Shown here: piece by piece, positions 1 to 64,000 of the stretch
Layout of the letters: each line of letters starts with the position of its first letter
Position numbering within the stretch: position 1 is the first letter of the stretch
Assembly (NCBI GenBank): GCA_011051715.1
Contig: DRKP01000006.1
Span: 12,729 to 76,728, forward strand
Direction of reading: 5' to 3'
Length of the DNA: 64,000 bases
Source: Sedimenticola thiotaurini
GTDB taxonomy: Bacteria > Pseudomonadota > Gammaproteobacteria > Chromatiales > Chromatiaceae
Position numbers and translations under genes: made by a program
The notes under the pieces: generated by a model
What the model saw: the letters and a program-made list of their open reading frames with translations, nothing else
Database searches by the model: none
Told to the model about the DNA's origin: nothing

Positions 1-725
1 GTGGTGTCGGTCGTCTCGCCCAGGCGGTCCGGGATGGGGATGCCGCCGCCTCCCTCACGCTGCTGAACGCACAGGATGGGCCGGAGCTGGGACGGCTGGA
101 TGACGACCGCCTGCTGTCGGGCGCCGTGGCGGGTTTCCGCGACTACCTGTCACTGGTACGCGGCGGCGAGGATCCGCTACGGGTTTTTGCCGCCTTCGAC
201 CGGTTCCGGGTGCTGGCCGCCATGCGCCGTGGCCGGCGTGGGGTCGAGGGGTTGAATCACAGGCTGGAGCAGGCCCTGCTGGAGGCGGGATTGTTGCAGA
301 GCCGGGAGGGGTGGTACCAGGGGCGTCCGGTGATGGTCCTGCAGAACGATTACGGCCTGCGGCTCTACAATGGCGACATCGGCATCGTGCTGGGCGGTGA
401 CGGCCCCGGGGCCCGGGTCTGTTTCCCGGACGGTGAGGCCGGTCTGCGCTGGATCCCGCCGTCGCGGCTTCCGCCCCACGAGACCGCCTTCGTCATGACC
501 GTACACAAGAGCCAGGGTTCGGAGTTCGACCGGGTGCTGCTGGTGCTGCCGCAGGAGGACCGGCCGCTGCTCACCCGCGAGCTGATCTACACCGCGGTCA
601 CCCGTGCCCGCGAGCGGTTCCAGGTATGCGCCCCCGACGCGGTGTGGGCGGCCGCGGTGGAGCGTCGCACCCGGCGCTCGTCGGGGTTGCGCGAGGCGCT
701 GTGGGGTCCGCCGGTCTCCGCCTGA
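1..725 (+). CDS. recD: Exodeoxyribonuclease V alpha subunit RecD, C-terminal part (5' end lies upstream of the window)
   Basis: Reading frame is open from base 3. It carries SF1 helicase C-terminal motifs VMTVHKSQGSEFDRVLLVLP and LIYTAVTRARERF. Stop at 723-725. Confidence 0.8.
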   Translation, partial: GVGRLAQAVRDGDAAASLTLLNAQDGPELGRLDDDRLLSGAVAGFRDYLSLVRGGEDPLRVFAAFDRFRVLAAMRRGRRGVEGLNHRLEQALLEAGLLQSREGWYQGRPVMVLQNDYGLRLYNGDIGIVLGGDGPGARVCFPDGEAGLRWIPPSRLPPHETAFVMTVHKSQGSEFDRVLLVLPQEDRPLLTRELIYTAVTRARERFQVCAPDAVWAAAVERRTRRSSGLREALWGPPVSA

Positions 726-800
726 CACACCATGGCGTCCGGCCCCCGGGCGCGGATATACTGCTCCCCTGCGAACCCTCCTCATCTGGACACTGCCACC

Positions 801-1442
801 ATGAGATACCGGATCATCCCCGTCACCCCGTTCGAGCAGAACTGCAGCCTGCTCTGGTGCGGCTCCAGCGGCCGGGCGGCGGTGGTGGATCCGGGTGGCG
901 ACCTGCCACGTATCCTGGCCGCGGTGGAGGAGGAGGGGGTGACCCTGGAGCGGATCCTCATCACCCATGCCCACATCGATCATGCGGGCGCTGCCGGCGA
1001 GCTGGCCGGGCAGCTGGGCATCCCCATCGAGGGCCCACAGCAGGAGGACGCCTTCTGGATAGAGATGCTGCCGGAGCAGTCACAACAGTTCGGCTTCCCG
1101 CCGGCGCGGCGCTTCGTGCCGGAGCGCTGGCTGGGCCAGGGCGACCGGGTGGCGATCGGTGAGCAGGTCCTGGAGGTGCGCCACTGCCCCGGCCACACCC
1201 CCGGTCATGTGGTCTTTCTCCACCCGGGCACGGCGCTGGCGGTGGTGGGTGACGTGCTGTTCCGGGGCTCCATCGGCCGTACCGACTTTCCCCGTGGCGA
1301 CCACGCCCAGCTGCTGGCGTCGATTCGCGACCAGCTGCTGACCCTGGACGATGCGGTCGCGGTGATCCCGGGCCACGGTCCGATGACCACCATCGGCCAC
1401 GAGCGTCTGACCAACCCCTTTCTCACCCGAGACCTGCCATGA
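801..1442 (+). CDS. MBL-fold metallo-hydrolase (YcbL/glyoxalase II-like)
   Basis: HAHIDHAG metal motif, CPGHTPGHVVF, GDVLFRGSIGRTDFPRGD and IPGHGP. I chose the internal ATG at 801 (MRYRIIPVTPFEQNC) because the ORF-track start at 732 adds an unconserved extension. Confidence 0.85.
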   Translation: MRYRIIPVTPFEQNCSLLWCGSSGRAAVVDPGGDLPRILAAVEEEGVTLERILITHAHIDHAGAAGELAGQLGIPIEGPQQEDAFWIEMLPEQSQQFGFPPARRFVPERWLGQGDRVAIGEQVLEVRHCPGHTPGHVVFLHPGTALAVVGDVLFRGSIGRTDFPRGDHAQLLASIRDQLLTLDDAVAVIPGHGPMTTIGHERLTNPFLTRDLP

Positions 1443-1915
1443 AACGCAGCGAACAGCTGAAGAAGCTCTCCTGGGAACACCACGATGCCCTCAAGTTCGC
1501 CCGCAACGTGGGTCACGGCCTGCGCCGGGGCGCCGATCTGCGGGAGGTGGCCGACTATGCGGTCTATGTCACCGATCACTTCCTCACCCCCCATTTCCGA
1601 CTCGAGGAGGAGGCCCTGATCGCGCGCCTGGACCAATCCCGGCGCGCTCTCGAGCCGGTACAGCGGGTGCTGGAGGAGCATCGCGGCTTCGCCCGCCTGC
1701 GTCAGCAGCTGGCGGACGCCGGCGAGGCGGACCTGCCGGAGCTGCTCGCACGCTTCCGCGACCTGCTCAGGGGGCACGTCAGGCTGGAGGAGAACCAGCT
1801 GTTTCCCCTGCTGGAGCGGGAGCTGTCGGCCGACCAGCTGGACCAGGCGAAGGCGGAGATCGATGCCCGCCACATCTCCGCCTGCGAGGAGTGGGGTCGC
1901 TCCTTCCTGGGTTGA
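1439..1915 (+). CDS. Hemerythrin (HHE cation-binding) domain protein
   Basis: WEHHDALKF, HFRLEEEAL, LEEHRGF and HVRLEENQLFPLLE His/Glu motifs. Its start overlaps the upstream stop (ATGA at 1439-1442). Confidence 0.75.
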   Translation: MKRSEQLKKLSWEHHDALKFARNVGHGLRRGADLREVADYAVYVTDHFLTPHFRLEEEALIARLDQSRRALEPVQRVLEEHRGFARLRQQLADAGEADLPELLARFRDLLRGHVRLEENQLFPLLERELSADQLDQAKAEIDARHISACEEWGRSFLG

Positions 1916-2042
1916 TATCGGGTCCCGCGGTGCCGCGCCATGGCCTGTGCAGGGGGCTGCCGCCATCCAGGTGGAATAAAGCAGCGGGTCGCCGCGTCTT
2001 AAGGTCCATGAAAGAGAGGAAAGGAGCGAGCCCGCCGACCCC

Positions 2043-2594
2043 ATGAAGCTGTTTCGCGACCGCCGTCAGGATCGACTGCAGCAGCAGTTGGCGCAGCTGC
2101 GACCCCGGCTCTACCGCTCGGCGCTGGCCTGGTGCGGCAACCCCGAGCTGGCCGACGACCTGGTGCAGGAGGCCCTGTCGAAGGCGCTGCAGAAGATGAC
2201 CACCCTGAAGGAGACCTCCTCCCTCGACGCCTGGATCTTCTCGATCCTGGTCAACTGCCGCCGTGATCACTATCGCCGCTGCCGGCCCGAAGAGAGCTAC
2301 CGGGAGCAGGCCGACGAACGCCAGCCGACCGCGGACCAGGCCCTGCAGACGGAGCAGACGGTGGAACGGGTACGGGCATCGGTGCAGCGGCTCAGCGAGG
2401 GTCAGCGGGAGGTGCTGGCACTGGTGGACCTGGAGGGTTTCTCCTACGCCGAGGTCTCCGGCATCCTGCAGATCCCCATCGGCACCGTCATGAGTCGGCT
2501 CAACCGGGCCAGGAGCGCCCTCAGGCAGCAGCTGCTGGCAGCGAACGATGCCGCCCGGGGCACCCGGCGCGGCCACCTGGAGCGGGTCAAATGA
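2043..2594 (+). CDS. ECF-type RNA polymerase sigma-70 family factor
   Basis: Region 2 (LYRSALAWCGNPELADDLVQEAL, DAWIFSILVNCRRDHYR) and region 4 HTH (REVLALVDLEGFSYAEVSGILQIPIGTVMSRLNRAR). Confidence 0.9.
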   Translation: MKLFRDRRQDRLQQQLAQLRPRLYRSALAWCGNPELADDLVQEALSKALQKMTTLKETSSLDAWIFSILVNCRRDHYRRCRPEESYREQADERQPTADQALQTEQTVERVRASVQRLSEGQREVLALVDLEGFSYAEVSGILQIPIGTVMSRLNRARSALRQQLLAANDAARGTRRGHLERVK

Positions 2595-3325
2595 ATACCA
2601 TCACCCACTATTCCGACGAGATCATCAACGCCTTCGTGGACGGTGAACTGGCCGCCGCCGAGCGCCGCGAGCTGCTGGCTGCAGCTGCAGAGTCGGACCG
2701 GCTGCGGCAGCGCATCTGCGAGGCGGTGCAGTTGAAGGAGCTGGTGCGGGGGGCCTATCCCGCGCGGTCGCCGGAGGGGTTGGTAAAGGGGCGGAGCGGC
2801 CGCCGTGGCGCCCGGATGCGCCATGCGGCCGCCGCTGCGGTGGCGGTGCTGGCAGTCAGTGTGGCACTGCTGCTCCCGCGGCCGGAACCGGGGCAGCGGC
2901 TGGCGGACGGCGCCCTCTCCCCGGTGCTGCCGCTGAGTACCGGCGAGGAGGCGGGGGAGACGACCCGGGTGGTGTTCCATGTCAGCAGCGCCGATCCGGC
3001 CGCCGCCCGTGAACTGCTGGACCAGGTGGAGCTGGTGCTGCGTGAATACGCCGCCGGCAACCGGCCGCTGAAGGTGGAGGTGATCGCCAACAACGAGGGG
3101 CTGCGGCTGCTGCAGCAGGGCCGCTCCCCGGTGGCCGAGCGGATCCGCCGGCTCGACCAGCGCTACCAGAATCTGTTGTTCGCCGCCTGTGGCAATACCC
3201 TGGAACGGCTGCGCCGGGAGACCGGCGAGCAGATCCGGATCCTGCCCCAGGCGGTGATCGTGCAATCCGGAGTTTCGTTCGTGGCCCGGCGCCAGCAGGA
3301 GGGCTGGGCCTACATAAAAGTCTGA
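2591..3325 (+). CDS. Membrane anti-sigma factor with C-terminal DsrE/DsrF-like (COG1416-type) domain
   Basis: ATGA overlap with the sigma gene. N-terminal anti-sigma signature IINAFVDGELAAAERREL and one TM helix (HAAAAAVAVLAVSVALLL). The C-terminal ~130 aa are colinear with the next gene product and include the ACGNT Cys motif. Confidence 0.75.
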   Translation: MNTITHYSDEIINAFVDGELAAAERRELLAAAAESDRLRQRICEAVQLKELVRGAYPARSPEGLVKGRSGRRGARMRHAAAAAVAVLAVSVALLLPRPEPGQRLADGALSPVLPLSTGEEAGETTRVVFHVSSADPAAARELLDQVELVLREYAAGNRPLKVEVIANNEGLRLLQQGRSPVAERIRRLDQRYQNLLFAACGNTLERLRRETGEQIRILPQAVIVQSGVSFVARRQQEGWAYIKV

Positions 3326-3389
3326 GCCGGTTCGGGTGGTCCCTGCCCGGATCGAGCCCGGCGATTCACCAAAGCGAGGAGATGTGACG

Positions 3390-3833
3390 ATGAAGACGAT
3401 GAGACCCTATACCCCGTTCCTGTTGCTGTTGTCCCTGTTGCTGGCGGCGCCACTGGCCTTTGCCGGCAGCGACGACGGGCCGAAGCACAAGATCGTGATC
3501 CAGGTCAGCAGCGACGATGCCAGGACCCAGAAGATCGCCCTCAACAACGCGGTCAACCTGCAGAAGGCGCTGGGGCAGGACAATGTCGCCATCGAGATCG
3601 TCGCCTATGGCCCGGGGCTCTCCCTGCTGACCAGCAAGTCCCGCCAGGGCAAACGGGTGGAGAGCCTGGCGATGCAGGACATCACCTTCAGCGCCTGCGG
3701 CAACACCATGAAGAAGGTGGCGAGAAAGACCGGCAAGGAACCGCAGCTGCTGGAGGGCGTGCGGGTGGTCCAGGCCGGCGTGCTGCGGATCATGGAGCTG
3801 CAGGAGCAGGGCTACGCCTACGTGCGTCCGTAG
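3390..3833 (+). CDS. Secreted DsrE/DsrF-like family protein (COG1416-type)
   Basis: AGGAG RBS at 3377-3381 and ATG at 3390. Signal peptide MKTMRPYTPFLLLLSLLLAAPLAFAGS. Motifs KIVIQVSSDD, IEIVAYGPGL, FSACGNTMKK and QEQGYAYVRP. Confidence 0.8.
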   Translation: MKTMRPYTPFLLLLSLLLAAPLAFAGSDDGPKHKIVIQVSSDDARTQKIALNNAVNLQKALGQDNVAIEIVAYGPGLSLLTSKSRQGKRVESLAMQDITFSACGNTMKKVARKTGKEPQLLEGVRVVQAGVLRIMELQEQGYAYVRP

Positions 3834-3851
3834 ACCGGCGGATCCGCCAGC

Positions 3852-3876
3852 GACCCGGGGATCCCCGCCCCGGGTC
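3852..3876. terminator. GC-rich hairpin between convergent genes (possible bidirectional terminator, no U-tract)
   Basis: GACCCGGGG (3852-3860) pairs with CCCCGGGTC (3868-3876). A neighbouring perfect palindrome GGCGGATCCGCC lies at 3837-3848. Confidence 0.35.
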
Positions 3877-3883
3877 CACTCCA

Positions 3884-4789
3884 TCACCCCTGCGCGGCCT
3901 GACCGGCGCGCCGGCGTGAATCCAGCGTGAACAGGAGCACCCCGCTCCAGATCAGCAGGAAACTGGCCAGGTGGGCCTGGCCGAACGGCTCCCGGAACAG
4001 GAACACGGCCAGCAGAAACTGGCAGGTCGGATTCAGGTACTGCAGCAGCCCCACCGTGCCCAGTCGCAGACGACGGGTGGCGCTGGTGAACAGCAGCAGC
4101 GGGATCGCCGTCACCAGGGCGGCGGCCGCCAGCAGGGCATCGAAGCCCGGCCCCAGGGTGCCGAAGACCAGGGCGCCGTCGCGCCACTGCAGTCCCAGGT
4201 AGAGCAGCGCCGGTGGTGCCAGCAATAGACACTCCATGGTCAACCCGACCAGGGTCCCCACCGGGATCTTCTTTCTCACCAGGCCATAGAGGCTGAACGA
4301 GACCGCCAGGACCAGGGCGATCCACGGCAGCCGGCCGGTCAGCAGCAGCTGGATCGCCACGCCGCCCAGCACCAGGCCGACGGCCAGCTGCTGGGGGCGG
4401 TTCAGGCGCTCGTCCAGGAACAGGCGGCCCAGCAGCAGCATCATGATGGGGAAGATGAAATACCCCATGCTCGCCTCCAGGGCACGGTCGTTGTTGACCG
4501 CCCAGATGAAGCCGAGCCAGTTGACCGACACCAGCAGGGCGCTGACCAGCAGGATGCGGCGGTGACGGCCGTCCCCGAGCAGGCGCCGCAGCTCCATGAC
4601 GCGACCGCTGGCGACCACCAGCAGCAGGCACAGCAGCAGCGACCAGACCACCCGGTGGGCCAGGATCTCCAGCGCCCCCGCCTGCCCGACGGCCCGGTAG
4701 TAGAGTGGCGAAAAGCCCCACAGCAGGAAGGCGCCGAGGGCGGCGGCGGTGCCGATGCCAGTGCTGCTCAGCGGAGGGCGGATGGTCAT
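3884..4789 (-). CDS. rarD: EamA/DMT family transporter RarD
   Basis: Ten-TM-like hydrophobic profile. RarD-type N-terminus GAFLLWGFSPLYYRA and duplicated EamA halves. Confidence 0.85.
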   Translation of the reverse strand: MTIRPPLSSTGIGTAAALGAFLLWGFSPLYYRAVGQAGALEILAHRVVWSLLLCLLLVVASGRVMELRRLLGDGRHRRILLVSALLVSVNWLGFIWAVNNDRALEASMGYFIFPIMMLLLGRLFLDERLNRPQQLAVGLVLGGVAIQLLLTGRLPWIALVLAVSFSLYGLVRKKIPVGTLVGLTMECLLLAPPALLYLGLQWRDGALVFGTLGPGFDALLAAAALVTAIPLLLFTSATRRLRLGTVGLLQYLNPTCQFLLAVFLFREPFGQAHLASFLLIWSGVLLFTLDSRRRAGQAAQG

Positions 4790-4908
4790 CGCAGGGCGCC
4801 GGGAAGGGTACGGGGAGCCGGGATCTTACCCTGTCCGGGCTTCCCGTACATCTCCATTGCTCCCTGTGGGTCCTGTTGTCGCCGTTCCTGTTCAGGAATT
4901 AGAAGGAG

Positions 4909-6612
4909 ATGCCGCTAGAGACTTCTGAGCAGGAGAAAACGAGGGAGCAGAGACCGACGATGGCAGGAGAGGCCAGGGCCGTCAATTTCCGACGCAACGA
5001 ACTGGAGTCCCGATCGTTCCTGGTGGTGGACGACTTCGGCGACATGCGCAGCATGGTCAAGAACATGCTGCAGTCGATGGGCGTGCAGCAGATCGATCTG
5101 GCCAGAAACGGCGTCGAGGCGATCCGGGCGATCGAGAACCCCGACAACCACTACCAGGTGATCCTGTGCGACTACAACCTGGGACCGGGCAAGAATGGCC
5201 AGCAGATCCTGGAGGAGGTGCGCCACCGGGAACTGATCGGCGTGGGCACGGTGTTCGTGATGATCACCGCCGAGAATACCTTCGAGATGGTGATGGGCGC
5301 GGTCGAGTACGAGCCGGACTCCTACATGACCAAACCGTTCACCAAGGATCTGCTGCGCAGCCGGCTGGAGAAGCTGATTGCGCGCAAGAAGGACCTGGAA
5401 GACGTGGAGCGGGCGATGACCAGGCGCGATTTCGAGGGCGCCATCCGGCTGCTCGACGCCAAGATCGGGACGCGCCCCCGCAATCTGGCCCAGCTCAACA
5501 AGCTGAAGGGCGAGCTGGCCCTGCGCGCCGGCGATCATGAGCGGGCGGAGCAGGTCTACCGGGAGGTGCTGGAGGGGCGGGATCTGCCCTGGGCGCGGCT
5601 GGGGCTGGGCAAGGTGTATTACGCCAGCGGTCGCTACCAGGAGGCGCAGGCACTGTTCCAGCAGTTGCTGGAGCAGAATCCCCGGCTGACGGCCGCCTAC
5701 GACTGGCTGGCCCGCACCCAGCAGGCCCTGGATGCGTTGCCGGCGGCCCAGCAGACCCTGGAACAGGCGGTGTCGCTGTCGCCGAAGGCGATCCTGCGGC
5801 AACGCGCCCTGGGCGAACTGGCGCTGAAGAACGACGACCTGGAGGTGGCGGAGAGGGCCTTTGCCGAGGCGGTCAGCCTGGGACGCCATTCGGTCTACAA
5901 GACCCCCCGGACCTATGCCGATCTGGCGCGGATCAGGGTCCGTACCCGGGGGGCGAAGGAGGCGCGCAAGGTGCTGCAGGGGCTGCAGCGCGAATTTCCC
6001 GGTGATACCGAGGCCAGTCTGCACGCGGCGATGGCCGACAGCGCCATCGCCATGGCGCAGGGAGACGAGGCGACCGCCCGGGCCCGACTGGCCGAGGCGA
6101 GGGCCCTGTACCGGGGGATGGGCGATGATGCGGGGGCCGAGCTGACGCTGGAACTGGCCCGTACCTGCGGTGCCCTGGGTGAGACCGAGCGGGCCAAGGA
6201 ACTGCTGCAGCAGGCGGTGCGCAACAATCACGCGGAAGAGGCGTTTCTGCGCGAGGTGGGGAGCGCGCTCGGCGATCTCGGCCTCGGCATCGATCCGGAA
6301 GCGTTCATCTCCGACATCCGCCGCGAGATCATCCGGCTCAACAACGAGGGGGTGCAACTGGCCCGTGCCGGCCGGCTGGATCAGGCGGTGGGCCTGTTCG
6401 AGGAGGCGGTCAAGCGGATGCCGGGCAACAAGGTGGTGAACCTGAACACCGCCCGGGTCCTGATCATGTACATGAAGCGGCACGGCCCGGACGAGGAGAA
6501 CCTGCGACGGGTGCGGGAGCTGCTGGCGCGGGTAAAGGGCCTGGATCCGGAGAGCCAGAGCCTGCGCAAGGTCCATGGCATGTTGCGGGAGCTGCTGGAG
6601 TCGGCCGCCTGA
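4909..6612 (+). CDS. Response regulator (REC domain) fused to a long TPR-repeat domain
   Basis: REC motifs FLVVDDFGDMR, ILCDYNLGPGKNG and MITAE..YMTKP, followed by about 400 aa of TPR-like repeats (YYASGRYQEAQALFQQLLEQNP etc.). An alternative ATG lies at 4960. Confidence 0.85.
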   Translation: MPLETSEQEKTREQRPTMAGEARAVNFRRNELESRSFLVVDDFGDMRSMVKNMLQSMGVQQIDLARNGVEAIRAIENPDNHYQVILCDYNLGPGKNGQQILEEVRHRELIGVGTVFVMITAENTFEMVMGAVEYEPDSYMTKPFTKDLLRSRLEKLIARKKDLEDVERAMTRRDFEGAIRLLDAKIGTRPRNLAQLNKLKGELALRAGDHERAEQVYREVLEGRDLPWARLGLGKVYYASGRYQEAQALFQQLLEQNPRLTAAYDWLARTQQALDALPAAQQTLEQAVSLSPKAILRQRALGELALKNDDLEVAERAFAEAVSLGRHSVYKTPRTYADLARIRVRTRGAKEARKVLQGLQREFPGDTEASLHAAMADSAIAMAQGDEATARARLAEARALYRGMGDDAGAELTLELARTCGALGETERAKELLQQAVRNNHAEEAFLREVGSALGDLGLGIDPEAFISDIRREIIRLNNEGVQLARAGRLDQAVGLFEEAVKRMPGNKVVNLNTARVLIMYMKRHGPDEENLRRVRELLARVKGLDPESQSLRKVHGMLRELLESAA

Positions 6613-6627
6613 GCCGGGATCCGAGTC

Positions 6628-7296
6628 ATGCAGTTTGCCGATATCCTCGCTTCCCTCATCCACGACATGAAGAACTCCCTCGGGATGGTGATCAATACCC
6701 TGGAGGAGCTGACCGGTGATGCCGTCGACGGCGACCGGAGCCGCGCCAGGATGGTGGCCCTGCAACACGAGGCGAAGCGCCTGAACAGCAACCTGATCGA
6801 ACTGCTCACCCTGTACAAGATCGAGAACGACCGCATCAGCGCCAACATCGAGCAGGTCAATGTGGATGAATTCCTGGAAGAGGTGGTGCTGGACAACCGC
6901 GCGGTGGCCCACAGCCGCGATATCGAGCTCACCTGGGTCTGTGATCCGGATCTGGACGGCTACTTCGACGAAGGGCTGGTGCGGGGGGTCCTCAACAACC
7001 TGATCGGCAACGGACTGCGCTATACCCGGAGGCGGCTCGAGGTGCATGGCGAGCAGCAGGGAGATTACCTGGTGTTGTCGGTGCAGGACGATGGCGACGG
7101 CTTCCCGGAGGCCATGCTCGAGGCCCAGGACCACCCGGCCGCCGCGATGGACGGGGGCAGCGGCCGCACCCACCTGGGCATCTATTTCTCCCGCCTGGTT
7201 GCCGGGCTGCACCGGGAAGGCGACCGTCGCGGCTACATCCGGCTCGAAAACGGCGGCTCCCTCGGGGGCGGCTGCTTCTCGCTCCACCTGCCCTGA
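6628..7296 (+). CDS. Soluble histidine kinase (HisKA + HATPase_c only, no TM or sensor domain)
   Basis: H-box LIHDMKNSL, N-box NLIGNGLRYT, G1 VQDDGDGFPE and G2 GSGRTHLGIYF. Confidence 0.8.
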   Translation: MQFADILASLIHDMKNSLGMVINTLEELTGDAVDGDRSRARMVALQHEAKRLNSNLIELLTLYKIENDRISANIEQVNVDEFLEEVVLDNRAVAHSRDIELTWVCDPDLDGYFDEGLVRGVLNNLIGNGLRYTRRRLEVHGEQQGDYLVLSVQDDGDGFPEAMLEAQDHPAAAMDGGSGRTHLGIYFSRLVAGLHREGDRRGYIRLENGGSLGGGCFSLHLP

Positions 7297-7367
7297 CTTC
7301 CCGGACCGGCCCGGCACCCGGTCTGCTATGATGACGCGGATCTGTCCCTGCCTCGTTCCGTGCCAGC

Positions 7368-8186
7368 GTGATCCCGCCCCAGCCTCCCTTTGTCCAGCCA
7401 ACCGTCGCCGTCACCATCTCCGATCCCCGGGAGCGGGAACGGGCGCTGGCGCTGGCACACGAACTGGGTCTGCCGCTGCTGCAGCCGGGTGAGGAGGGTC
7501 CGCCGCTGCAACTGTCGCCGACACCTGCGGGCCTGGAACTGCGCCAGCGGGGCAGGGGGGCGCCGGGCCCGCTGCGGATCGATTTCGCTGCCGGCGCCAT
7601 GGCCCACCGCCGCCGTGCCGGCGGTGGTCGCAGACAGCCGCTGGCCAGGGCGGTGGGGCTTGGCCGGGGGCGGGCGCCGGTGGTGCTCGATGTCACTGCC
7701 GGTCTCGGTCGTGACGCCTTCGTGCTCGCCAGCCTCGGGGCGACGGTGCGGATGGTGGAACGTTCACCGGTGGTCTGGGCGCTGTTGCGGGATGCCCTCG
7801 AGCGCGCCACCCGGGTCCCGGAGCTGGCGGCGATCATGGAACGCATGACGCTGATCCGGATGGACGCCAGGGACTGCCTGGCCGGGCTGCCGGCGGGGGA
7901 GCGACCCGATGTCGTCTATCTCGACCCCATGTATCCCCACCGCAACAAGTCGGCGCTGGTGAAGAAGGAGATGCGCCTGTTCAGGATGCTGGTGGGAGAC
8001 GACGAGGACGCCGCCGGTCTGCTGGAGCTGGCCCGGAGCCGGGCTGTCCACCGGGTGGTGGTGAAACGGCCCGCCCGGGGCGGGCCGCTGGGTGACAGCG
8101 CACCCGACGGCTGTGTGCGCAGCCCGAACACCCGCTACGATCTCTACATCAATCGCGGCTTCGGCGATCCGGCTGCAGGGGCATGA
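7368..8186 (+). CDS. rsmJ: 16S rRNA (guanine1516-N2)-methyltransferase RsmJ
   Basis: Colinear with E. coli RsmJ: AMAHRRR.GGGR, VLDVTAGLGRDAFVLASLG, VVYLDPMYPHRNKSALVKKEMR and RVVVKRP. GTG start. Confidence 0.9.
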   Translation: MIPPQPPFVQPTVAVTISDPRERERALALAHELGLPLLQPGEEGPPLQLSPTPAGLELRQRGRGAPGPLRIDFAAGAMAHRRRAGGGRRQPLARAVGLGRGRAPVVLDVTAGLGRDAFVLASLGATVRMVERSPVVWALLRDALERATRVPELAAIMERMTLIRMDARDCLAGLPAGERPDVVYLDPMYPHRNKSALVKKEMRLFRMLVGDDEDAAGLLELARSRAVHRVVVKRPARGGPLGDSAPDGCVRSPNTRYDLYINRGFGDPAAGA

Positions 8187-8222
8187 CGGTGGCGCCGGCA
8201 TGGTGAGGGCGCCCGGAAGAGA

Positions 8223-8299
8223 TGGCGGAGCGGACGGGACTCGAACCCGCGACCCCCGGCGTGACAGGCCGGTATTCTAACCAACTGAACTACCGCTCC
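8223..8299 (-). tRNA. tRNA-Asp (GTC)
   Basis: The reverse complement GGAGCGGTAGTTCAGTTGGTTAGAATACCGGCCTGTCACGCCGGGGGTCGCGGGTTCGAGTCCCGTCCGCTCCGCCA folds as a cloverleaf. Anticodon loop CTGTCAC, encoded CCA, near-identical to E. coli tRNA-Asp. Confidence 0.95.
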
Positions 8300-8364
8300 G
8301 TTGAGGTGGCCGGTCGCTGACCGGTCAGCTGGAGCGCGGCAGTATACCTGCTCCGGGGGAAAGA

Positions 8365-8853
8365 TCAAGCGCGCTTCGACGGTTGGCCGAGGGGAGTCCA
8401 GCGGGAGAATGTCGCGGCCTGGCCGGAGATCCGTCCGTCCCGGTCCAGCAGATTCCACACCACGGCCCCCTCGATCAGGAAGCGCCGGCCACTGGCGGAG
8501 ATCCGGATGCCGCTGTAGTCGTCGATGAAACCGTTGGCCGACACCCGTGCCAGCAGCTCCGCCCGTTGCGCCTGCTCCGCCGTCGCCGCCGATCGACGCG
8601 ACGGCAGCCGGGTGAATCCGGCCCAGTCGAGTTCGAACAGCTCCAGGGCCAGGGCGTTGCCGTAGTCGAAACAGGGGTCGTCGCCGGTTCCGTGGGAGAC
8701 GACCACGAACGGGGCATGGTACAGCCGTTCCGCGGTCACCGCGGGATCCGGGTGCGGCGGCAGCAGGGCCTGCCCGGTCCAGTGCCGGTAGCTGTCGAGC
8801 AGACGGGCGACATGGTCCGCCAGGAAGCCGTTGTCGGGGGAGGGTGGCTTCAT
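8365..8853 (-). CDS. MEKHLA domain-containing protein
   Basis: [37 protein letters not shown] and [19 protein letters not shown]. The ATG at 8853 overlaps the nfo stop (ATGA). Confidence 0.75.
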
Positions 8854-9698
8854 TGCCCTTCCTGCAGGGCATAGAGGTGGCGGATCTCCTCCGGCCACAG
8901 GTCCGGATCGACGGTCTCGAGGATCAGCGGGATCTCGTCGAACCGGGGATCGTTCATGATATAGCGGAAGGGTTCCCAGCCCAGTTTCCCCCTGCCCAGG
9001 CTCTCGTGGCGGTCCACCCGGGCGCCGAGATCGGGCTTTGAGTCGTTCAGGTGCATGCCGCGCAGATAGTCGAACCCGACCACCCGGTCGAACTCGGCGA
9101 AGGTGTCGTCGCAGGCGGCGGCGGTGCGCAGGTCGTAGCCGGCGGTGAAGGTGTGGCAGGTGTCGAGGCAGACGCCGACCCGCCCCTTGTCCTCCACCCG
9201 GTCGATGATCTCCGCCAGGTGTTCGAAACGGTAACCCAGGTTGGTGCCCTGGCCCGCCGTGTTCTCGATCACGGCGGTGACGCCGCTGGTCCGGGACAAG
9301 GCCAGGTTGATCGATTCGGCGACGATGGCCAGGCTCTCCTGCTCGGAGATCTTGCGCAGGTGGCTGCCCGGATGGAAGTTGAGCAGCGGCAGGCCCAGCT
9401 GTTCACAGCGCTGCATCTCGTCCAGGAAGGCGTCGCGGGATTTCTGCAGCGCCTCCGGTTCGGGGTGCCCCAGATTGATCAGATAGCTGTCGTGGGGCAG
9501 CACGTGCCGGGGGGCGATACCTGCCTCCGCCAGATTGGCCCGAAATGCCTCGATACTCTCCACTGTCAGTGGCTTCGCCTTCCACTGGCGCTGGTTCTTG
9601 GTGAACAGGGCGAAGGCACGGGCACCGATGGCGCGGGCATTGAGAGGGGCATTCTCGACCCCGCCACTGGCACTGACGTGGGCGCCGACTCGTTTCAT
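8850..9698 (-). CDS. nfo: Deoxyribonuclease IV (endonuclease IV)
   Basis: [70 protein letters not shown]-like and HLNDSK motifs. Confidence 0.95.
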
Positions 9699-9763
9699 GG
9701 GGACCGCCTCGTCTGGGATGGTTGTACCGGGGGAGGGGATGATACCCGATCCAGGGGGATGTG

Positions 9764-9794
9764 GGGGAAGGCCGCCCGTGGGGCGGCCTTCCCC
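9764..9794 (-). terminator. Perfect 14-bp GC hairpin just downstream of the cytochrome gene (putative terminator, no clear U-tract)
   Basis: GGGGAAGGCCGCCC (9764-9777), GTG loop, GGGCGGCCTTCCCC (9781-9794). Confidence 0.5.
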
Positions 9795-9807
9795 GGCTGC
9801 AGGTTGG

Positions 9808-11136
9808 TCAGGGCCTGGCCTCCGACCAGGCGATGAGTTTGGGTGCCTTGAGGTCGGCCGGCAGCTTCTTCATCTGCTTGACCATCCCGGGCCAGAGCAG
9901 GTTGTAGTAGAGCTCGGCCCGCACCGAGTCGACGCCCCGGGCGGGGATGTCGTAGTCCAGCATCCGCGTCTCGAACGGCTTCAGGCGGCTGTTGCGGCCG
10001 ACGCCGGTGGCCGCCGGCGGCGAAGCCGGCTTGCCGTCGGGTCCGGTCATCACGTAGACGATGTAGGCCTGGGGGTCCTCCTTCATCGGGTGCTGGCGGA
10101 AATTCTGCCACAGCACCCTGCCTTCCCGGTCCAGGGCGGTCACCTTCACCACCATGTTGCGGAACGGGGCACCGGTGGGCAGGTCGTGGGGCTGTTGGTT
10201 CTTGAGGCGGACTTGCACCTTCAGCCTGTCGCCCTGTTTCTCGGTGCTCACCCGGAAAGCCACCGAGCGCTTCAGCATGCCCGGGTCGTGGCCACCGCCC
10301 ATGCTGTGGCCGGCCAGGCCCTTGACCGCCGGCATGTGGCAGGACTGGCAGGTGACCTGGCTGCCGGCCTTCATGAATTCGTCGCCGGTCTGGCACAGGG
10401 GGGCGCCCTTGGGATTGTGGCGCTTGTCGTGGCAGCCCATGCAGGCGTCATTGGTCCGCAGCAGACCGTTCTGGGTCAGCGGCAGGTCCAGGTCGGCCGC
10501 CTCCTTGGCGGTGATGTAGGGCTTGCCGTCGTTGTCCCGTCCCAGGTGGGGATTGAGCTCCCCCTCGTCGTCGATGGCGGCCCGCAGGTGGTCCGCAGCG
10601 GCCCCCTGCTCGTGCAGTACGCCATTCGCCCCCTGCAGCTGGTCGCTGAACTCATAGGCGGCGGCGCCGAGGCGGAATTTTCCGTCGGGTGCCTTGATTC
10701 CCTTGTACTTCTCCATGCTGTGACAAACCACGCAGGTGACGCCCTCGGCATAGGCGGGCATGGCATCCAGCTTGGTCTTGCGGTCGCGGGCGGCATTGGG
10801 GGCGTGGCACTGGAGGCAGACCGGGTAGGTCTTCATCTTCTTGTGGACCACGCCCTCCCGGGTTGGGTCGCCGATGAGTTTGCGATAGAGGGCCCCATGG
10901 ATGGGATCCTTCAGGGCCGTGCTCCGGGCGTGCATGGAGCCCTTCCACTGCTTGTAGATCTGCTTGTGGCAGTCCTTGCACTCCTCGGCGCTGACCTGGT
11001 GCAGGGATACCTGTCTGCCGTCGATCACCGCGGCCGATAGCGTTGGTGTGGACAGCAGGGCTGCGAGGCCCAGCAGGGCGACTCGCAGGTTGACGGCCGC
11101 GCGAAGACGGCGGGGGCGTGATCTGTTCATTGGCAA
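9808..11136 (-). CDS. Secreted pentahaem c-type cytochrome with a haem-free C-terminal domain
   Basis: Signal peptide [27 protein letters not shown]. Five CxxCH motifs (CKDCH, CLQCH, CVVCH, CMGCH, CQSCH), then about 170 aa without haem motifs. Confidence 0.85.
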
Positions 11137-11270
11137 CCTCCCTTGGACTGGCGGTGAAAACCGGATCTGTGGCCTCTCTTTGCGGTGGCCTGAAACACGA
11201 ATTCTATCCGGTCCCGGTGGCTGACGAATTGACGATTGTCATTATCACCGCCCGAACCATCAGCCGGGCG

Positions 11271-11276
11271 TATAAT
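11271..11276 (+). promoter_or_regulatory. Possible -10 element (perfect TATAAT) for tcdA
   Basis: TATAAT at 11271-11276, about 32 nt upstream of the SD-preceded GTG at 11308. There is no convincing -35. Confidence 0.3.
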
Positions 11277-11307
11277 GCGGGGCTTCGTCGGAATGAGGAG
11301 AAGATGG

Positions 11308-12111
11308 GTGGCGCCACAGCAGGTTGACCCGGGTCGGCGGTTCGGAGGGATCGCCCGGCTCTACGGCCGCAGCGGGCTGGAACGCCTGACACGATCCCGC
11401 GTCTGCGTGGTGGGTGTGGGCGGGGTCGGCTCCTGGGCGGCGGAGGCGCTGGCGCGCAGCGCGGTCGGGGGGATCGACCTGATCGACCTGGACCACGTGG
11501 CCGAGTCCAATGTCAATCGTCAGCTGCACGCCCTGGAGGAGACCCTGGGACGGGCCAAGGTGCAGGTGCTGGCCGAGCGGATCCGGGCGATCAATCCCGG
11601 CTGCCGGGTGGAGGCGGTGGAGGAGTTCGTCGACCCCGACAACCTGGAACGGCTGATCACCGGTGACCACGACTATGTCGTCGACTGCATCGACGCCTGG
11701 CGTACCAAGGCGGCGCTGATCGCCCATTGCCGGCGCCGGCGCACGCCGGTGATCACGGTCGGGGCCGCCGGGGGGCAACTGGATCCATTGCGGATTCGCA
11801 TGGCGGACCTGAGCCGTACCCTGCATGATCCGCTGCTGGCGAAGACCCGCAAGCAGCTGCGGCGGGAGTACGGCTTCAGCCGCAACCCCAAACGGCGTTT
11901 CGAGGTGCCGGCGGTCTATTCCATGGAACAGTCCCGCTACCCGACGGTGCAGGGAGGCGTCTGCCGCGACCGGCCGGGGCGGTCGCTGCAGGGGTTGAGC
12001 TGTGCCGGTTTCGGCGCGGTGATGACGGTGACCGCAACCTTCGGCCTGGTGGCGGTGTCCCATGTGCTGAAGCGGCTGGCCCGGGTCGACTTGGAAGAGA
12101 AGGAGGAGTAG
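11308..12111 (+). CDS. tcdA: tRNA threonylcarbamoyladenosine dehydratase TcdA (CsdL), ThiF/E1-like
   Basis: Colinear with E. coli TcdA: RFGGIARLYG, VCVVGVGGVGSWAAEALARS, NRQLHAL and TVGAAGGQLDP. GAGGAG at 11295-11300 sits 7 nt before the GTG at 11308, giving 267 aa. An alternative ATG lies at 11293. Confidence 0.9.
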   Translation: MAPQQVDPGRRFGGIARLYGRSGLERLTRSRVCVVGVGGVGSWAAEALARSAVGGIDLIDLDHVAESNVNRQLHALEETLGRAKVQVLAERIRAINPGCRVEAVEEFVDPDNLERLITGDHDYVVDCIDAWRTKAALIAHCRRRRTPVITVGAAGGQLDPLRIRMADLSRTLHDPLLAKTRKQLRREYGFSRNPKRRFEVPAVYSMEQSRYPTVQGGVCRDRPGRSLQGLSCAGFGAVMTVTATFGLVAVSHVLKRLARVDLEEKEE

Positions 12112-12114
12112 GCG

Positions 12115-12504
12115 ATGTCCTGGTTCGGCGTGGTGATCCTGACCCTGGTGGGTCTGATGATATTGTTTCAGGCAAGCATATACTGGCGCTCCAAGCGCAT
12201 GGTGGGGCGGGAGGCGCCGGATCTCGGCGACGAGGCAGGCGCCCGGGCGGGCGGCAGCCGCCTGATCTATTTTCACAGCCCGAACTGTGGTCCCTGCAAG
12301 CGCATGTCGCCGATGATCGAGGAGATGGCCCGGCGCCACCCCAACATCCAGAGCATCGATGTCAGCCGGCAGATGGAGCTGGCGCTGAAGTACAACGTCA
12401 GGGCGACACCGACGGTGGTGCTGGTGAAGGAGGGGAAGGTGGCCAAGGTGCTGCTCGGTCCCCAGTCCCAGGCGCGGCTGGAGGCGCTGGTGAAGGAGGG
12501 GTAG
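12115..12504 (+). CDS. Membrane-anchored thioredoxin-family protein
   Basis: N-terminal TM helix (FGVVILTLVGLMILF) and CGPC active site in SPNCGPCKRMSP. Thioredoxin-fold C-terminus RATPTVVLVKEGK. Confidence 0.85.
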   Translation: MSWFGVVILTLVGLMILFQASIYWRSKRMVGREAPDLGDEAGARAGGSRLIYFHSPNCGPCKRMSPMIEEMARRHPNIQSIDVSRQMELALKYNVRATPTVVLVKEGKVAKVLLGPQSQARLEALVKEG

Positions 12505-12540
12505 AGCTGGGGGGATATGGTTTCGAAAGGGTTGGGGCCT

Positions 12541-12671
12541 TTCGCGGCGGGGGCGCCGCTCCTGCGGGGAGGATTGTAGGAGCGCCGCCCCGGCGCGAAG
12601 AGTGTGGTACCAGGGCGGGATGTTCGCGGCGGGGGGAAGGGGATCGCAGGAGCGCCGTCCCCACCGCGAAC
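12541..12671. repeat. REP/BIME-like cluster of inverted ~25-bp palindromic units between convergent genes
   Basis: TTCGCGGCGGGGGCGCCGCTCCTGCGG (12541-12567) faces TGTAGGAGCGCCGCCCCGGCGCGAA (12574-12598). A second pair is TTCGCGGCGGGGGG (12623-) and CGCAGGAGCGCCGTCCCCACCGCGAA (12645-12670). Confidence 0.6.
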
Positions 12672-12679
12672 GACAGCGG

Positions 12680-12940
12680 TCAATCGGGCAGACCGCACAT
12701 GCCGCCGGGGCAGCATCCGCCGGTGGCGCAGGCAGGGGCCGCCGGTTCACCGCGGCTGGTGCTGCTGATCACGTTGCCGCCGGTGGCCAGGCGCCGTACC
12801 GGGCTCGCCGCGGGCGTATCGCCCGGCTCCAGGCCGGCCCTCTCGCACAGCTCTCCCCAGGTGGAGAGAACCTCGCTCATCTTGTGGCTGACTTCGACCT
12901 GGCGGCCGTTGGCGTCGCAGACATAGTCGTATGTGGGCAT
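12680..12940 (-). CDS. FmdB-like zinc-ribbon family small protein with Cys-rich C-terminal tail
   Basis: MPTYDYVCDANGRQVEVSHKMSE N-terminus is typical of the FmdB-like family. C-terminus ACATGGCCPGGMCGLPD. GAGG RBS before the ATG at 12940. Confidence 0.65.
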   Translation of the reverse strand: MPTYDYVCDANGRQVEVSHKMSEVLSTWGELCERAGLEPGDTPAASPVRRLATGGNVISSTSRGEPAAPACATGGCCPGGMCGLPD

Positions 12941-13019
12941 CGTTGGGTACCTCTGGATTGCCTCTGAAACGGAAACGATTATCGGGGCGGCCCCGCCCGG
13001 ATTCAACCCGGCCGGCGGC

Positions 13020-13364
13020 TCATTCGTAGCTGCTCGGCACCATGCACATGAACACCAGCGGAACGTCGCCGGTGTTGCGGTACTGGTGCCTCTCGTGGGG
13101 TTTCACCAGCACGAAATCGCCCTGCCGGACAGGTCGCGGCTGCTCTCCCTCCAGCACCTCGCCGCTTCCCTCCAGGATGTAGTTCAGGTGCTCGCTCTCG
13201 TGGCTGTGGTGCGGTGTATGGCCGCCCGGTTCCAGGGTGAACACCCGGATCGAGAAATTGGGTGCCCCGTCGGCCCTGCCGATGGGCACCTGCTTGATCG
13301 CGCCCACCACCCCCTCCATGTGGATGGGCAGGGTTTCGCACTGCTCCAGTCGGGTGATCTTCAT
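13020..13364 (-). CDS. Cupin domain-containing protein
   Basis: Cupin motifs GGHTPHHSHESEHLNYILEG and GDFVLVKPHERHQYRN. Confidence 0.85.
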   Translation of the reverse strand: MKITRLEQCETLPIHMEGVVGAIKQVPIGRADGAPNFSIRVFTLEPGGHTPHHSHESEHLNYILEGSGEVLEGEQPRPVRQGDFVLVKPHERHQYRNTGDVPLVFMCMVPSSYE

Positions 13365-13494
13365 GTTCGGCTCCCGTTGTCGAATGGTGTTCCAACCGGT
13401 CCGCAGGAGCGCCGCTCCGGCGTGAACGGTCTCCCGCCGGTCCGGCGGGGGCGTTGTGCCGCGACCTTGGGTCCGGAGTGTCGCGGATCCGCTC

Positions 13495-16311
13495 TCAAAG
13501 GGACCGGATCCTGTCCAGCTGCTGCTCCAGATTGTCCAGGGCCGACTTCTGATCGGCCAGCTTCTCCCGCTCCCGCTCCACCACGGCGGCGGGCGCCTTC
13601 TCGACGAAGCCGGCGTTGGCCAGCTTGCGGTCGATGCGCTCCACGTTGTCGCGGATCTTTCCGATCTCCTTCTCCAGGCGTTCGATCTCGGCCTCCTTGT
13701 CGATCAGGCCGGCCATCGGGATCAGCAGCTGCATCTCGCCCACCAGGGCGGTGGCCGACTCCGGTGGCTCCTCGCCGTGGTCGAGGACGGTGACCGATTC
13801 CAGCCGGGCCAGGAAATCGAGATAGCGGCGGTGACGGGCCAGCCACTCCCGGTCCCGCCCGGAGGCATTGACCAGCAGTACCGGCAGCGGTCTGCCCGGG
13901 GCGATGTTCATCTCCCCCTTGATGCGGCGCACGCCGAGGACGAACTGCTGCACCCACTCCATCTCCGCCACCGCCGCCTCGTCGGTCTGTGCCGGATCCG
14001 GCTGCGGGAACGGCTGCAGCATGATGGTCTCGCCCCCGACCGCGGCCAGGGGTGCGATGTTCTGCCAGATCTCCTCGGTGATGAAGGGCATGATCGGATG
14101 GGCCAGACGCAGCAGGGCCTCCAGCACCTGCACCAGGGTCCGCCGCGTGCCGCGCCGGGCCGCCTCGCCGGAGGTGTCGTCGTTGAGTACCGGCTTGCAC
14201 AGCTCCAGGTACCAGTCGCAGTACTCGTTCCAGGTGAACTCGTAGATCGCCCTGGCGGCCTGGTCGAAGCGATAGCCCTCGATGGCGTCGATCACCTGCT
14301 GTTCGGTACTCTGCAGGCGTGAGATGATCCAGCGGTCGGCCACGCTCAGCTCGATCTCCCCCCCCTCCTGGCCGCAATCCCTGCCTTCCGTGTTCATCAG
14401 CACGAAGCGGGCGGCGTTCCACAGCTTGTTGCAGAAGTTGCGGTAGCCCTCGATACGGCCCAGGTCGAACTTGATGTCGCGACCGGTGGTGGCCAGCGCG
14501 GCGAAGGTGAAGCGCAGGGCGTCGGTGCCGAAGGAGGGGATGCCGTTGGGAAAGTCCTGCCGGGTCTGCCGCTCGATCTTCTTCGCCAGCTGGGGCTGCA
14601 TCATGCCGCTGGTACGCTTCTGCACCAGCGGCTCCAGCTCGATGCCGTCGATCAGGTCGATGGGATCCAGCACGTTGCCCTTGGACTTGGACATCTTGTC
14701 GCCGTGGGAGTCGCGCACCAGGCCGTGGATGTAGATCTCCCGGAACGGCACGTCGTCCATGAACTTCAGCCCCATCATGATCATCCGCGCCACCCAGAAG
14801 AAGATGATGTCGAAGCCGGTGACCAGCACGCTGGTGGGGTAGAAGGTCTGCAGGCGTCCGGTCTGCCGCGGCCAGCCCAGGGTGGAGAATGGCCACAGGG
14901 CGGAGCTGAACCAGGTGTCGAGCACGTCCTCGTCCTGGCGCAGGGGGTGATCGGCGGGCAGGTCGTGCTGTTCCCGTACCGCCTGCTCGGAGCGGCCGAC
15001 GTAGACGTTGCCCTCGTCGTCGTACCAGGCCGGAATGCGGTGGCCCCACCAGATCTGGCGGCTGATGCACCAGTCCTCGATGTTGCGCATCCATTCGTAG
15101 TAGGTGTTCTTCCAGTTGTCCGGCACGAAGCGGATGCTGCCGTTCTCCACCGCCTCGATGGCCGGTTTCGCCAGCGGTGCCACCTTGACGTACCACTGGT
15201 CGGTGAGAAAGGGCTCGATCACGGCGCCGGAGCGGTCGCCGCGCGGCACCATCAGCCGGTGATCGACGATCTTCTCCAGCAGCCCGGCCGCCTCCAGGTC
15301 GGCGACGATGGCCTTGCGCGCCGCATAACGGTCCATGCCGATATAGCGGGACGGGATCAGTCCGTCCTCTTCGGGCAGATTGTCGCGGATCGCCGCGTCC
15401 ACGGTGAAGATGTTGATCAGGCCGCCGTGGATCTGCTCGGAGATCGCCTTCTCGTCCCGGTGCCGCTGCCACACCTCGTAGTCGTTGAAGTCGTGGGCCG
15501 GGGTGATCTTGACGCAGCCGGTGCCGAACTCGGGATCGGCGTGCTCGTCGGCGATGATGGGGATCCTGCGTCCGGTCAGCGGCAGTTCGACCAGCTCGCC
15601 GATCAGGTGCCGGTAGCGCTCGTCCTCCGGGTTCACCGCCACCGCGCAGTCGCCGAGCATGGTCTCGGGGCGGGTGGTGGAGACCACCAGGTGGCCGGTG
15701 CCGTTGGACAGGGGGTAGCGCATGTGCCACATGTGGCCGCTCTCCTCCTCCGACAGCACCTCCAGATCGGAGACGGCTGTGTGCAGCACCGGGTCCCAGT
15801 TGACCAGGCGCTTGCCGCGGTAGATCAGCCCCTCCTCGTAGAGCCGGATGAAGACCTCCTGCACCGCCTCCGACAGCCCTTCGTCCATGGTGAAGCGCTC
15901 GTGCTCCCAGTCCAGGGAGGCGCCCATGCGCCGCAGCTGGCGGGTGATGGTGTTGCCCGACTGCTGTTTCCACTCCCACACCTTTTCGATGAATTTCTCA
16001 CGCCCCAGGTCGTGCCGGGTCTTCCCCTCCTGCTCCAGCAGCCGTTCCACCACCATCTGGGTGGCGATGCCGGCGTGGTCCGACCCGGCCTGCCACAGGG
16101 TGTCGTCACCCTTCATGCGGTGGTAGCGGATCAGGGCGTCCATGATGGTGTCCTGGAAGGCGTGCCCCATGTGCAGGCTGCCGGTGACATTGGGTGGCGG
16201 AATCATGATGCAGTAGGGCGCACCCTCACCACGGGGGGCGAAGTAGTTGCGCTCCTCCCAGGTCCGGTACCAGCGCTGCTCGAGACTGTGCGGGTCGTAG
16301 GTTTTTTCCAT
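13495..16311 (-). CDS. valS: Valine--tRNA ligase
   Basis: [14 protein letters not shown] (HIGH), KMSKSKGN (KMSKS) and a C-terminal coiled coil. Full length, 938 aa. Confidence 0.97.
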
Positions 16312-16477
16312 CGTCGGATTCGATCTTGCGGTAGAATGAATGGTTTTGAGTCAAGCGAATTGGGCATTATACCGAAACCGCTGACCGGCGCGCCCGGTTT
16401 CGGGCCTCACCATGAACCGCCATGAACCGGCCGGACGACCCGGCACGATATCGATCAAGAAGGAGCAGTAGACAGCT

Positions 16478-19264
16478 ATGTCCCAGGATTCAGTATCCAG
16501 CAAGAAGTGGGTCTTCTCTTTTCAGGAAGGGGATGGCAGCAACAAGCAGTTGTTGGGCGGCAAGGGGGCCAATCTCTGCGAGATGACCCAGATCGGCCTC
16601 AACGTGCCCCCCGGGTTCGTGATCACGACGGAGGCCTGCCTGGAATACCTGGATGCGGGTGCGGCCGAGCTTCCGGCCGGCGTGATGGAGCAGGTACGGG
16701 AGCAGATGGCGAAAGTGGAGCAGCAGACCGGCAAGCGTTTCGGTGACCGCCACAATCCGCTGCTGGTCTCGGTACGCTCCGGTTCGGCCATGTCGATGCC
16801 GGGGATGATGGATACCATCCTCAACCTGGGCCTCAACTACGAGACGCTGCAGGGGGAGATCGAGCAGACCGGTGATCCCCGTTTCGGCTACGACGCCTAC
16901 CGCCGCTTCATCCAGCTGTTCGGAAAGGTGGCGCTGGGCGTCCCGGACGAGCTTTTCGACGAGCAGTTCGAGGCGGTCAAGCAGCAGGCCCACGTGTCCG
17001 AGGACGTGGGGCTCTCCGCCGACGACCTGGAGGAGATCAGCGACCGTTTCCTGAAGGTGGTCGAGGATCACACCGGCCGGCCGTTCCCGGAGGATCCCTA
17101 CCAGCAGCTGGAGATCGCCATCAAGGCGGTGTTCGGCTCCTGGATGGGCAAGCGGGCGGTGGACTACCGGCGCGAGTTCAACATCACCCCGGAGATGGCC
17201 AACGGCACCGCCGTCAACGTCTGTACCATGGTGTTCGGCAACCGCGGCAACGACTCCGGCACCGGCGTCGCCTTCACCCGCAACCCGGGCACCGGCGAGA
17301 ACAAGCTCTATGGCGAGTACCTGGTCAACGCCCAGGGCGAGGACGTGGTGGCCGGTATCCGCACACCCAAGCCGATCGACCGGCTGGCCGAGGAGATGCC
17401 GGAGATGGCGCGCCAGCTGGAGGAGCTGCGGCAGAAGCTGGAGCACCACTACCGCGAGGTGCAGGACTTCGAGTTCACCATTGAGCGCGGCACCCTCTAC
17501 TGCCTGCAGACCCGCAACGGCAAGATGAACGCGGTGGCGATGGTGCGCACCTCGGTGGAGATGGAGAAGGAGGGGCTGATCAGCAAGGAGGAGGCGCTGC
17601 TGCGCATCGATCCGGCCATGCTGGAGCAGATGCTCTACCCGCGACTGGATCCCCGTTTCCATGCCCGGCCCCTGGCCCAGGGGCTGCCGGCCTCGCCGGG
17701 CGCCGCCTGCGGCCACGCCGTGTTCGACGCCGACCGGGCCGAGGAGCTGGGCAAGAAGGGGGGGCAGAAGGTGATCCTGCTGCGCGAGGAGACCAAGCCC
17801 GAGGATATTCACGGGTTCTTCGCCTCCGAGGGCATCCTCACCAGCCGCGGCGGCAAGACCTCCCATGCGGCGGTGGTGGCCCGCGGCATGGGCAAGCCCT
17901 GCGTGGCCGGCGCCGAGGGCATCGAGGTGGACGTGCTGCGGCGCGAGGCCTACGTCGGCGAATCGGTGATCAAGGAGGGGGACCTGATCACCATCGACGG
18001 CAGCAGCGGCAATGTCTACCTGGGCGAGATTCCGACGGTGGAACCGGAGTTCACCAGCGAACTGACCACCCTGCTGACCTGGGCCGACGATGTCGCCCGG
18101 CTGAAGGTGATGGCCAACGCCGATACCGCCCCGGACGCCGCCCGTGCCGTGCGCTACGGCGCCAGGGGCATCGGCCTGTGCCGCACCGAGCGCATGTTCA
18201 ACGCGGTGGAGCGGCTGCCGGTGGTGATCGAGATGATCGTGGCCGAGACCGCCGAGCAGCGCCAGGCGGCGCTGGACAAGCTGCTGCCGATGCAGCGGGA
18301 CGATTTCAAGGCCCTGTTCGAGGCCATGGCCCCGTATCCCGTCACCATCCGCCTGCTGGATCCGCCGATCCACGAGTTCCTGCCGGCGGAGCAGCAGTTG
18401 CAGGACGAGCTGGACAAGCTGCGTCACCTGCGCGAGTCGGCCCGCGGCATGGAGGTGCTGGCCAACACCATGAGCCTGCTGCACGAGAGCGGCCAGGCGC
18501 GGCAGGAGGCGGACGTCCTGCGCCACAACCTGGTGGAGACCCACCTGGTGGAGGAGGCGATCGCGAAGAAGGAGACCATGCTGCGCAAGGTGCGGGCCCT
18601 GTACGAGACCAATCCCATGCTGGGACACCGCGGCGTGCGCCTGGGCATCACCTTTCCGGAGATCTACAGCATGCAGATCCGGGCGGTGCTGGAGGCGGCG
18701 GCGGAGTGTGCCAGGAAGGATCTGGAGGTGAAACCCCAGATCATGGTGCCCCAGGTCTGCACCGCCGAGGAGCTGAAGCACGTGAAGAAATACGTCGACC
18801 GGATCCGCGAGGAGGTGGAGGACAGCTTCGGCCACAGTCTCAACTTCCGCTTCGGCACCATGATCGAGGTGGTGCGCGCCTGCATGCGGGCCGACTCCCT
18901 GGTGGAACAGGCCGAGTTCTTCTCCTTCGGTACCAACGACCTGACCCAGGCCACCTTCTCCTTCTCCCGCGAGGATGCGGAGAACAAGTTCCTGCCCATG
19001 TACAACGAGAACGGCATCCTGCAGGACAACCCGTTCGAGGTGCTGGACGTGAAGGGCGTGGGCAAGCTGATGAAGCTGGCGGTGGGCTGGGGCCGGGAGA
19101 AGCGGCCGGACCTGAGCGTCGGCATCTGCGGCGAACACGGCGGCCACCCCGCCTCGATCCGCTTCTGCCACGAGGCCGGCCTCGACTATGTCTCCTGTTC
19201 CGCCCCCCGTGTGCCGGTGGCGCGCCTGGCCGCCGCCCACGCCAGGCTGCTGGCGGAGGGGTAG
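16478..19264 (+). CDS. ppdK: Pyruvate, phosphate dikinase
   Basis: GGKGANLCEM, phospho-His region TSRGGKTSHAAVVARGMGKPCV and PEP-utilising C-terminus GICGEHGG. 928 aa. Confidence 0.97.
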   Translation: MSQDSVSSKKWVFSFQEGDGSNKQLLGGKGANLCEMTQIGLNVPPGFVITTEACLEYLDAGAAELPAGVMEQVREQMAKVEQQTGKRFGDRHNPLLVSVRSGSAMSMPGMMDTILNLGLNYETLQGEIEQTGDPRFGYDAYRRFIQLFGKVALGVPDELFDEQFEAVKQQAHVSEDVGLSADDLEEISDRFLKVVEDHTGRPFPEDPYQQLEIAIKAVFGSWMGKRAVDYRREFNITPEMANGTAVNVCTMVFGNRGNDSGTGVAFTRNPGTGENKLYGEYLVNAQGEDVVAGIRTPKPIDRLAEEMPEMARQLEELRQKLEHHYREVQDFEFTIERGTLYCLQTRNGKMNAVAMVRTSVEMEKEGLISKEEALLRIDPAMLEQMLYPRLDPRFHARPLAQGLPASPGAACGHAVFDADRAEELGKKGGQKVILLREETKPEDIHGFFASEGILTSRGGKTSHAAVVARGMGKPCVAGAEGIEVDVLRREAYVGESVIKEGDLITIDGSSGNVYLGEIPTVEPEFTSELTTLLTWADDVARLKVMANADTAPDAARAVRYGARGIGLCRTERMFNAVERLPVVIEMIVAETAEQRQAALDKLLPMQRDDFKALFEAMAPYPVTIRLLDPPIHEFLPAEQQLQDELDKLRHLRESARGMEVLANTMSLLHESGQARQEADVLRHNLVETHLVEEAIAKKETMLRKVRALYETNPMLGHRGVRLGITFPEIYSMQIRAVLEAAAECARKDLEVKPQIMVPQVCTAEELKHVKKYVDRIREEVEDSFGHSLNFRFGTMIEVVRACMRADSLVEQAEFFSFGTNDLTQATFSFSREDAENKFLPMYNENGILQDNPFEVLDVKGVGKLMKLAVGWGREKRPDLSVGICGEHGGHPASIRFCHEAGLDYVSCSAPRVPVARLAAAHARLLAEG

Positions 19265-19316
19265 GAGCACAGGCACCCCCACCCGGGGTATGGACCTGGG
19301 GCTTGTAAAACAAAAC

Positions 19317-19335
19317 GCGAATCATTATCATTTAC
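19317..19335. promoter_or_regulatory. Candidate Fur box upstream of the cytochrome c/FTR1 permease gene
   Basis: GCGAATCATTATCATTTAC; its reverse complement GTAAATGATAATGATTCGC matches about 13 of 19 positions of the GATAATGATAATCATTATC consensus. It lies 37 nt upstream of the ATG at 19372. Confidence 0.45.
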
Positions 19336-19371
19336 CTCCATAGTTCCCGTCGAGGATATTGGAGAGACAAG

Positions 19372-21285
19372 ATGATGAACCGTTTTCTGGTGGCCGTGCT
19401 GTGCCTGGTTGCGGCGACGGTGGTGCGGGCCGCGCCCGAGGTACGCCAACTGATGCAGCTGGTGGACTATGTCGGGGTCGACTATCCCGGCGCCGTCGTC
19501 GACGGTGAGGTCACCAACCGGGCCGAATACGAGGAGATGGCCGATTTCACTGCCACCATCCAGACCCTGGCCCGGCAGCTCCCCGAGGGCGGTTTCGGTG
19601 ACCGGGTACGGCAGCGGGCCGACCGGCTGCGCAGCCTGGTGGAGGGGAAGGCCCCCGCCGGAGCCGTATCGGAGCTGGCGGGAGAGCTGCGCCGGGACCT
19701 GATTCAGGGCTACGACCTCAGCGTGGTGCCGCGGCGGGCGCCCGATGCCGCCATGGGGGCGCGCCTGTACCGGGACAACTGCGCCTCCTGCCATGGCGTC
19801 GGAGGCAGGGGTGACGGCCCGGCCGCTGCTGACCTGAACCCACCCCCCACCGATTTCACCGACTGGAACCGGGCCCGCGGACGGACCCTGTTCGGTCTCT
19901 ACAACACCCTGACCCATGGTGTCGACGGGACCGGCATGAAGGCCTTCGACCGGCTGCCCGGTGAACAGCGCTGGGCGCTGGCGTTCCATGTCGGCCGACT
20001 GGCGCTGCCGCCTGAACTGGTCACGGCCGGTGAACGCCTGCTGCTGACCGACGACACCGGCCTGGAGCAGCTGGATGCCAAGTCCCTGGCGACCCTGACC
20101 CCGAACGACATCAAGGCCCGCATGGGTGACGATGGGCTGGCCCTGATGGCCTACCTGCGCACCCGCCCGCAGCTGCTGTTCGGTTCCGGCAGGGGCCAGT
20201 CCCTCGCCCTGGCCAGGGAACGGCTGGGCGAGAGCCTGTCGAGTTACCGCGCGGGTGACCGGGCCGCAGCCCAGCGGCTGGCGGTATCCGCCTATCTCGA
20301 TGGCTTCGAGCCGGCCGAGGGCAACCTGGACGCGGTGGACGGCTCCCTGCGCCGCACCATCGAGGCGGAGATGACCCGCTACCGCGAATTGATCCGGCAG
20401 CAGGCCCCGGTCGGGGAGGTGGCCGGCCAGGCCGGGCGGCTGACCGGGCTGCTGCAGCGGGCGGACGGCCTGCTGACCAGCACCGAGCTCTCTCCCGCCG
20501 CCGCCTTCGTCAGCGCCCTGATCATCCTGCTGCGGGAGGGACTGGAGGCGATCCTGGTGATCGCCGCCCTGGCCGCGTTCCTGATCCGGACCGGTCGCCG
20601 CGACGGCCTGCGCTATCTCTATGCCGGGGTCGCCGCCGCCGTTGCGCTGGGCGCCCTGACCTGGTGGCTGTCGGGCTACGTCATCCAGATCGGGGGGGCG
20701 GGGCGCGAGATCACCGAGGGGCTCGCCGCCCTGTTCGCCGCCGTCATGCTGTTCTACGTCGGCTTCTGGCTGCAGAGCAAGACCAAGGCCCGGCAGTGGC
20801 GTGCCTTCATCGACGGCCGCGTCAACCGGGCACTGGGCCGGGGGACGCTGTGGGGGCTTGCCGGCCTCGCCTTCATTGCCGTCTATCGCGAGATCTTCGA
20901 GACGGTGCTGTTCTACCAGGCGCTGTGGATCCAGACCGGTCACGACGGCCGCGGGATGATCCTCTCCGGCCTGCTGGCCGCCGCCATCGCCCTGCTGCTG
21001 CTGGCCTGGCTGATCCTGCGCTACAGCACCCGCCTGCCGCTGCGCCAGTTCTTTGCCGTCAGCGGGGTGTTCATGTTCCTGCTCGCCATCGTCTTCGCCG
21101 GCAAGGGGATCGCGGCGCTGCAGGAGGCGGGCAGGCTGCCCATGGACATGATCGATATCCCGCAGATCGACCTGCTGGGTATCTATCCCAATCTCCAGGG
21201 CGTGCTGGTCCAGCTCCTGCTCGCGGTCATCGCCGTCGTGCTCCTGCTCAAGGACCGCTTCAAGGGCCGTTCCGCCGGCACCTGA
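19372..21285 (+). CDS. Cytochrome c / FTR1-family iron permease fusion protein
   Basis: Signal or anchor sequence, a monohaem CASCHGVGGRGDG...GTGMKAF domain, then a 7-TM FTR1 domain with two REXXE motifs (REGLEAILV, REIFETVLF). Confidence 0.9.
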   Translation: MMNRFLVAVLCLVAATVVRAAPEVRQLMQLVDYVGVDYPGAVVDGEVTNRAEYEEMADFTATIQTLARQLPEGGFGDRVRQRADRLRSLVEGKAPAGAVSELAGELRRDLIQGYDLSVVPRRAPDAAMGARLYRDNCASCHGVGGRGDGPAAADLNPPPTDFTDWNRARGRTLFGLYNTLTHGVDGTGMKAFDRLPGEQRWALAFHVGRLALPPELVTAGERLLLTDDTGLEQLDAKSLATLTPNDIKARMGDDGLALMAYLRTRPQLLFGSGRGQSLALARERLGESLSSYRAGDRAAAQRLAVSAYLDGFEPAEGNLDAVDGSLRRTIEAEMTRYRELIRQQAPVGEVAGQAGRLTGLLQRADGLLTSTELSPAAAFVSALIILLREGLEAILVIAALAAFLIRTGRRDGLRYLYAGVAAAVALGALTWWLSGYVIQIGGAGREITEGLAALFAAVMLFYVGFWLQSKTKARQWRAFIDGRVNRALGRGTLWGLAGLAFIAVYREIFETVLFYQALWIQTGHDGRGMILSGLLAAAIALLLLAWLILRYSTRLPLRQFFAVSGVFMFLLAIVFAGKGIAALQEAGRLPMDMIDIPQIDLLGIYPNLQGVLVQLLLAVIAVVLLLKDRFKGRSAGT

Positions 21286-21478
21286 AGTCCCCGCCCGTCG
21301 CGCAAACCACCGGACCAGGGAGGGTCCGGGCCAGCGCCGCACCGGTTGCGGCGCCCCCGGGTTGACAGTGCGGCCCCGAAATCCGGATCATCCACCGGGG
21401 CGAGCGGTCTGAAAGCAAACCAGCAGCCGATCGGTCCTGTACCCCAGACGATCGAAGTGCCAACCCGGGGAGAACGAA

Positions 21479-23632
21479 ATGGATGGTCGCAGGATCACGC
21501 TGCTGCTGCTGGTGCTGGCGGCGGTCACCGCCTTTTTCTGGTTCGATGTCGGCAGCTGGCTGACGCTCGAGAACCTGAAGGCGCGCCAGGGCGAGCTGCA
21601 GGCGTGGCAGGCGGCCAACCCCTGGCTCAGTGCCGGGATCGCGTTCCTGGTCTATGTGCTGGTGACGGCCCTGTCGCTGCCCGGAGCGACGGTGATGACT
21701 CTCGCCATCGGCGCCGTGTTCGGCCTGTGGAAGGGGCTGGTACTGGTCTCCTTCGCCTCCACCATCGGTGCCACCCTGGCCTTCCTGCTGGCCCGTTTCC
21801 TGCTGCGCGACTGGGTCCAGGGCCGTTTCGGTGACAAGCTGAAGGCGATCAACGAGGGGATCGAGAAGGACGGCGCCTTCTATCTGTTCGGTCTGCGGCT
21901 GGTGCCCCTGTTCCCGTTCTTCGTCATCAATCTGGTGATGGGGCTGACGCCGATGCGCACCTGGACCTACGCCTGGGTGAGCCAGCTCGGCATGCTGGCC
22001 GGCACCTTCGTCTACGTCAATGCGGGGACCCAGCTGGGCCGGCTGGAGTCCCTCTCCGGCATCCTTTCTCCGCAGCTGATCCTCTCCTTCGCCCTGCTCG
22101 GGGTGTTTCCCCTGGTCGCCCGCCGGCTGCTCGCCTGGCTGCGCGGGCGCAAGGCCCTGTCGGGCTATCCGCGGCCACGCCGTTTCGACCGCAACCTGGT
22201 GGTGATCGGCGCCGGCTCCGGCGGCCTGGTCGCCGCCCTGATCGCCGCGGCGGTGAAGGCCCGGGTAACCCTGATCGAAAAACACCGGATGGGGGGCGAC
22301 TGCCTCAACACCGGCTGCGTGCCCTCCAAGGCGCTGATCCGCTCCGCCCGCTTCCTGGCCCGGGTCCGGCGCCACCGCGACTACGGCATCCGCTCCGCCG
22401 GGGCCGACTTCGATTTCGCCGAGGTGATGGAGCGGGTGCAGGGCGTGGTGAAGCAGGTCGAGCCCCACGACTCGGTGGAACGATTCGAGGGCCTGGGGGT
22501 GGACGTGATCCAGGGCACGGCGCGTATCGTCTCCCCATGGGAGGTGGAGGTGAACGGTGAGCGTCTTACCACCCGCAACATGGTGATCGCCACCGGGGCC
22601 CGCCCGTTGGTCCCGCCCATCCCCGGGCTGGAGGGGATCGACTACCTCACCTCGGACGATCTGTGGCAGCTGCGTGAGCTGCCACGCCGTCTGCTGGTGC
22701 TGGGTGGCGGTCCCATCGGCTGCGAGCTGGCCCAGGCCTTCGCCCGCTTCGGGGCCGAGGTGACCATCGTCGAGATGGCGCCGCGGCTGCTGGTACGGGA
22801 GGACGAGGATGTCTCCGCCCTGGTGACCGAGCGATTCCTGGAGGAGGGGATACGGCTGCTGGTGGGACATACCGCGGCGGCGTTCCGCACCACCGACCAC
22901 GGCCACGAACTGGTGGCGAGATCCGCCGGGGAGGAAGTGACGGTGGCGTTCGACCGGGTGCTGGTGGCGGTGGGACGGGTCGCCAATACCGAGGGCTTCG
23001 GGCTGGAGGAGCTGGGGGTGCGGCTCACCGGGCGGCGCACCATCGAGACCGACGAGTTCCTTCAGACCAGCATCCCCACCATCTACGCCTGTGGTGACGT
23101 GGTCGGCCCCTACCAGTTCACCCACACCGCCTCCCATCAGGCCTGGTATGCCACGGTCAACGCCCTGTTCGGCGGCTTCAGGCGTTTCAAGGTGGACTAC
23201 TCGGTGATCCCCTTCGCCACCTTCGTCGATCCGGAGGTGGCCCGGGTGGGGTTGAACGAGCAGGAGGCGGTGCAGCAGGGGATCCCCTACGAGGTCACCC
23301 TCTACGGCCTGGACGACCTGGACCGGGCCATCGCCGACGGTGAGGCCTACGGCTTCGTCAAGGTGCTGACGGTCCCCGGCAAGGACCGCATCCTCGGCGC
23401 CACCATCGTCGGTGAGCACGCCGGCGACCTGATCGCCGAGTTCGTCACCGCCATGCGCCATGGGCTGGGACTGAACCGGATCCTCGGCACCATCCACATC
23501 TATCCCACCTGGACCGAGGCCAACAAGTTCGCCGCCGGCAACTGGAAGAGGGCCCACGCGCCACGGACCCTGCTGAAATGGGTGGAGGGCTATCACCGCT
23601 GGCGCCGGGGAGGGGGAGAAGGGTCCGGTTGA
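21479..23632 (+). CDS. Bifunctional TVP38/TMEM64 (DedA/SNARE-associated) membrane domain + FAD-dependent pyridine nucleotide-disulfide oxidoreductase
   Basis: N-terminal ~230 aa form a multi-TM DedA-like domain (LPGATVMTLAIGAVFG). Then VVIGAGSGGLVAA, redox disulfide GGDCLNTGCVPSK, LLVLGGGPIGCELAQ, ACGDV and a dimerisation domain. Confidence 0.9.
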   Translation: MDGRRITLLLLVLAAVTAFFWFDVGSWLTLENLKARQGELQAWQAANPWLSAGIAFLVYVLVTALSLPGATVMTLAIGAVFGLWKGLVLVSFASTIGATLAFLLARFLLRDWVQGRFGDKLKAINEGIEKDGAFYLFGLRLVPLFPFFVINLVMGLTPMRTWTYAWVSQLGMLAGTFVYVNAGTQLGRLESLSGILSPQLILSFALLGVFPLVARRLLAWLRGRKALSGYPRPRRFDRNLVVIGAGSGGLVAALIAAAVKARVTLIEKHRMGGDCLNTGCVPSKALIRSARFLARVRRHRDYGIRSAGADFDFAEVMERVQGVVKQVEPHDSVERFEGLGVDVIQGTARIVSPWEVEVNGERLTTRNMVIATGARPLVPPIPGLEGIDYLTSDDLWQLRELPRRLLVLGGGPIGCELAQAFARFGAEVTIVEMAPRLLVREDEDVSALVTERFLEEGIRLLVGHTAAAFRTTDHGHELVARSAGEEVTVAFDRVLVAVGRVANTEGFGLEELGVRLTGRRTIETDEFLQTSIPTIYACGDVVGPYQFTHTASHQAWYATVNALFGGFRRFKVDYSVIPFATFVDPEVARVGLNEQEAVQQGIPYEVTLYGLDDLDRAIADGEAYGFVKVLTVPGKDRILGATIVGEHAGDLIAEFVTAMRHGLGLNRILGTIHIYPTWTEANKFAAGNWKRAHAPRTLLKWVEGYHRWRRGGGEGSG

Positions 23633-23650
23633 GGGGGAGGGACATTTTCC

Positions 23651-23799
23651 CGCCAGGGCGCAGAGATCGCGGAGAACGCGAAGAAAGGATGCTTCGGGCC
23701 CGCTCTTCCGCGGGCTGCCGGGGAATGTCGTCGGGTCGGCGGATTGCCCGACAGCCAACCGCACTTCCTTGCCTTCCTGGCGTCCTTCGCGCCCTGGTG
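23651..23799. repeat. Single degenerate inverted-repeat element related to the 131-bp tandem units at 48358-48750
   Basis: Left arm CGCCAGGGCGCAGAGATCGCGGAGAACGCGAAG. The right arm GGCGTCCTTCGCGCCCTGGTG is an imperfect reverse complement. Both share the CGCCAGGGC / GCGTCCTT.GCG cores with the tandem units. Confidence 0.4.
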
Positions 23800-23862
23800 T
23801 GAACCATCATCCCCTCGCCAAGGGTATGATGTGTTCATTCCCGGCCCCGGACAGGTGCATCC

Positions 23863-24732
23863 ATGAAACACAAGACCGTCTCCCTGGTGCTCGGCAGCGG
23901 CGGTGCCCGCGGCCTGGCCCATATCGGCGTGATCCAGTGGCTGGAGCAGAACGGCTATCGCATCCGCTCCATCGCCGGTTCCTCCATGGGCGCCCTGGTG
24001 GGCGGCATCTACGCCGCCGGCGAGCTGGAGACCTATACCCGCTGGGTGCTGGCGCTGGAGCAGATCGACGTGCTGCGGCTGCTCGACTTCTCGTTCCGGC
24101 GCAGTGGCCTGCTCAAGGGGGAGAAGGTGATCGAGACCCTGCGTGACCTGATCGGGGACCGCGCCATCGAGTCGCTGCCGGTCTCCTTCACCGCCGTCGC
24201 CACCGCGGTGCAGGAGGAGAAGGAGGTGTGGCTCAACCACGGCTCCCTGTTCGACGCCATCCGCGCCTCCATCGCCATTCCGACGGTCTTCACCCCGGTG
24301 GAGCTGCACGGCAGGATCCTGGTCGACGGCGGGCTGGTGAACCCGGTCCCGATCGCCCCCACCCTGAAGGACAAGACCGATCTCACCATCGCCGTCAATC
24401 TGGGCGCCAAGGCGGAACCGCACCTCGATGTCCCCCATCGGGAGGTCCAGCCTCCTGGCAACAGCTATCGGCGCCACATCGCCCGCTTCATCGACAGCCT
24501 GCAGCAGCGGCTGGGTCGCGGGGGGGACAGCGAGGAGATGGACGTGTTTCAGGTGGTGACCAGCTCGTTCGAGACCATGCAGAACACCATTGCCCGGTTC
24601 AAGCTGGCCGCCTATTCACCCGACGTGGTGATCGATATCCCGCACAACGTCTGTACCTTCTACGAGTTCTACCGGGCGGCGGAGCTGATCGAGCTGGGCC
24701 GGGAGCGGGCGGAGCAGGCGATGGCGGAGTGA
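23863..24732 (+). CDS. Patatin-like phospholipase (RssA-like)
   Basis: GSGGARGLAHIGV oxyanion motif, GSSMGALVG nucleophile elbow and DGGLVNPVP catalytic Asp motif. Confidence 0.9.
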   Translation: MKHKTVSLVLGSGGARGLAHIGVIQWLEQNGYRIRSIAGSSMGALVGGIYAAGELETYTRWVLALEQIDVLRLLDFSFRRSGLLKGEKVIETLRDLIGDRAIESLPVSFTAVATAVQEEKEVWLNHGSLFDAIRASIAIPTVFTPVELHGRILVDGGLVNPVPIAPTLKDKTDLTIAVNLGAKAEPHLDVPHREVQPPGNSYRRHIARFIDSLQQRLGRGGDSEEMDVFQVVTSSFETMQNTIARFKLAAYSPDVVIDIPHNVCTFYEFYRAAELIELGRERAEQAMAE

Positions 24733-24843
24733 CGCCGGTTCCGGCGGAGGCGGCCGTTTCACCACCAGGGCCCCTGGACATCGCCGGGGCTGCTGCACCG
24801 ATCCGGCACGCCCGTTGCCACTGTCCCGCTGCCGCAGCGGCGC

Positions 24844-26106
24844 TCATTCGATGAGCGGGAACGGGATCACGGTCACCAGCTCGCCGGCGGCGATGTCGCC
24901 GCAGTGGTCCGGCAGCAGGATGAAGCAGTCGCCCCGGGCCATGGAACTGAGTACCCCGGAACCCTGGCGGCCAGTGGTCTCCACCCCCCATTCGCCGGCA
25001 TCGTCCCGGCGCAGGATTCCGCGCTGGATCTCGGTGCGTCCCGGGACCTTGCGCAGCGCGGAGCGGCAGGGCACCCGGAAACCGGGCACCGGCACCACCG
25101 GGCGGCCGGCCAGGCGGTGCAGCGCCGGCACCACGAAGTTGAGGAAGGTCACCATCACCGCCACCGGGTTGCCGGGCAGGCCGAAGAACGGGGTGTCGCC
25201 GATGTGGCCGAAGGTGAGGGGGCGGCCGGGCTTGATCGCCACCTTGCTGAAATGGATGCGTCCCAGCCGCCGCAGCGAGGCGACGATGTAGTCCGCCTCG
25301 CCGACGGAGACGCCGCCGGAGGTGAGGATCAGGTCGGCCTCCCGCGCGGCCAGCTCCAGGGCCCCGCCGATGGCCGCCTCCTGGTCCGGGATCACCCCCA
25401 GGTCCACCGGTTCCGCCCCCAGTCCGGTCAGCATCCCGAACAGGGTGTAGCGGTTGCTGTCGTAGATCTGGCCCTCCGCCAGTGGTTCCCCGATGCTGCG
25501 GATCTCGTCACCACTGGAGAAGAAGGCGACCCGGATGCGGCGGCGCAGCCTCACCTCCGGGATACCGAGAGAGGCCAGCAGGCCGAGCCGGGCGGCATCG
25601 ATGCGGCTGCCGGCGGCCAGCACCACGCTGCCGCGGCGGATGTCCTCCCCCGCCTGGCGCACGTTCTGGCCCGCCCGGTGGCGGCCGTCGATACGCACCC
25701 GGTCGCCGTCGGCCTCGGCCTGCTCCTGCATCACCACGGTGTCGGCCCCGTCGGGCATCTTGGCGCCGGTCATGATGCGGACGCACTGGCCGCGCTCCAC
25801 CCGGCCCTGGAACGGGTGACCGGCGAAGGCGGTACCGATCAGGCGCAGTTCGGCGATCCCCTCCGCCGGCAGATCGGTGGAGGAGAGGGCGTAGCCGTCC
25901 ATCGCCGAGTTGCGGTGCCCGGGCACGTCCAGCGGTGACACCAGGTCCTCCGCCAGCACCCCGCCGAGGGCCTGGCGCAGGGGCAGCGACTGCCAGCCCC
26001 CGACCGGCTCGACGAGGCGCTCGATCCGTTCCAGGGCCTGCTGCATGGAGAGGGAGCTGTCCTGTTCGTCCTGGCAACTCTCCCGGGTCTCGATGGTTCT
26101 GGTCAT
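24844..26106 (-). CDS. moeA: Molybdopterin molybdo/tungsto-transferase MoeA
   Basis: MoeA N, MoCF-binding (LILTSGGVSVGEADY) and C-terminal domains. 420 aa. Last gene of the tup operon. Confidence 0.92.
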   Translation of the reverse strand: MTRTIETRESCQDEQDSSLSMQQALERIERLVEPVGGWQSLPLRQALGGVLAEDLVSPLDVPGHRNSAMDGYALSSTDLPAEGIAELRLIGTAFAGHPFQGRVERGQCVRIMTGAKMPDGADTVVMQEQAEADGDRVRIDGRHRAGQNVRQAGEDIRRGSVVLAAGSRIDAARLGLLASLGIPEVRLRRRIRVAFFSSGDEIRSIGEPLAEGQIYDSNRYTLFGMLTGLGAEPVDLGVIPDQEAAIGGALELAAREADLILTSGGVSVGEADYIVASLRRLGRIHFSKVAIKPGRPLTFGHIGDTPFFGLPGNPVAVMVTFLNFVVPALHRLAGRPVVPVPGFRVPCRSALRKVPGRTEIQRGILRRDDAGEWGVETTGRQGSGVLSSMARGDCFILLPDHCGDIAAGELVTVIPFPLIE

Positions 26107-26159
26107 GACTGGCTTCTCTCCTGGTCGGTCTTGTTAGCGCCGCATATCGGGTTGGCGGG

Positions 26160-26858
26160 TCAATGGCTGGCGGACGCCGCTTCGGTGCGCAGCCGGCGCT
26201 CGCTCAGCTCTCCCTGGTACAGATGCAGATGGCGGCGGATGCGCAGTTCCCCGTGCTGGGGGTCGTGGCTGGTGACCACCACCGCGATACCGTGTTCGGC
26301 CAGCCGGTTGATCAGGTCGATGCTGCGCCGCCGGGCCGGCTTGTCCATGTTGGCCACCGGTTCGTCCAGCAGCATCAACCGGGGCCGCAGCACCCAGGCC
26401 CTGGCGATGGCGACACGCTGCTGCTCTCCGCCGGAGAGGGCACGGGCGGGCCGGTCGCGCAGCGGCTCCAGGGAGACGTGGCGCAGGGCCCGTGCCACCC
26501 GCTCGGCGATCTCGCGGCGGGGGACGCGGCGCCGGCGCAGGCCGTAGGCGATGTTGTCGAACACGGTGGCATCGAACAGGTAGGGCTGCTGGTGCAGATA
26601 GCAGTGCCGCTGCAGCAGGCTCCGGCGCACCTCCTGCCAGCTGCTGCCGGGCGTGCCGTCGATGTGCCATCGGCCCCGGTCCGGCGGCAGCAGCCCGGCC
26701 AGGATGCGCAGCAGGGTGCTCTTGCCGGAGCCGTTGTGGCCGGTCAGCAGGGTGATCCTGCCGGCATCGAGGGCCAGGTCCAGCTCCCGCAGCACCGGCC
26801 GGCCGCTGCGGCTGAACCCCAGTCCGGTGACGGCCAGCACGGGACCGGCGTCGTTCAT
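26160..26858 (-). CDS. tupC: ABC transporter ATP-binding protein, tungstate-type (TupC-like)
   Basis: Walker A GHNGSGKST, signature LSGGEQQRV and Walker B LMLLDEP. The ATG at 26858 overlaps the permease stop (ATGA). The 444-aa ORF-track extension is an artefact. Confidence 0.85.
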   Translation of the reverse strand: MNDAGPVLAVTGLGFSRSGRPVLRELDLALDAGRITLLTGHNGSGKSTLLRILAGLLPPDRGRWHIDGTPGSSWQEVRRSLLQRHCYLHQQPYLFDATVFDNIAYGLRRRRVPRREIAERVARALRHVSLEPLRDRPARALSGGEQQRVAIARAWVLRPRLMLLDEPVANMDKPARRRSIDLINRLAEHGIAVVVTSHDPQHGELRIRRHLHLYQGELSERRLRTEAASASH

Positions 26859-27559
26859 CAGGCGGTCACCTCGCCGCGTCCCTGCAGGGTGAGCAGGGCC
26901 AGGTTCAGGATCAGCGCCAGCAGCAGCAGGACCAGACCCAGGGCGATCCCCTGGGCGAAGCTGCCCTTGCTGGTCTCCAGGGCGATGGCGGTGGGGATGT
27001 TGCGGGTGTGGTTGAGGATGTTGCCGCCGACCATCATCGAGCTGCCCACCTCGGCGATGATGCGGCCGAAACCGGCCAGCAGGGCGGCCATCAGGCCGAA
27101 GCGGATCTCGTGGATCAGGGTGAGCAGGGCCTGCCAGGGCGAGGCACCCAGGGTCAGGGCGGTCTCCCAGGCGCGCCGGTCGGTGGCCTGGAAGGCGGCG
27201 TGACCCATGGCCACCAGGATCGGGAAACTGAGCAGGATCTGGCCGATGATCATGGCGTCCTGGGTGAACAGCAGGCGCCAGTCGCCCAGCGGTCCGGCGC
27301 GGGACAACAGCATGTAGAGAGTGAGCCCCACCACCACCGCCGGTATCGACAGCGCGGTATTGAACAGGGCGACCAGCAGCCGGCGTCCGGGGAAACGGGC
27401 ATAGGCGAGCGCGAACGCGGTCAGCAGGGCCACCGGCGCGGCGATCAGGATGGCGCGCAGGGAGACGCTGAAGGAGATGCCGATGATGGTCCACAGCGCC
27501 GGATCGCCGGTGAGCAGCAGCCGCAGGGCCTGGATGCCCGCTTCCCCCAGGGACTCCAT
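26858..27559 (-). CDS. tupB: ABC transporter permease, tungstate-type (TupB-like)
   Basis: Multi-TM BPD_transp_1-like protein (EAA-type loop region RRAWETALTLGAS), sited between the binding-protein and ATPase genes. Confidence 0.85.
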   Translation of the reverse strand: MESLGEAGIQALRLLLTGDPALWTIIGISFSVSLRAILIAAPVALLTAFALAYARFPGRRLLVALFNTALSIPAVVVGLTLYMLLSRAGPLGDWRLLFTQDAMIIGQILLSFPILVAMGHAAFQATDRRAWETALTLGASPWQALLTLIHEIRFGLMAALLAGFGRIIAEVGSSMMVGGNILNHTRNIPTAIALETSKGSFAQGIALGLVLLLLALILNLALLTLQGRGEVTA

Positions 27560-27560
27560 C

Positions 27561-28385
27561 TCAATCGGCGCAGGTGGGACGGAACAGGGGCTCCCCCTTC
27601 ACCCGGTAGTCACGGATGATCGACTGGGCCCGGCTGCCGCAGATCCAGTCGATCAGCCGCCTGGCCTCGCGATAGCGGGCATCCGGATGCCGCGCCGGAT
27701 TGACCGCGATGATGCCGTAGGGATTGGCCAGCAGGCTGCCGCCGGCATAGAGGGGGGCGAGATCGAGTTCCGCCTGGTGGGCCAGCCAGGTGCCGCGGTC
27801 GGTCAGGGTGTAGGCGCCCAGCTCGCTGGCCATCTGCAGCACCCTGCCCATGCCCTGGCCGGCCTCCAGGTACCAGTCACCGCCGGGTTCGGTACCGGCC
27901 CGGGTCCACAACAGCCTCTCCTTCTTGTGGGTACCGGAATCGTCGCCGCGGGAGACGAAACGGGAGTGGCTGCGGGCGATCCGCTTCATGGCATCGACCG
28001 CGCTGCGGGCCCCGGCGACGCCGGCGGGGTCGGATGCCGGGCCGACCAGCAGGAAATCGTTCTCCATGAAACCGCGCCGGTCGATGCCGTAACCGCCGTC
28101 GACGAATGCCCGCTCGGCCCGGGGCGCATGGACCATGACCAGGTCCACGTCGCCGTCACGTGCCATCTTCAGGGCCTTGCCGGTGCCCACCGCGATGACC
28201 TGGACCTCGATGCCGGTGGCGTTGGTGAAGGGGGGCAGCAGACGCTCCAGCAGGCCCGAGTTCTGGGTGCTGGTGGTGGTGGCCATGCGCACTACCTGGC
28301 CAGCCGGGGAGGGTGCCGTCCAGAGCAGGGGGAGCAGGGTCGCGAGCAGGAGTGCGGCCCGGCGGATGATGCCTCCTTCGTTCAT
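27561..28385 (-). CDS. tupA: Periplasmic tungstate-binding protein (TupA-like)
   Basis: Signal peptide, then VRMATTTSTQNSGLLE carrying the TTTS motif characteristic of TupA, followed by VGTGKAL..DGDVDLV. Confidence 0.85.
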   Translation of the reverse strand: MNEGGIIRRAALLLATLLPLLWTAPSPAGQVVRMATTTSTQNSGLLERLLPPFTNATGIEVQVIAVGTGKALKMARDGDVDLVMVHAPRAERAFVDGGYGIDRRGFMENDFLLVGPASDPAGVAGARSAVDAMKRIARSHSRFVSRGDDSGTHKKERLLWTRAGTEPGGDWYLEAGQGMGRVLQMASELGAYTLTDRGTWLAHQAELDLAPLYAGGSLLANPYGIIAVNPARHPDARYREARRLIDWICGSRAQSIIRDYRVKGEPLFRPTCAD

Positions 28386-28479
28386 GGCTGTTTTCTCCCC
28401 CCGGCGCCCGGGCCGGGACTATACTTGTCTGCTGTGGAGGGGGCAGGGGCGGCTGCCCGCTGCGCCCGGGACCGGCCAC

Positions 28480-28508
28480 TTGATTTACCCGATCCCATCA
28501 CGTACAAC
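28480..28508 (+). promoter_or_regulatory. Possible sigma-70 promoter of the aor operon
   Basis: TTGATT (28480-28485), 17-nt spacer, TACAAC (28503-28508). It would give a ~145-nt leader. Confidence 0.25.
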
Positions 28509-28660
28509 ACGGCGATGCCCCCACTGCGTACAGGGGCAAAGATATTCTGGAAAAGGATAGCGGATTAGAACGGAAATCCGTCATAAAAAACAACCCTTCG
28601 TGGAGTTCGCGGCATGGCCGACTCACCGCTTCACGATCACCTGTTAAGGAGATTCTTATC

Positions 28661-29140
28661 ATGATGAGGTCGCTCTCCATCTCGGTGGACAAATGTACCG
28701 GATGCCGGCAGTGCGAAATGGCCTGTTCCTATGAGCACGAGGGGGTGTTCAACCCGGCCCGGTCCCGTATCAAGGTGTTCGCGTTCGAAAGCGAGGGACG
28801 TTTCGTCCCCTACACCTGCACCCAGTGCGACGACGCCTGGTGCCGTAATGCATGTCCCACCGGGGCGATCGGGATCAACACCGCCACCGGCGCCAAGGAG
28901 GTCGACGACGGGCTCTGCGTGGGTTGCAAGGTCTGCACCATCGCCTGCCCGTTCGGCACCATCAACTACAACCCCGCCACTGGCAAGGTGATCAAGTGCG
29001 ACCTGTGCGGCGGCGATCCGGCCTGCGCCCGCGCCTGCCCGACCCAGGCGATCACCTATGTGGATGCCGACGCCACCGGCTACGAGCGCATGCGCGCCTG
29101 GGCCGGGCGCACCGACAACGCCACCGCGGCACAGGTCTGA
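28661..29140 (+). CDS. aorA: 4Fe-4S multi-cluster ferredoxin-like electron-transfer subunit (AorA-like)
   Basis: Four Cys clusters: CTGCRQCEMAC, CTQCDDAWCRNAC, CVGCKVCTIAC and CDLCGGDPACARAC. AGGAG RBS. Confidence 0.85.
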   Translation: MMRSLSISVDKCTGCRQCEMACSYEHEGVFNPARSRIKVFAFESEGRFVPYTCTQCDDAWCRNACPTGAIGINTATGAKEVDDGLCVGCKVCTIACPFGTINYNPATGKVIKCDLCGGDPACARACPTQAITYVDADATGYERMRAWAGRTDNATAAQV

Positions 29141-29156
29141 ACAGGAGAGCGAACCC

Positions 29157-31004
29157 ATGTCTTGGCAAAAGAAAATTCTGCGCGTCAACCTGACCGAAGG
29201 CAGCTGCACCGCCGAACCCCTCAACATGGAGTGGGCCAACGACTATCTGGGCCAGCGCGGCCTGGCAACCAAATACCTGGTGGAGGAGATCGATCCCAAG
29301 GTGGATCCCCTGTCGCCGGAGAACAAGCTGATCTTCGCCACCGGCCCCCTCACCGGCACCATGGCCTCCACCGCCGCCCGCTACTCGGTGATCACCAAGG
29401 GCGCCCTCACCGGCGCCATCGCCTGCTCCAACTCCGGTGGCTATTTCGGCGCCGAGCTGAAGTTCGCCGGCTGGGACATGATCATCTTCGAGGGCCGGGC
29501 GGAGCAGCCTGTCTACCTCTACATCCAGGACGACGAGGCCACCCTGCTGCCCGCTGACGATCTGTGGGGCCGCAGCGTGTGGGAGACCGACGAGCTGCTG
29601 AAGAAGCGCCATCAGGAGCCCGAGCTGAAGATATCCGCCATCGGTCGGGCGGGCGAGGAGGGGGTCCTGTTCGCCTGCATCGTCAACGACCTGCATCGGG
29701 CGGCCGGGCGCTCCGGGGTCGGTACCGTGATGGGCTCAAAGAACCTGAAGGCGATCGCCGTGCGCGGTACCAAGGGCGTCAAGGTGAAGGATCCGCAGCG
29801 CTTCATGCAGACGGTGGCGGAGAAGAAACAGGTGCTGGCGGAGAATGCCGTCACCGGCCAGGGCCTGCCCACCTATGGCACCCAGGTGCTGATGAACGTG
29901 ATCAACGAGGTGGGCGCGCTGCCGACGCGCAACGCCCGCGAGGTCCAGTTCGAGGGCGCCAGCGAGATCTCCGGCGAGGCCATGCACGAACCGCGTGGCA
30001 GCGAACACAAGCCGAACCTGGTGACCAACCAGGCCTGCTTCGGCTGTACCATCGCCTGCGGCCGGGTCTCGCGTATCGACAAGGAGCACTACACGGTGGT
30101 CAACCGGCCCGAGTACTGGGGTGCCTCCGGTGGCCTGGAGTACGAGAACGCCTGGTCCCTGGGCGCTGATACCGGTGTCGACGACCTGGACGCGCTCACC
30201 TTCGCCAACTTCATCTGCAACGAGCAGGGCTTCGATCCCATCACCTTTGGCGCCACCCTGGCGGCGGCCATGGAGCTGTACGGGATGGGTGTCATCACCG
30301 ACGAGGACACCGGTGGCGTGGCGCTGGAGTTCGGCTCCGCCGAGGCCCTGACCACCATGGCCGAACTGACCGCCAGGGGCGAGGGGTTCGGCCGGATCCT
30401 GGGCCTCGGTTCCAAGCGCCTGTGCGAGAAATATGGTCACCCGGATCTCTCCATGAGCGTCAAGGGGCAGGAGTTCCCGGCCTACGATCCGCGCGGCATT
30501 CAGGGCATGGGCCTGACCTACGCCACCAGCAACCGCGGTGCCTGCCACCTGCGCAGCTACACCGTTGCCTCCGAGATCCTGGGTATTCCCGAGAAGACCG
30601 ATCCGCTGGCCACCGAGGGCAAGGCGGGACTGGTGAAGGCGTTCCAGGACGCCACCGCGGCGGTGGACTCCACCGGCCTGTGCCTGTTCACCACCTTTGC
30701 CTGGTCGCTGGAGGACTTCTGGCCCCAGGTGGACGCCGCCTGCGACGGCGACTGGAGCCTGGAGCGGCTGGCCGAGATCGGCGAACGCATCTGGAACATG
30801 GAGCGCCAGTTCAACCTGGATGCCGGCTTCACCGGCAAGGACGATACCCTGCCCAAACGGCTGCTCAAGGAGGCGGCCAGGACCGGCCCCGCCGAGGGCA
30901 AGGTGAGCGGTCTCGACCAGATGCTGCCGGAGTACTACCAGCTGCGGGGCTGGGACGAGAACGGGGTCCCGACCCAGGAGACCATGCAGCGCCTCGGCCT
31001 CTGA
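29157..31004 (+). CDS. aorB: Tungsten-containing aldehyde:ferredoxin oxidoreductase family catalytic subunit (AorB-like)
   Basis: AOR_N domain (ILRVNLTEGSCTAEPL, GGRGLATKYL-like, FATGPLTG), 4Fe-4S ligands QACFGCTIACGR and the AOR C-domain. AGGAGA RBS at 29143-29148 and ATG at 29157. Confidence 0.93.
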   Translation: MSWQKKILRVNLTEGSCTAEPLNMEWANDYLGQRGLATKYLVEEIDPKVDPLSPENKLIFATGPLTGTMASTAARYSVITKGALTGAIACSNSGGYFGAELKFAGWDMIIFEGRAEQPVYLYIQDDEATLLPADDLWGRSVWETDELLKKRHQEPELKISAIGRAGEEGVLFACIVNDLHRAAGRSGVGTVMGSKNLKAIAVRGTKGVKVKDPQRFMQTVAEKKQVLAENAVTGQGLPTYGTQVLMNVINEVGALPTRNAREVQFEGASEISGEAMHEPRGSEHKPNLVTNQACFGCTIACGRVSRIDKEHYTVVNRPEYWGASGGLEYENAWSLGADTGVDDLDALTFANFICNEQGFDPITFGATLAAAMELYGMGVITDEDTGGVALEFGSAEALTTMAELTARGEGFGRILGLGSKRLCEKYGHPDLSMSVKGQEFPAYDPRGIQGMGLTYATSNRGACHLRSYTVASEILGIPEKTDPLATEGKAGLVKAFQDATAAVDSTGLCLFTTFAWSLEDFWPQVDAACDGDWSLERLAEIGERIWNMERQFNLDAGFTGKDDTLPKRLLKEAARTGPAEGKVSGLDQMLPEYYQLRGWDENGVPTQETMQRLGL

Positions 31005-31147
31005 GTGCCGGTAGCCCCCGCAGGGCGTTTCCACCGCCGGGTCGCCGGGAATGCAGAGACGGGGACGATCCCATGATCGCCGCCTCTGAATTCCCGGCGC
31101 CCGCGCGGGTGCCTCTGTGGTGACAGTCCGATAACGGAGAACAGCTC

Positions 31148-32398
31148 ATGCACTATGTGATCATCGGTGCGGGACCGGCCGGGGTGACCGCCGCCGAGAC
31201 CCTGCGCAGCAGGGATCCGGAGGGCAGCATCACCCTGATCGGCGACGAGCCGGAACCGGCCTATTCGCGCATGGCCATCCCCTACCTGCTGGCGGGTGAC
31301 ATCGGGGAGGAGGGGACCTGGCTGCGTCATGGCGACGACCATTTCGACAACCTGGGCATCCAGCGGGTGCAGGACCGGGTCACCGCCATCGACAGCGGGG
31401 CCCGCAACCTGACCCTGGCGAGCGGGGGCGGGCTCTCGTTCGACCGCCTGCTGCTGGCCTCCGGTTCCGAGGCGGTCAGTCCCCCCATCGCCGGTCTGGA
31501 CCAGCCCGGCATCCACCACTGCTGGACCCTGGAGGATGCCCGCCACATCATGGAGCTGGCCCGGGAGGGGAAACGGGTGGTGCTGATGGGGGCCGGGTTC
31601 ATCGGCAGCATCATCATGGAGGCACTGGCCCGCCGTGGCGTCGAGTTGACGGTGGTGGAGGCGGGCGACCGCATGGTGCCGCGGATGATGGACCGGACCG
31701 CCGGCGGCCTGATCGGACAGTGGTGCCGTTCGAAGGGGGTGACGGTGCGCACCTCCACCCGCATCACGGCGGTGAATGCCGACCCGGGCGGATCGTTCCG
31801 CTTCCTGCTCGAGTGTGATCCCGGGGAAGCGCTGCCGGCGGACCTGCTGGTGGTGGCCACCGGCGTGCGCCCGCGACTGGACTATCTCCGGGGCAGCGGC
31901 ATCGACACCGACAGCGGCGTGCTGGTGGACGGGCGGCTGCAGACCTCGGTGCCGGGCATCTATGCCGCCGGTGACGTCTGCCAGGGTCACGACTGGGGCA
32001 GCAGCGACCGCAGTGTCCACGCCATCCAGCCGGTGGCGGTCGAGACCGGCCGGCTGGCGGCGATCAACATGAGCGGCGGCGAGGTGCGCCATCAGGGCAG
32101 TATGGACATGAACGTGCTCGACGCCCTGGGCCTGATCTGCACCTCCTATGGCCGCTGGATGGGGGTCGATGGCGGCGATTCCGCCGAGCTGCTGGATGCC
32201 GACCGCTACCGCTACGTCAAACTGCAGTTCGAGGAAGACCGCCTGGTGGGGGCCATCACCCTGGGACGAACGGAACAGGTGGGGGTGTTGCGGGGTCTGA
32301 TCCAGAGCAGGGTCCGGCTCGGCCCCTGGAAGGCGCGGCTGCAGCAGGATCCCAACCGCATCATGGAGGCCTACCTGGCATCGACCCAGTCATTCTGA
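31148..32398 (+). CDS. aorC: FAD/NAD(P)-binding pyridine nucleotide-disulfide oxidoreductase (AorC-like)
   Basis: VIIGAGPAGVTAAE, VVLMGAGFIGSIIMEAL and AAGDVCQ motifs. Confidence 0.85.
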   Translation: MHYVIIGAGPAGVTAAETLRSRDPEGSITLIGDEPEPAYSRMAIPYLLAGDIGEEGTWLRHGDDHFDNLGIQRVQDRVTAIDSGARNLTLASGGGLSFDRLLLASGSEAVSPPIAGLDQPGIHHCWTLEDARHIMELAREGKRVVLMGAGFIGSIIMEALARRGVELTVVEAGDRMVPRMMDRTAGGLIGQWCRSKGVTVRTSTRITAVNADPGGSFRFLLECDPGEALPADLLVVATGVRPRLDYLRGSGIDTDSGVLVDGRLQTSVPGIYAAGDVCQGHDWGSSDRSVHAIQPVAVETGRLAAINMSGGEVRHQGSMDMNVLDALGLICTSYGRWMGVDGGDSAELLDADRYRYVKLQFEEDRLVGAITLGRTEQVGVLRGLIQSRVRLGPWKARLQQDPNRIMEAYLASTQSF

Positions 32399-32411
32399 AA
32401 CGGTGATCCGC

Positions 32412-32660
32412 ATGCGTGTCACGTTCAAACTCTATGCCTCCCTGGCCGAACACCTGCCGGCCACCGCCGACGGCCACCAGGCGGTGCTCGAGGTACCGGA
32501 CGATACCACCCCGGTGCAGCTGCTGGAGCACCACGGCGTGCCGCTGGCCCAGGTCCATCTGGTCCTGGTCAACGGCGTCTTCGTGCCGCCGGGCGAGCGT
32601 GAGCAGCCGCTCAGCGAGGGAGACGAACTGGCGGTGTGGCCGGCGGTGGCCGGTGGCTGA
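32412..32660 (+). CDS. MoaD/ThiS-family small sulfur-carrier-like protein
   Basis: 82 aa, beta-grasp-like, ending in the diagnostic C-terminal GG (WPAVAGG). An alternative GTG lies at 32403. Confidence 0.75.
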   Translation: MRVTFKLYASLAEHLPATADGHQAVLEVPDDTTPVQLLEHHGVPLAQVHLVLVNGVFVPPGEREQPLSEGDELAVWPAVAGG

Positions 32661-34359
32661 GGAGGTGGCGGGTCCGGAGCAGCGCTTCTGCGAGATCCTG
32701 CTGCAGGAGGGCCTGGTGGACCAGGCCGGGCTGGAACGGGCGCGCCGTGCGCGGGAGGAGCTGGGTGGCGCCCTGGACGATATCCTGGTCAAGCTCGGTT
32801 TGATCGGCGAACAGGACCGCGCCCGCGCCCACTCCATCCAGCACACTGTCCCCCTGGCGTCGAAGAAGGACTATCCCTCCACTCCGCTGTTTGCCGACCA
32901 GGTGTCGCCCGGATTTCTGGCCAAGTCCCGCATCCTGCCACTGCGCGAGGACGAAGAGGGGGTCGACCTGGCGATGGTCGATCCCGGTGACGACTACGCC
33001 ATCCGGGCGATGGCCCTGCTGGCGGGCAAGCCGGTGCGGCCCTGGGCCGGCACGGCGAAGGAGATCGAGGACGCGCTGCAGGAGTTGTACGGGGACGGCG
33101 GCAGCGCCATGGACCGGATCATCGCCGATGCCGGCAGCGACGGGCCGGACGAGGCGGAGGAGGACCTGGAACGGCTCAGGGACCTGGCCAGCGAGGCCCC
33201 CGTCGTGCGCCTGGTCAACTCCCTGTTCCTGCGCGCCTACGAGCAGCGCGCCTCGGATATCCACATCGAGCCCTCGGAACGCCATCTCGGTGTGCGCCTT
33301 CGTGTCGATGGCGTGCTGCGCGAGGTCGAGCCGGTGCCGAAACGGCTGGCGGCGGCGATCGTCTCGCGGATCAAGATCATGGCGCACATGGATATCGCCG
33401 AGCGGCGCCTGTCCCAGGACGGCCGCATCCGGATGCGGGTACGCGACCAGGAGATCGACATGCGGGTCTCCACCGTGCCCACCCTGTTCGGCGAGAGCAT
33501 GGTGCTGCGGCTGCTGGAACACGGCACCGTGGACCTGGATTTCGACGCGCTCGGCATCGAGCCGGCGATCCTGGCCCATATCGAGGAGGCCCTGGCCGGG
33601 CACCACGGCATCCTGCTGGTGACCGGCCCCACCGGCAGCGGCAAGACCACCACGCTCTATACCGCGCTCAAGTACCTCAACTCACCGGAGCGCAAGATCA
33701 TCACCGTGGAGGACCCGATCGAGTACCAGCTGGAACGGGTGACCCAGATCCAGGTGAACCCGGACATCGGCCTGACCTTCGCCAATGTCCTGCGCTCCAT
33801 CGTGCGCCAGGACCCGGATGTGATCATGATCGGCGAGATGCGCGATCTGGAGACCGCCGAGATCGCGGTGCAATCGGCCCTCACCGGTCATCTGGTGCTC
33901 TCCACCCTGCATACCAACGATGCCGCCGGCGCCATCACCCGGCTGCTCGACATGGGGGTGGAGGACTACCTGCTCACCTCCACCGTCAACGGCGTGCTGG
34001 CCCAGCGGCTGGTGCGCGCCCTCTGCCGGGAGTGTCGCCAGGACTGGGAGGCCCCGCCCGAGCTGGTGCAGCGGATGCAGTTGCGGCGTTTCACCGGCGA
34101 TGAGCCGGTCCGGCTCTACCGCCCGGGGGGCTGTGACGCCTGCTCCGGGCTGGGCTACCGTGGCCGGATCGGGATCTTCGAGTTCCTGCCGGTGGACGCC
34201 GCCATCCGCTCTCTGATCCTGCAGCGGAGCGATTCCGACACCATCCACCGGGCAGCGGTGGAGCAGGGCATGACCACCCTGTTCGACGACGGCCTGCGCA
34301 AGGTACTGCAGGGGCTGACCAGCATCGAGGAGGTGCTGCGCGTGACGCGGCAGCACTGA
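32653..34359 (+). CDS. gspE: Type II secretion system ATPase GspE
   Basis: T2SSE N-domain, Walker A GPTGSGKTT, Asp and His boxes, and the tetracysteine motif CRECRQ...CDACSGLGYRGR. There is no in-frame ATG near the N-terminus. The start is probably the GTG at 32653 (or 32665), overlapping the MoaD-like stop. Confidence 0.9.
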   Translation: MAEEVAGPEQRFCEILLQEGLVDQAGLERARRAREELGGALDDILVKLGLIGEQDRARAHSIQHTVPLASKKDYPSTPLFADQVSPGFLAKSRILPLREDEEGVDLAMVDPGDDYAIRAMALLAGKPVRPWAGTAKEIEDALQELYGDGGSAMDRIIADAGSDGPDEAEEDLERLRDLASEAPVVRLVNSLFLRAYEQRASDIHIEPSERHLGVRLRVDGVLREVEPVPKRLAAAIVSRIKIMAHMDIAERRLSQDGRIRMRVRDQEIDMRVSTVPTLFGESMVLRLLEHGTVDLDFDALGIEPAILAHIEEALAGHHGILLVTGPTGSGKTTTLYTALKYLNSPERKIITVEDPIEYQLERVTQIQVNPDIGLTFANVLRSIVRQDPDVIMIGEMRDLETAEIAVQSALTGHLVLSTLHTNDAAGAITRLLDMGVEDYLLTSTVNGVLAQRLVRALCRECRQDWEAPPELVQRMQLRRFTGDEPVRLYRPGGCDACSGLGYRGRIGIFEFLPVDAAIRSLILQRSDSDTIHRAAVEQGMTTLFDDGLRKVLQGLTSIEEVLRVTRQH

Positions 34360-34362
34360 GCC

Positions 34363-35580
34363 ATGCCGTTGTTCCGCTACCGATCGATCGCGCCGTCGGG
34401 CGAGCTGACCGAGGGGGAGATGCAGGCGGCGGCGGAGGCCGCGGTGATCAGCCACCTGAAGGAGATCGGGCATCTGCCGGTACGGGTGGAGCCCACCGTT
34501 GAGCAGCGCCGGCAGGCGGGTCCCGGGCTGTTCCGGACGCGCCGGCTGCTGACCCGCGGCCAGCTGGCGGTACTGACCCGCGAGCTGGCGCGCCTGGTCG
34601 GGGCCGGCGTCTCCCTGGAGCGCTCCCTCGGCATCCTCGAGGAGGTGGCGGAGACGGAGGCGGAGCGGCTGCTGCTGTTGCGCCTGGTGGAGGCGATCCG
34701 CGCCGGATCCAGCTTCGCCGATGCCGTCGAGGCGGAGGGCGCGCCGTTCGGCCGGCTCTATGTCAGCATGGTACGGGCCGGCGAGGAGGGTGGCGCGCTG
34801 CCGCTGGTGCTGGACCGCCTGGCCGGCTATCTGGAGGAGTCCCAGGCGTTTCGCGCCGACATCGGTGCGGCCCTGATCTATCCGGTGATCCTGCTGCTGG
34901 TATCGGTGGTGTCGCTGGTCCTGCTGCTGACCCTGGTGGTGCCCCAGTTCCAGCGCATGTTCGACGAGGCCGGTGCCCTCCTGCCCCTGCCGACCCGGAT
35001 CGTGATCGCCCTCGGCGACTGGATGCAGCAGTACTGGTGGACCCTGCCGGTACTGGCGCTGGTGGGCCTGCTCGGTGTCCCCCGACTGCTGGAGCGGCCG
35101 CGTATCCGCCTCGCCTGGGACCGGTTTCAGCTGCGCCTCCCGCTGCTGGGTCCACTGATCCGGAAGATCGAGGTGGCCCGCTTCTGCCGCACCCTCGCCA
35201 CCCTGCTCGGCAACGGCGTGCTGCTGCTGCCGGCGCTCGGCATCGTGCGCGAGACCCTGGGCAACCGGGCCCTGGCGGAGTCGGTGGGGCGGGTGGCGGA
35301 GCGCCTGAAGCGGGGTGAGACCCTGTCCGGGCCGATGCTGGAGGAGGGCCGGTTTCCCAGGCTGGCCTGCCACATGGTCAGGGTGGGGGAGGAGACCGGA
35401 CGGCTGGAGACGATGCTGGTGGACGTGGCGGACATCTATGACCGCGAGGTGCGCCAGGGCCTGAAGAAGATGCTCGGCCTGCTCGAACCGCTGCTGATCC
35501 TGGTGCTCGGTGTACTGATCGCCGGCATCATCTTCTCCATCCTGCTGGCGCTGTTGAGCCTCAACGAACTGGCGTTCTGA
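34363..35580 (+). CDS. gspF: Type II secretion system inner-membrane platform protein GspF
   Basis: Two T2SSF repeats (LARLVGAGVSLERSL / FCRTLATLLGNGVLLLPAL). 405 aa. Confidence 0.92.
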   Translation: MPLFRYRSIAPSGELTEGEMQAAAEAAVISHLKEIGHLPVRVEPTVEQRRQAGPGLFRTRRLLTRGQLAVLTRELARLVGAGVSLERSLGILEEVAETEAERLLLLRLVEAIRAGSSFADAVEAEGAPFGRLYVSMVRAGEEGGALPLVLDRLAGYLEESQAFRADIGAALIYPVILLLVSVVSLVLLLTLVVPQFQRMFDEAGALLPLPTRIVIALGDWMQQYWWTLPVLALVGLLGVPRLLERPRIRLAWDRFQLRLPLLGPLIRKIEVARFCRTLATLLGNGVLLLPALGIVRETLGNRALAESVGRVAERLKRGETLSGPMLEEGRFPRLACHMVRVGEETGRLETMLVDVADIYDREVRQGLKKMLGLLEPLLILVLGVLIAGIIFSILLALLSLNELAF

Positions 35581-36187
35581 CCCTCTCCTGCCGCGGCGGC
35601 TCCGATGCCGGACGGGCGGTCGCCCGCCCCCGGGGGCGGCTCGGCAGCGGTGTCCGCCGCCCGGCCTGGTCGAGCCGGTCGTCGTTCAGCTTCAGCACGT
35701 CGGTGGCGGCGCCGCGGCCCAGCACCACCTGGCGCGCATCGATCCGCCGCACCCGCCACTCCCCCAGCGAGTCGCCCTCCCTGACCCGGACCGCCGGGCC
35801 CCGGCCTCCCGCGGGCCGGAGGATCGCCAGTCTCTCTTCAGCCGTGACCACGATGCCCACCACCAGGAAGGGCCCACCGCCGGGCCGAGCCGATGAGGGG
35901 GAGGTCGCCCCCTCCTGTGCCGGTGACGGGGACTGGTGCGGGGTGCGGTCGGGGGTGAACAGGGGGTGTTCGACCACTGCAGCGAAATCACCGACAGGTG
36001 GCGACGCCACGACCGGTCCGGCGACGGTGCCGGTATCGCCGGTGCCGCCTCCGTCCGCGGCCCGACGGTCTCCGGCCACCGGGAGCGGCTGCTGCGGCCG
36101 GGTCAGGACCTGGTACAGCCGGAACGAAAGGAACGTGGCCAGGGCCACCAGCAGAAGGGTCCCCAGCCAGTGCAGCGCGCGTGCCAT
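35561..36187 (-). CDS. T2SS GspC/GspN-like protein (single TM + PilP-like HR domain)
   Basis: TM helix WLGTLLLVALATFLSF, Pro/Gly-rich linker and beta-rich FLVVGIVVTAEERLAILRPAG...VREGDSLGEWRVRRIDARQVVL. The start abuts the gspM stop (TGATG). The 3' end overlaps the gspF 3' end by 20 nt. Confidence 0.6.
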   Translation of the reverse strand: MARALHWLGTLLLVALATFLSFRLYQVLTRPQQPLPVAGDRRAADGGGTGDTGTVAGPVVASPPVGDFAAVVEHPLFTPDRTPHQSPSPAQEGATSPSSARPGGGPFLVVGIVVTAEERLAILRPAGGRGPAVRVREGDSLGEWRVRRIDARQVVLGRGAATDVLKLNDDRLDQAGRRTPLPSRPRGRATARPASEPPRQERVRTPVR

Positions 36188-36780
36188 CACTCCTTCCCCC
36201 GGCGGCGATAGCCGGCCACTTCCAGCGTCACCCGCAGCCGGTCCGGACCCTGTTCCGGCGGCCGGCCCTCCCGGCTTCGGCGAAAAGGGAGGCGACGCTG
36301 CTTCGAGCGCCGGATCCCGGCCTTCTCCACCAGCAGGAGGGGACGGCCGTATTCGATCCGGTAGAGTGCCTTCTGCAGCACCTCCACACTGCCGCTGAAG
36401 CGGGCGCGGGCAGTGAGCCGCTCCATCGCACCATCGGCCGATGTCGTCAACAGCTGGGTGCTCTCCAGGCGGCCGCCGGCGTCCTGCACGATCTCCTTCA
36501 GCCGCTCCTGCAGGGCGGCGCCGGCGATGGCGCTGCTTTCGCCCTGCAGCAGTTCCTCCCCCGTCCCCTGTTGCCGCTGCAGCTGCGCCAGGCGCGCCTT
36601 CAGTCGGGGGACGCGATCGGCCGAGCGCTGGTAGCGATCGAGCCGGAAGCGCAGGTCGGCGATCGACTCGTCGTAACCGCGGGAGACCGTCAGCACGGGT
36701 GCCACCAGCAGGGTGATCCCGGCACCCGCCGTCAGCAGGAGCAGGAGCAGCGCGAGCAGCTTTCCGCCGATGCGGTTCAC
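36187..36780 (-). CDS. gspM: T2SS GspM-like (PilO-like) protein
   Basis: N-terminal TM LLALLLLLLTAGAGITLLV, a coiled coil and an alpha/beta C-domain. GTG start overlapping the gspL stop (GTGA). Confidence 0.65.
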   Translation of the reverse strand: MNRIGGKLLALLLLLLTAGAGITLLVAPVLTVSRGYDESIADLRFRLDRYQRSADRVPRLKARLAQLQRQQGTGEELLQGESSAIAGAALQERLKEIVQDAGGRLESTQLLTTSADGAMERLTARARFSGSVEVLQKALYRIEYGRPLLLVEKAGIRRSKQRRLPFRRSREGRPPEQGPDRLRVTLEVAGYRRRGKE

Positions 36781-37865
36781 TGCGCCCCTCCGCCGCTGAC
36801 CAGGGCGCCGATCTGGAAGCGTTCCCGTCCGGAGCGTGCATCCTGCACCACCGGAGCCCGAAAACCGGCCTGTTCGAGGCGGGGCGAGTTCTCGATCACG
36901 CTGATCAGGTTGGCCGCCCGGGAGGAGAGGCCGGACAGGATCAGCCGGTCATCCGCCAGATCCAGTGCCTCCAGCCAGGTGTCCCGGGGCAGCGTCCTGC
37001 TCAGTTCGTCCAGGATCGCCAGCGCCGGCAGCCGCTGCCGGCGGGCCGTTGCCAGTACCTCCGCCTCCAGCTCCAGACGCCGCACCCGGTCGCGCAGCCG
37101 GCGGGCCACCTCGGCCCTGGCGCGGGCGCTCTCCACCCGGGCCTGGAGCAGTGACTCCGTATCCGCCTGCCGGACCAGGTGGGCGGCGACCAGGCCCGCG
37201 CCCAGCAGCAGACAGAGCCACACCAGGAACCGGTTGAGCCGTTGCGGCAGGGAACGGCGGGGGGAGCGGGCGGTCCCCAGCAGATCAAAGCGGGGTGGCT
37301 GCAGCTCGTCCCCGTCGGTGAAATCGACCCGGTCCGGTGTCAGTCCCCGGGCCTCGGCCCGGCGCACCGCCTGTTGCAGCACCTGCAGCGGGGTCAGATA
37401 GACATCGACCCGAAGCAGGCCGCGGCCGGGATCCCGCTCCGCGACGCGGCAGGCGAAGCCGACCTGTTCCGGTGGATAGGGGGAGATCGAATCCAGCTGG
37501 TAGCGCACCACCTGGCGCAGCTCGTGTTCAGCGCTCAGGGGCAGGTCCAGACGCCGCTTCAGTCCGGAAGCCGCGGCCAACCGGAGCACCACCAGGGGGG
37601 CACCCCTCCGCGCCTGCCGGATCAGCGGTGCGTCCCGGGACGGCCGGTCGGTGAGCTGCCCAAGCAGCCGCCCGCGTCCGTGGCGAAGGCGGTAGAGCCT
37701 GGGTGCGGGTCCGTCGTCCAGGATCAGCAGCAGATTGCCCGCCGCCCCGCCGCCGGACCACGGCAGCCCGGGCAGCAGGCCGCGCAGCTCCCGGCCCCAC
37801 CAGCCGAGGAAGCGGCGGAAGTGGCCCCGTTCCGGCCCGGCCCCAATCGTCCCGCTCTGGTTCAT
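36777..37865 (-). CDS. gspL: T2SS GspL-like protein (cytoplasmic GspL/PilM-like domain, TM, PilN-like periplasmic domain)
   Basis: FRRFLGWWGRELRGLLP N-terminus, central TM FLVWLCLLLGAGLVAA and C-terminal TWLEALDLADDRLILSGLS. ATG at 37865 overlaps the gspK stop (ATGA). Confidence 0.65.
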   Translation of the reverse strand: MNQSGTIGAGPERGHFRRFLGWWGRELRGLLPGLPWSGGGAAGNLLLILDDGPAPRLYRLRHGRGRLLGQLTDRPSRDAPLIRQARRGAPLVVLRLAAASGLKRRLDLPLSAEHELRQVVRYQLDSISPYPPEQVGFACRVAERDPGRGLLRVDVYLTPLQVLQQAVRRAEARGLTPDRVDFTDGDELQPPRFDLLGTARSPRRSLPQRLNRFLVWLCLLLGAGLVAAHLVRQADTESLLQARVESARARAEVARRLRDRVRRLELEAEVLATARRQRLPALAILDELSRTLPRDTWLEALDLADDRLILSGLSSRAANLISVIENSPRLEQAGFRAPVVQDARSGRERFQIGALVSGGGAQ

Positions 37866-38794
37866 TCCCCTTCTCTCCGGGGTTCCCAGCTGCCGCGGGG
37901 AAACCAATCCAGTACCCGGTATCCCCTCCCGCCCCCTCTGCCGCCCAGCCAGATCACCATTCGCCGGTGGGTGACGGCGCCGGAGGGCAGCCGGGCCCTC
38001 CCGGTGACCGTGTAGACCGGACCGGAGGCACGGGCCAGCCAGCGCCCGAGACCGGCCAGGGAGGCGAGCGGCGGCGCCGGGTCACCCGTGGACGCCGTCC
38101 CCCGCTGCGCCACCGCCTCGTCCACATCGGCCGGGTCCGCCTCCGGGATCGCGAGCAGCACCTGCCGTGGCGCGGTCAGCGGATTGATCCGGCCATCGAT
38201 GCCGTGGACGGTGACCAGGGGCAGCAGCCGCCGGTACAGCAGATCATCCATGCCCAGCACCTGTTGCAGCTCCTGCACGCTGGGAAAGGGGCGGTCGGGC
38301 GGCAGGCCGGGGCGGCCGGCGGCAGCGTAGTCCGCCCCCTCGGCACCGTTCAGCCGCCGTGCGTCGTCGCTGTCGCGCCAGTCCAGAATGGCGTCGCTGA
38401 GGGAGGCGGTTCGCTCCGGGGGCAGTTCCAGGGAACCGAGCAGGCCGCCGATCAGCTCCGCCGGCGCCCGGTTCAGATCGACCTTGCCACGTTCGTCCTC
38501 GATCCGGTAGGCCAGCTCCGCACCGTCCAGGGTGAACCGCTGTTCCCGTCCCGGCAGCAGCAGCCGGTAGCGTTGCCCCGGGGGCATGGTCAGCAGATCG
38601 TACAGGCCCTTGTGGATCGCCGCCCGGGCCAGCTCCGTCGCCTGCAGCGCCTCCAGCCGGTGGAGACCGATGCGAACCCCGCTGCGCATGCTGCGGGAGA
38701 AGCCGAAGGCCATCACCGACAGCAGTACCAGCAGCCAGAGGACGATCACCAGGGCCACTCCGGCCTGACAGCGCCGTTCTTTCACCGTCTTCAC
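37862..38794 (-). CDS. gspK: T2SS minor pseudopilin GspK
   Basis: GVALVIVLWLLVLLSVMA hydrophobic N-terminus without the conserved Glu5, GKVDLNRAP, and SLSDAILDWRDSDD / LQQVLGM helix-hairpin-helix-like motifs. GTG at 38794 overlaps the gspJ stop (GTGA). An alternative ATG lies at 38812. Confidence 0.8.
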   Translation of the reverse strand: MKTVKERRCQAGVALVIVLWLLVLLSVMAFGFSRSMRSGVRIGLHRLEALQATELARAAIHKGLYDLLTMPPGQRYRLLLPGREQRFTLDGAELAYRIEDERGKVDLNRAPAELIGGLLGSLELPPERTASLSDAILDWRDSDDARRLNGAEGADYAAAGRPGLPPDRPFPSVQELQQVLGMDDLLYRRLLPLVTVHGIDGRINPLTAPRQVLLAIPEADPADVDEAVAQRGTASTGDPAPPLASLAGLGRWLARASGPVYTVTGRARLPSGAVTHRRMVIWLGGRGGGRGYRVLDWFPRGSWEPRREGE

Positions 38795-39486
38795 TGGAGC
38801 TTCCAGCGGCACAGTCCGCCGAGGGCGGGGGAGAGGCAGCTGCCGTCCATGTCGATGACCGGCCGCACCACCAGCTCGGGCCAGTGGCCGTCATCCTGAT
38901 CCCCGGACGAGAGTCGGATCAGGGCCGGGGGAGCAGCCCCCTCGTCCCAGTGATCGCGCCAGGAGAGGGGGGGCTCCTCCTGCCGGCCGGCGGCATAGCC
39001 GAAGCGGAGCGGGGTACCGGACTCGGCCACCAGCCGCGCCTCCGCACCGGCCAGCTGCGCCTCCGGCGGGGTGCGGGGATCGAACAGCCGCCGTTTCAGC
39101 CACAGCTGATCACCACGCTCCGTCGTCTCGATGTACAGCTCCAGCAGATACAGGCCGCCCTGCCCTGGATAGGGCGGGAGGAAGGCGGCGAAGCGCAGCC
39201 GCTTCGGCCCGCCCGAGAACAGGTAGCGGGTGCCGGCCGGACCGGACCCGGTCAGCGGAAAGGCGTGACCGGCCAGGTCAACCAGCACCCGCTGCGCCAG
39301 CTGCAGGTCGGACGACTCGCGACCGACCCGCTCTCCCGCATCCCAGGCGCGGGTGGTGTACCGGATGCCCCCCAGCAGCAGGCCGAGGGCGACGACGAAG
39401 AGGGTGATGGCGATCATGACCTCGATCAGGGTGAAACCGGAGACCGCCGGCGTGTGACCCCGCTGGCCGGATCGTTTCCTCTTCAT
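38791..39486 (-). CDS. gspJ: T2SS minor pseudopilin GspJ
   Basis: Prepilin motif VSG/FTLIEVMIAITLF. 231 aa. ATGA overlap with gspI. Confidence 0.75.
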   Translation of the reverse strand: MKRKRSGQRGHTPAVSGFTLIEVMIAITLFVVALGLLLGGIRYTTRAWDAGERVGRESSDLQLAQRVLVDLAGHAFPLTGSGPAGTRYLFSGGPKRLRFAAFLPPYPGQGGLYLLELYIETTERGDQLWLKRRLFDPRTPPEAQLAGAEARLVAESGTPLRFGYAAGRQEEPPLSWRDHWDEGAAPPALIRLSSGDQDDGHWPELVVRPVIDMDGSCLSPALGGLCRWKLQ

Positions 39487-39884
39487 GACCGGCCGCCCAG
39501 GCGGAGTGTCTGCAGGGTCACCTCGCCCCCGCCACCGTCCCGCTGCCAGCGGATCTGCAGACGGATCCGGTACAACTTCGCTCCGTCGCCGCCCGTTTGC
39601 CCGCTGCCGGCCAGTGGTTCCGGCGCCGGCTGGATGGCCATGCGCCAGCGCATGCCGTCGTTCGATCCGCTTCGCTGCTCCTCCCGCAACACCGGTTCGG
39701 CATCCAGCCGGGCGAGCAGGGAGGTGGCCAGTGTCACGGCCCGGCCGTGGGCCGCCGTGCGTCCGCTGGCGGCCACGCCGGTGGAGAAGATCTGCAGGAT
39801 CAGCGCCAGCGCCATGGCCAGCAGCACGAAGGCGACCAGTACCTCCAGCAGGGAGAACCCGCGCTGTCCGTGGGGGGGGCTCAA
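39483..39884 (-). CDS. gspI: T2SS minor pseudopilin GspI
   Basis: Prepilin motif QRG/FSLLEVLVAFVLL. 133 aa. TTG start overlapping the gspH stop (TTGA). Confidence 0.75.
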   Translation of the reverse strand: MSPPHGQRGFSLLEVLVAFVLLAMALALILQIFSTGVAASGRTAAHGRAVTLATSLLARLDAEPVLREEQRSGSNDGMRWRMAIQPAPEPLAGSGQTGGDGAKLYRIRLQIRWQRDGGGGEVTLQTLRLGGRS

Positions 39885-40447
39885 TCTGGATTCTCCCCCC
39901 TGACGGTGATCCGGCCGGTGAGCCAGTCCACCGCGATCAGGAATCCGCGCCCGCCGCGGGTCAATTCGATGCGGCCGCCGGTGGAGGAGCCGTCCGGAAA
40001 AAAGCGGATCGAGGCGTGAGCGGCATCCGGCCGCTCCGATTCCGCCGTCGTCATCTTCACCGTGATCGCGGGGTCGAGAACGATGGTGTGATCGCGGCCG
40101 CTGGTCCCGAAGTGCCGTCGTTCCAGGTCCAGCCCGAAGCGCTGGTCACGACCGCGGGAGATCGCCAGGGACCGGGTGAGACGCAGCCCCGCGGCGACGC
40201 GGGCGGCCGTGCCGCGCAGGCCGGCACCCGCCACCCCGCCGGAGAAACGGGTCGGGAGCAGGACCAGGATGCCGATCAGCAGGGTCAGTGCGATCAGCAG
40301 TTCGACCAGTGAGAAGCCACCGCCGGCACGCGGGAGCGTGCCGCCAGCCGGTGCCCCGCGAAGCAGCGGGTCAGGGACGGATATCGGCGTTCTCTCCTTC
40401 ACCACCTTCCGTATCGTCCGCGCCGAGGGAGAAGAGGTCGTAGTCAC
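39881..40447 (-). CDS. gspH: T2SS minor pseudopilin GspH
   Basis: Prepilin motif GGG/FSLVELLIALTLL with a GspH-like C-domain. The true start is uncertain: the GTG at 40447 overlaps gspG by 77 nt, and internal GTG/CTG starts are possible. Confidence 0.7.
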   Translation of the reverse strand: MTTTSSPSARTIRKVVKERTPISVPDPLLRGAPAGGTLPRAGGGFSLVELLIALTLLIGILVLLPTRFSGGVAGAGLRGTAARVAAGLRLTRSLAISRGRDQRFGLDLERRHFGTSGRDHTIVLDPAITVKMTTAESERPDAAHASIRFFPDGSSTGGRIELTRGGRGFLIAVDWLTGRITVRGENPD

Positions 40448-40799
40448 CCTCCTTTCCGGGATACCGGTAATGATACTCCCGGCCCCAGGGGTCGACGGGG
40501 AGCTTGCGCTTGCGCAGGTAGGGGCCGCGCCAGTTGCCGGCCCCCTCCGGCGGCTCCACCAGGGCGGCCAGGCCTTCGCGCTGCGACGGATAGCGGCCCA
40601 TGTCCAGCAGGTAGAGGTCCAGTGCCGCGGCGATCTGCTCCACCTGGAGGCGGGCGGTGTCCGCCTTGCCGCGGCTGAGATAGCCGACCACGCGGGGGCC
40701 GACCAGCCCGGCCAGCAGTCCGAGGATCACCAGGACCACCAGCAGCTCGATCAGGGTGAAGCCGCGCTGCCGAATCCGTCGTCCGTTGCGCCCAGTCAT
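40371..40799 (-). CDS. gspG: T2SS major pseudopilin GspG
   Basis: QRG/FTLIELLVVLVILGLLAGLV, LDLYLLDMGRYP, PWGREYHY. GAGGGAAGG RBS before the ATG at 40799. Confidence 0.92.
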   Translation of the reverse strand: MTGRNGRRIRQRGFTLIELLVVLVILGLLAGLVGPRVVGYLSRGKADTARLQVEQIAAALDLYLLDMGRYPSQREGLAALVEPPEGAGNWRGPYLRKRKLPVDPWGREYHYRYPGKEGDYDLFSLGADDTEGGEGENADIRP

Positions 40800-41032
40800 G
40801 CCTTCCCTCAACAACCGGAGTCTGCCATCGAAGTCGATGGGGCGAGTGTCTCACAACCGGACGGGAGTGGAACAGGAGCCGTGCGGGAAGGATGGAAGAG
40901 ATCACGTTTTTCCACTTCCGGTGAGGAGGAATGCAGTAAAAACCGGGTTTCAACCGTTATCTGCGGATCAGGTTCCCGAACGCCCGCCGCTGGCGGGGAC
41001 ACAAGGCCGCCGGACCGGTGAAGGAGACCTAC

Positions 41033-43234
41033 ATGCCACGTAAATGGATCACCTCCCTCGTTCTGCTCGCCGCTTCCGGCTGGCAGCTCTCCTGCACCGG
41101 CGTGGCGCCACGGAAACAGCCGGCGGCGGATCAGGGTGATCCCCTGGCTTCCTACTCCGTTGTTGCCGGCATGCCGGACGAACCGGGGACACCAGGCGCA
41201 CCGGCCGCAATGACCAAGGCGGCCACTTCATCCGGCAACCCGGATCGGCCACGCGCCTTCAAGGGCAGTGACCTCCTGGTGCGGGCACCCGCCACCGTCA
41301 CCCCGCCGGTGCAGCTGCAGGGCGGGGGGCTGGTGCTCAATTTCGAGAATGCCGATCTGCGGGACGTGGTGCGCACCATCCTGGGCGATTTTCTCAAGGT
41401 CGCCTATATCTACGATCCCCGGGTACAGGGCAAGGTCAGTCTCCAGACCACCCGTCAGCTGGGACCGGACGAGGTGCTGGCGACCCTGGAGACGGTACTG
41501 CGCATGAACGGCGCAGCGATGGTGCCCGCTGGGGAGAGCTACCGGATCGTGCCGGTGGACGAGGCCGCGGGCCAGACGGTTCCACAACTGGGCGATGGCG
41601 GCAGTCTCCTCGCCCCGCTGCCGGCCGGCTACCGGGTGGTGGTGGTGCCGCTTAAGTACAGTTCGGCGTTGCAGATGGAGAAGCTGCTGCAGCCGTTCGT
41701 CGGTCCCAAGAGCATCCTGCGGGCCGATGCGGACCGTAACCTGCTGGTGCTGGCCGGTACCAGCCGGGAGGTGGCAGTGCTGCTGGAGACGGTCCAGATG
41801 TTCGACGTCGACTGGCTGGCCGGCATGTCGATCGGGCTCTACCCCCTGTCCGAGGTGTCGCCGGAGAAGATGATCCCGGAGCTGGATGGCATCTTCGGCA
41901 CCGCTGCCGATGGCCCCCTGGCGGGGCTGGTCCGCTACCAGCCGATCGAACGGCTCAATGCAATTCTGGTCATCACCCCCCGTTCCTCTTACCTGGACCA
42001 GGTCGGGAAGTGGATCCGGCGTCTGGACCGGAGCTCCACCCTGGGGCAGAACCTCTACGTCTACTACCTGGAAAACGGCAAGGCGGCGGATATCGCCATG
42101 ATCCTGGAGAAGATCTTCGCCAGGGATTCCGTGCCGGAACAGGATCGCGGCCGGGTGGCACCCGGTCTCACGCCGGTGGAGGTGGTCGCCGCCGCTCCGG
42201 CCGGAACGCCGGTGGAGACCGGGAAGTCTGCACCCGGTACCGGCACGGCCGGAGCTGGCGGACGTCGCAGCGAGGGGCTCTCCTTCTCCTCCGGATCGGA
42301 CATCCGCATCATCGCCGACGAGGTGAACAACTCGCTGCTGATCCTGGCCACGCCCCAGGATCACCGCATGGTGGTGGCGGCGATCCGCAAGCTGGACATC
42401 GTGCCGCTGCAGGTGCTGATCGAGGCCACCATCGCCGAGGTGAAGCTGAACGACAGGATGCGCTTCGGCCTGCAGTGGTTCTTCAAGTCCGGCGATATCA
42501 CCGCCACCCTCAGTTCCGGTGAGACCGGCAACATCGGATCCGACTTCCCCGGCTTTTCGCTGGTGTTTGCCGGTGCCGATGCCAAGGTGATCCTGGATGC
42601 GCTGGACAAGGAGACCTCGGTCAACATCGTCTCCTCTCCGCACCTGATGGTGCTGGACAACCAGACCGCGTCGCTGCAGGTGGGCGACGAGGTGCCGGTG
42701 ATCACCAGGCAGCAGCAGAGCACGGCCACCGACGCCAACCTGGTGAATACGGTGGAGTACCGCAATACCGGCGTCATCATGAACGTGACGCCCCGGGTCA
42801 ATCCGAGCGGATCCATCATCATGGAGGTGGAACAGGAGGTGAGCAATGTGGTGCCCAGCACCGAGGAGACCCTCACCCCGACCATCAGCCAGCGCAAGTT
42901 CAAGAGTTCGGTGGTGGTCCAGTCCGGGGACACGGTGGTGCTCGGTGGACTGATCTTCGACTTCACCACCAAGCAGCGACAGGGCCTGCCGCTGCTGTCG
43001 CGTCTGCCGCTGGTCGGTGCCCTGTTCGGCTCCACAGAGAGCAACAACGACCGCACCGAGCTGGTGATGCTGATCACGCCACGGCTGGTGCGCGACCGCT
43101 ACCAGGCGAAAAAGGTGACGGAGGAGGTGAGGCGGCGCCTGCAGAGCCTGCGGCAGCTGCAGAAACAGACCATCAGGACGCCGGTGATGGACCAGGTGTC
43201 GCCACTGCGGCGGGAGGCCGGGGAGGCCCAATAG
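41033..43234 (+). CDS. gspD: T2SS outer-membrane secretin GspD
   Basis: AAGGAG RBS at 41021-41026. N0 domain LNFENADLRDVVRTILG, N1-N3 repeats and the secretin domain VLDNQTASLQVGDEVPV...GGLIFD...LPLLSRLPLVGALFG. Confidence 0.92.
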   Translation: MPRKWITSLVLLAASGWQLSCTGVAPRKQPAADQGDPLASYSVVAGMPDEPGTPGAPAAMTKAATSSGNPDRPRAFKGSDLLVRAPATVTPPVQLQGGGLVLNFENADLRDVVRTILGDFLKVAYIYDPRVQGKVSLQTTRQLGPDEVLATLETVLRMNGAAMVPAGESYRIVPVDEAAGQTVPQLGDGGSLLAPLPAGYRVVVVPLKYSSALQMEKLLQPFVGPKSILRADADRNLLVLAGTSREVAVLLETVQMFDVDWLAGMSIGLYPLSEVSPEKMIPELDGIFGTAADGPLAGLVRYQPIERLNAILVITPRSSYLDQVGKWIRRLDRSSTLGQNLYVYYLENGKAADIAMILEKIFARDSVPEQDRGRVAPGLTPVEVVAAAPAGTPVETGKSAPGTGTAGAGGRRSEGLSFSSGSDIRIIADEVNNSLLILATPQDHRMVVAAIRKLDIVPLQVLIEATIAEVKLNDRMRFGLQWFFKSGDITATLSSGETGNIGSDFPGFSLVFAGADAKVILDALDKETSVNIVSSPHLMVLDNQTASLQVGDEVPVITRQQQSTATDANLVNTVEYRNTGVIMNVTPRVNPSGSIIMEVEQEVSNVVPSTEETLTPTISQRKFKSSVVVQSGDTVVLGGLIFDFTTKQRQGLPLLSRLPLVGALFGSTESNNDRTELVMLITPRLVRDRYQAKKVTEEVRRRLQSLRQLQKQTIRTPVMDQVSPLRREAGEAQ

Positions 43235-43304
43235 TCCCCCGGGTCCGGCCTCCTGCTGGGCCGGATCCACCCGGCAACCGGTCCGTTCCTTTCCTGCAAT
43301 CAAC

Positions 43305-43339
43305 TTAAAAAAAGAGGCGCACGGCCTGCGCCGTGCGCC
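43305..43339 (-). terminator. Rho-independent terminator of the nonahaem cytochrome gene
   Basis: Perfect 10-bp stem GGCGCACGGC (43316-43325) / GCCGTGCGCC (43330-43339) with a 4-nt loop, followed on the minus strand by a U-tract (A-run 43307-43313 on plus). Confidence 0.75.
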
Positions 43340-43364
43340 CCCGGGTAACGACCAGTCCCTGTGA

Positions 43365-45836
43365 CTACAGCTTGTTTTCGTGGCAGGAGGAGCAGGTCAC
43401 CCGCTCGCCCTTTGCCAGCACGATGGTCTTGCTCCCATCCGGCTGCTTCTCGTCACTCTTCAGACTGCGCTCCGCCGCGGTACGTGACAGCACCGTGCCC
43501 TCTCCGTTCTCGCCGTGGCAGGAGCGGCAGGCGTTGGCGTTCTTCTCCGCCAGCTTTTCGTGATCCTCGGCGAACTTGGTGGCGCCGACCGGGTGCATGC
43601 CATGCGGCCCGTCGAGGGTGATGCCCAGGTCGCCCTCGTGGCAGGTGCTGCATTCGACGATGGCGCCGGTGTGGCCCTGCAGTCCCTCTGCGGTCCGGTT
43701 GTCGTTCGACCACGGGTTGGCATTGGGCCAGATGGCGTGAGTGCTGCCGTGGCAGTTCTCGCAGCTCAGCCCCTCGTGCCCCTTGCCCAGGTTATCCTTG
43801 CCACCGCTGAGGCGGTAGAGATCCTGGTTGGAGGCGAAACGGGACTCGCTGAAGTTCCACAGCGCCAGCTTGTCCGGCCCGCCGACGCTCTTGTGGTCGC
43901 TCCTGGCGTAGGCCAGTTTCAGCCGCAGGTTGTCCGGATTGCCCGCCTTGTCGGTGACGTTGAGCACCGCGTCGGTCAGCATGCCGGAACTGGCCAGCTG
44001 CTTCACCTGCAGCACATCACCCAGGTGACAGGACTGGCATTTCGGCTCCGAGGCCCAGGGTACCCGCTTGCTGAGGTCGGCGCCGTCGGGGAAGCCCGCC
44101 AGCGGGAAGTTCTCGCTGAAGTCGTCCCCGACCTGGGTCAGCTGGCCATGGCAGTCCTGGCAGACGATACCGGCATCGCTCATGGCGCCGCGCAGGCACT
44201 TGGTGCGCTTGCCCGGATGGCAGTTGTAACAGGTCTCCTGCAGCACCTCTTCCTGCTGCTGGGCGGTGCGCTCGTCCGGCAGCGGCATCAGCGGAAACAG
44301 ATGACTGTAGTCCGCATCCTGATTGAGGGCGCCGTGGTAGCCGTGCATCGCCCGGGACATGCTGATGTGCCGGGTCTGTTCCTTGCCGTTGTCATCGGTC
44401 GGACCCATGTGGGCCAGGTCCAGTGCGGGTGAGTAGTGGCAGTTGGCGCAGACCACGTTGGGGGTCGATCCGTCGGCGAAGCTGCCATCCGGATTCGGCC
44501 CCACCAGCGAGGTGCCGAACTTGAAGTCGTGCAGGCGCATGATGTTGGTCTTGGCGGCGTTGATCACCTTCTGCTCCGGCGTGTCGCCCAGGGCCAGCGA
44601 GGCATCCTCGATGAACTGCACGCTGTTGTATTCCGGTTTGCTGTTGGCGATGTCGTCGCAGACCAGGGTGTTGGTGGTATCGAAGTCACACACGTTCTGG
44701 CTGGCGTGACAGATCTGGCAGTCGGCCTCGGAGGCCACCGGCACCACCGTCTCCACCGCGGCCAGCTCGTTGCCGTCGGAGTCCCGTGCCACCACCCGCA
44801 TCAGCGGATAGGGGTTGGTCAGCCCCATGTCGTCGGTGGGCGTGATGGGAACGCCCTCGGCGGTGTACCGGTTGAAGTTCTGCACCGTGTAGCCGAACGG
44901 AAAGTTGATGAAGAAGGGCAGGTCGGCGACATAGCCATGGAACGGCTGCGGGGTGTTGCCCGGTCCCGGCATGGCGGACTGTTCCGCCTGCAGGGTGCCG
45001 CCACCGAGGTAGAGTTCGACCAGGTTGGGCGCCGGCAGGCCCGTGTCCGGCGGCAGCCCGAACATGTCCAGCACCCCTGCCGGGTAGAGGCTGTCGTAGG
45101 CGAGCACTCCGACGGGCCTGCTCTCTGGCGGGATGATCTCCCAGAAGTTGCTCTTGAAGATTCCGCCTGCCAGATCGTTCTGGCTGGTGGTGGTGATGGA
45201 GTCGCTGACCAGCGGTGGCAGGGTCGGGTCGTTCGGATCGATGACGTTCGAGGTGGTCGCCTCGTAGGTGACGCTGATTCCGTCCGCGGGACCGAGCAGT
45301 TGCGGCTCCTGGCCCTTGCGCAGCACCTGGGCGTTGAGCACGTTGTAGGGCGGCAGGATACTGAACAGCCGGTAGTCGGTGTCGGCACAATGCATGCCCA
45401 GGTCGTTGGCCGCCAGCACGGTATAGTTGCCGTTGCCCCCCGCTGGCGGCGGTGGCGGCGGATTGGGGTCTCCGGCCAGATCACAGTCGTCGGGGGCGTG
45501 CTTCACCTTCTTCTCGGCGCTTCTGCCGTCGGACTGTACCACCCGGACCCGGCAGGGTACCGGCGAGAGACCGCGCTCCTTGAACTTCCACTCGTCGTCA
45601 TCGATGGTCTGGGTGGCGATCACCTCGTGGTTGGAGGCGTACATCAGGGTGACGGTGCGCTCCTTCTTGCCCTTGCCCTTGACCGTGAGCCGTTGCTTCT
45701 CCTGGTCCCATTTCGCTTCCTTGATCTTGAAACCGTCACCTGCCAGCAGCGGTCCACTGCTGAGCAGCAGGCCGAGCAATACCGCGGCGGCAACACCCCC
45801 TCTGCCCGCTCCAGCGGGATTCGTCGTCATCTCCAT
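43365..45836 (-). CDS. Large secreted nonahaem c-type cytochrome (823 aa) with a haem-free N-terminal half
   Basis: GGAGGA RBS and ATG at 45836. Signal peptide GGVAAAVLLGLLLSSGPLLAG. Nine CxxCH motifs: CQICH, CANCH, CYNCH, CQDCH, CQSCH, CENCH, CSTCH, CRSCH and CSSCH, all after about residue 373. Confidence 0.88.
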   Translation of the reverse strand: MEMTTNPAGAGRGGVAAAVLLGLLLSSGPLLAGDGFKIKEAKWDQEKQRLTVKGKGKKERTVTLMYASNHEVIATQTIDDDEWKFKERGLSPVPCRVRVVQSDGRSAEKKVKHAPDDCDLAGDPNPPPPPPAGGNGNYTVLAANDLGMHCADTDYRLFSILPPYNVLNAQVLRKGQEPQLLGPADGISVTYEATTSNVIDPNDPTLPPLVSDSITTTSQNDLAGGIFKSNFWEIIPPESRPVGVLAYDSLYPAGVLDMFGLPPDTGLPAPNLVELYLGGGTLQAEQSAMPGPGNTPQPFHGYVADLPFFINFPFGYTVQNFNRYTAEGVPITPTDDMGLTNPYPLMRVVARDSDGNELAAVETVVPVASEADCQICHASQNVCDFDTTNTLVCDDIANSKPEYNSVQFIEDASLALGDTPEQKVINAAKTNIMRLHDFKFGTSLVGPNPDGSFADGSTPNVVCANCHYSPALDLAHMGPTDDNGKEQTRHISMSRAMHGYHGALNQDADYSHLFPLMPLPDERTAQQQEEVLQETCYNCHPGKRTKCLRGAMSDAGIVCQDCHGQLTQVGDDFSENFPLAGFPDGADLSKRVPWASEPKCQSCHLGDVLQVKQLASSGMLTDAVLNVTDKAGNPDNLRLKLAYARSDHKSVGGPDKLALWNFSESRFASNQDLYRLSGGKDNLGKGHEGLSCENCHGSTHAIWPNANPWSNDNRTAEGLQGHTGAIVECSTCHEGDLGITLDGPHGMHPVGATKFAEDHEKLAEKNANACRSCHGENGEGTVLSRTAAERSLKSDEKQPDGSKTIVLAKGERVTCSSCHENKL

Positions 45837-46143
45837 TGTTCCAATTCCTCCAGACGTTGAAAGAGATATGGTCGATTCTTCGTGGCAGGTGACGAGAGGG
45901 CACAAATCGCAAGCCTGTTCCCGTGCCTGTCCTGTTCTTCTGTCCCTTCAGCAAGGAAAAACGGGGGAGGCGGGAGTTTTTTCCGGCCGGGCGGGAGGAA
46001 AATGGGGGAGATGGGCAGAAATGTGACCGGGTTCATCCTTCGTGTCCGGGCCTGGGACTGTCGCGAATGGCACGGCCCTTCTTTCACAGGTTCGGGGATC
46101 GTCCTACAATCGACATCTCCCTGGTTCAACCGGAATCCATTCC

Positions 46144-46713
46144 ATGATGAGGAGAATCCTCCTGGCAGGGCTGCTGCTGCTCCAGCCAGTGGCACTGCCG
46201 GCAGCGAACGTGGCGGGCGTCGATCTGCCCGACAGGGTGAAGCCGCAGGGGATGAAACAGACGCTGGTCCTGAACGGGGCCGGTGTGCGCAGGAAGTTCT
46301 TCTTCCGCATCTACATCGGTGCGCTCTATCTTCCGCAACCCGACTCCTCGGCCGCCGCCGTGATCGGCAGTGACGCCCCGAGCCGGGTGCTGATGCATTT
46401 CGTCTACCACGAAGTGAGCCGGGACAAGCTGACGGCCGCCTGGTGGGACGGATTCAGGGACAACCTCGATGCGGCGACACTGCGGGCACTGACACCGCGG
46501 ATCGGGAAGTTCGCCGCCCTGTTCGACGATGCCCGGGAGGGGGATCGCATCTGGCTCGACTACCTGCCGGGGCAGGGGACGCGGGTGACCGTCAACGGCC
46601 GGGTGCGGGGAGTGATTCCGGGGGCGGATTTCCACCGCGCCCTGCTGCGTATCTGGCTGGGGGACGAGCCGGTGGCGGGGGATCTGAAGCGGGCCATGCT
46701 CGGTCTTGACTGA
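46144..46713 (+). CDS. Secreted chalcone isomerase-like family protein
   Basis: Signal peptide MMRRILLAGLLLLQPVALPAA. Chalcone_3-like LVLNGAGVRRKFFFRIYIGALYL and ALLRIWLGDEPV. Confidence 0.8.
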   Translation: MMRRILLAGLLLLQPVALPAANVAGVDLPDRVKPQGMKQTLVLNGAGVRRKFFFRIYIGALYLPQPDSSAAAVIGSDAPSRVLMHFVYHEVSRDKLTAAWWDGFRDNLDAATLRALTPRIGKFAALFDDAREGDRIWLDYLPGQGTRVTVNGRVRGVIPGADFHRALLRIWLGDEPVAGDLKRAMLGLD

Positions 46714-46744
46714 GGGGCGCGGCGCTTCTTCGGGTACCTGCTCC

Positions 46745-47054
46745 TGTGACGCCGGTGTCCTGCTGCTGCCACTGGCGCTGTTGAACGGACTGGTGGGGAT
46801 GCTGGCGCAACTCTCATGGGGCAGCGTCACCGGCCTGCTCTACCTCCGCTGCCGGGGACGGTGCCGGGTTCGCCTGGTTCTACCGCGGCGTGGACGGGAT
46901 CGCACCGACCCGGGCGGGATCGTTCATCAACCTGATGCCGGTCAGCGGCGTCACCCTGGGGCTCCTGCTGCCGGGCGGGCAGCCCTCCCTGTCACTGCCG
47001 GTCGGCGGAGCCCTGGTGATCGCCGGTCTGCTGCTCACCAACCGGGCGGGTTGA
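46745..47054 (+). pseudogene. Remnant of an EamA/DMT transporter (3' fragment, frameshifted)
   Basis: One frame reads LPLALLNGLVGMLAQLSWGSVTGLLYL. After a frame change near 46850 another frame reads GAGFAWFYRGVDGIAPTRAGSFINLMPVSGVTLGLLLPG..GGALVIAGLLLTNR and stops at 47052-47054. There is no N-terminal half or start codon. Confidence 0.55.
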
Positions 47055-47915
47055 GCCGGACAGCAGGCCGGCATCCGCCAGGAACCGAATCAGCCCGGCC
47101 CCATGCCGCTCGATTGCTTCCACCGAGTCGTGGTCTGCTCCCGGGATCTCCAGCAGGGTGACGTGGGGCTGGCGGCAGGTGGCGGCGATGGCATGGGCAT
47201 CGGCCAGGGGGACGGTACGATCGTCGGTCCCGTGCACCAGCAGGACCCGGGCCTGTATCCGGCAGATGGTCCGCAGCGGGGCGATCTCGTCGAAGCGGTG
47301 CCCGATCACCCACTCCACATAGCGCATGATCAGCGCCGCCAGCGGGCGCGGCAGCCACCAGCGGTCGAGATGGCGCCGCATCATCCAGGCGGGATGGGCG
47401 AAGGCGGAGATGCTGATCACGGCATCGATGTCGGATCGGCGCGAGGCCTCGAACAGCACGGCGGCGGCGCCCAGCGAGTGACCCAGCAGCACCATCCTGC
47501 GAGCCCGCTGCGGGTGCGCCGACCGGAGCCAGTCAACCGCATGGCCGACGTCCTCGGCGAAGCGGGGCAGGGAGGAGTGACCGTGGCGGTCGCTGCGGCC
47601 ATGGTTGCGGGCATCGATCAGCAGCACGTTGATACCGGCGCGATGGAACGGGAGGGCCAATGGCAGCATCATCTCCGCGTTGCCGCCCCAGCCGTGCAGG
47701 ATGACGATACTGACATCACCCGTCGCCACCGGCAGCCACCAGCCGAACAGGTGCCTGCCGGCCACCGTGGCGATGGAGACGGCGTGAAAGGGCAGTCCGA
47801 ACCTCTCCGGCGTGCCGTGCTCGGCGATGCGCGGCGCACGAAACCCCAGGTGCACGAGCAGCAGCAGAAGCAGTGGCACACCGATGATCGGCAGCAGGAT
47901 GACCGGCAGTTCCAT
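46992..47915 (-). CDS. Alpha/beta hydrolase with N-terminal membrane anchor
   Basis: TM MELPVILLPIIGVPLLLLLLV, HGWGGN, nucleophile elbow GHSLGA and C-terminal catalytic D/H region (GTDD..., GADHD). Its last ~20 codons run antisense into the DMT remnant. Confidence 0.85.
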   Translation of the reverse strand: MELPVILLPIIGVPLLLLLLVHLGFRAPRIAEHGTPERFGLPFHAVSIATVAGRHLFGWWLPVATGDVSIVILHGWGGNAEMMLPLALPFHRAGINVLLIDARNHGRSDRHGHSSLPRFAEDVGHAVDWLRSAHPQRARRMVLLGHSLGAAAVLFEASRRSDIDAVISISAFAHPAWMMRRHLDRWWLPRPLAALIMRYVEWVIGHRFDEIAPLRTICRIQARVLLVHGTDDRTVPLADAHAIAATCRQPHVTLLEIPGADHDSVEAIERHGAGLIRFLADAGLLSGSTRPVGEQQTGDHQGSADRQ

Positions 47916-47986
47916 CGACCGCTCCGGTGGCTAAATGGACATTGTACACAGCGCCGCGGCGGCTCCCGCCGGCGGCCGAAAAGGTG

Positions 47987-48016
47987 TTGCAACCGGGGGC
48001 GTGATGCGGCTATTAT
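47987..48016 (+). promoter_or_regulatory. Putative sigma-70 promoter of tRNA-Val
   Basis: TTGCAA (47987-47992), 18-nt spacer, TATTAT (48011-48016), then a GC-rich discriminator TGCGGCC. The tRNA starts at 48031. Confidence 0.45.
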
Positions 48017-48030
48017 TGCGGCCTCTTTTC

Positions 48031-48107
48031 AGGCGCGTAGCTCAGCTGGTTAGAGCACCACCTTGACATGGTGGGGGTCGTTGGTTCGAGTCCAATCGCG
48101 CCTACCA
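48031..48107 (+). tRNA. tRNA-Val (GAC)
   Basis: AGGCGCGTAGCTCAGCTGGTTAGAGCACCACCTTGACATGGTGGGGGTCGTTGGTTCGAGTCCAATCGCGCCTACCA folds as a cloverleaf. Anticodon loop TTGACAT and encoded CCA. Confidence 0.95.
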
Positions 48108-48115
48108 AACAAAAC

Positions 48116-48148
48116 AGCCACTTGCGGGGAACCGGGGTGGCTTTTTTT
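48116..48148 (+). terminator. Putative terminator after tRNA-Val
   Basis: AGCCAC (48116-48121) pairs with GTGGCT (48137-48142) around a G/C-rich loop, followed by TTTTTT. Confidence 0.5.
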
Positions 48149-48306
48149 GTTGCCCGATACATGAAAGGGGCGCGCCGGTCCGGTTCGTCCGATATGGTGA
48201 AGATTGGGTAAACCACAGAGGACACAGAGGGGATGAATGCTCCGGTGAGCCCGTGAAGGGCCGGTCATCCCGGTGTGGGTCGGATTCGTGTGGTTGGTTC
48301 TCCTGG

Positions 48307-48326
48307 ATTCCGGCCTGCGCCGGAAT
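48307..48326. repeat. REP-type palindrome (ATTCCGGC-CTGC-GCCGGAAT)
   Basis: Perfect 8-bp stem. It is the element type that yields spurious '..IPAQAGIQ..' ORF translations (seen in ORF 48102-48509). Confidence 0.5.
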
Positions 48327-48357
48327 GACGGCGTACTGACAATAACGGAGAAACAGT

Positions 48358-48750
48358 TTCCCACTCGCAAAGGCGCGAAGGACGCGAAGATCACGAAGTA
48401 TCTCGATTCGCAGTGACCAATGCGATCGAAGGGTGGGTGAATCGCTTTGCGTTCTTCGCGGCCCTGGCGTCTTGGCGAGAGGAATAATTTCCTGCTCGCA
48501 AAGTCGCAAAGGACGCGAAGATCACCAAGGATCCTGATTCGCAGTGACCAGGGTGATCGAAGGGTGAATAAACCACTTGGCGCTCTTTGCGGCCTTGGCG
48601 CCTTGGCGAGAAAGGCGATCTCCCACTCGCAAAGTCGCCAAGGACGCGAAGATCACAAAGAATCCCGATTCGCAGTGACCAATTCGACCGAAGGGTGAAT
48701 GAACCGCATGGCGCTCCTTGCGGCCCTGGCGCCTTGGCGAGAGAAACGAT
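48358..48750. repeat. Three head-to-tail copies of a 131-bp repeat, each with imperfect ~30-bp terminal inverted repeats
   Basis: Anchor CTCGCAAAG occurs at 48364, 48495 and 48626. Anchor CTTGGCGAGA occurs at 48471, 48602 and 48733, giving an exact 131-bp period. Copies are roughly 80-85% identical by eye. Confidence 0.85.
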
Positions 48751-48849
48751 CTCCTATCCGCTCTCCTCTCTCCGGCCTGGGCGCCGTGACCGGCGCCGGA
48801 GGATGGAACTATACTCCCTCCTTTCGCCTCCTTCTCCAGGAGTCTGCCA

Positions 48850-50916
48850 ATGTCCGCCGAATTCGTTCCCAGCGTCTGCCCCCACGACTGCCCCTCCGCC
48901 TGCGCCCTGGAGGTGGAGCGGATCGACCGGGGCACCATCGGGCGGATCCGGGGCGCCCGGGACAACGACTATACCCAGGGCGTGGTCTGCTCCAAGGTGG
49001 CGCGTTACGCCGAACGGGTGCATCACCCGGAGCGGCTGACCCGGCCGCTGCGCCGGGTCGGGGCGAAGGGCTCGGGACGGTTCCGGCCGATCGGCTGGGA
49101 CGAGGCCCTGGACGAAGTCGCCGGACAGCTGCAGCGGGTGGCGGCCCGGCACGGTGCCGAGGCGGTCTGGCCCTACTACTACGCCGGCACCATGGGTCAG
49201 CTGCAGCGCGACGGCATCAACCGGCTGCGGCACCTGCTGGGCTGGTCGCGGCAGGCGAAGACCATCTGTACCAGCATCGCCTATGCCGGCTGGAATGCCG
49301 GGGTCGGGGCGGAGTGGGGCAGCGATCCGCGCTCCATCGCCGACAGCGATCTGGTCGTGGTCTGGGGCGGCAACCCGGTGGCCACCCAGGTCAACCTGAT
49401 GACCCTGATCACCAGGGCGCGTCGGGAGCGGGGTGCGCAACTGGTGGTGATCGATCCCTGTCGCACGGCGACGGCGGAGAAGGCGGATCTGCACCTGATG
49501 CTGCGTCCCGGGACCGACGGTGCCCTGGCCGCCGCCGTGATCAACGTGCTGCTCCAGGAGGGGTATGCCGACCGGGACTACCTGTCGCGCCACACCGATT
49601 TCGACGACGAACTGGAGCTGCAGTACGCTGCGCTGACGCCGGAATGGGCGGAACCGCTCACAGGCGTGCCGGCGCACCGCATCCGCCGCTTCGCCCGCCT
49701 CTACGGCGAGGTGAAACGCAGCTTCGTCCGCCTCGGCATCGGCTTCTCCCGCAGCGCCAACGGCGCCCACAACGTGCATGCAGTGAGCTGCCTGCCGGCG
49801 GTGACCGGCGCCTGGCAGTATCCGGGAGGCGGCGCCCTGCTCGGCAGCAGCGGCCTGTTCCGGCTGGACAAGACCCTGATCGAGGGGCTGGACCGGCTGG
49901 ACCCCTCGGTCCGGATCCTGGACATGTCGCGCATCGGCCCCGTCCTCTGTGGCGATGACGACGCCCTGGCCGGCGGGCCGCCGGTGAAGGCGCTGCTGGT
50001 TCAGAACTCCAATCCGATGGCGGTGGCGCCGGAGCTGGGGCTGGTGCAGCGTGGATTCGCCCGCGAGGATCTGTTCGTCTGCGTCCACGAGCAGTTCATG
50101 ACCGAGACCGCGCGCATGGCGGACATCGTGCTGCCGGCCACCATGTTCCCGGAGCACCACGATCTCTACCAGAGCTACGGCCAGGTGTACCTGCAGGCAT
50201 CGGCCCCGGTGATCGAGGCGCCGGGCGAGTGCCGCTCCAACCACTGGCTCCACTGCGAGCTGGCGCGGCGGCTGGGGGCGGAGCATCCCGGTTTCGACCT
50301 GGGCGAGCGGGAGATCCTGGACCGCACCCTGCGCGATTCCGGCCATCCCGGCTTCGACGAACTGCTCCGGCGCCGCTGGCTGGACTGCAGCAAACCCTTC
50401 GAACAGATGAACTTCATCGACGGCTTCGGCTGGCCCGATGGCCGTTTCCGTTTCCGTCCGGACTGGGCCGGCCTGGGTGCGGGCGGGGAGGAGATCCCGG
50501 CCGGTCCCGGTCACTGGGCGGTGATCGAGGAGGCCGACGGACGTCACCCGTTCCGACTGATCACGCCACCGGCGCGAAGCTTCCTCAACACCAGCTTCAC
50601 CGAGACGCCCCATTCCCGCAAGCGGGAACAGGAACCGCGCCTGGCGCTGCATCCGGAAGATGCACGCAGGCTCGGCATCGCCACAGGTGACTGGGCGGAA
50701 CTGGGCAACGACCGGGGGCGGGTCCGGTTGCGGACACGGCTCTCCGACGGGATGCTGCCGGGGGTGGTCTGGGTGGAGGGGACGTGGCCGGGAACCGACT
50801 TTCCCGACGGGCATGGCATCAATCACCTCACCAGCGCCGAGCCGGTGGCGCCGGCGGGCGGTGCCCGGTTCCATGATACCGCGGTCTGGATTAGAGTGGC
50901 CGGAGGGGCGTCGTGA
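48850..50916 (+). CDS. Cytoplasmic molybdopterin (Mo/W-bisPGD) oxidoreductase family protein with N-terminal 4Fe-4S motif
   Basis: CPHDCPSAC...VVCSKV cluster motif, the MopB catalytic core and a C-terminal beta-barrel domain (HPEDARRLGIATGDWAEL). No Tat signal. AGGAG RBS at 48838. Confidence 0.88.
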   Translation: MSAEFVPSVCPHDCPSACALEVERIDRGTIGRIRGARDNDYTQGVVCSKVARYAERVHHPERLTRPLRRVGAKGSGRFRPIGWDEALDEVAGQLQRVAARHGAEAVWPYYYAGTMGQLQRDGINRLRHLLGWSRQAKTICTSIAYAGWNAGVGAEWGSDPRSIADSDLVVVWGGNPVATQVNLMTLITRARRERGAQLVVIDPCRTATAEKADLHLMLRPGTDGALAAAVINVLLQEGYADRDYLSRHTDFDDELELQYAALTPEWAEPLTGVPAHRIRRFARLYGEVKRSFVRLGIGFSRSANGAHNVHAVSCLPAVTGAWQYPGGGALLGSSGLFRLDKTLIEGLDRLDPSVRILDMSRIGPVLCGDDDALAGGPPVKALLVQNSNPMAVAPELGLVQRGFAREDLFVCVHEQFMTETARMADIVLPATMFPEHHDLYQSYGQVYLQASAPVIEAPGECRSNHWLHCELARRLGAEHPGFDLGEREILDRTLRDSGHPGFDELLRRRWLDCSKPFEQMNFIDGFGWPDGRFRFRPDWAGLGAGGEEIPAGPGHWAVIEEADGRHPFRLITPPARSFLNTSFTETPHSRKREQEPRLALHPEDARRLGIATGDWAELGNDRGRVRLRTRLSDGMLPGVVWVEGTWPGTDFPDGHGINHLTSAEPVAPAGGARFHDTAVWIRVAGGAS

Positions 50917-51018
50917 GGCGGATGACTGCGGCCCGGCCGGCCGCGATGGTGTGTCGACGGTTCCATCCCGTTGCCGCCCGCCCCGGGGGATGACACCAGG
51001 AACCAGGGAGCAGCCACC

Positions 51019-54000
51019 ATGAGCAACGGCACCAGCCACCGACGCGGACGCGGCCGACGGATCGTCCTGTGGTCGCTGGCGGGGATCCTGCTGCTGGGCC
51101 TGACCGGTTATACCCTGGGCGGCTTCCTGCTGGCCCCCCGACTGGCCAGGCAGGCGCTGGTCGATTTCGTCGATCAGCAACTGAACCGGGAGCTGCGGAT
51201 CCAGCGCATCCGGTTCAACCCCTTCACCCTCGCCTTCGACCTGGAGGACGTGGCGCTGGTGGAGCGGAACGGGGATTCCCTGATCAGTTTCCGTCGTCTC
51301 GAGGGGGACATCGGTCTCCGCCAACTGCTGCAACGGAACCTGGTGATCGAACGCCTGCGGCTGCTGGCCCCCTGGGCCCACCTGCAGATCGACAGCAACG
51401 GCAGTGACGGCTTCACCCGGCTGGTGAACGATATCGCCACGCTGGGGCGGTCCGAGCCGGAGCCGGAGGAGACGGCGGCTGCCCCGGCCATGCCGATCAC
51501 TCTGCGGCGGCTGGAGGTGGACAACGGCCAGCTCCGGATCACCGACCGCAGCGGGCGCCGGACGGCCCGGGCCCACCTGCTGCCGATCGACTTCGTCCTG
51601 GAAGACGTCTCCACCCTGCCCGGCAACGAGGGACCGGTGCGCCTGGCACTGCGCCTCGATGGTGGCGGCAGCCTGCTGTGGGAGGGCAGCCTGAGCCTGG
51701 AACCACTGGCCAGCCGGGGCAGCCTGAGCGTGCGTGATCTGGTGCCACGCCGAACCTGGGCCTTTCTCGAGGACCAGCTCGACATCGAGGAACCCGCCGG
51801 CTCCATCGATCTCGACGCGCGCTACGATTTCGCCCTGGAATCCGGCCGGCCGCGCCTCAGCGTGGACGACATCCTGTTCCGCCTCAAGGGACTGGTCATC
51901 ACCCGGCGCGGGGGTGCCGAGCCCCTGATCGCCCTGCGGGAGATCATCCTCGACGATGGCCGTTACGAACTCGATGGCAACCGGGTGACGGTGGGCCGGT
52001 TGCGCATCGGCGACGGCCGCGCCCGGGTGGTACGCAACCATACCCTGCTCGACTGGCAGCGGATCTTCGCCAGGGCAGAGGCCTCGGCCGGGACCGCTCC
52101 GGAACCCGCGCCGGCCGAAGGGGCGCCGGTCCCCTGGTCGGTGGAGCTGAAACAGGTGCAACTCGACAATCTGGCGCTGGTGTTCGAGGACCGGGATCAG
52201 CAGACCCCGTTCAGGGTGACCGCCGGCAACCTGGACCTGGGCCTGAGCGCCCGTCTCGGGCACGATGGCGAGCGCCTGTATGCCCGTGCCGGAGGGGTGA
52301 AACTGCAGCTGGTCGACCTGGCCCTGCATCAGGAGGGAAACCGGAAGGCGCTGCTGACATTCGCCGGAGTGGAGCTGAATGGCGGCGAACTGGATCTTAA
52401 CCGGCGCCTGGTGGCACTGGGGGAGATCGGCATCGAAGGCGGCGCCACCCGGTTGCGGCGGGGCGGGGACGGAGCCATCAACTGGGCCGGTGTGTGGCGG
52501 CCGAAGCAGGCGGTGGCAACCGCGGCAACGGCGGAACCGGAGGAGGGGCGGGGACCACCCTGGTCGGTGACCCTTGGCCCGGTGCGACTGAAGGGTTTCC
52601 GGATCGCGCTGCGCGACGAGGTGCCGCAATCACCGCTGGAGCTGGCGCTGGAACCGGTGACGCTGACCCTGACCGATGCCGGCTCCGACCTGGCCCGGCC
52701 GCTCCGGTTCGGGATCACCAGTGGGGTCTCCAGCGGTGGCCGGCTGGAGGTCGGAGGCAGCCTGGTTCCCCGGACCCTGGCACTGGATGTCAGGATCGCC
52801 CTGGATGCCCTCGATCTGGTGCCGCTGCAGTCCTATCTGCAACCGCTGGCTCGGGTGGCGCTGCAGTCGGGGCGGGCCACGTTCGAGGGGCGGCTGCAGC
52901 GGGATCCAGCGTCCCTCCGGCTTACAGGCAAGGCGGCGGTGGACGACCTGAAGGTGGCAGAGAGCGAGACCGGCGAGACCCTGCTGGGCTGGAAATCGAT
53001 GCGGATCCCGGCGCTCGCCCTGACCCTCGATCCCGCTGCACTGATGGTCGACGAGATCCGCCTCGAGCAGCCGGTGGGCCGCTTCATCATCGCCGAGGAC
53101 CAGAGCAACAACTGGCAGCGGCTGGTGAACGAGGAGGGGCAGAAGAAGGCGGGCTCGGGTACGCCGGCATCCACCTCCAGCAGCACTCCCTTCTCCTACC
53201 GGATCGACCGGGTGGCCATCGATGGCGGTGGGCTGGACTTCGCCGATCTGAGCCTGCCGCTTCGTTTCGCCACCCGCATGCATGACCTGAACGGGGCGGT
53301 CACCGGCCTGGCCAACGCGCCGGGCAGTCGCACCGCGGTCGATCTGAAGGGGCGGGTGGACGAATATGGCGAGGCCACCATCTCCGGCGAGGTGGATCTG
53401 GCCGATCCCATGGCGATGACCGACATCGGGCTCTCGTTCCGCAACCTGGAGATGACGCGGCTGACCCCCTACACGGTGAAATTCCTGGGTTACCGGATGG
53501 CCTCGGGCCGGCTCTCCGTCGACCTCGACTACCGTATCCAGGACAAGCGGCTGCAGGGAAAGAACCGCGTCGTGCTGGAGAAGCTGGAGCTGGGCGAGCG
53601 GATGGAGAGCCCGGACGCCATCGACGCGCCGCTGGAACTGGCCATCGCCCTGCTGCAGGACAGCCAGGGCCGCATCGACCTGGGGGTGCCGGTCGAGGGC
53701 AGCCTGGAGGATCCCCAGTTCAGTTATGGCCACCTGATCTGGCAGGCGGTCGGCAACCTGCTGACCGGCATCGTCACGGCGCCGTTCCGGGCGCTGGGGG
53801 CGGCGCTCGGGGTCGAGGGGGAGGACCTGGACACCCTGGTGTTCGCCCCCGGGGAGACGATGCTTGCCCCGCCGGAGGAGGAGAAGCTGAAGACGGTGGC
53901 CAGGCTGCTCGGCGAGCGGCCGCGGCTGCTGCTCGAGGTGATTCCCCGCTACCAGCCGAAGCTTGACGGAGAGGCCCTTCGGCACCGTGCGCTGCAGCAG

Positions 54001-54432
54001 CGACTGCTGCGGAAGATGGGGGTGGAGGTGGAGCCCGGGCGGCGGCTCGACCCGGTCAGTCTGTCGGACCGGCGGGTGCGCAAGGCGCTGGAGGCGCTGT
54101 ACGTCGAGCAGTTCGGGGCCGACCGGCTGGCGGCTGCGAGGCAGGCGCTGCAGCCGAAGCCGGGCAAGGGCGGCAAGGATGGCAAGGGCGGGGCCGGCAT
54201 CGATGAAGACGCCCTCTACCGGAGACTCCAGGAAGAGCTGCTGGATGCCCGGAAGGTGACGGAGGAGGAGCTGACGGCGCTGGCCCGCGGGCGCGGCCAG
54301 GCGATCCTGCAGGAGCTGACCGGGCGGGACGGACTGCCACCGGAGCGGGTGAAGCTGAAACCCCCGGCGGCATCGCCCGACGGGGATGGCGGCGAAGGGG
54401 TGGCGGTGAAGCTGGACCTGGCTGCAGGTTGA
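51019..54432 (+). CDS. DUF748 domain-containing large membrane-anchored protein (AsmA-like architecture)
   Basis: N-terminal anchor RIVLWSLAGILLLGLTGYTLGGFLLAP and repeated DUF748-like modules (e.g. L.I.RI.F.PF.L...L.DV.L). 1137 aa. GGGAG RBS. Confidence 0.8.
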   Translation: MSNGTSHRRGRGRRIVLWSLAGILLLGLTGYTLGGFLLAPRLARQALVDFVDQQLNRELRIQRIRFNPFTLAFDLEDVALVERNGDSLISFRRLEGDIGLRQLLQRNLVIERLRLLAPWAHLQIDSNGSDGFTRLVNDIATLGRSEPEPEETAAAPAMPITLRRLEVDNGQLRITDRSGRRTARAHLLPIDFVLEDVSTLPGNEGPVRLALRLDGGGSLLWEGSLSLEPLASRGSLSVRDLVPRRTWAFLEDQLDIEEPAGSIDLDARYDFALESGRPRLSVDDILFRLKGLVITRRGGAEPLIALREIILDDGRYELDGNRVTVGRLRIGDGRARVVRNHTLLDWQRIFARAEASAGTAPEPAPAEGAPVPWSVELKQVQLDNLALVFEDRDQQTPFRVTAGNLDLGLSARLGHDGERLYARAGGVKLQLVDLALHQEGNRKALLTFAGVELNGGELDLNRRLVALGEIGIEGGATRLRRGGDGAINWAGVWRPKQAVATAATAEPEEGRGPPWSVTLGPVRLKGFRIALRDEVPQSPLELALEPVTLTLTDAGSDLARPLRFGITSGVSSGGRLEVGGSLVPRTLALDVRIALDALDLVPLQSYLQPLARVALQSGRATFEGRLQRDPASLRLTGKAAVDDLKVAESETGETLLGWKSMRIPALALTLDPAALMVDEIRLEQPVGRFIIAEDQSNNWQRLVNEEGQKKAGSGTPASTSSSTPFSYRIDRVAIDGGGLDFADLSLPLRFATRMHDLNGAVTGLANAPGSRTAVDLKGRVDEYGEATISGEVDLADPMAMTDIGLSFRNLEMTRLTPYTVKFLGYRMASGRLSVDLDYRIQDKRLQGKNRVVLEKLELGERMESPDAIDAPLELAIALLQDSQGRIDLGVPVEGSLEDPQFSYGHLIWQAVGNLLTGIVTAPFRALGAALGVEGEDLDTLVFAPGETMLAPPEEEKLKTVARLLGERPRLLLEVIPRYQPKLDGEALRHRALQQRLLRKMGVEVEPGRRLDPVSLSDRRVRKALEALYVEQFGADRLAAARQALQPKPGKGGKDGKGGAGIDEDALYRRLQEELLDARKVTEEELTALARGRGQAILQELTGRDGLPPERVKLKPPAASPDGDGGEGVAVKLDLAAG

Positions 54433-54519
54433 ACTGCGTCCCAGGATCCTTACAATAGACCAGTTGATGAATCAGCGGCCGTTCCCAGGATGAGAGGGAA
54501 CGGCAGGGCTGTGTCTCCG

Positions 54520-54546
54520 CCGGGCCCGGACAGGGCCCGGTTTTTT
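54520..54546 (+). terminator. Rho-independent terminator downstream of the DUF748 gene
   Basis: CCGGGCCC (54520-54527) / GGGCCCGG (54533-54540), 5-nt loop, TTTTTT (54541-54546). Confidence 0.7.
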
Positions 54547-54552
54547 GTTCAA

Positions 54553-54573
54553 GTGGCCTCTCGTATGGGCCAC
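54553..54573 (+). promoter_or_regulatory. Candidate thrS translational operator: tRNA-Thr anticodon-arm mimic
   Basis: Stem GTGGCCT / GGGCCAC (6 Watson-Crick pairs plus a closing U-G) encloses the 7-nt loop CUCGUAU (U33-like U, CGU, A37-like A). It lies 25 nt upstream of the thrS ATG. Confidence 0.45.
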
Positions 54574-54597
54574 CACTGGAAGCTCGAGAGTCGTACC

Positions 54598-56505
54598 ATG
54601 CCGCAGATCACCCTCCCCGACGGTTCCGTGAAACAGTTCGACCACCCGGTCACCGTGGCCGAGGTGGCCGCCTCCATCGGCCCCGGCCTGGCCAAGGCGG
54701 CCCTGGCCGGGAAGGTGGACGGCCGCCTGGTGGATACCAGCCACGTCATCGACCGGGACGCCGAGCTGGCCATCGTCACCGATCGCGACGACGAGGGGCT
54801 GGAGATCATCCGCCACTCCACCGCCCACCTGCTGGCCCAGGCGGTGAAGGAGCTGTTCCCCGAGGCCCAGGTCACCATCGGTCCCACCATCGAGGATGGC
54901 TTCTACTACGACTTCGCCTACCAGCGCGGCTTCACTCCGGAGGACCTGAAACGGATCGAGGAGCGGATGAAGCAGCTGGCGAAGAAGGACGAGAGGATCA
55001 GCCGCCGGGTGATGAGCCGGGACCAGGCGGTGCGCTTCTTCCGTGACCAGGGCGAGGAGTACAAGGCGGAGATCATCGAGTCGATTCCCGAGGACCAGGA
55101 GCTGTCGCTGTACGATCAGGACGGCTTCACCGATCTGTGCCGCGGCCCCCATGTGCCCAGCACCGGCCGGCTGAAGGCGTTCAAGCTGATGAAGGTGGCC
55201 GGGGCCTACTGGCGCGGCGACTCCGGCAACGAGATGCTGCAGCGGATCTACGGCACCGCCTGGCGCAACAAGAAGGAGCTGAAGGAGTACCTGCACCGGC
55301 TGGAGGAGGCGGAGAAGCGCGACCACCGCAAGATCGGCAAGGCGCTGGACCTGTTCCACACCCAGGAAGAGGCGCCGGGCATGGTGTTCTGGCACGACAA
55401 GGGGTGGCAGATCTACCTGGCGGTGGAGAACTACATCCGCGACAAGCTGCGCGACAACGGCTACCAGGAGGTGCATACACCCCAGGTGATCGACCGCAGC
55501 CTGTGGGAGAAGTCGGGCCACTGGGACAAGTTCGGCGACATGATCTTCACCACCCACTCCGAGAACCGGGACTACGCCATCAAACCGATGAACTGCCCGG
55601 CCCACATCCAGATCTACAATCATGGCCTGAAGAGCTACCGCGACCTGCCCCTGCGGCTGGCTGAATTCGGCTCCTGCCATCGCAACGAGCCGTCGGGCAC
55701 CCTGCACGGACTGATGCGGGTACGCAATTTCGTCCAGGACGATGCCCATATCTTCTGCACCGAGGATCAGATCCTGTCCGAGGTCTCCGACTTCATCGAC
55801 CTGCTGTTCGAGGTCTACCGCGACTTCGGCTTCGACGAGGTGCTGATCAAGCTCTCCACCCGGCCGGAGCAGCGGGTGGGGGCGGACGAGCTGTGGGACA
55901 AGGCGGAGAAGTCGCTGGAGGACGCCCTCAACCACAAGCAGCTGGAGTGGGAGCTGCAGCCGGGGGAGGGGGCCTTCTACGGTCCCAAGATCGAATTCTC
56001 CCTGCGCGACTGCCTGGGACGGGTGTGGCAGCTCGGCACCATCCAGCTCGACTTCTCCATGCCGGGGCGCCTCGATGCCCACTACATCGCCGAGGACAAC
56101 AGCCGGCAGGTGCCGGTGATGCTGCACCGGGCGATCCTGGGTTCGCTGGAGCGGTTCATCGGCATTCTCATCGAGCACTATGCCGGCGCCCTGCCGCTGT
56201 GGCTGTCGCCGGTGCAGGCGGTGGTGCTGAATATCACCGACAATCAGGCCGGGTTTGCGGAAAAGGTGGCCCTGGAGCTGAAAAAACAGGGATTTAGGGT
56301 CGAAATGGACTTGAGAAACGAAAAGATCGGCTTTAAAATCCGCGAGCACACATTGTCCCGGGTGCCCTATCTTCTGATCGTGGGTGACCGGGAGATGGAG
56401 CAGGGGACGGTCGCCGTCCGCACCCGCACTGGCGAGGATCTGGGCAGCATGGATGTCCAGGCGCTGATCGGGCGGATGCGTGACGAGGTGGCCAGCCACC
56501 GGTAA
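54598..56505 (+). CDS. thrS: Threonine--tRNA ligase
   Basis: TGS domain [14 protein letters not shown], editing domain [11 protein letters not shown] and class II motifs (FRNE-like [17 protein letters not shown]). 635 aa. Confidence 0.97.
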
Positions 56506-56588
56506 TTCATGGAGCCTGCCCTGGGCCGGCGCCTCGGAAATGGCGCCAGCAGGCGGGCTTTGTCGTTTGATCTTTGGGAGAAACCGTT

Positions 56589-57107
56589 ATCGCTGCACCA
56601 AAAAGAAACCGCCTGAACCAGGACATCACGGCACCGCAGGTCCGCCTCATCGGGGTCGACGGGGAGCAGGTGGGGATCGTCACGCTGAACGAAGCACTGG
56701 AGGCCGCCCAGGCGGCCGGACTCGACCTGGTGGAGATCGTGCCCAACGCCGAGCCACCGGTCTGCCGTATCATGGACTACGGCAAGTTCGTGTTCGAACA
56801 GAAGAAGCAGAAGCAGGCGGCAAAGAAGAAGCAGAAGCAGGTTCAGGTCAAAGAGATCAAGTTTCGCCCAGGGACGGGGGAAGGGGATTATCAGGTAAAA
56901 CTACGCAACCTGATACGTTTCCTGAAGGACGGGGACAAGACCAAGGTGACCATGCGTTTCCGCGGTCGTGAGCATGCCCACCGGGAGCTGGGTCTGGAGC
57001 TGTTGCGGCGCGTCGAGGCCGATCTGGCCGAATACGGCGAAGTCGAGCAGCAGCCCCAGATGGAAGGCCGGCAGATGGTGATGGTGCTGCGCCCCCTGAA
57101 GAAGTAG
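56589..57107 (+). CDS. infC: Translation initiation factor IF-3
   Basis: Colinear with E. coli IF3: [25 protein letters not shown] and [25 protein letters not shown]. The likely start is the non-canonical ATC at 56589, 8 nt after GGGAG (56576-56580). The ORF-track TTG at 56574 lacks an SD. Confidence 0.9.
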
Positions 57108-57165
57108 TTGCACCCGAGACAGTGGGTCCGGGTGACATCAATCATCGAATGCGGAGTTGAAAGCT

Positions 57166-57363
57166 ATGCCGAAGATCAAGACCAATCGCGGCGCGGCGAA
57201 GCGGTTCAAGGTAACCGGTTCGGGCGCCATCAAACGGGGCCAGTCCCATCGTCGTCACATCCTCACCAAGAAGAGCACCAAGCGCAAGCGTCAGCTGCGC
57301 GCGCCGGCCCAGCTGCACAAGGCCGACGTGGCCGCCGCGCGCCGGATGATTCCCTACGCCTGA
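57166..57363 (+). CDS. rpmI: 50S ribosomal protein L35
   Basis: [20 protein letters not shown]...[22 protein letters not shown]. Confidence 0.95.
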
Positions 57364-57385
57364 TTCGAGCAGAGGAGACTGACAG

Positions 57386-57745
57386 ATGCCCCGCGTAAAA
57401 CGTGGCGTACAGGCACACGCCAAACACAAGAAAGTGCTGAAGGAAGCAAAGGGTTACTACGGTGCCCGGAGCAAGGTCTACCGGGTCGCCAAGCAGGCGG
57501 TCATCAAGGCGGGACAGTACGCCTACCGCGACCGGCGCCAGAAGAAGCGCCAGTTCCGCGCCCTGTGGATCGCCCGTATCAATGCCGCTGCCCGGGAGAA
57601 CGGTCTCTCCTACAGCCGCATGATCAACGGCCTGAAGAAGGCCGGGGTGGAGATCGACCGCAAGATGCTGGCCGACCTGGCCATCTTCGACAAGCCGGCG
57701 TTCAGCGCCCTGGCGGAACAGGCCAAGGCCAGTCTCTCCAGCTGA
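57386..57745 (+). CDS. rplT: 50S ribosomal protein L20
   Basis: [26 protein letters not shown]...[23 protein letters not shown]. Confidence 0.97.
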
Positions 57746-57790
57746 ACGGGTCACGGCGCCGGGACGAAGCGGCTTCGTTCCGGCCGATGA

Positions 57791-58903
<1,113 letters not shown>

Positions 58904-58938
58904 GAGCGTGTCCAGGGCCGAATATTGGAAAACCATTG

Positions 58939-59090
58939 TTCACCACAGGGGCACAGAGATCTCCCGAAAAAGTGTCACGGCCGAAGGCGCAACAGGAGAC
59001 GGCACAGCAATGACCGGGTCTGGCTGATGTTTGTTCGGCGCCCCGCCGGGTCCTCTGCCACCTCTGTGCTCTCCGTGCCTCTGTGGTGAA
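58939..59090. repeat. 152-bp MITE/REP-like element with 16-bp terminal inverted repeats, inserted between pheS and pheT
   Basis: TTCACCACAGGGGCAC (58939-58954) versus the reverse complement of GTGCCTCTGTGGTGAA (59075-59090), 15/16 match. It shares the CCACAGAGGNCACAGAG motif with 48211-48229. Confidence 0.6.
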
Positions 59091-59114
59091 AACGGAAATA
59101 ACCGGAAACAAACT

Positions 59115-61493
59115 ATGAAATTCAGTGAAGCCTGGTTGCGTGAATGGGTCAATCCGCCGGTCACTACCGAAGAGCTGGCGGACCAGCTCAGCATGGCGGG
59201 CCTGGAGGTGGACTCGATCGAGCCGGTGGCCGGCGCCTTCGACGGCGTGGTGGTCGGCGCCGTGCTCGCCTGCGAGCGCCATCCCGATGCCGACAAGCTC
59301 AACGTCTGCAACGTCGATGCAGGCCAGGGAGAGCCGCTGCAGATCGTCTGCGGAGCGCCCAACGTGGCGGCCGGCATGAAGGTGCCGGTGGCCCTGGTGG
59401 GGGCCCGCCTGCCCGGCGACTTCCGGATCAGGAAGGCGAAGCTGCGCGGGGTCGAATCCCGCGGCATGATCTGCTCCGCCGCCGAGCTGGGTATGGCGGA
59501 GTCCTCCGACGGGATCCTGCCGCTGCCGGACGACGCCCCGGTCGGGGAGGACGTGCGCGCCTATCTGCAACTCGACGACCACGCCATCGATGTCGACCTG
59601 ACCCCGGACCGGGGCGACTGCCTCGGCGTCATGGGCATCGCCCGCGAGGTGGGGGTGATCAACCGCTGCCCGGTGAAGGTGCCGTCGATGGAACCGGTGG
59701 CGGCCGTCCACGACGGGACCTTTCCCGTCGAGGTGACCGCCCCGGAGGCGTGCCCCCGCTACGGCTGCCGCATCGTCCGCGGCATCGACCCCCAGGCGCG
59801 CACGCCCCTGTGGATGCAGGAGCGGCTGCGCCGCGGCGGCCTGCGCCCGATCCATCCGGTGGTGGATGTCACCAACTACGTCATGCTGGAACTGGGGCAG
59901 CCGATGCACGGCTTCGACCTGCGCCAGCTGGAGCAGGGGATCCGGGTGCGGATGGCGCGGCCGGGGGAGAAGCTGCGCATGCTCGACGGCACCGACCTGG
60001 AGCTGCGCGACGACACCCTGGTGATCGCCGATGACGCCAAGCCGGTGGCCATCGCCGGCATCATGGGCGGTGAGCATTCGGGGGTGGCCGCGGATACCAC
60101 CGACGTGCTGCTCGAATGCGCCTTCTTCGCCCCCACGGCCATCATCGGCAAGGCGCGCAGTTACGGCCTGCATACCGACTCCTCCCATCGCTACGAGCGG
60201 GGGGTCGATCCGGAGTTGCAGGGACGGGCCATGGAGCGGGCCACCCGCCTGCTGCTGGAGATCGCCGGCGGCGAACCCGGTCCTGTCAACGAGGTGGTCT
60301 CCCCGCAGCACATCCCCCGGCGCCCCGAGGTACTGTTGCGGCGGGATCGCGTGACCCGGCTGCTGGGCGTCGCCATCGACGACGACACCATCGTCGACAT
60401 CCTGACCCGGCTGGAGATGCAGCTCCGGGAGGCGGAGGGCGGCTGGCTGGTGACGGCGCCGAGCTGCCGCTTCGATATCACCATCGAGGCCGACCTGATC
60501 GAGGAGATCGGGCGCATCTACGGCTACACCCGCATCCCCGCCCATCGCGGCAGCACCGCCACCGTCATGCGTGGCGAGCCGGAGACCGGCTTCAGCCTGG
60601 AGCGGGCGCGGGCGGTACTGGTTGACCGGGACTACCAGGAGGCGATCACCTACAGCTTCATCAGCCGGGAACTGCACGACCTGATGGATCCCGCCCATGG
60701 CACGGTGGAACTGGCCAACCCCATTTCGGCCGACATGTCGGTGATGCGCACCAGCCTCTGGCCCGGCCTGCTGCAGGCCATGAAGCACAATGAGGCGCGC
60801 CAGCAGGGCCGTATCCGACTGTTCGAATCCGGCTTGAGATTCGTGCAGCAACAGGATGAAATAAAACAGGAAAATATGCTTGCCGGCATCATCACCGGCA
60901 GTGCCGACCCGGAGCAGTGGGGGGTGCCGGCCCGGGACGCCGACTTCTTCGACCTGAAGGGGGATCTGGAGGCCCTGCTGGCCCTGACCGGCGCTGCGGC
61001 GGACTTCCGCTTCGTGCCGGCGGAACATCCGGCCCTGCACCCGGGGCAGGCGGCCCGGATCGAACGCGATGGCCGGCCGCTGGGATGGATCGGTGCCCTG
61101 CACCCGGAGATCGAGAGGAGACTGGGCCTGAACGGCAACGTCCACCTGTTCGAGATCCATCTGAACGAACTGCTCGAAGGCCGGCTGCCGGCATTCGAGC
61201 CCCTCTCCAAGTTCCCCTCCATCCGGCGCGACATCGCCATCGTGGTGGCGCGGGACGTGCCCTTCGCCCGGATCGAGACCTGCGTCCGGACGGCGGCGCC
61301 GGAAATCCTGCAGGATATGGTGCTGTTCGACGTCTATACCGGCGAAAAAGTAGATTCCGGGCTAAAAAGTCTCGCTTTAGGCTTGATTTTACAAGGAACT
61401 TCGTACACGCTTACTGACCAGGAAGTGGATGAGGCGATGGCCCGGATTCTGGACTCGCTGAGACAACAGCTGAATGCACAACTGAGAGACTGA
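59115..61493 (+). CDS. pheT: Phenylalanine--tRNA ligase beta subunit
   Basis: MKFSEAWLREWVNP, tRNA-binding domain HPDADKLNVCNVD, and the B3/4, B5 and FDX-ACB domains. 792 aa. Confidence 0.96.
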   Translation: MKFSEAWLREWVNPPVTTEELADQLSMAGLEVDSIEPVAGAFDGVVVGAVLACERHPDADKLNVCNVDAGQGEPLQIVCGAPNVAAGMKVPVALVGARLPGDFRIRKAKLRGVESRGMICSAAELGMAESSDGILPLPDDAPVGEDVRAYLQLDDHAIDVDLTPDRGDCLGVMGIAREVGVINRCPVKVPSMEPVAAVHDGTFPVEVTAPEACPRYGCRIVRGIDPQARTPLWMQERLRRGGLRPIHPVVDVTNYVMLELGQPMHGFDLRQLEQGIRVRMARPGEKLRMLDGTDLELRDDTLVIADDAKPVAIAGIMGGEHSGVAADTTDVLLECAFFAPTAIIGKARSYGLHTDSSHRYERGVDPELQGRAMERATRLLLEIAGGEPGPVNEVVSPQHIPRRPEVLLRRDRVTRLLGVAIDDDTIVDILTRLEMQLREAEGGWLVTAPSCRFDITIEADLIEEIGRIYGYTRIPAHRGSTATVMRGEPETGFSLERARAVLVDRDYQEAITYSFISRELHDLMDPAHGTVELANPISADMSVMRTSLWPGLLQAMKHNEARQQGRIRLFESGLRFVQQQDEIKQENMLAGIITGSADPEQWGVPARDADFFDLKGDLEALLALTGAAADFRFVPAEHPALHPGQAARIERDGRPLGWIGALHPEIERRLGLNGNVHLFEIHLNELLEGRLPAFEPLSKFPSIRRDIAIVVARDVPFARIETCVRTAAPEILQDMVLFDVYTGEKVDSGLKSLALGLILQGTSYTLTDQEVDEAMARILDSLRQQLNAQLRD

Positions 61494-61496
61494 AGC

Positions 61497-61796
61497 ATGG
61501 CGTTGACCAAGGCAGAAATGGCGGAGCGGCTCTTCGACGAACTCGGCCTCAACAAGCGGGAGGCCAAGGAGATGGTTGAGATGTTCTTCGAGACCATCCG
61601 TGCCTCGCTGGAGAAGGGGGAACAGGTCAAGCTCTCCGGCTTCGGCAATTTCGATCTGCGGGAGAAGAAGGAGCGGCCGGGACGGAATCCCAAGACCGGC
61701 GAGGAGATTCCCATCTCCGCGCGCCGGGTGGTCACCTTCCGGCCGGGGCAGAAACTGAAAGCGAGGGTGGAAGCCTATGCTGGAAGCGAGCAGTAG
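61497..61796 (+). CDS. ihfA: Integration host factor subunit alpha
   Basis: [12 protein letters not shown]...[57 protein letters not shown]. Confidence 0.95.
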
Positions 61797-62136
61797 TACG
61801 GCGGACCTCCCGGCGATCCCGGGAAAGCGCTATTTCACCATCGGCGAGGTGAGCGAGCTGTGTGGCGTCAAGCCCCACGTACTGCGCTACTGGGAACAGG
61901 AGTTTCCGCAGCTGAAGCCGGTCAAGCGACGCGGCAACCGGCGCTACTATCAGCGCCACGACGTGCTGATGATCCGACAGATCCGCAGCCTGCTGTACGA
62001 ACAGGGATTCACCATCGGTGGTGCCCGGCAGCAGCTCTCCGGCGAGGGGGCGAAGGAGGATCGGGCCCAGAGCCAGCAGATCATCCGCCAGCTGCGCTCC
62101 GAACTGGAAGAGGTGCTGCAGATCCTCAAGGCGTGA
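61777..62136 (+). CDS. MerR-family transcriptional regulator
   Basis: [41 protein letters not shown]. Its start overlaps the ihfA 3' end. Confidence 0.85.
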
Positions 62137-62147
62137 CCGGGCCGGCA

Positions 62148-62176
62148 TTGACATCGGTCCGCATTGGGCCTAGTAT
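62148..62176 (+). promoter_or_regulatory. Sigma-70 promoter of tRNA-Pro
   Basis: Perfect TTGACA (62148-62153), 17-nt spacer, TAGTAT (62171-62176) and a GC-rich discriminator TCGCGC. The tRNA begins at 62188. Confidence 0.6.
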
Positions 62177-62187
62177 TCGCGCTCTTT

Positions 62188-62264
62188 CCGGGCGTGGCGC
62201 AGTCTGGTAGCGCACTACAATGGGGTTGTAGGGGTCGAGTGTTCGAATCACTCCGTCCGGACCA
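62188..62264 (+). tRNA. tRNA-Pro (GGG)
   Basis: CCGGGCGTGGCGCAGTCTGGTAGCGCACTACAATGGGGTTGTAGGGGTCGAGTGTTCGAATCACTCCGTCCGGACCA. Anticodon loop ATGGGGT with G37, and encoded CCA. Confidence 0.95.
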
Positions 62265-62277
62265 AACCGAAACCGAC

Positions 62278-62303
62278 GAGGCCGGTGCAGCTGCACCGGC
62301 CTC
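62278..62303 (+). terminator. Perfect 26-bp palindrome after tRNA-Pro (putative terminator, weak U-tract)
   Basis: GAGGCCGGTGCAG/CTGCACCGGCCTC, followed by GCTCGTTTCGG. Confidence 0.5.
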
Positions 62304-62333
62304 GCTCGTTTCGGCCTCCCTTTCTTCTCTCCG

Positions 62334-62684
62334 CTACTGGTCGTGGCCGCGCCATATGTCCTTGCCGCGGCGCCGGTCCCGGCCGATGCGCCGGTCCAGG
62401 CGCATGCGCGCGGTCTGCCGCCGGTCCGGCCGCACGCGCCGGTCCAGGCCGATGCGCCGGTCGGTGATGCCGAGATAGTCGCAGCTGCATTCGTCCGCGG
62501 TGCAGTCCGGAAGCGGCAGTCTGGGCACGTTTCTGCAGGAATAGACATATCCGGCCCTGGCAGAGGAGGCGCGGCAGCCACCATTGTAGATCTGTACCCC
62601 AAGGAATCTGGGATCCTGGCGGATCCGCTTCAGCCGCTGTTCCCGGGTCAATGTTTTCTTTTTCTTCAGGAATGAGAGCTTCAT
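62334..62684 (-). CDS. Hypothetical small protein: basic N-terminus, Cys-rich core, C-terminal DRR-repeat tail
   Basis: 116 aa: MKLSFLKKKKTLTREQRLKRIRQD..., then a C-x13-C-x11-C-x4-C-x-C pattern, then ITDRRIGLDRRVRPDRRQTARMRLDRRIGRDRRRG. Codon usage looks coding. No good SD. The long ORF-track extension upstream (to 63929) is antisense to the GGDEF gene. Confidence 0.5.
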   Translation of the reverse strand: MKLSFLKKKKTLTREQRLKRIRQDPRFLGVQIYNGGCRASSARAGYVYSCRNVPRLPLPDCTADECSCDYLGITDRRIGLDRRVRPDRRQTARMRLDRRIGRDRRRGKDIWRGHDQ

Positions 62685-62855
62685 ACCGGAATTTGTCGGC
62701 TCCTCCCACGTTTTCTTTACATGGGGGAGTGGAACGGATCGGCCGGTGAAACCCGGGAACATGTGCTTCAATAGAGGGCAGGGCGGGCGCAAGCCACCGG
62801 CGAGGGGGCAGTGCCCGGTACCACGGACAAAGGGAAGGGGACGGATCCAGGGACT

Positions 62856-64000
62856 GTGACGGGAACGAAGATACTTCTGGTCGACGACGATGCCGCGGTC
62901 AGGCTCTCGTTCCGGTCCTTTCTCGAGGACGATGGTTTCCGGGTGACCGCTGCGCAGGACGGCATGGAGGGCCTGGAGCGGTTCCGTGCCGAGACACCGG
63001 ATCTCGCCATCGTCGACCTGCGCATGCCGCGGATGGACGGCCTCGATCTGTTGAGATCGATCCGCCAGACAGATACCGAGATCCCTGTCATCGTCGTCTC
63101 CGGTGCCGGTACCATGAGCGACTCGATCGAGGCCCTGCGCCTCGGTGCCTGGGACTACCTGGTCAAGCCGGTTCCGGACCTGATGGTGCTCAAGCATGCG
63201 GTCGACCAGGCCCTGGAGCGGGCGCGGTTGCGGCGGGAGAATGCCCGCTACCGCGACCGGCTGGAGGCGTTGGTACGGGAACGCACACGCGAACTGGAAC
63301 GGCGCATCCGCGAGACCAGGGAGGCGGCCGATCGCCTGCGCATCTTTTCGCTGGCGCTGGAGCAGAGCGTCAATGCGGTCATCATCACCGACGTGGAGGG
63401 GCGGATCGAGTATGTCAACCGGCGCTTCACCGAGTTGACCGGCTATTCCCGGGACGAGGTTCTGAATCACACCCCCCGCATGCTCAAGTCGGACCTGACC
63501 CCGGCAGCCACCTACCGCCGGATGTGGCGCACCATCGCCGCCGGACGCCCGTGGCGCGGCGAACTGATGAACCGTCGCAAGTCCGGTGAGGCCTACTGGG
63601 AGGAGCTGACCATCACGCCGATCCTCGGTGACGACGGCCGGGTCGCCCATTATCTCGCCATGCAGGAGGATATCAGCGCACGCAAGACGCGCGAGGCGCT
63701 CCTGATTCACCAGGCGAGTCACGACGGTCTGACCGGCCTGCCGAACCGCATCCTCGCCATCGATCGTCTGGGTGAGGCGGTCAGGCGCAGTCTCCGGCAA
63801 CAGGAGCAGGGGGCGCTGCTGTTCATCGACCTGGACGATTTCAAGCAGATCAATGACACCCATGGTCACGAGACGGGTGACCGGCTGTTGAAGGCGGTGG
63901 CGACGCGGCTGAAGGAGACGGTGCGCCACAGCGATACGGTGGCCAGGATCGGCGGCGACGAATTCATCGTCATTCTGCAGTGGGTGGAGGAGGGCGACGG
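62856..64000 (+). CDS. Response regulator REC-PAS-GGDEF diguanylate cyclase (3' end beyond the window)
   Basis: GTG start, frame open to the window end. REC domain ILLVDDDAAVR...IVDLRMPRMDG...VKP. PAS domain AVIITDVEGRIEYVNRRFTELTGYSRDE. GGDEF domain DGLTGLPNR...IDLDDFKQINDTHGH..GD...ARIGGDEF. Confidence 0.85.
   Translation, partial: MTGTKILLVDDDAAVRLSFRSFLEDDGFRVTAAQDGMEGLERFRAETPDLAIVDLRMPRMDGLDLLRSIRQTDTEIPVIVVSGAGTMSDSIEALRLGAWDYLVKPVPDLMVLKHAVDQALERARLRRENARYRDRLEALVRERTRELERRIRETREAADRLRIFSLALEQSVNAVIITDVEGRIEYVNRRFTELTGYSRDEVLNHTPRMLKSDLTPAATYRRMWRTIAAGRPWRGELMNRRKSGEAYWEELTITPILGDDGRVAHYLAMQEDISARKTREALLIHQASHDGLTGLPNRILAIDRLGEAVRRSLRQQEQGALLFIDLDDFKQINDTHGHETGDRLLKAVATRLKETVRHSDTVARIGGDEFIVILQWVEEGD

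Follow-up and report, generated by a model that had tools for sequence, protein, structure and literature searches.

Sulfur-responsive ECF sigma factors have a precedent in the ECF26 RpoE1/RpoE4 pairs of S. meliloti, which respond to sulfite made from thiosulfate or taurine and whose targets are the sulfite dehydrogenase SorT, its cytochrome and a pseudoazurin (PMC3511301). The main text of a further source (PMC7826278) mentions neither DsrE nor sulfur. Periplasmic sulfur sensing by sulfur oxidisers, including the symbionts of lucinid clams, is poorly understood. In BlaR1 and MecR1, the sensor domain is homologous to the effector that is induced. In the literature searched, no paper described a three-gene module of sigma factor and DsrE-like proteins, a protein of the MTH1491 subgroup with a demonstrated sulfur-binding function or, just as the earlier note had supposed, an anti-sigma factor of DsrE-like fold.

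The locus studied here lies in a 64-kb stretch of DNA, of which the whole is called the window, and consists of three ORFs at 2043-2594 (183 aa), 2591-3325 (244 aa) and 3336/3390-3833. This trio encodes an ECF sigma factor, a single-pass protein that bears an extracytoplasmic DsrE-like domain of the MTH1491 type, and a secreted paralogue of that domain. The earlier note had reported that the first two genes overlap by ATGA, and this was borne out together with all of its coordinates and features: read directly in the sequence, the ATGA at 2591-2594 is both the sigma stop and the start of the 244-aa gene. In the same way, the ATGA at 1439-1442 joins the two genes further upstream. For the secreted protein, the start at ATG 3390 was favoured over GTG 3336, because AGGAG is found 8 nt upstream and CCAAAG(A/C)GAGGA is conserved upstream in the homologues. 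The features are as follows:

801-1442, + strand: MBL-fold hydrolase, GloB-like (Pfam Lactamase_B, 125.6 bits)
1439-1915, + strand: hemerythrin-domain protein (Pfam Hemerythrin, 42.6 bits)
1973-1999, + strand: ECF-type promoter motif GGAATAAA-N14-CGTCT (GGAATAAAGCAGCGGGTCGCCGCGTCT) (motif search, conserved across loci)
2043-2594, + strand: ECF (group IV) sigma-70 family sigma factor, 183 aa (Pfam, TIGR02937)
2591-2755, + strand: cytoplasmic three-helix module, residues 1-55 of the 244-aa protein, putative anti-sigma domain without zinc motif (AlphaFold2, weak zf-HC2)
2807-2878, + strand: single predicted transmembrane helix, residues ~73-96 (AlphaFold2 helix 73-94, hydropathy)
2963-3325, + strand: extracytoplasmic MTH1491/COG1416-type DsrE-like sensor domain, residues 125-244 (phmmer, Foldseek)
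3390-3833, + strand: secreted free DsrE-like paralogue, 147 aa (BLASTP, 1L1S, Pfam DsrE)

Sigma factor, promoter and conserved target

The 183-aa protein carries the Pfam domains Sigma70_r2 (residues 18-79, 47.6 bits) and Sigma70_r4_2 (residues 109-160, 53.4 bits) and scored 82.3 bits against the TIGR02937 sigma70-ECF model (cutoff 42.9). It thus has the make-up of an ECF sigma factor, with sigma-2 and sigma-4 domains only in approximately 180 aa, a co-transcribed inhibitor gene (ATGA) and AAC/AAT-type -35 and CGT-type -10 elements. None of the NCBIfam equivalog models exceeded its own cutoff for this protein, and the nearest solved relative was SigH of M. tuberculosis (E=1e-21).

The promoter motif ends 44 nt 5' of the sigma ATG. 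It was the sole match within the 64-kb window, where 0.01 were expected, and it was still the sole match with a relaxed pattern. Across loci, the general form is GGAATAAA-N13/14-CGTCT, which was recognised by eye in 17 of the 19 regions preceding a sigma gene; the exact pattern matched in 16 loci and also in L089. The motif at 1973-1999 is presumed to be the operon's autoregulatory promoter, and the sigma factor encoded at 2043-2594 would be the one that recognises GGAATAAA-N14-CGTCT.

The three genes are co-directional in L001 and L004-L020. In L002/L003, L086, L088, L090 and L091, the free DsrE-like gene is divergent, which amounts to five independent architectures in Gamma- and Betaproteobacteria, and in every one of these loci a second copy of the motif faces the free gene. 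Since the free gene has its own promoter copy there, it is a conserved target within the regulon and, as far as motif placement tells, appears to be the module's conserved output. The regulon may be larger, because the scan covered approximately 10 kb per locus and the one 64-kb window.

The earlier note had suggested that the MBL hydrolase and hemerythrin genes may belong to the same redox/sulfur stress locus, which was not supported in that form. Both lie upstream of the ECF promoter and are seldom conserved, and they were ruled out as core parts of the module. Only L005, L007, L009, L011 and L015 carry an MBL gene upstream (5 of ~18 co-directional loci), and L009 alone has a detectable homologue of the hemerythrin encoded in the window. 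At the hemerythrin position, L011 and L015 have a third secreted DsrE-like gene.

The membrane protein and its secreted paralogue

According to the earlier note, the 244-aa protein has one transmembrane helix behind a normal N-terminal anti-sigma segment. The helix was confirmed, the segment proved weaker than claimed: the match to zf-HC2 (PF13490) was sub-threshold (17.9 bits, E=0.0034; cutoff 22.2 bits), and the protein lacks the His-x3-Cys-x2-Cys zinc motif, its residues 1-60 having one Cys that is not invariant. In the family, zf-HC2 was matched at E<=0.01 by 5 of 25 members, and a family profile of the module reached the RseA/MucA N-domains at E ~0.08. AlphaFold2 modelled three helices (9-16, 22-34 and 36-55) with a pLDDT of ~95. 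The module bears a NAFVDGEL motif, where the weak zf-HC2 match falls, and D17 and K49 are invariant among 25 homologues. If it is an anti-sigma domain, it is by its sequence of a non-zinc kind. Two other matches were set aside: helical phage phi29 scaffolding-protein chimeras, the top PDB matches of the N-terminal profile (E ~0.04-0.1), were treated as compositional noise, and a type III YscP match (18.9 bits vs a cutoff of 76.5), the only one that Pfam and NCBIfam gave for the sensor domain, was dismissed as spurious.

The only hydrophobic segment of the protein has its hydropathy peak at residues 78-96 (mean Kyte-Doolittle 2.15). It is preceded by six K/R in 15 residues and followed by two, and this N-terminal-side bias recurs in 22 of 25 family members. 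Topology prediction, proposed as a check in the earlier note, gave an N-in/C-out orientation, with the sensor domain predicted to be exposed to the periplasm. By prediction, the protein therefore has the class I anti-sigma layout of N-terminal helical bundle, one transmembrane helix and N-in/C-out topology. The N-terminal module would bind the sigma factor, and the 244-aa protein is probably its anti-sigma factor, an assignment made mainly from context.

The MTH1491/COG1416 fold named in the earlier note was recovered for both copies, which match PDB 1L1S by sequence, and the model of the fusion superposes as well. For the sensor domain, phmmer aligned residues 126-243 with 1L1S (MTH1491) at E=2.7e-9. 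Its AlphaFold2 model (pLDDT ~95) gave Foldseek TM-scores, each normalised to target, of 0.87 to 1L1S, 0.85 to 2PD2 (ST0148) and 0.61 to the DsrE of DsrEFH (2HY5_A, E=1.4e-3); chains A, B and C of 2HY5 all match the model of the 244-aa protein. The free copy matched 1L1S at E=3.2e-14, or 2.6e-22 with a family profile. The Pfam DsrE model (PF02635), another check the earlier note had named, gave a divided answer. It did not match the sensor domain and matched just 1 of 25 family members; the free copy stayed slightly below the cutoff (22.4 vs 22.7 bits), which its orthologues in L001 (26.3 bits) and L004 (30.9 bits) surpassed, and a relative from Bacteroidota scored 35.2 bits.

Ten residues are invariant in 25 homologues of the fusion (H130, A166, N167, G170, A199, C200, R234, G238, W239 and Y241), and the 24 members with a correctly placed transmembrane segment have exactly one Cys after it. 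In the AlphaFold2 model, C200 (codon 3188-3190) is the last residue of strand 195-200 and is followed by helix 201-211, and H130, N167 and C200 are situated at or just past the ends of strands 125-131, 160-166 and 195-200. This Cys aligns with those of MTH1491 (FCACSNT) and ST0148. The earlier note was right that both copies keep the Cys of ACGNT, as it is invariant in 25 fusions and, as Cys103 of the free copy (codon 3696-3698), in 15 free proteins. The sensor Cys may take part in signalling.

BLASTP aligned residues 118-243 of the 244-aa protein with residues 26-146 of the free copy, and with 39/126 identities (31%, E=5e-18) the paralogy is far beyond chance; the alignment includes all four motif pairs that the earlier note had quoted. 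The free copy begins with a signal peptide (residues 1-25, 3390-3464) that ends between LAFA and GSDD, and all 15 aligned free homologues start with a hydrophobic stretch and have only one Cys in the mature protein. Sensor and free copies fall into separate clades, with signatures FH / ANN / RRQxxGWxYIK for the sensors and IQVS / AYGPG / ELQEQGYAYVRP for the free proteins. A recent tandem duplication as origin of the pair was therefore ruled out, and by their sequences the two are separate subfamilies and not recent duplicates.

Family, neighbourhood and competing readings

An exhaustive profile search put the fusion family at approximately 515 representatives of 50%-identity clusters, compared with which the 65 clusters from a word-indexed protein search were a large underestimate. 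The genome scan for related loci used two narrow peptide patterns and hence under-sampled the family. In the synteny check suggested in the earlier note, the trio of sigma, fusion and free gene was present in every related locus examined. The family extends to Betaproteobacteria as well as Gammaproteobacteria, with Sedimenticola, Ca. Thiodiazotropha, Sulfuritalea, Denitratisoma and unclassified Rhodocyclaceae, Chromatiales and Thiotrichales MAGs as hosts. Sedimenticola, Ca. Thiodiazotropha and Sulfuritalea are sulfur oxidisers.

The three-gene operon itself includes no sox, dsr or sulfite-oxidation genes. Stand-alone secreted relatives were surveyed in 53 loci of other phyla. Here, an OprD-like porin adjoins in 34 loci, a rhodanese in 29, a SoxA/TsdA-type cytochrome in 26 and TauE in 9, YeeE/YedE-type proteins form two clusters (21 and 17 loci), and a SoxB-like Tat protein adjoins in 32 of the 53 (TIGR04486, 242 bits, below cutoff). 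A cytoplasmic DsrE-like protein of the YTD cluster in Desulfobulbales was set aside as a different system.

On balance, we regard it as somewhat probable that the locus is a three-gene envelope signalling module, in which the membrane DsrE-like sensor controls the ECF sigma factor and the secreted DsrE-like protein is the output. The 244-aa single-pass protein would hold the sigma factor at the inner membrane, its N-terminal module in the cytoplasm and its DsrE-like domain in the periplasm. A periplasmic cue would act on the sensor domain, likely at a pocket of the invariant His130, Asn167 and single Cys200 at the C-terminal ends of strands 1-3. The fold family and the sulfur-oxidation neighbourhoods of the stand-alone relatives make a sulfur compound a plausible signal, and the cue would most likely be a reactive sulfur species such as polysulfide or persulfide sulfur, thiosulfate or sulfite. 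It may inactivate the inhibitor by conformational change or regulated proteolysis, which would be the way the sigma factor is released. Once free, the sigma factor would transcribe from GGAATAAA-N13/14-CGTCT promoters its own operon and the gene of the secreted single-Cys DsrE-like protein, and in some lineages possibly also a second DsrE-like protein or an anion-type porin. The secreted protein might bind or carry the same species in the periplasm, lower the signal and so close a negative feedback.

A bolder form of this mechanism, which we offer tentatively, is that the tethered and the secreted domains exchange sulfane sulfur or co-assemble, and that the sigma factor responds to how fully a periplasmic pool of sulfur carriers is loaded. 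In a related reading that we consider unlikely, the sensor does not read a small molecule at all but the secreted DsrE-like protein, through mixed oligomers or Cys-to-Cys sulfur exchange; with the same low expectation, the anti-sigma factor would report how much of the periplasmic carrier is present or how far it is loaded, in a manner resembling the modulation of RseA by RseB. Sensor and output of one fold are co-inherited in every locus, in both Gamma- and Betaproteobacteria, and paralogous subunits make up the hetero-oligomers DsrEFH and TusBCD. One close match in structure, ST0148 (2PD2), is a building block of the designed T33 cage 8UJA; T33 cages are assembled from trimers, and MTH1491 too is used as a trimeric scaffold. 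Moreover, the free copy, which adjoins the sigma/anti-sigma pair in all loci of the module, is the best conserved of the three proteins among Sedimenticola-like loci (67-75% identity, compared with 58-68% for the sensor and ~50% for the sigma factor). However, the separate clades have different signature residues, and a common oligomer interface is therefore not evident; the sensor is paired with differing free subtypes by locus (e.g. L018/L019 and L090), and close homologues of the free protein in L085 and L087 come without a sigma/anti-sigma pair. If the sigma factor does respond to such a carrier pool, as in the bolder form above, the module would represent a signalling family not recognised before and widely spread among sulfur oxidisers of the Beta- and Gammaproteobacteria, animal symbionts among them. 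The MTH1491/COG1416 family, with a structure known since 2002, would thereby gain its first function, as would its secreted members in Bacteroidota clusters with a SoxB-like gene.

The signal might instead be an oxidant, a lone periplasmic Cys being oxidised by H2O2, hypochlorite/chlorite or nitrosative stress, although we give this little credence, and as little to the corollary that the induced secreted protein is a sacrificial or redox-buffering thiol protein. No reactive group is obvious other than the single invariant Cys, and several Sedimenticola respire (per)chlorate or selenate and are exposed to reactive chlorine. In the window and, differently arranged, in the unrelated locus L086, the module has hemerythrin and MBL genes at its side, and the orphan copy in L085 adjoins an AhpC/TSA peroxiredoxin; these neighbours fit an oxidant signal equally well. 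Yet the hemerythrin and MBL of L086, the latter a different one, are not detectably orthologous to those of the window, and the association fades across the co-directional loci, as counted above. The strongest recurrent neighbours in the wider family are sulfur-oxidation genes, sulfur-transport genes and porins, and TauE adjoins the betaproteobacterial module loci. Least credible to us is that the 244-aa protein is a mere membrane-anchored DsrE-like protein and that the ECF sigma factor is controlled otherwise. The sub-threshold anti-sigma matches and the lack of a zinc motif would agree with this, as would the database records, mostly named 'hypothetical' or 'DsrE family protein'; against it, one depositor labelled the homologue P0434 a 'transmembrane anti-sigma factor'. 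The start/stop overlap of sigma and fusion genes is shared by the window and the loci with called genes, no locus offers an alternative anti-sigma candidate, and the first 55 residues are a conserved, confidently modelled three-helix bundle with a NAFVDGEL-type motif, a cytoplasmic domain without an obvious role in a plain anchor.

With the signalling module as the preferred reading, the DsrE-like fold would join the list of anti-sigma sensor domains, and the module would open a first approach to the function of the MTH1491/COG1416 branch within the DsrE superfamily. It also points to systematic misnaming, as predicted extracytoplasmic sensors and carriers are filed as 'intracellular sulfur oxidation DsrE/DsrF family protein' or 'hypothetical'. 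Having a single promoter motif, a single Cys in the sensor and a single output that is conserved, it is a compact test system, and the distinctive promoter and small regulon could serve synthetic biology as an orthogonal, possibly sulfur-responsive switch.

Comparison with known systems

In its general plan, the module resembles RpoE/RseA/RseB, with a two-domain ECF sigma factor that is translationally coupled and co-transcribed with a single-pass N-in/C-out inhibitor, an autoregulated promoter and a soluble periplasmic protein from the same unit. It differs in that the periplasmic domain is a DsrE-like alpha/beta domain instead of an RseA-type segment, a paralogue of the sensor serves as soluble partner and is apparently the main output, and the N-terminal domain comes no closer to RseA/MucA than the marginal profile match given above. 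With the ECF26 RpoE1/RpoE4 systems it would share a very small regulon of periplasmic sulfur-handling proteins, whereas their anti-sigma factors are COG5662-type without a DsrE-like domain and their hosts are Alphaproteobacteria (PMC3511301). No SorT/SorAB genes were found in any module locus examined. In logic, the module may be likened to BlaR1/MecR1, as an extracytoplasmic sensor that is a paralogue of the induced protein suggests one ligand for both; this is an analogy without homology, with entirely different folds and transduction, between a penicillin-binding domain with a zinc protease on one side and a DsrE-like domain with an anti-sigma module on the other.

DsrEFH and TusBCD share the distant fold, the principle of paralogous subunits working together, and a single Cys after a beta-strand at a helix N-terminus, which is a likeness of placement and not a residue-by-residue alignment. 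However, they are cytoplasmic heterohexamers that hand sulfur to DsrC/TusE, in contrast to the predicted periplasmic proteins described here, and the module loci examined had neither F/H-type partners nor DsrC/TusE genes. Only the orthologues of the free copy attain the Pfam DsrE threshold, and the sensor and free proteins are not to be filed as DsrE proper. The nearest relatives are MTH1491 (1L1S) and ST0148 (2PD2) of COG1416, which agree in fold, length, conserved Cys and the C-terminal G-W/Y-x-Y motif. These archaeal proteins stand alone, without signal peptide and without known function, whereas the present module has a secreted copy and a second one that forms part of a signalling protein in the membrane.

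Gene coupling and the putative anti-sigma factor

The module opens with an ECF sigma gene, whose product contains Sigma70_r2 and Sigma70_r4_2 and passes the TIGR02937 ECF superfamily model with 82.3 bits (cutoff 42.9). It is followed by a gene for a fusion protein, a predicted single-pass membrane protein with a DsrE-like sensor domain at its C-terminus, and by a gene for a free, secreted DsrE-like paralogue.

Features of the module (window coordinates, forward strand; genes from the ORF list)
1973-1999: ECF-type promoter motif shared by sigma-gene upstream regions, ending 44 nt before the sigma ATG
2043-2594: ECF sigma gene, 183 aa
2591-3325: fusion gene, 244 aa
3336 (GTG) or 3390 (ATG) to 3833: free DsrE-like gene, two possible starts

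The ATGA overlap of the first two genes, reported in the earlier note, was read in the sequence at 2589-2595 (aATGAat), where the fusion ATG overlaps the sigma TGA; homologous loci with called genes show this start/stop overlap as well. For the free copy, ATG 3390 is the likely start, because AGGAG is found 8 nt upstream and the upstream element CCAAAG(A/C)GAGGA is kept in homologous loci.

The N-terminus of the fusion had been described as a normal anti-sigma segment, which holds only in part. The zf-HC2 match (residues 10-37) reached 17.9 bits and thus stayed below the cutoff of 22.2; at E<=0.01, zf-HC2 was detected in no more than 5 of the 25 family members. The module lacks the His-x3-Cys-x2-Cys zinc motif, D17 and K49 are its only invariant residues, and a family profile of residues 1-60 retrieved the RseA and MucA N-domains at E ~0.08, amid helical noise. 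What stood was a conserved three-helix module, modelled confidently by AlphaFold2 and bearing a NAFVDGEL-type motif. Taken together with the recurrent gene overlap, the lack of another anti-sigma candidate in any locus compared, and the label 'transmembrane anti-sigma factor' given to a homologue by one depositor, this module very probably marks the fusion as an anti-sigma factor, and this putative assignment is the weakest link of our reading.

The single transmembrane helix proposed earlier agrees with the one hydrophobic segment of the protein (mean hydropathy 2.15 over residues 78-96). The 15 residues before this segment include six K/R and two more follow it, a bias shared by 22 of 25 homologues. 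From the single segment and this bias, an N-in/C-out orientation is predicted, which would place the DsrE-like domain outside the cytoplasm. The N-terminus of the free copy, MKTMRPYTPFLLLLSLLLAAPLAFA/GSDD, is a typical Sec signal peptide, and all aligned free-copy homologues have a comparable hydrophobic N-terminus. Four homologous database proteins of 267-303 aa (P0225, P0243, P0246 and P0265) are 25-60 residues longer and were matched by the profile in two stretches, which suggests that the part joining their transmembrane helix to the DsrE-like domain may be a longer linker or include an additional element.

Fold and ancestry of the two DsrE-like copies

The paralogy of the fusion C-terminus and the free copy was borne out by BLASTP (31% identity over 126 residues, E=5e-18). 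The alignment runs from residue 118 of the fusion to its C-terminus, and from just past the signal peptide of the free copy to its C-terminus, and includes all motif pairs quoted in the earlier note. By sequence alone, 1L1S (MTH1491) was matched by the fusion at E=2.7e-9 and by the free copy at E=3.2e-14, and both matched 2PD2 (ST0148) more weakly. The AlphaFold2 model of the fusion, built on 25 homologues (mean pLDDT 85), consists of three N-terminal helices (9-55), a disordered stretch, a long helix (73-94), a disordered linker (95-124) and an alpha/beta domain (125-243) with a pLDDT of ~95. Foldseek superposed this domain on 1L1S and 2PD2 with TM-scores of 0.87 and 0.85 (normalised to the target), and DsrE of DsrEFH (2HY5_A) was a distant match (0.61, E=1.4e-3). 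On these sequence matches and superpositions, the assignment to the MTH1491/COG1416 subgroup of the DsrE-like superfamily is correct. The Pfam DsrE model itself did not match the sensor domain, and the free copy scored 22.4 bits, just below the threshold of 22.7.

Ten residues of the sensor domain are invariant in 25 diverse members (H130, A166, N167, G170, A199, C200, R234, G238, W239 and Y241), and exactly one Cys is present in each extracytoplasmic sensor domain and in each mature free paralogue of the aligned homologues. In the AlphaFold2 model, strand 1 has H130 as its last residue but one, N167 comes immediately after strand 2, and C200 is the final residue of strand 3, just ahead of a helix; all three are located on the C-terminal edge of the parallel sheet, which would correspond to the usual ligand site of such folds.

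In a neighbour-joining tree, all sensor domains fall into one clade and the co-located free copies into another, with orphan copies among the latter, and the Thiodiazotropha and Thiotrichales free copies constitute a third type. The signatures of the sensors are MTH1491-like (V-F-H and R-R-Q-x-x-G-W-x-Y-I-K), and those of the free copies are I-Q-V-S and E-L-Q-E-Q-G-Y-A-Y-V-R-P. By these clades and signatures, the pair goes back to an old association of two subfamilies and did not arise by recent tandem duplication.

Shared promoter, distribution and neighbouring genes

The upstream regions of the sigma genes have TGGAATAAA-N13/14-CGTCT(T/A)A in common. This ECF-type promoter motif gave a single match in the 64-kb window (0.01 expected), and a relaxed pattern, with one -35 mismatch allowed and CGTC[TA] as -10, still returned only the copy at 1973-1999. 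A sigma-70-type consensus promoter was not found between 700 and 5000 of the window. Thirteen loci have one copy of the motif each, upstream of sigma, and it was found again in L089. The free DsrE-like gene is divergent from the sigma gene in five independent architectures (L002/L003, with a fusion of 27% identity, L086, L088, L090 of Denitratisoma and L091 of Sulfuritalea), and the intergenic region of all five contains two motif copies, one per direction. With the second copy facing the free gene, these loci are direct comparative evidence for its predicted place in the sigma factor's regulon, in which it appears to be the only target conserved throughout. A porin gene (Porin_4 or Porin_O_P) comes after the free gene in L002 and L088, and a second DsrE-like gene in L090. 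At the three Sedimenticola hydrogenitrophicus loci (L001:6720-6963, L010 and L016), the fusion-to-free intergenic region measures ~240 nt, compared with 64 nt in the window, and includes a strong inverted repeat, GCCCCAGGCGAAGCATAGTCGGACTATGTGATGCCTGGGGC, a possible attenuator, processing site or repeat element that would decouple fusion and free-copy expression.

A 'hypothetical protein' from a Sedimenticola thiotaurini MAG has exactly the sequence of the window fusion. When species-representative genomes were scanned, the full-length fusion turned up in S. thiotaurini, S. selenatireducens, S. hydrogenitrophicus, other Sedimenticolaceae and Ca. Thiodiazotropha, as well as in Chromatiales and Thiotrichales MAGs. 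When the window proteins were searched by tblastn, the order sigma, fusion, free DsrE-like gene was recovered in every long-enough locus among L001 and L004-L020, and synteny of the trio in related loci was thereby confirmed. An exhaustive profile search returned 515 representatives of 50%-identity clusters at E<=1e-30, far above the indexed search; the best 150 of the 515 are nearly all full-length two-domain proteins (228-263 aa), and named members include Rhodocyclaceae, Denitratisoma, Sulfuritalea and Burkholderiales MAGs. Fusion records are labelled 'hypothetical', 'DsrE family protein' or, by JGI, 'intracellular sulfur oxidation DsrE/DsrF family protein'. This last JGI/IMG name, carried by the fusions P0037, P0040, P0050, P0188, P0300 and P0315, appears to be a systematic misannotation, in which the N-terminal signalling module is ignored and a domain predicted to be extracytoplasmic is called intracellular.

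The genes for an MBL hydrolase (801-1442; GloB-like, 213 aa) and a hemerythrin (1439-1915), which the earlier note had tentatively added to the locus, both lie upstream of the ECF promoter. By tblastn, MBL was found in the same position only in L005, L007, L009, L011 and L015, and a homologue of the window hemerythrin only in L009. Based on this position and the poor recurrence, we regard both as neighbours in one lineage and not as module parts. Two Sedimenticolaceae loci (L011:3859-4335 and L015:3835-4329) have a third signal-peptide DsrE-like gene between MBL and sigma, where the window has its hemerythrin. In the gammaproteobacterial locus L086:1060-4810 (minus strand), three more genes come after sigma and fusion in the same orientation, for an Ion_trans channel, a hemerythrin and an MBL/ODP-like protein of 320 aa; the latter two have no detectable orthology to the window's pair, and their recurrence could be functional or coincidental. 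Of the loci with a fusion, the most divergent is L002:6953-12720; here a lipoprotein-like ORF of 249 aa without family assignment comes after the fusion gene and then, on the opposite strand, genes for a multihaem cytochrome of 1051 aa, an NHL-repeat protein and a further cytochrome. Further along the window, 4909-7296 encodes a 567-aa protein with a response-regulator receiver and many TPR repeats, and a 222-aa HATPase_c-only protein (histidine-kinase catalytic domain) in which Pfam detected neither a sensor nor a HisKA/DHp domain; L005 likewise has the receiver-TPR gene (57% identity), on the far side of an EamA gene. Free-copy homologues of ~70% identity also occur without the sigma/anti-sigma pair: in L085 the neighbour is a peroxiredoxin, and in L087 the homologue is flanked by metH on one side and a sulfate/thiosulfate-type binding protein on the other.

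Candidate signal and comparison with known systems

DsrE and TusD, both sulfur-relay proteins, belong to the DsrE-like fold family, and the conserved Cys of this fold is kept in the module proteins. Several hosts of the module are sulfur oxidisers, among them Sedimenticola, Ca. Thiodiazotropha and Sulfuritalea. Neighbour clustering around 53 secreted relatives that stand alone, drawn from Bacteroidota and other phyla, revealed an OprD-like porin at 34 of the 53 loci (median 30 bp away), a Tat-signal SoxB-like metallophosphoesterase at 32 (TIGR04486 242 bits, below the cutoff of 550), a rhodanese at 29, a SoxA/TsdA-type cytochrome c at 26, split YeeE/YedE-type 'sulphur transport' proteins in two clusters (21 and 17 loci), a Crp-family regulator at 10 and TauE at 9; TauE also flanks betaproteobacterial modules. 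The recurrent grouping around stand-alone secreted MTH1491-type proteins in Bacteroidota, Verrucomicrobiota and other phyla resembles a periplasmic cluster for thiosulfate or sulfur oxidation that has so far gone undescribed, and no paper on such a SoxB-like/porin/DsrE-like cluster was found in the literature searched.

Examples of the stand-alone cluster (from loci L021-L084)
L028:2106-3800
L038:2291-3712
L071:2030-3121
L052:4938-5375

A sulfur-responsive precedent exists in the ECF26 sigmas RpoE1 and RpoE4 of S. meliloti, which differ from the present system in having anti-sigma factors of the COG5662 type and a sulfite dehydrogenase as target (PMC3511301). In the lucinid symbiont Ca. Thiodiazotropha endolucinida, a 'DsrE/DsrF/DrsH-like family' gene (peg.581) ranks among the 100 most highly expressed genes (PMC13137333, Table 1). 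An oxidant acting on the lone sensor Cys is a reasonable alternative cue; fold family, retained Cys, hosts, relatives' neighbours and the ECF26 precedent make sulfur the leading candidate.

We infer that the N-terminal module of the membrane fusion would bind and sequester the sigma factor, and that a periplasmic cue, most likely a reactive sulfur species, would modify or bind the sensor at the His130/Asn167/Cys200 site. The fusion inhibitor would then be inactivated, and the released sigma factor would transcribe its own operon and the secreted DsrE-like protein, in some lineages also a porin or a second carrier. By handling the same species as the sensor, the secreted protein would provide negative feedback. 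In an attractive variant, the sensor would read the free protein itself, via co-assembly or Cys-to-Cys sulfur transfer; the solved relatives are oligomeric, and DsrEFH and TusBCD are built from paralogues.

Neither a description of an ECF sigma/DsrE-like anti-sigma architecture nor a functional study of the MTH1491 subgroup was found in the literature searched. DsrE and sulfur are both absent from the main text of the ECF reclassification paper, and as this applies to the main text, the sigma factor could already belong to a numbered but undescribed ECF group. The ECF sigma/anti-sigma switch is a known kind of system; new are the undescribed sensor fold and an unusual design that makes sensor and output paralogues of each other.

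Follow-up and report, generated by a model that had tools for sequence, protein, structure and literature searches.

Recurrent genomic linkage of an unnamed nonahaem cytochrome family to type II secretion genes in sulfur-oxidising proteobacteria

The 64,000-nucleotide stretch of DNA analysed here (the window) carries a type II secretion system (T2SS) locus and, next to its secretin gene, the gene for a nonahaem c-type cytochrome belonging to a large, unnamed and uncharacterised family. This family lies near T2SS genes more often than a rough estimate of chance predicts, but does not do so in the nearest relatives. Export of the cytochrome by the T2SS is, tentatively, the best single reading of these observations, with a role in the periplasm close behind in likelihood. 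From the export reading we infer a possible function in extracellular electron transfer.

The secretion locus and its orthologs

Pfam and NCBIfam matches together with independent gene calls placed a full T2SS at positions 32653-43234 of the window, arranged as gspE-F on the forward strand, gspN/C-M-L-K-J-I-H-G on the reverse strand and gspD on the forward strand. The ATPase gene gspE (32653-34359, +) was called at 568 aa and matched Pfam T2SSE (474 bits) and MshEN; a longer ORF begins at 32416. It is followed by gspF, encoding the inner-membrane platform protein (34363-35580, +; Pfam T2SSF, 180 bits, two repeats). The first gene of the reverse-strand block (35561-36187, -) encodes a 208-aa GspC/GspN (XpsN-like) component that shares its position with orthologous loci and has weak profile matches, all below cut-off in NCBIfam (GspC_delta, E 7e-6; XpsN, E 2e-5; pilP_fam, 0.0075) and graded weak for Pfam XpsN. 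Beside it lie gspM of subtype b (36187-36780, -; Pfam T2SSM_b, 86 bits) and gspL (36777-37865, -), a 362-aa gene call with a PilN-type C-terminal domain (Pfam PilN, 44 bits). The minor pseudopilins are gspK (37862-38794, -; Pfam T2SSK_1st, 67 bits), gspJ (38791-39486, -; N_methyl motif, NCBIfam T2SS protein J at E 2e-17, below cut-off), gspI (39483-39884, -; N_methyl motif, named from its operon position) and gspH (39881-40402, -; Pfam GspH, 35 bits), and the major pseudopilin is gspG (40371-40799, -; Pfam T2SSG, 135 bits, plus N_methyl). The N_methyl motif scored over its cut-off in GspG, GspI and GspJ and under it in GspH, and the identities of GspI and GspJ rest mainly on position and weak NCBIfam matches. 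Divergent from gspG, gspD (41033-43234, +) encodes the 733-aa outer-membrane secretin, which matched TIGR02517 at 492.6 bits (cut-off 351) and contains Secretin, three Secretin_N and N0 domains.

The first-pass annotation had described this system as complete, with all core parts (E, F, C/N, M, L, K, J, I, H, G and D) in one locus. The same profiles and gene calls bear out the list of parts, while completeness holds for the core only: as that annotation also observed, gspO is not in the window, and no Peptidase_A24 match (gspO/PilD prepilin peptidase) was obtained among the approximately 50 window ORFs scanned. Prepilin peptidases are often encoded away from the T2SS locus and are common to type IV pili, so this absence does not imply a non-working system; the peptidase is presumably encoded elsewhere in the genome. 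Neither gspA/B nor a pilotin gene is present in the window T2SS locus, whereas the version found in tubeworm symbionts carries gspA/B. In all core components the locus matches Xps/Xcp-type systems, with a GspM of subtype b and an XpsN-like GspC, and it shows nothing unusual for that type.

Whether the T2SS and the cytochrome gene stay together in related genomes had been set beforehand as a check on the proposed association. Three relatives have an orthologous T2SS (GspD 64-65% identical) with the gene order of the window, and in all three gspD is followed by CinA/NUDIX genes and an ebo cluster, with no cytochrome. In the metagenome-assembled genome (MAG) GCA_964544655.1, contig 16 carries the T2SS, whereas the cytochrome ortholog that is closest among the matches listed (72% identical) lies on contig 4. 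The adjacency is thus not conserved in near relatives, and T2SS loci without a neighbouring cytochrome contradict a dedicated T2SS-cytochrome module inherited together. The suggestion of a dedicated export module did not survive this comparison: the T2SS itself is ordinary, not novel, and looks like the vertically inherited general Xps/Gsp-type system of a Sedimenticola-like hydrothermal-vent gammaproteobacterium.

The nonahaem cytochrome and its family

The cytochrome gene (43365-45836, -) is monocistronic and convergent with gspD, so the two are not co-transcribed in the window. Directly past its stop codon lies an intrinsic terminator (43313-43342, -) with a 13-bp stem containing 10 G-C pairs, a 4-nt loop and a T7 tail. 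As first described, the product is an 823-aa protein with a Sec signal and nine CxxCH motifs, convergent with the secretin gene and closed by its own strong terminator; only the epithet "giant" is misplaced, as 823 aa is not giant. Read directly from the sequence, the N-terminus resembles a Sec/SPase I signal (MEMTTNPAGAGRGGVAAAVLLGLLLSSGPLLA|GD) and contains neither a lipobox nor a twin-arginine motif. The signal peptide (residues 1-33) is followed by an Ig-like beta-sandwich (37-110), a poly-Pro linker (~120-135), a beta-rich domain (138-365) with the motif NDLGMHCAD, and a nine-haem domain (365-823). All nine CxxCH motifs fall within residues 373-819, C-terminal to the beta domains, and Pfam recognised only Cytochrome_C7 and c3_2. 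An AF2 model of the protein reached a pLDDT of 84.8 and a pTM of 0.80.

Family members were counted at more than 597 genome-contig loci and more than 577 metagenome-contig loci, both lower bounds. The hosts among the matches listed are sulfur-oxidising Gamma- and Betaproteobacteria, including symbionts of tubeworms, lucinids and vent snails, and the carriers include Sedimenticola, Chromatiaceae and Thiotrichaceae. Public names of the members are just "hypothetical protein", "cytochrome C" or "cytochrome c3 family protein", and literature searches found no description of the nonahaem family. The Tenderiales Uet undecahaem system is a different one. In an alignment of 79 homologs, all nine CxxCH motifs are invariant, as are nine non-motif histidines, enough for nine bis-His haems. 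NDLGMHCAD is the most conserved non-haem motif, with His149 and Cys150 each conserved in at least 90% of these homologs, and it proved distinctive enough to search for family members by pattern. A lipobox occurs in about 19 of 120 homologs (~16%), one homolog (P0076) carries a thrombospondin type 3 (TSP3) repeat, and acidic linkers were also seen among the decorations of the family.

Searches for known relatives returned little. The NCBIfam scan of the window cytochrome gave no family model, phmmer searches of PDB sequences with the window protein and the homologs P0066 and P0070 gave nothing meaningful, and a profile of the 79 sequences hit no PDB cytochrome at E <= 10. Foldseek searches of the PDB with the full-length model returned only generic Ig-like matches (SoxYZ, adhesins), all to the N-terminal domain, and a separate model of the haem domain (pLDDT 75.5) returned nothing at E < 1. 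The PDB searches thus revealed no sequence or fold similarity to NrfA, HAO, OTR, MccA, SoxA, TsdA or DsrJ, and the view that the cytochrome does not come from a known periplasmic enzyme family agrees with the NCBIfam, PDB-sequence and Foldseek results, in which no such family matched. PF22113, the model for the pentahaem domains II/IV of MtrC/MtrF, scored above its gathering threshold in two homologs (P0066, 34.3 bits; P0070, 31.5 bits) and below it in others; the window protein gave no hit to it at E <= 1. It is a permissive model, because it also gives 25 bits to an unrelated ORF in the window, a pentahaem c554-like protein (9808-11136, -). This was the only other multihaem ORF in a six-frame CxxCH scan, which yielded no MtrA-like decahaem cytochrome, in keeping with the earlier statement that the window holds no MtrAB-, PioAB- or MtoAB-type pair.

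To look for conserved partners, we clustered all ORFs of 80 family loci. The recurring neighbour, present in 13 of the 80, is a pair of an OmpR-type response regulator and a histidine kinase that resembles QseBC/PmrAB/CusRS below the NCBIfam cut-offs; across these loci no other neighbour recurred, be it a porin, a second cytochrome or a sulfur-metabolism gene. In other lineages the QseC/PmrB/CusS-like pair lies directly upstream of the cytochrome gene, which suggests inducible expression.

Linkage of the family to secretion genes

Among 160 family loci sampled with their flanks, nine had T2SS genes within the flanks, representing about five independent lineages, compared to two for a housekeeping control (11 genes, 20 kb) in the same window; the remaining 151 (~94%) had none. 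As immediate neighbours, T2SS genes occurred in three lineages versus 0.06-0.18 expected (Poisson P 3e-5 to 8e-4), an expectation that presumes random gene placement and genomes of ~4 Mb. The association proposed at the outset is not conserved in the nearest relatives but recurs in about five independent lineages and with two T2SS subtypes. We treat the linkage events as independent because the closest long-flank relatives of each linked locus lack T2SS genes. Pure chance adjacency as the sole explanation is weakened by the housekeeping control, the independence of the lineages and the immediate-adjacency statistics.

The linked loci span several gene arrangements. In L015/L082, the cytochrome gene is followed on the same strand by gspC-like, D, E, F, G, H, I, J and K genes with no convincing terminator between, and in L142 two tandem cytochrome paralogs follow gspL-M-D, again on the same strand. 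The cytochrome gene precedes gspG and gspF in L073, while in the tubeworm symbionts (L029/L031/L032) the order is gspH..N, gspA, gspB, response regulator, histidine kinase and cytochrome. In L109, a convergent gspD (39% identical) lies ~6 kb off. Secreted-protein genes immediately beside T2SS genes are familiar from Klebsiella PulA-pul, Pseudomonas aeruginosa LapA-hxc and Escherichia coli SslE-gsp, and T2SS substrates are often encoded beside their system in this way. The layout of the nonahaem family is similar, being co-directional and operon-like in L015/L082 and L142. PulA, LapA and SslE, however, are hydrolases or lipoproteins with demonstrated secretion, whereas the nonahaem cytochromes are putative substrates linked in a minority of lineages.

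Location and function of the cytochrome

The occurrence of the family beside secretion genes in several unrelated lineages makes export plausible. To our knowledge, no sequence signal that marks a protein as a T2SS substrate can be recognised, so the sequence does not allow a prediction of export; what the window cytochrome does have is a Sec-type signal, and its c-type haems lead us to expect periplasmic folding, since c-type haem attachment takes place in the periplasm. In the proposed mechanism, the pre-protein would pass the inner membrane via Sec, receive nine c-type haems and fold in the periplasm, and the folded holo-cytochrome would then be driven through the GspD secretin by the T2SS, as MtrC and OmcA are in Shewanella. 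Outside the cell or on its surface, it would transfer electrons to an extracellular or insoluble redox partner, and in some homologs a lipid anchor would provide the surface hold. The electron-transfer role is read from the nine invariant non-motif histidines, which could supply nine bis-His haems.

[quoted passage not shown] Like MtrC, OmcA, MtrF and UndA, the family members are Sec-exported multihaem c-type cytochromes that combine beta domains with a haem domain, have T2SS genes next door or recurrently near, include some lipoproteins and, in two cases, pass PF22113. They differ in most other respects. MtrC/OmcA-type proteins alternate 2 x 5 (or 11) haems with two beta-barrels, carry a lipoprotein signal and work with mtrA/mtrB-type partners, whereas the window protein has nine haems in one C-terminal block, neither a lipobox nor a PF22113 match, and no such partners in the window or as conserved neighbours in the 80 loci. 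The solved structures of MtrC, MtrF, OmcA and UndA gave no sequence or Foldseek match to the nonahaem family, and MtrC-type hosts are dissimilatory metal reducers while those of the nonahaem family are sulfur oxidisers. Membership in the MtrC family was rejected because the number of haems, the architecture and the partner genes all disagree with it. OcwA of Thermincola potens likewise has nine c-type haems and is a proposed terminal protein of extracellular electron transfer, but it is a surface cytochrome of a Gram-positive bacterium without a T2SS and is described as related to NrfA/OTR-type cytochromes (PMC6703420), whereas the nonahaem family profile found no PDB cytochrome and its haem-domain model no fold match.

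The closest competitor to export, and one we rate almost on a par with it, is that the cytochrome stays in the periplasm, soluble or lipid-anchored and facing the periplasm, relaying electrons as a carrier or wire in the respiration of sulfur, nitrogen or metals, with the adjacency to gspD a meaningless local rearrangement. Most multihaem cytochromes of sulfur oxidisers are indeed periplasmic. The same observations favour this placement and count against export: the adjacency is missing from the three closest T2SS orthologs and from the MAG with the closest cytochrome ortholog listed, where system and cytochrome occupy separate contigs; the great majority of sampled loci have no flanking T2SS gene; in the window, the cytochrome gene converges on gspD and ends at a terminator of its own; and, the two-component pair aside, almost nothing is conserved around the genes of the family, as expected of the gene of a free-standing periplasmic protein. 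The window protein's want of a lipobox and its failure to reach the PF22113 threshold also speak against export. A purely local rearrangement is harder to reconcile with immediate T2SS adjacency in three independent lineages and linkage in about five, numbers that far exceed what chance would roughly give and also surpass the housekeeping control, or with the operon-like arrangement of L015/L082 and the two paralogs after gspD in L142. The Ig-like N-terminal domain, the TSP3 repeat and the acidic linkers are decorations typical of surface or secreted proteins, and the lipobox of some homologs, the two passes of the permissive PF22113 model and the failure of any periplasmic multihaem enzyme family to match (NCBIfam, PDB sequences, Foldseek) count for export as well.

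We consider it quite unlikely that the cytochrome, whether periplasmic or exported, works as an oxidoreductase that turns over a sulfur compound and not as a plain wire; in that reading His149-Cys150 would ligate a haem or form an active site, in the manner of SoxA, TsdA and DsrJ with their His/Cys-ligated haems. His/Cys haem ligation is a hallmark of sulfur-oxidation cytochromes, both residues sit within the most conserved non-haem motif, the family is almost confined to sulfur-oxidising lineages among the matches listed, and in the confident AF2 model the beta domain is predicted to pack directly ahead of haem 1. Nevertheless, the nine invariant non-motif histidines already cover nine bis-His haems, the PDB searches linked the family to none of the catalytic cytochromes named above, and no sulfur-metabolism gene is a conserved neighbour in the 80 loci.

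Returning to export by the T2SS, an electron route over the outer membrane is not visible, because the 80 loci share no neighbouring gene for a porin or for a cytochrome partner in the periplasm. The wider proposal, which we consider possible though doubtful, is that the family is T2SS cargo through which sulfur-oxidising Gamma- and Betaproteobacteria would pass electrons out at or beyond the cell surface, without a MtrAB/PioAB-type porin-cytochrome conduit; the protein might shuttle electrons after its release, or might act on the surface as an oxidoreductase of solid phases of sulfur, sulfide or metal.

These results bear on a possible exchange of electrons between sulfur oxidisers or chemosynthetic symbionts and solids, electrodes or partner cells, and on the machinery that it would use. 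As far as we know, sulfur-oxidiser and symbiont lineages mostly lack the paradigms of extracellular cytochromes (Mtr, Omc, Pio/Mto, Cyc2). High conservation, occurrence in hundreds of species and repeated linkage to T2SS genes make the nonahaem family a concrete, testable candidate. If it is exported, the principle known from Shewanella, in which the T2SS carries a folded holo-cytochrome outside, would extend to a structurally unrelated protein in a physiologically different guild; should it be periplasmic, sulfur oxidisers would still have in this family a major redox protein that lacks annotation.

The secretion locus and its neighbour

Because the window has a G+C content of ~68%, genes were picked by third-position G+C and then checked against Pfam and NCBIfam; the genes picked here agree with a public gene call made independently on this contig. 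Positions 32653-43234 hold a type II secretion system (T2SS) in three transcription units. The first, on the plus strand, comprises gspE (32653-34359) and gspF (34363-35580). The second, on the minus strand, is transcribed from gspG (40371-40799) through gspH (39881-40402), gspI (39483-39884), gspJ (38791-39486), gspK (37862-38794), a PilN-type gspL (36777-37865) and a subtype b gspM (36187-36780) to a 208-aa XpsN/GspC-like protein (35561-36187). The third is gspD (41033-43234, +), divergent from gspG and matching TIGR02517 with 492.6 bits (cut-off 351). The gene set proposed in the first-pass annotation was thus borne out by domain matches and the independent call, as was the missing prepilin peptidase (gspO), with no Peptidase_A24 match in the ~50 window ORFs scanned. 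The T2SS itself is already known biology, ordinary and inherited.

The next gene after gspD, convergent with it (43365-45836, -), encodes an 823-aa cytochrome with nine CxxCH motifs and a Sec-type signal peptide without a lipobox; 3' of its stop codon, at 43342-43313, lies a G+C-rich hairpin (13 bp) that ends in a T7 tail. The motif scan and the hairpin agree with the earlier description of a convergent nonahaem Sec protein with its own terminator, and a CxxCH scan revealed no decahaem ORF in the window, in line with the reported lack of an MtrAB/PioAB/MtoAB-type porin-cytochrome pair. With gene, motif, terminator and absence checks all in agreement, the original observation is confirmed.

The T2SS lies in core chromosome containing valS, ppdK, thrS, pheST, an AsmA-like gene, moeA and a tungsten-type aldehyde oxidoreductase. 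A 60-kb contig from a hydrothermal-vent metagenome (ERZ940665, PRJNA290104) carries the same sequence, and by NCBI label the window's GspD comes from a 'Sedimenticola thiotaurini' MAG. Directly upstream of gspE is a tungsten/molybdenum-related block (24844-32398) with an aldehyde:ferredoxin oxidoreductase-like gene (29058-31004), a PadH-like FAD oxidoreductase (31148-32398), moeA, and an ABC permease with a PBP_like_2 (TupA-like) binding protein. Redox-coupled iron uptake is suggested by a 637-aa protein (19372-21285, +) in which a monohaem cytochrome c domain (Cytochrome_CBB3/Cytochrom_C) is fused to an FTR1-type iron permease. The cytochrome gene shares an intergenic region of ~300 bp with a divergent gene (46144-46713, +) whose 189-aa product is chalcone-isomerase-like (Chalcone_3) and has a signal peptide. 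A second multihaem cytochrome, missing from the first-pass annotation, is encoded at 9808-11136 (-): 442 aa, a signal peptide, five CxxCH motifs and an N-terminal Cytochrome_C554 domain (63.8 bits), its C-terminal half having no assigned domain.

Architecture and relatives of the cytochrome family

The NCBI call for the window cytochrome in this MAG, HEB94883.1, has only 460 aa and omits the signal peptide, Ig-like domain and beta domain, so that the full architecture is hidden in the public record. A confident AlphaFold2 model built from a homolog alignment (pLDDT 84.8, pTM 0.80) shows residues 37-110 as an Ig-like beta-sandwich, joined through a disordered proline-rich linker to a beta-rich domain (138-365), which is followed by a haem domain (365-823). 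Across 79 aligned homologs all nine CxxCH motifs are invariant, as are nine further histidines (H436, H498, H501, H687, H700, H722, H745, H748 and H759), enough for nine bis-His haems. In the non-haem part, the motif NDLGMHCAD (H149, C150) is at least 90% conserved in the same homologs.

At E <= 0.001 a protein search returned 1,621 clusters; the best 120 of these are 43-78% identical over almost the full length. Pattern scans located more than 597 family loci in species-representative genomes and more than 577 in metagenomes. Carriers include Sedimenticola, Sedimenticolaceae, Chromatiaceae, Thiotrichaceae, Thioploca, Candidatus Thiodiazotropha, Thiolapillus, the symbionts of Escarpia, Lamellibrachia and Gigantopelta, and some Burkholderiales, Rhodocyclaceae and Casimicrobiaceae. 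Genomes often hold two copies, as at loci L142 and L149 and on the contig pairs L009/L022, L007/L019 and L012/L079. Members are publicly named only 'hypothetical protein' or 'cytochrome c/c3 family'. The window cytochrome belongs to a large, well-conserved, uncharacterised family with a new architecture.

For the window cytochrome, NCBIfam had no model, Pfam matched only generic c7/c3 haem motifs, and PDB chains gave no match in sequence or profile searches. In Foldseek comparisons with the PDB, the only matches were of generic Ig folds to the N-terminal Ig-like domain; the haem domain, modelled separately, had none. On the outcome of these searches, the family cannot be placed with NrfA, HAO, OTR, MccA or OcwA, nor with the solved MtrC, OmcA, MtrF or UndA structures. 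Membership of a known periplasmic enzyme family, which would have spoken against the earlier proposal, was likewise not indicated by NCBIfam, Pfam, PDB or Foldseek. A single link points towards the MtrC family: PF22113 (MtrC/MtrF domains II/IV) scores 34.3 and 31.5 bits in two homologs, above its gathering score, is sub-threshold in others and does not match the window cytochrome. The same model scores 25 bits on an unrelated pentahaem ORF, and we treat these matches as a lead, not as membership.

Recurrent linkage to T2SS genes

T2SS and cytochrome lie side by side in the window through a lineage-specific arrangement, not as a co-inherited module. Conservation of the adjacency, a check proposed in the first-pass annotation, fails in the loci of the three closest GspD orthologs (64-65% identity; one in a 5.0-Mb genome). 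All three keep the gene order E-F, N-M-L-K-J-I-H-G, D, after which come CinA and/or NUDIX and then an ebo-type cluster rather than a cytochrome. This cluster, which occupies the position held by the cytochrome in the window, encodes EboA, UbiA, TatD, a xylose-isomerase-like TIM barrel and a phosphodiesterase ~2-10 kb downstream of gspD. One of these three relatives, the MAG GCA_964544655.1, has both genes unlinked: its T2SS is on contig 16, and on contig 4 it carries L001, which at 72% identity is the nearest ortholog of the window cytochrome.

Across the family, 160 cytochrome loci (mean total flank 10.4 kb) were searched by tblastn with the window T2SS proteins and those recovered from first matches, and nine carried T2SS genes. 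In L015 and L082 the cytochrome is the gene immediately preceding gspC-like-D-E-F-G-H-I-J-K(-L) on the same strand, and the 135-324 nt between them contain no convincing terminator. L142 carries gspL-M-D followed by two tandem cytochrome paralogs (5936-12229, directly after gspD), all on one strand, and in L073 (Rhodocyclaceae) the cytochrome is followed by gspG and gspF. Tubeworm-symbiont loci L029, L031 and L032 run gspH..M-N, an ExeA-like gspA, a gspB-like gene, response regulator, histidine kinase, cytochrome. In L109 a convergent gspD lies at a distance of ~6 kb, with a two-component system and a PPIase in between. The linked loci comprise two T2SS subtypes: GspD of the L015 type is only 27% identical to the window's, and those of L109 (39%) and L142 fall at 39-43%. 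Downstream of the cytochrome, L029 (12987-18737) and L031 (12970-19975) encode a very large secreted protein that has a signal peptide and beta-helix-like repeats, is 1,916 aa long in L029, and could be another secretion substrate.

The closest relatives of L029-32, L073 and L109 have long flanks without T2SS genes; those of L015/L082 and L142 have flanks too short to judge. As the cytochromes of these five lineages are divergent, with T2SS-less relatives where flanks allow, we counted five independent events. If genes were placed at random in 4-Mb genomes holding one to three T2SS loci, a rough estimate is that 0.85-2.6 loci would have T2SS genes in the flanks, against five lineages observed (P = 0.002-0.12), and that 0.06-0.18 would show immediate adjacency, against three (P = 3e-5 to 8e-4). 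As an internal control, eleven conserved housekeeping genes of the window (20.3 kb) were found at 2 of the 160 loci, compared with 9 for the T2SS (10.6 kb). Linkage thus recurs above chance, the figures being rough and the direction clear; evolution also loses it readily, and it is confined to a minority of loci.

Possible export or a periplasmic role

We tentatively favour a route in which Sec would carry the cytochrome across the inner membrane, maturation would take place in the periplasm, and the general T2SS would then move the folded holo-protein out to serve in extracellular or surface electron transfer. Export of MtrC and OmcA by the T2SS as folded holo-proteins is established (PMC3279761). 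A lipoprotein signal peptide is present in ~19 of 120 homologs, many of the remainder show a long acidic stretch behind their signal peptide, and a thrombospondin type 3 repeat occurs in a single homolog. The main rival, to which we give serious weight although it ranks slightly lower, is a periplasmic redox protein whose place beside gspD in the window has no functional meaning; the arrangement there is lineage-specific, and set against this is the recurrence of linkage in other lineages. Around the cytochrome loci there is no conserved neighbour of porin, periplasmic decahaem or sulfur-metabolism type. The only recurrent neighbour, directly upstream at 13 of 80 loci (among them L001, L009, L013, L029-L032, L048 and L078) and absent from the window, is an OmpR-type response regulator and histidine kinase pair. 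It is most similar, below cut-offs, to QseBC, PmrAB and heavy-metal sensors (CusRS-like), and may point to metal- or envelope-responsive control.

His-Cys haem ligation occurs in SoxA, TsdA and DsrJ. A catalytic role, in which the conserved His-Cys of the beta domain would ligate haem, appears unlikely and overlaps both other readings.

Returning to T2SS export, the 'extracellular electron transfer export module' of the first-pass annotation finds partial support as a hypothesis on the cytochrome family but none as a dedicated, conserved module, the adjacency being lineage-specific. Through its statistical link to T2SS genes the cytochrome becomes a testable candidate for T2SS export, and its family offers such a candidate in sulfur oxidisers and chemosynthetic symbionts.
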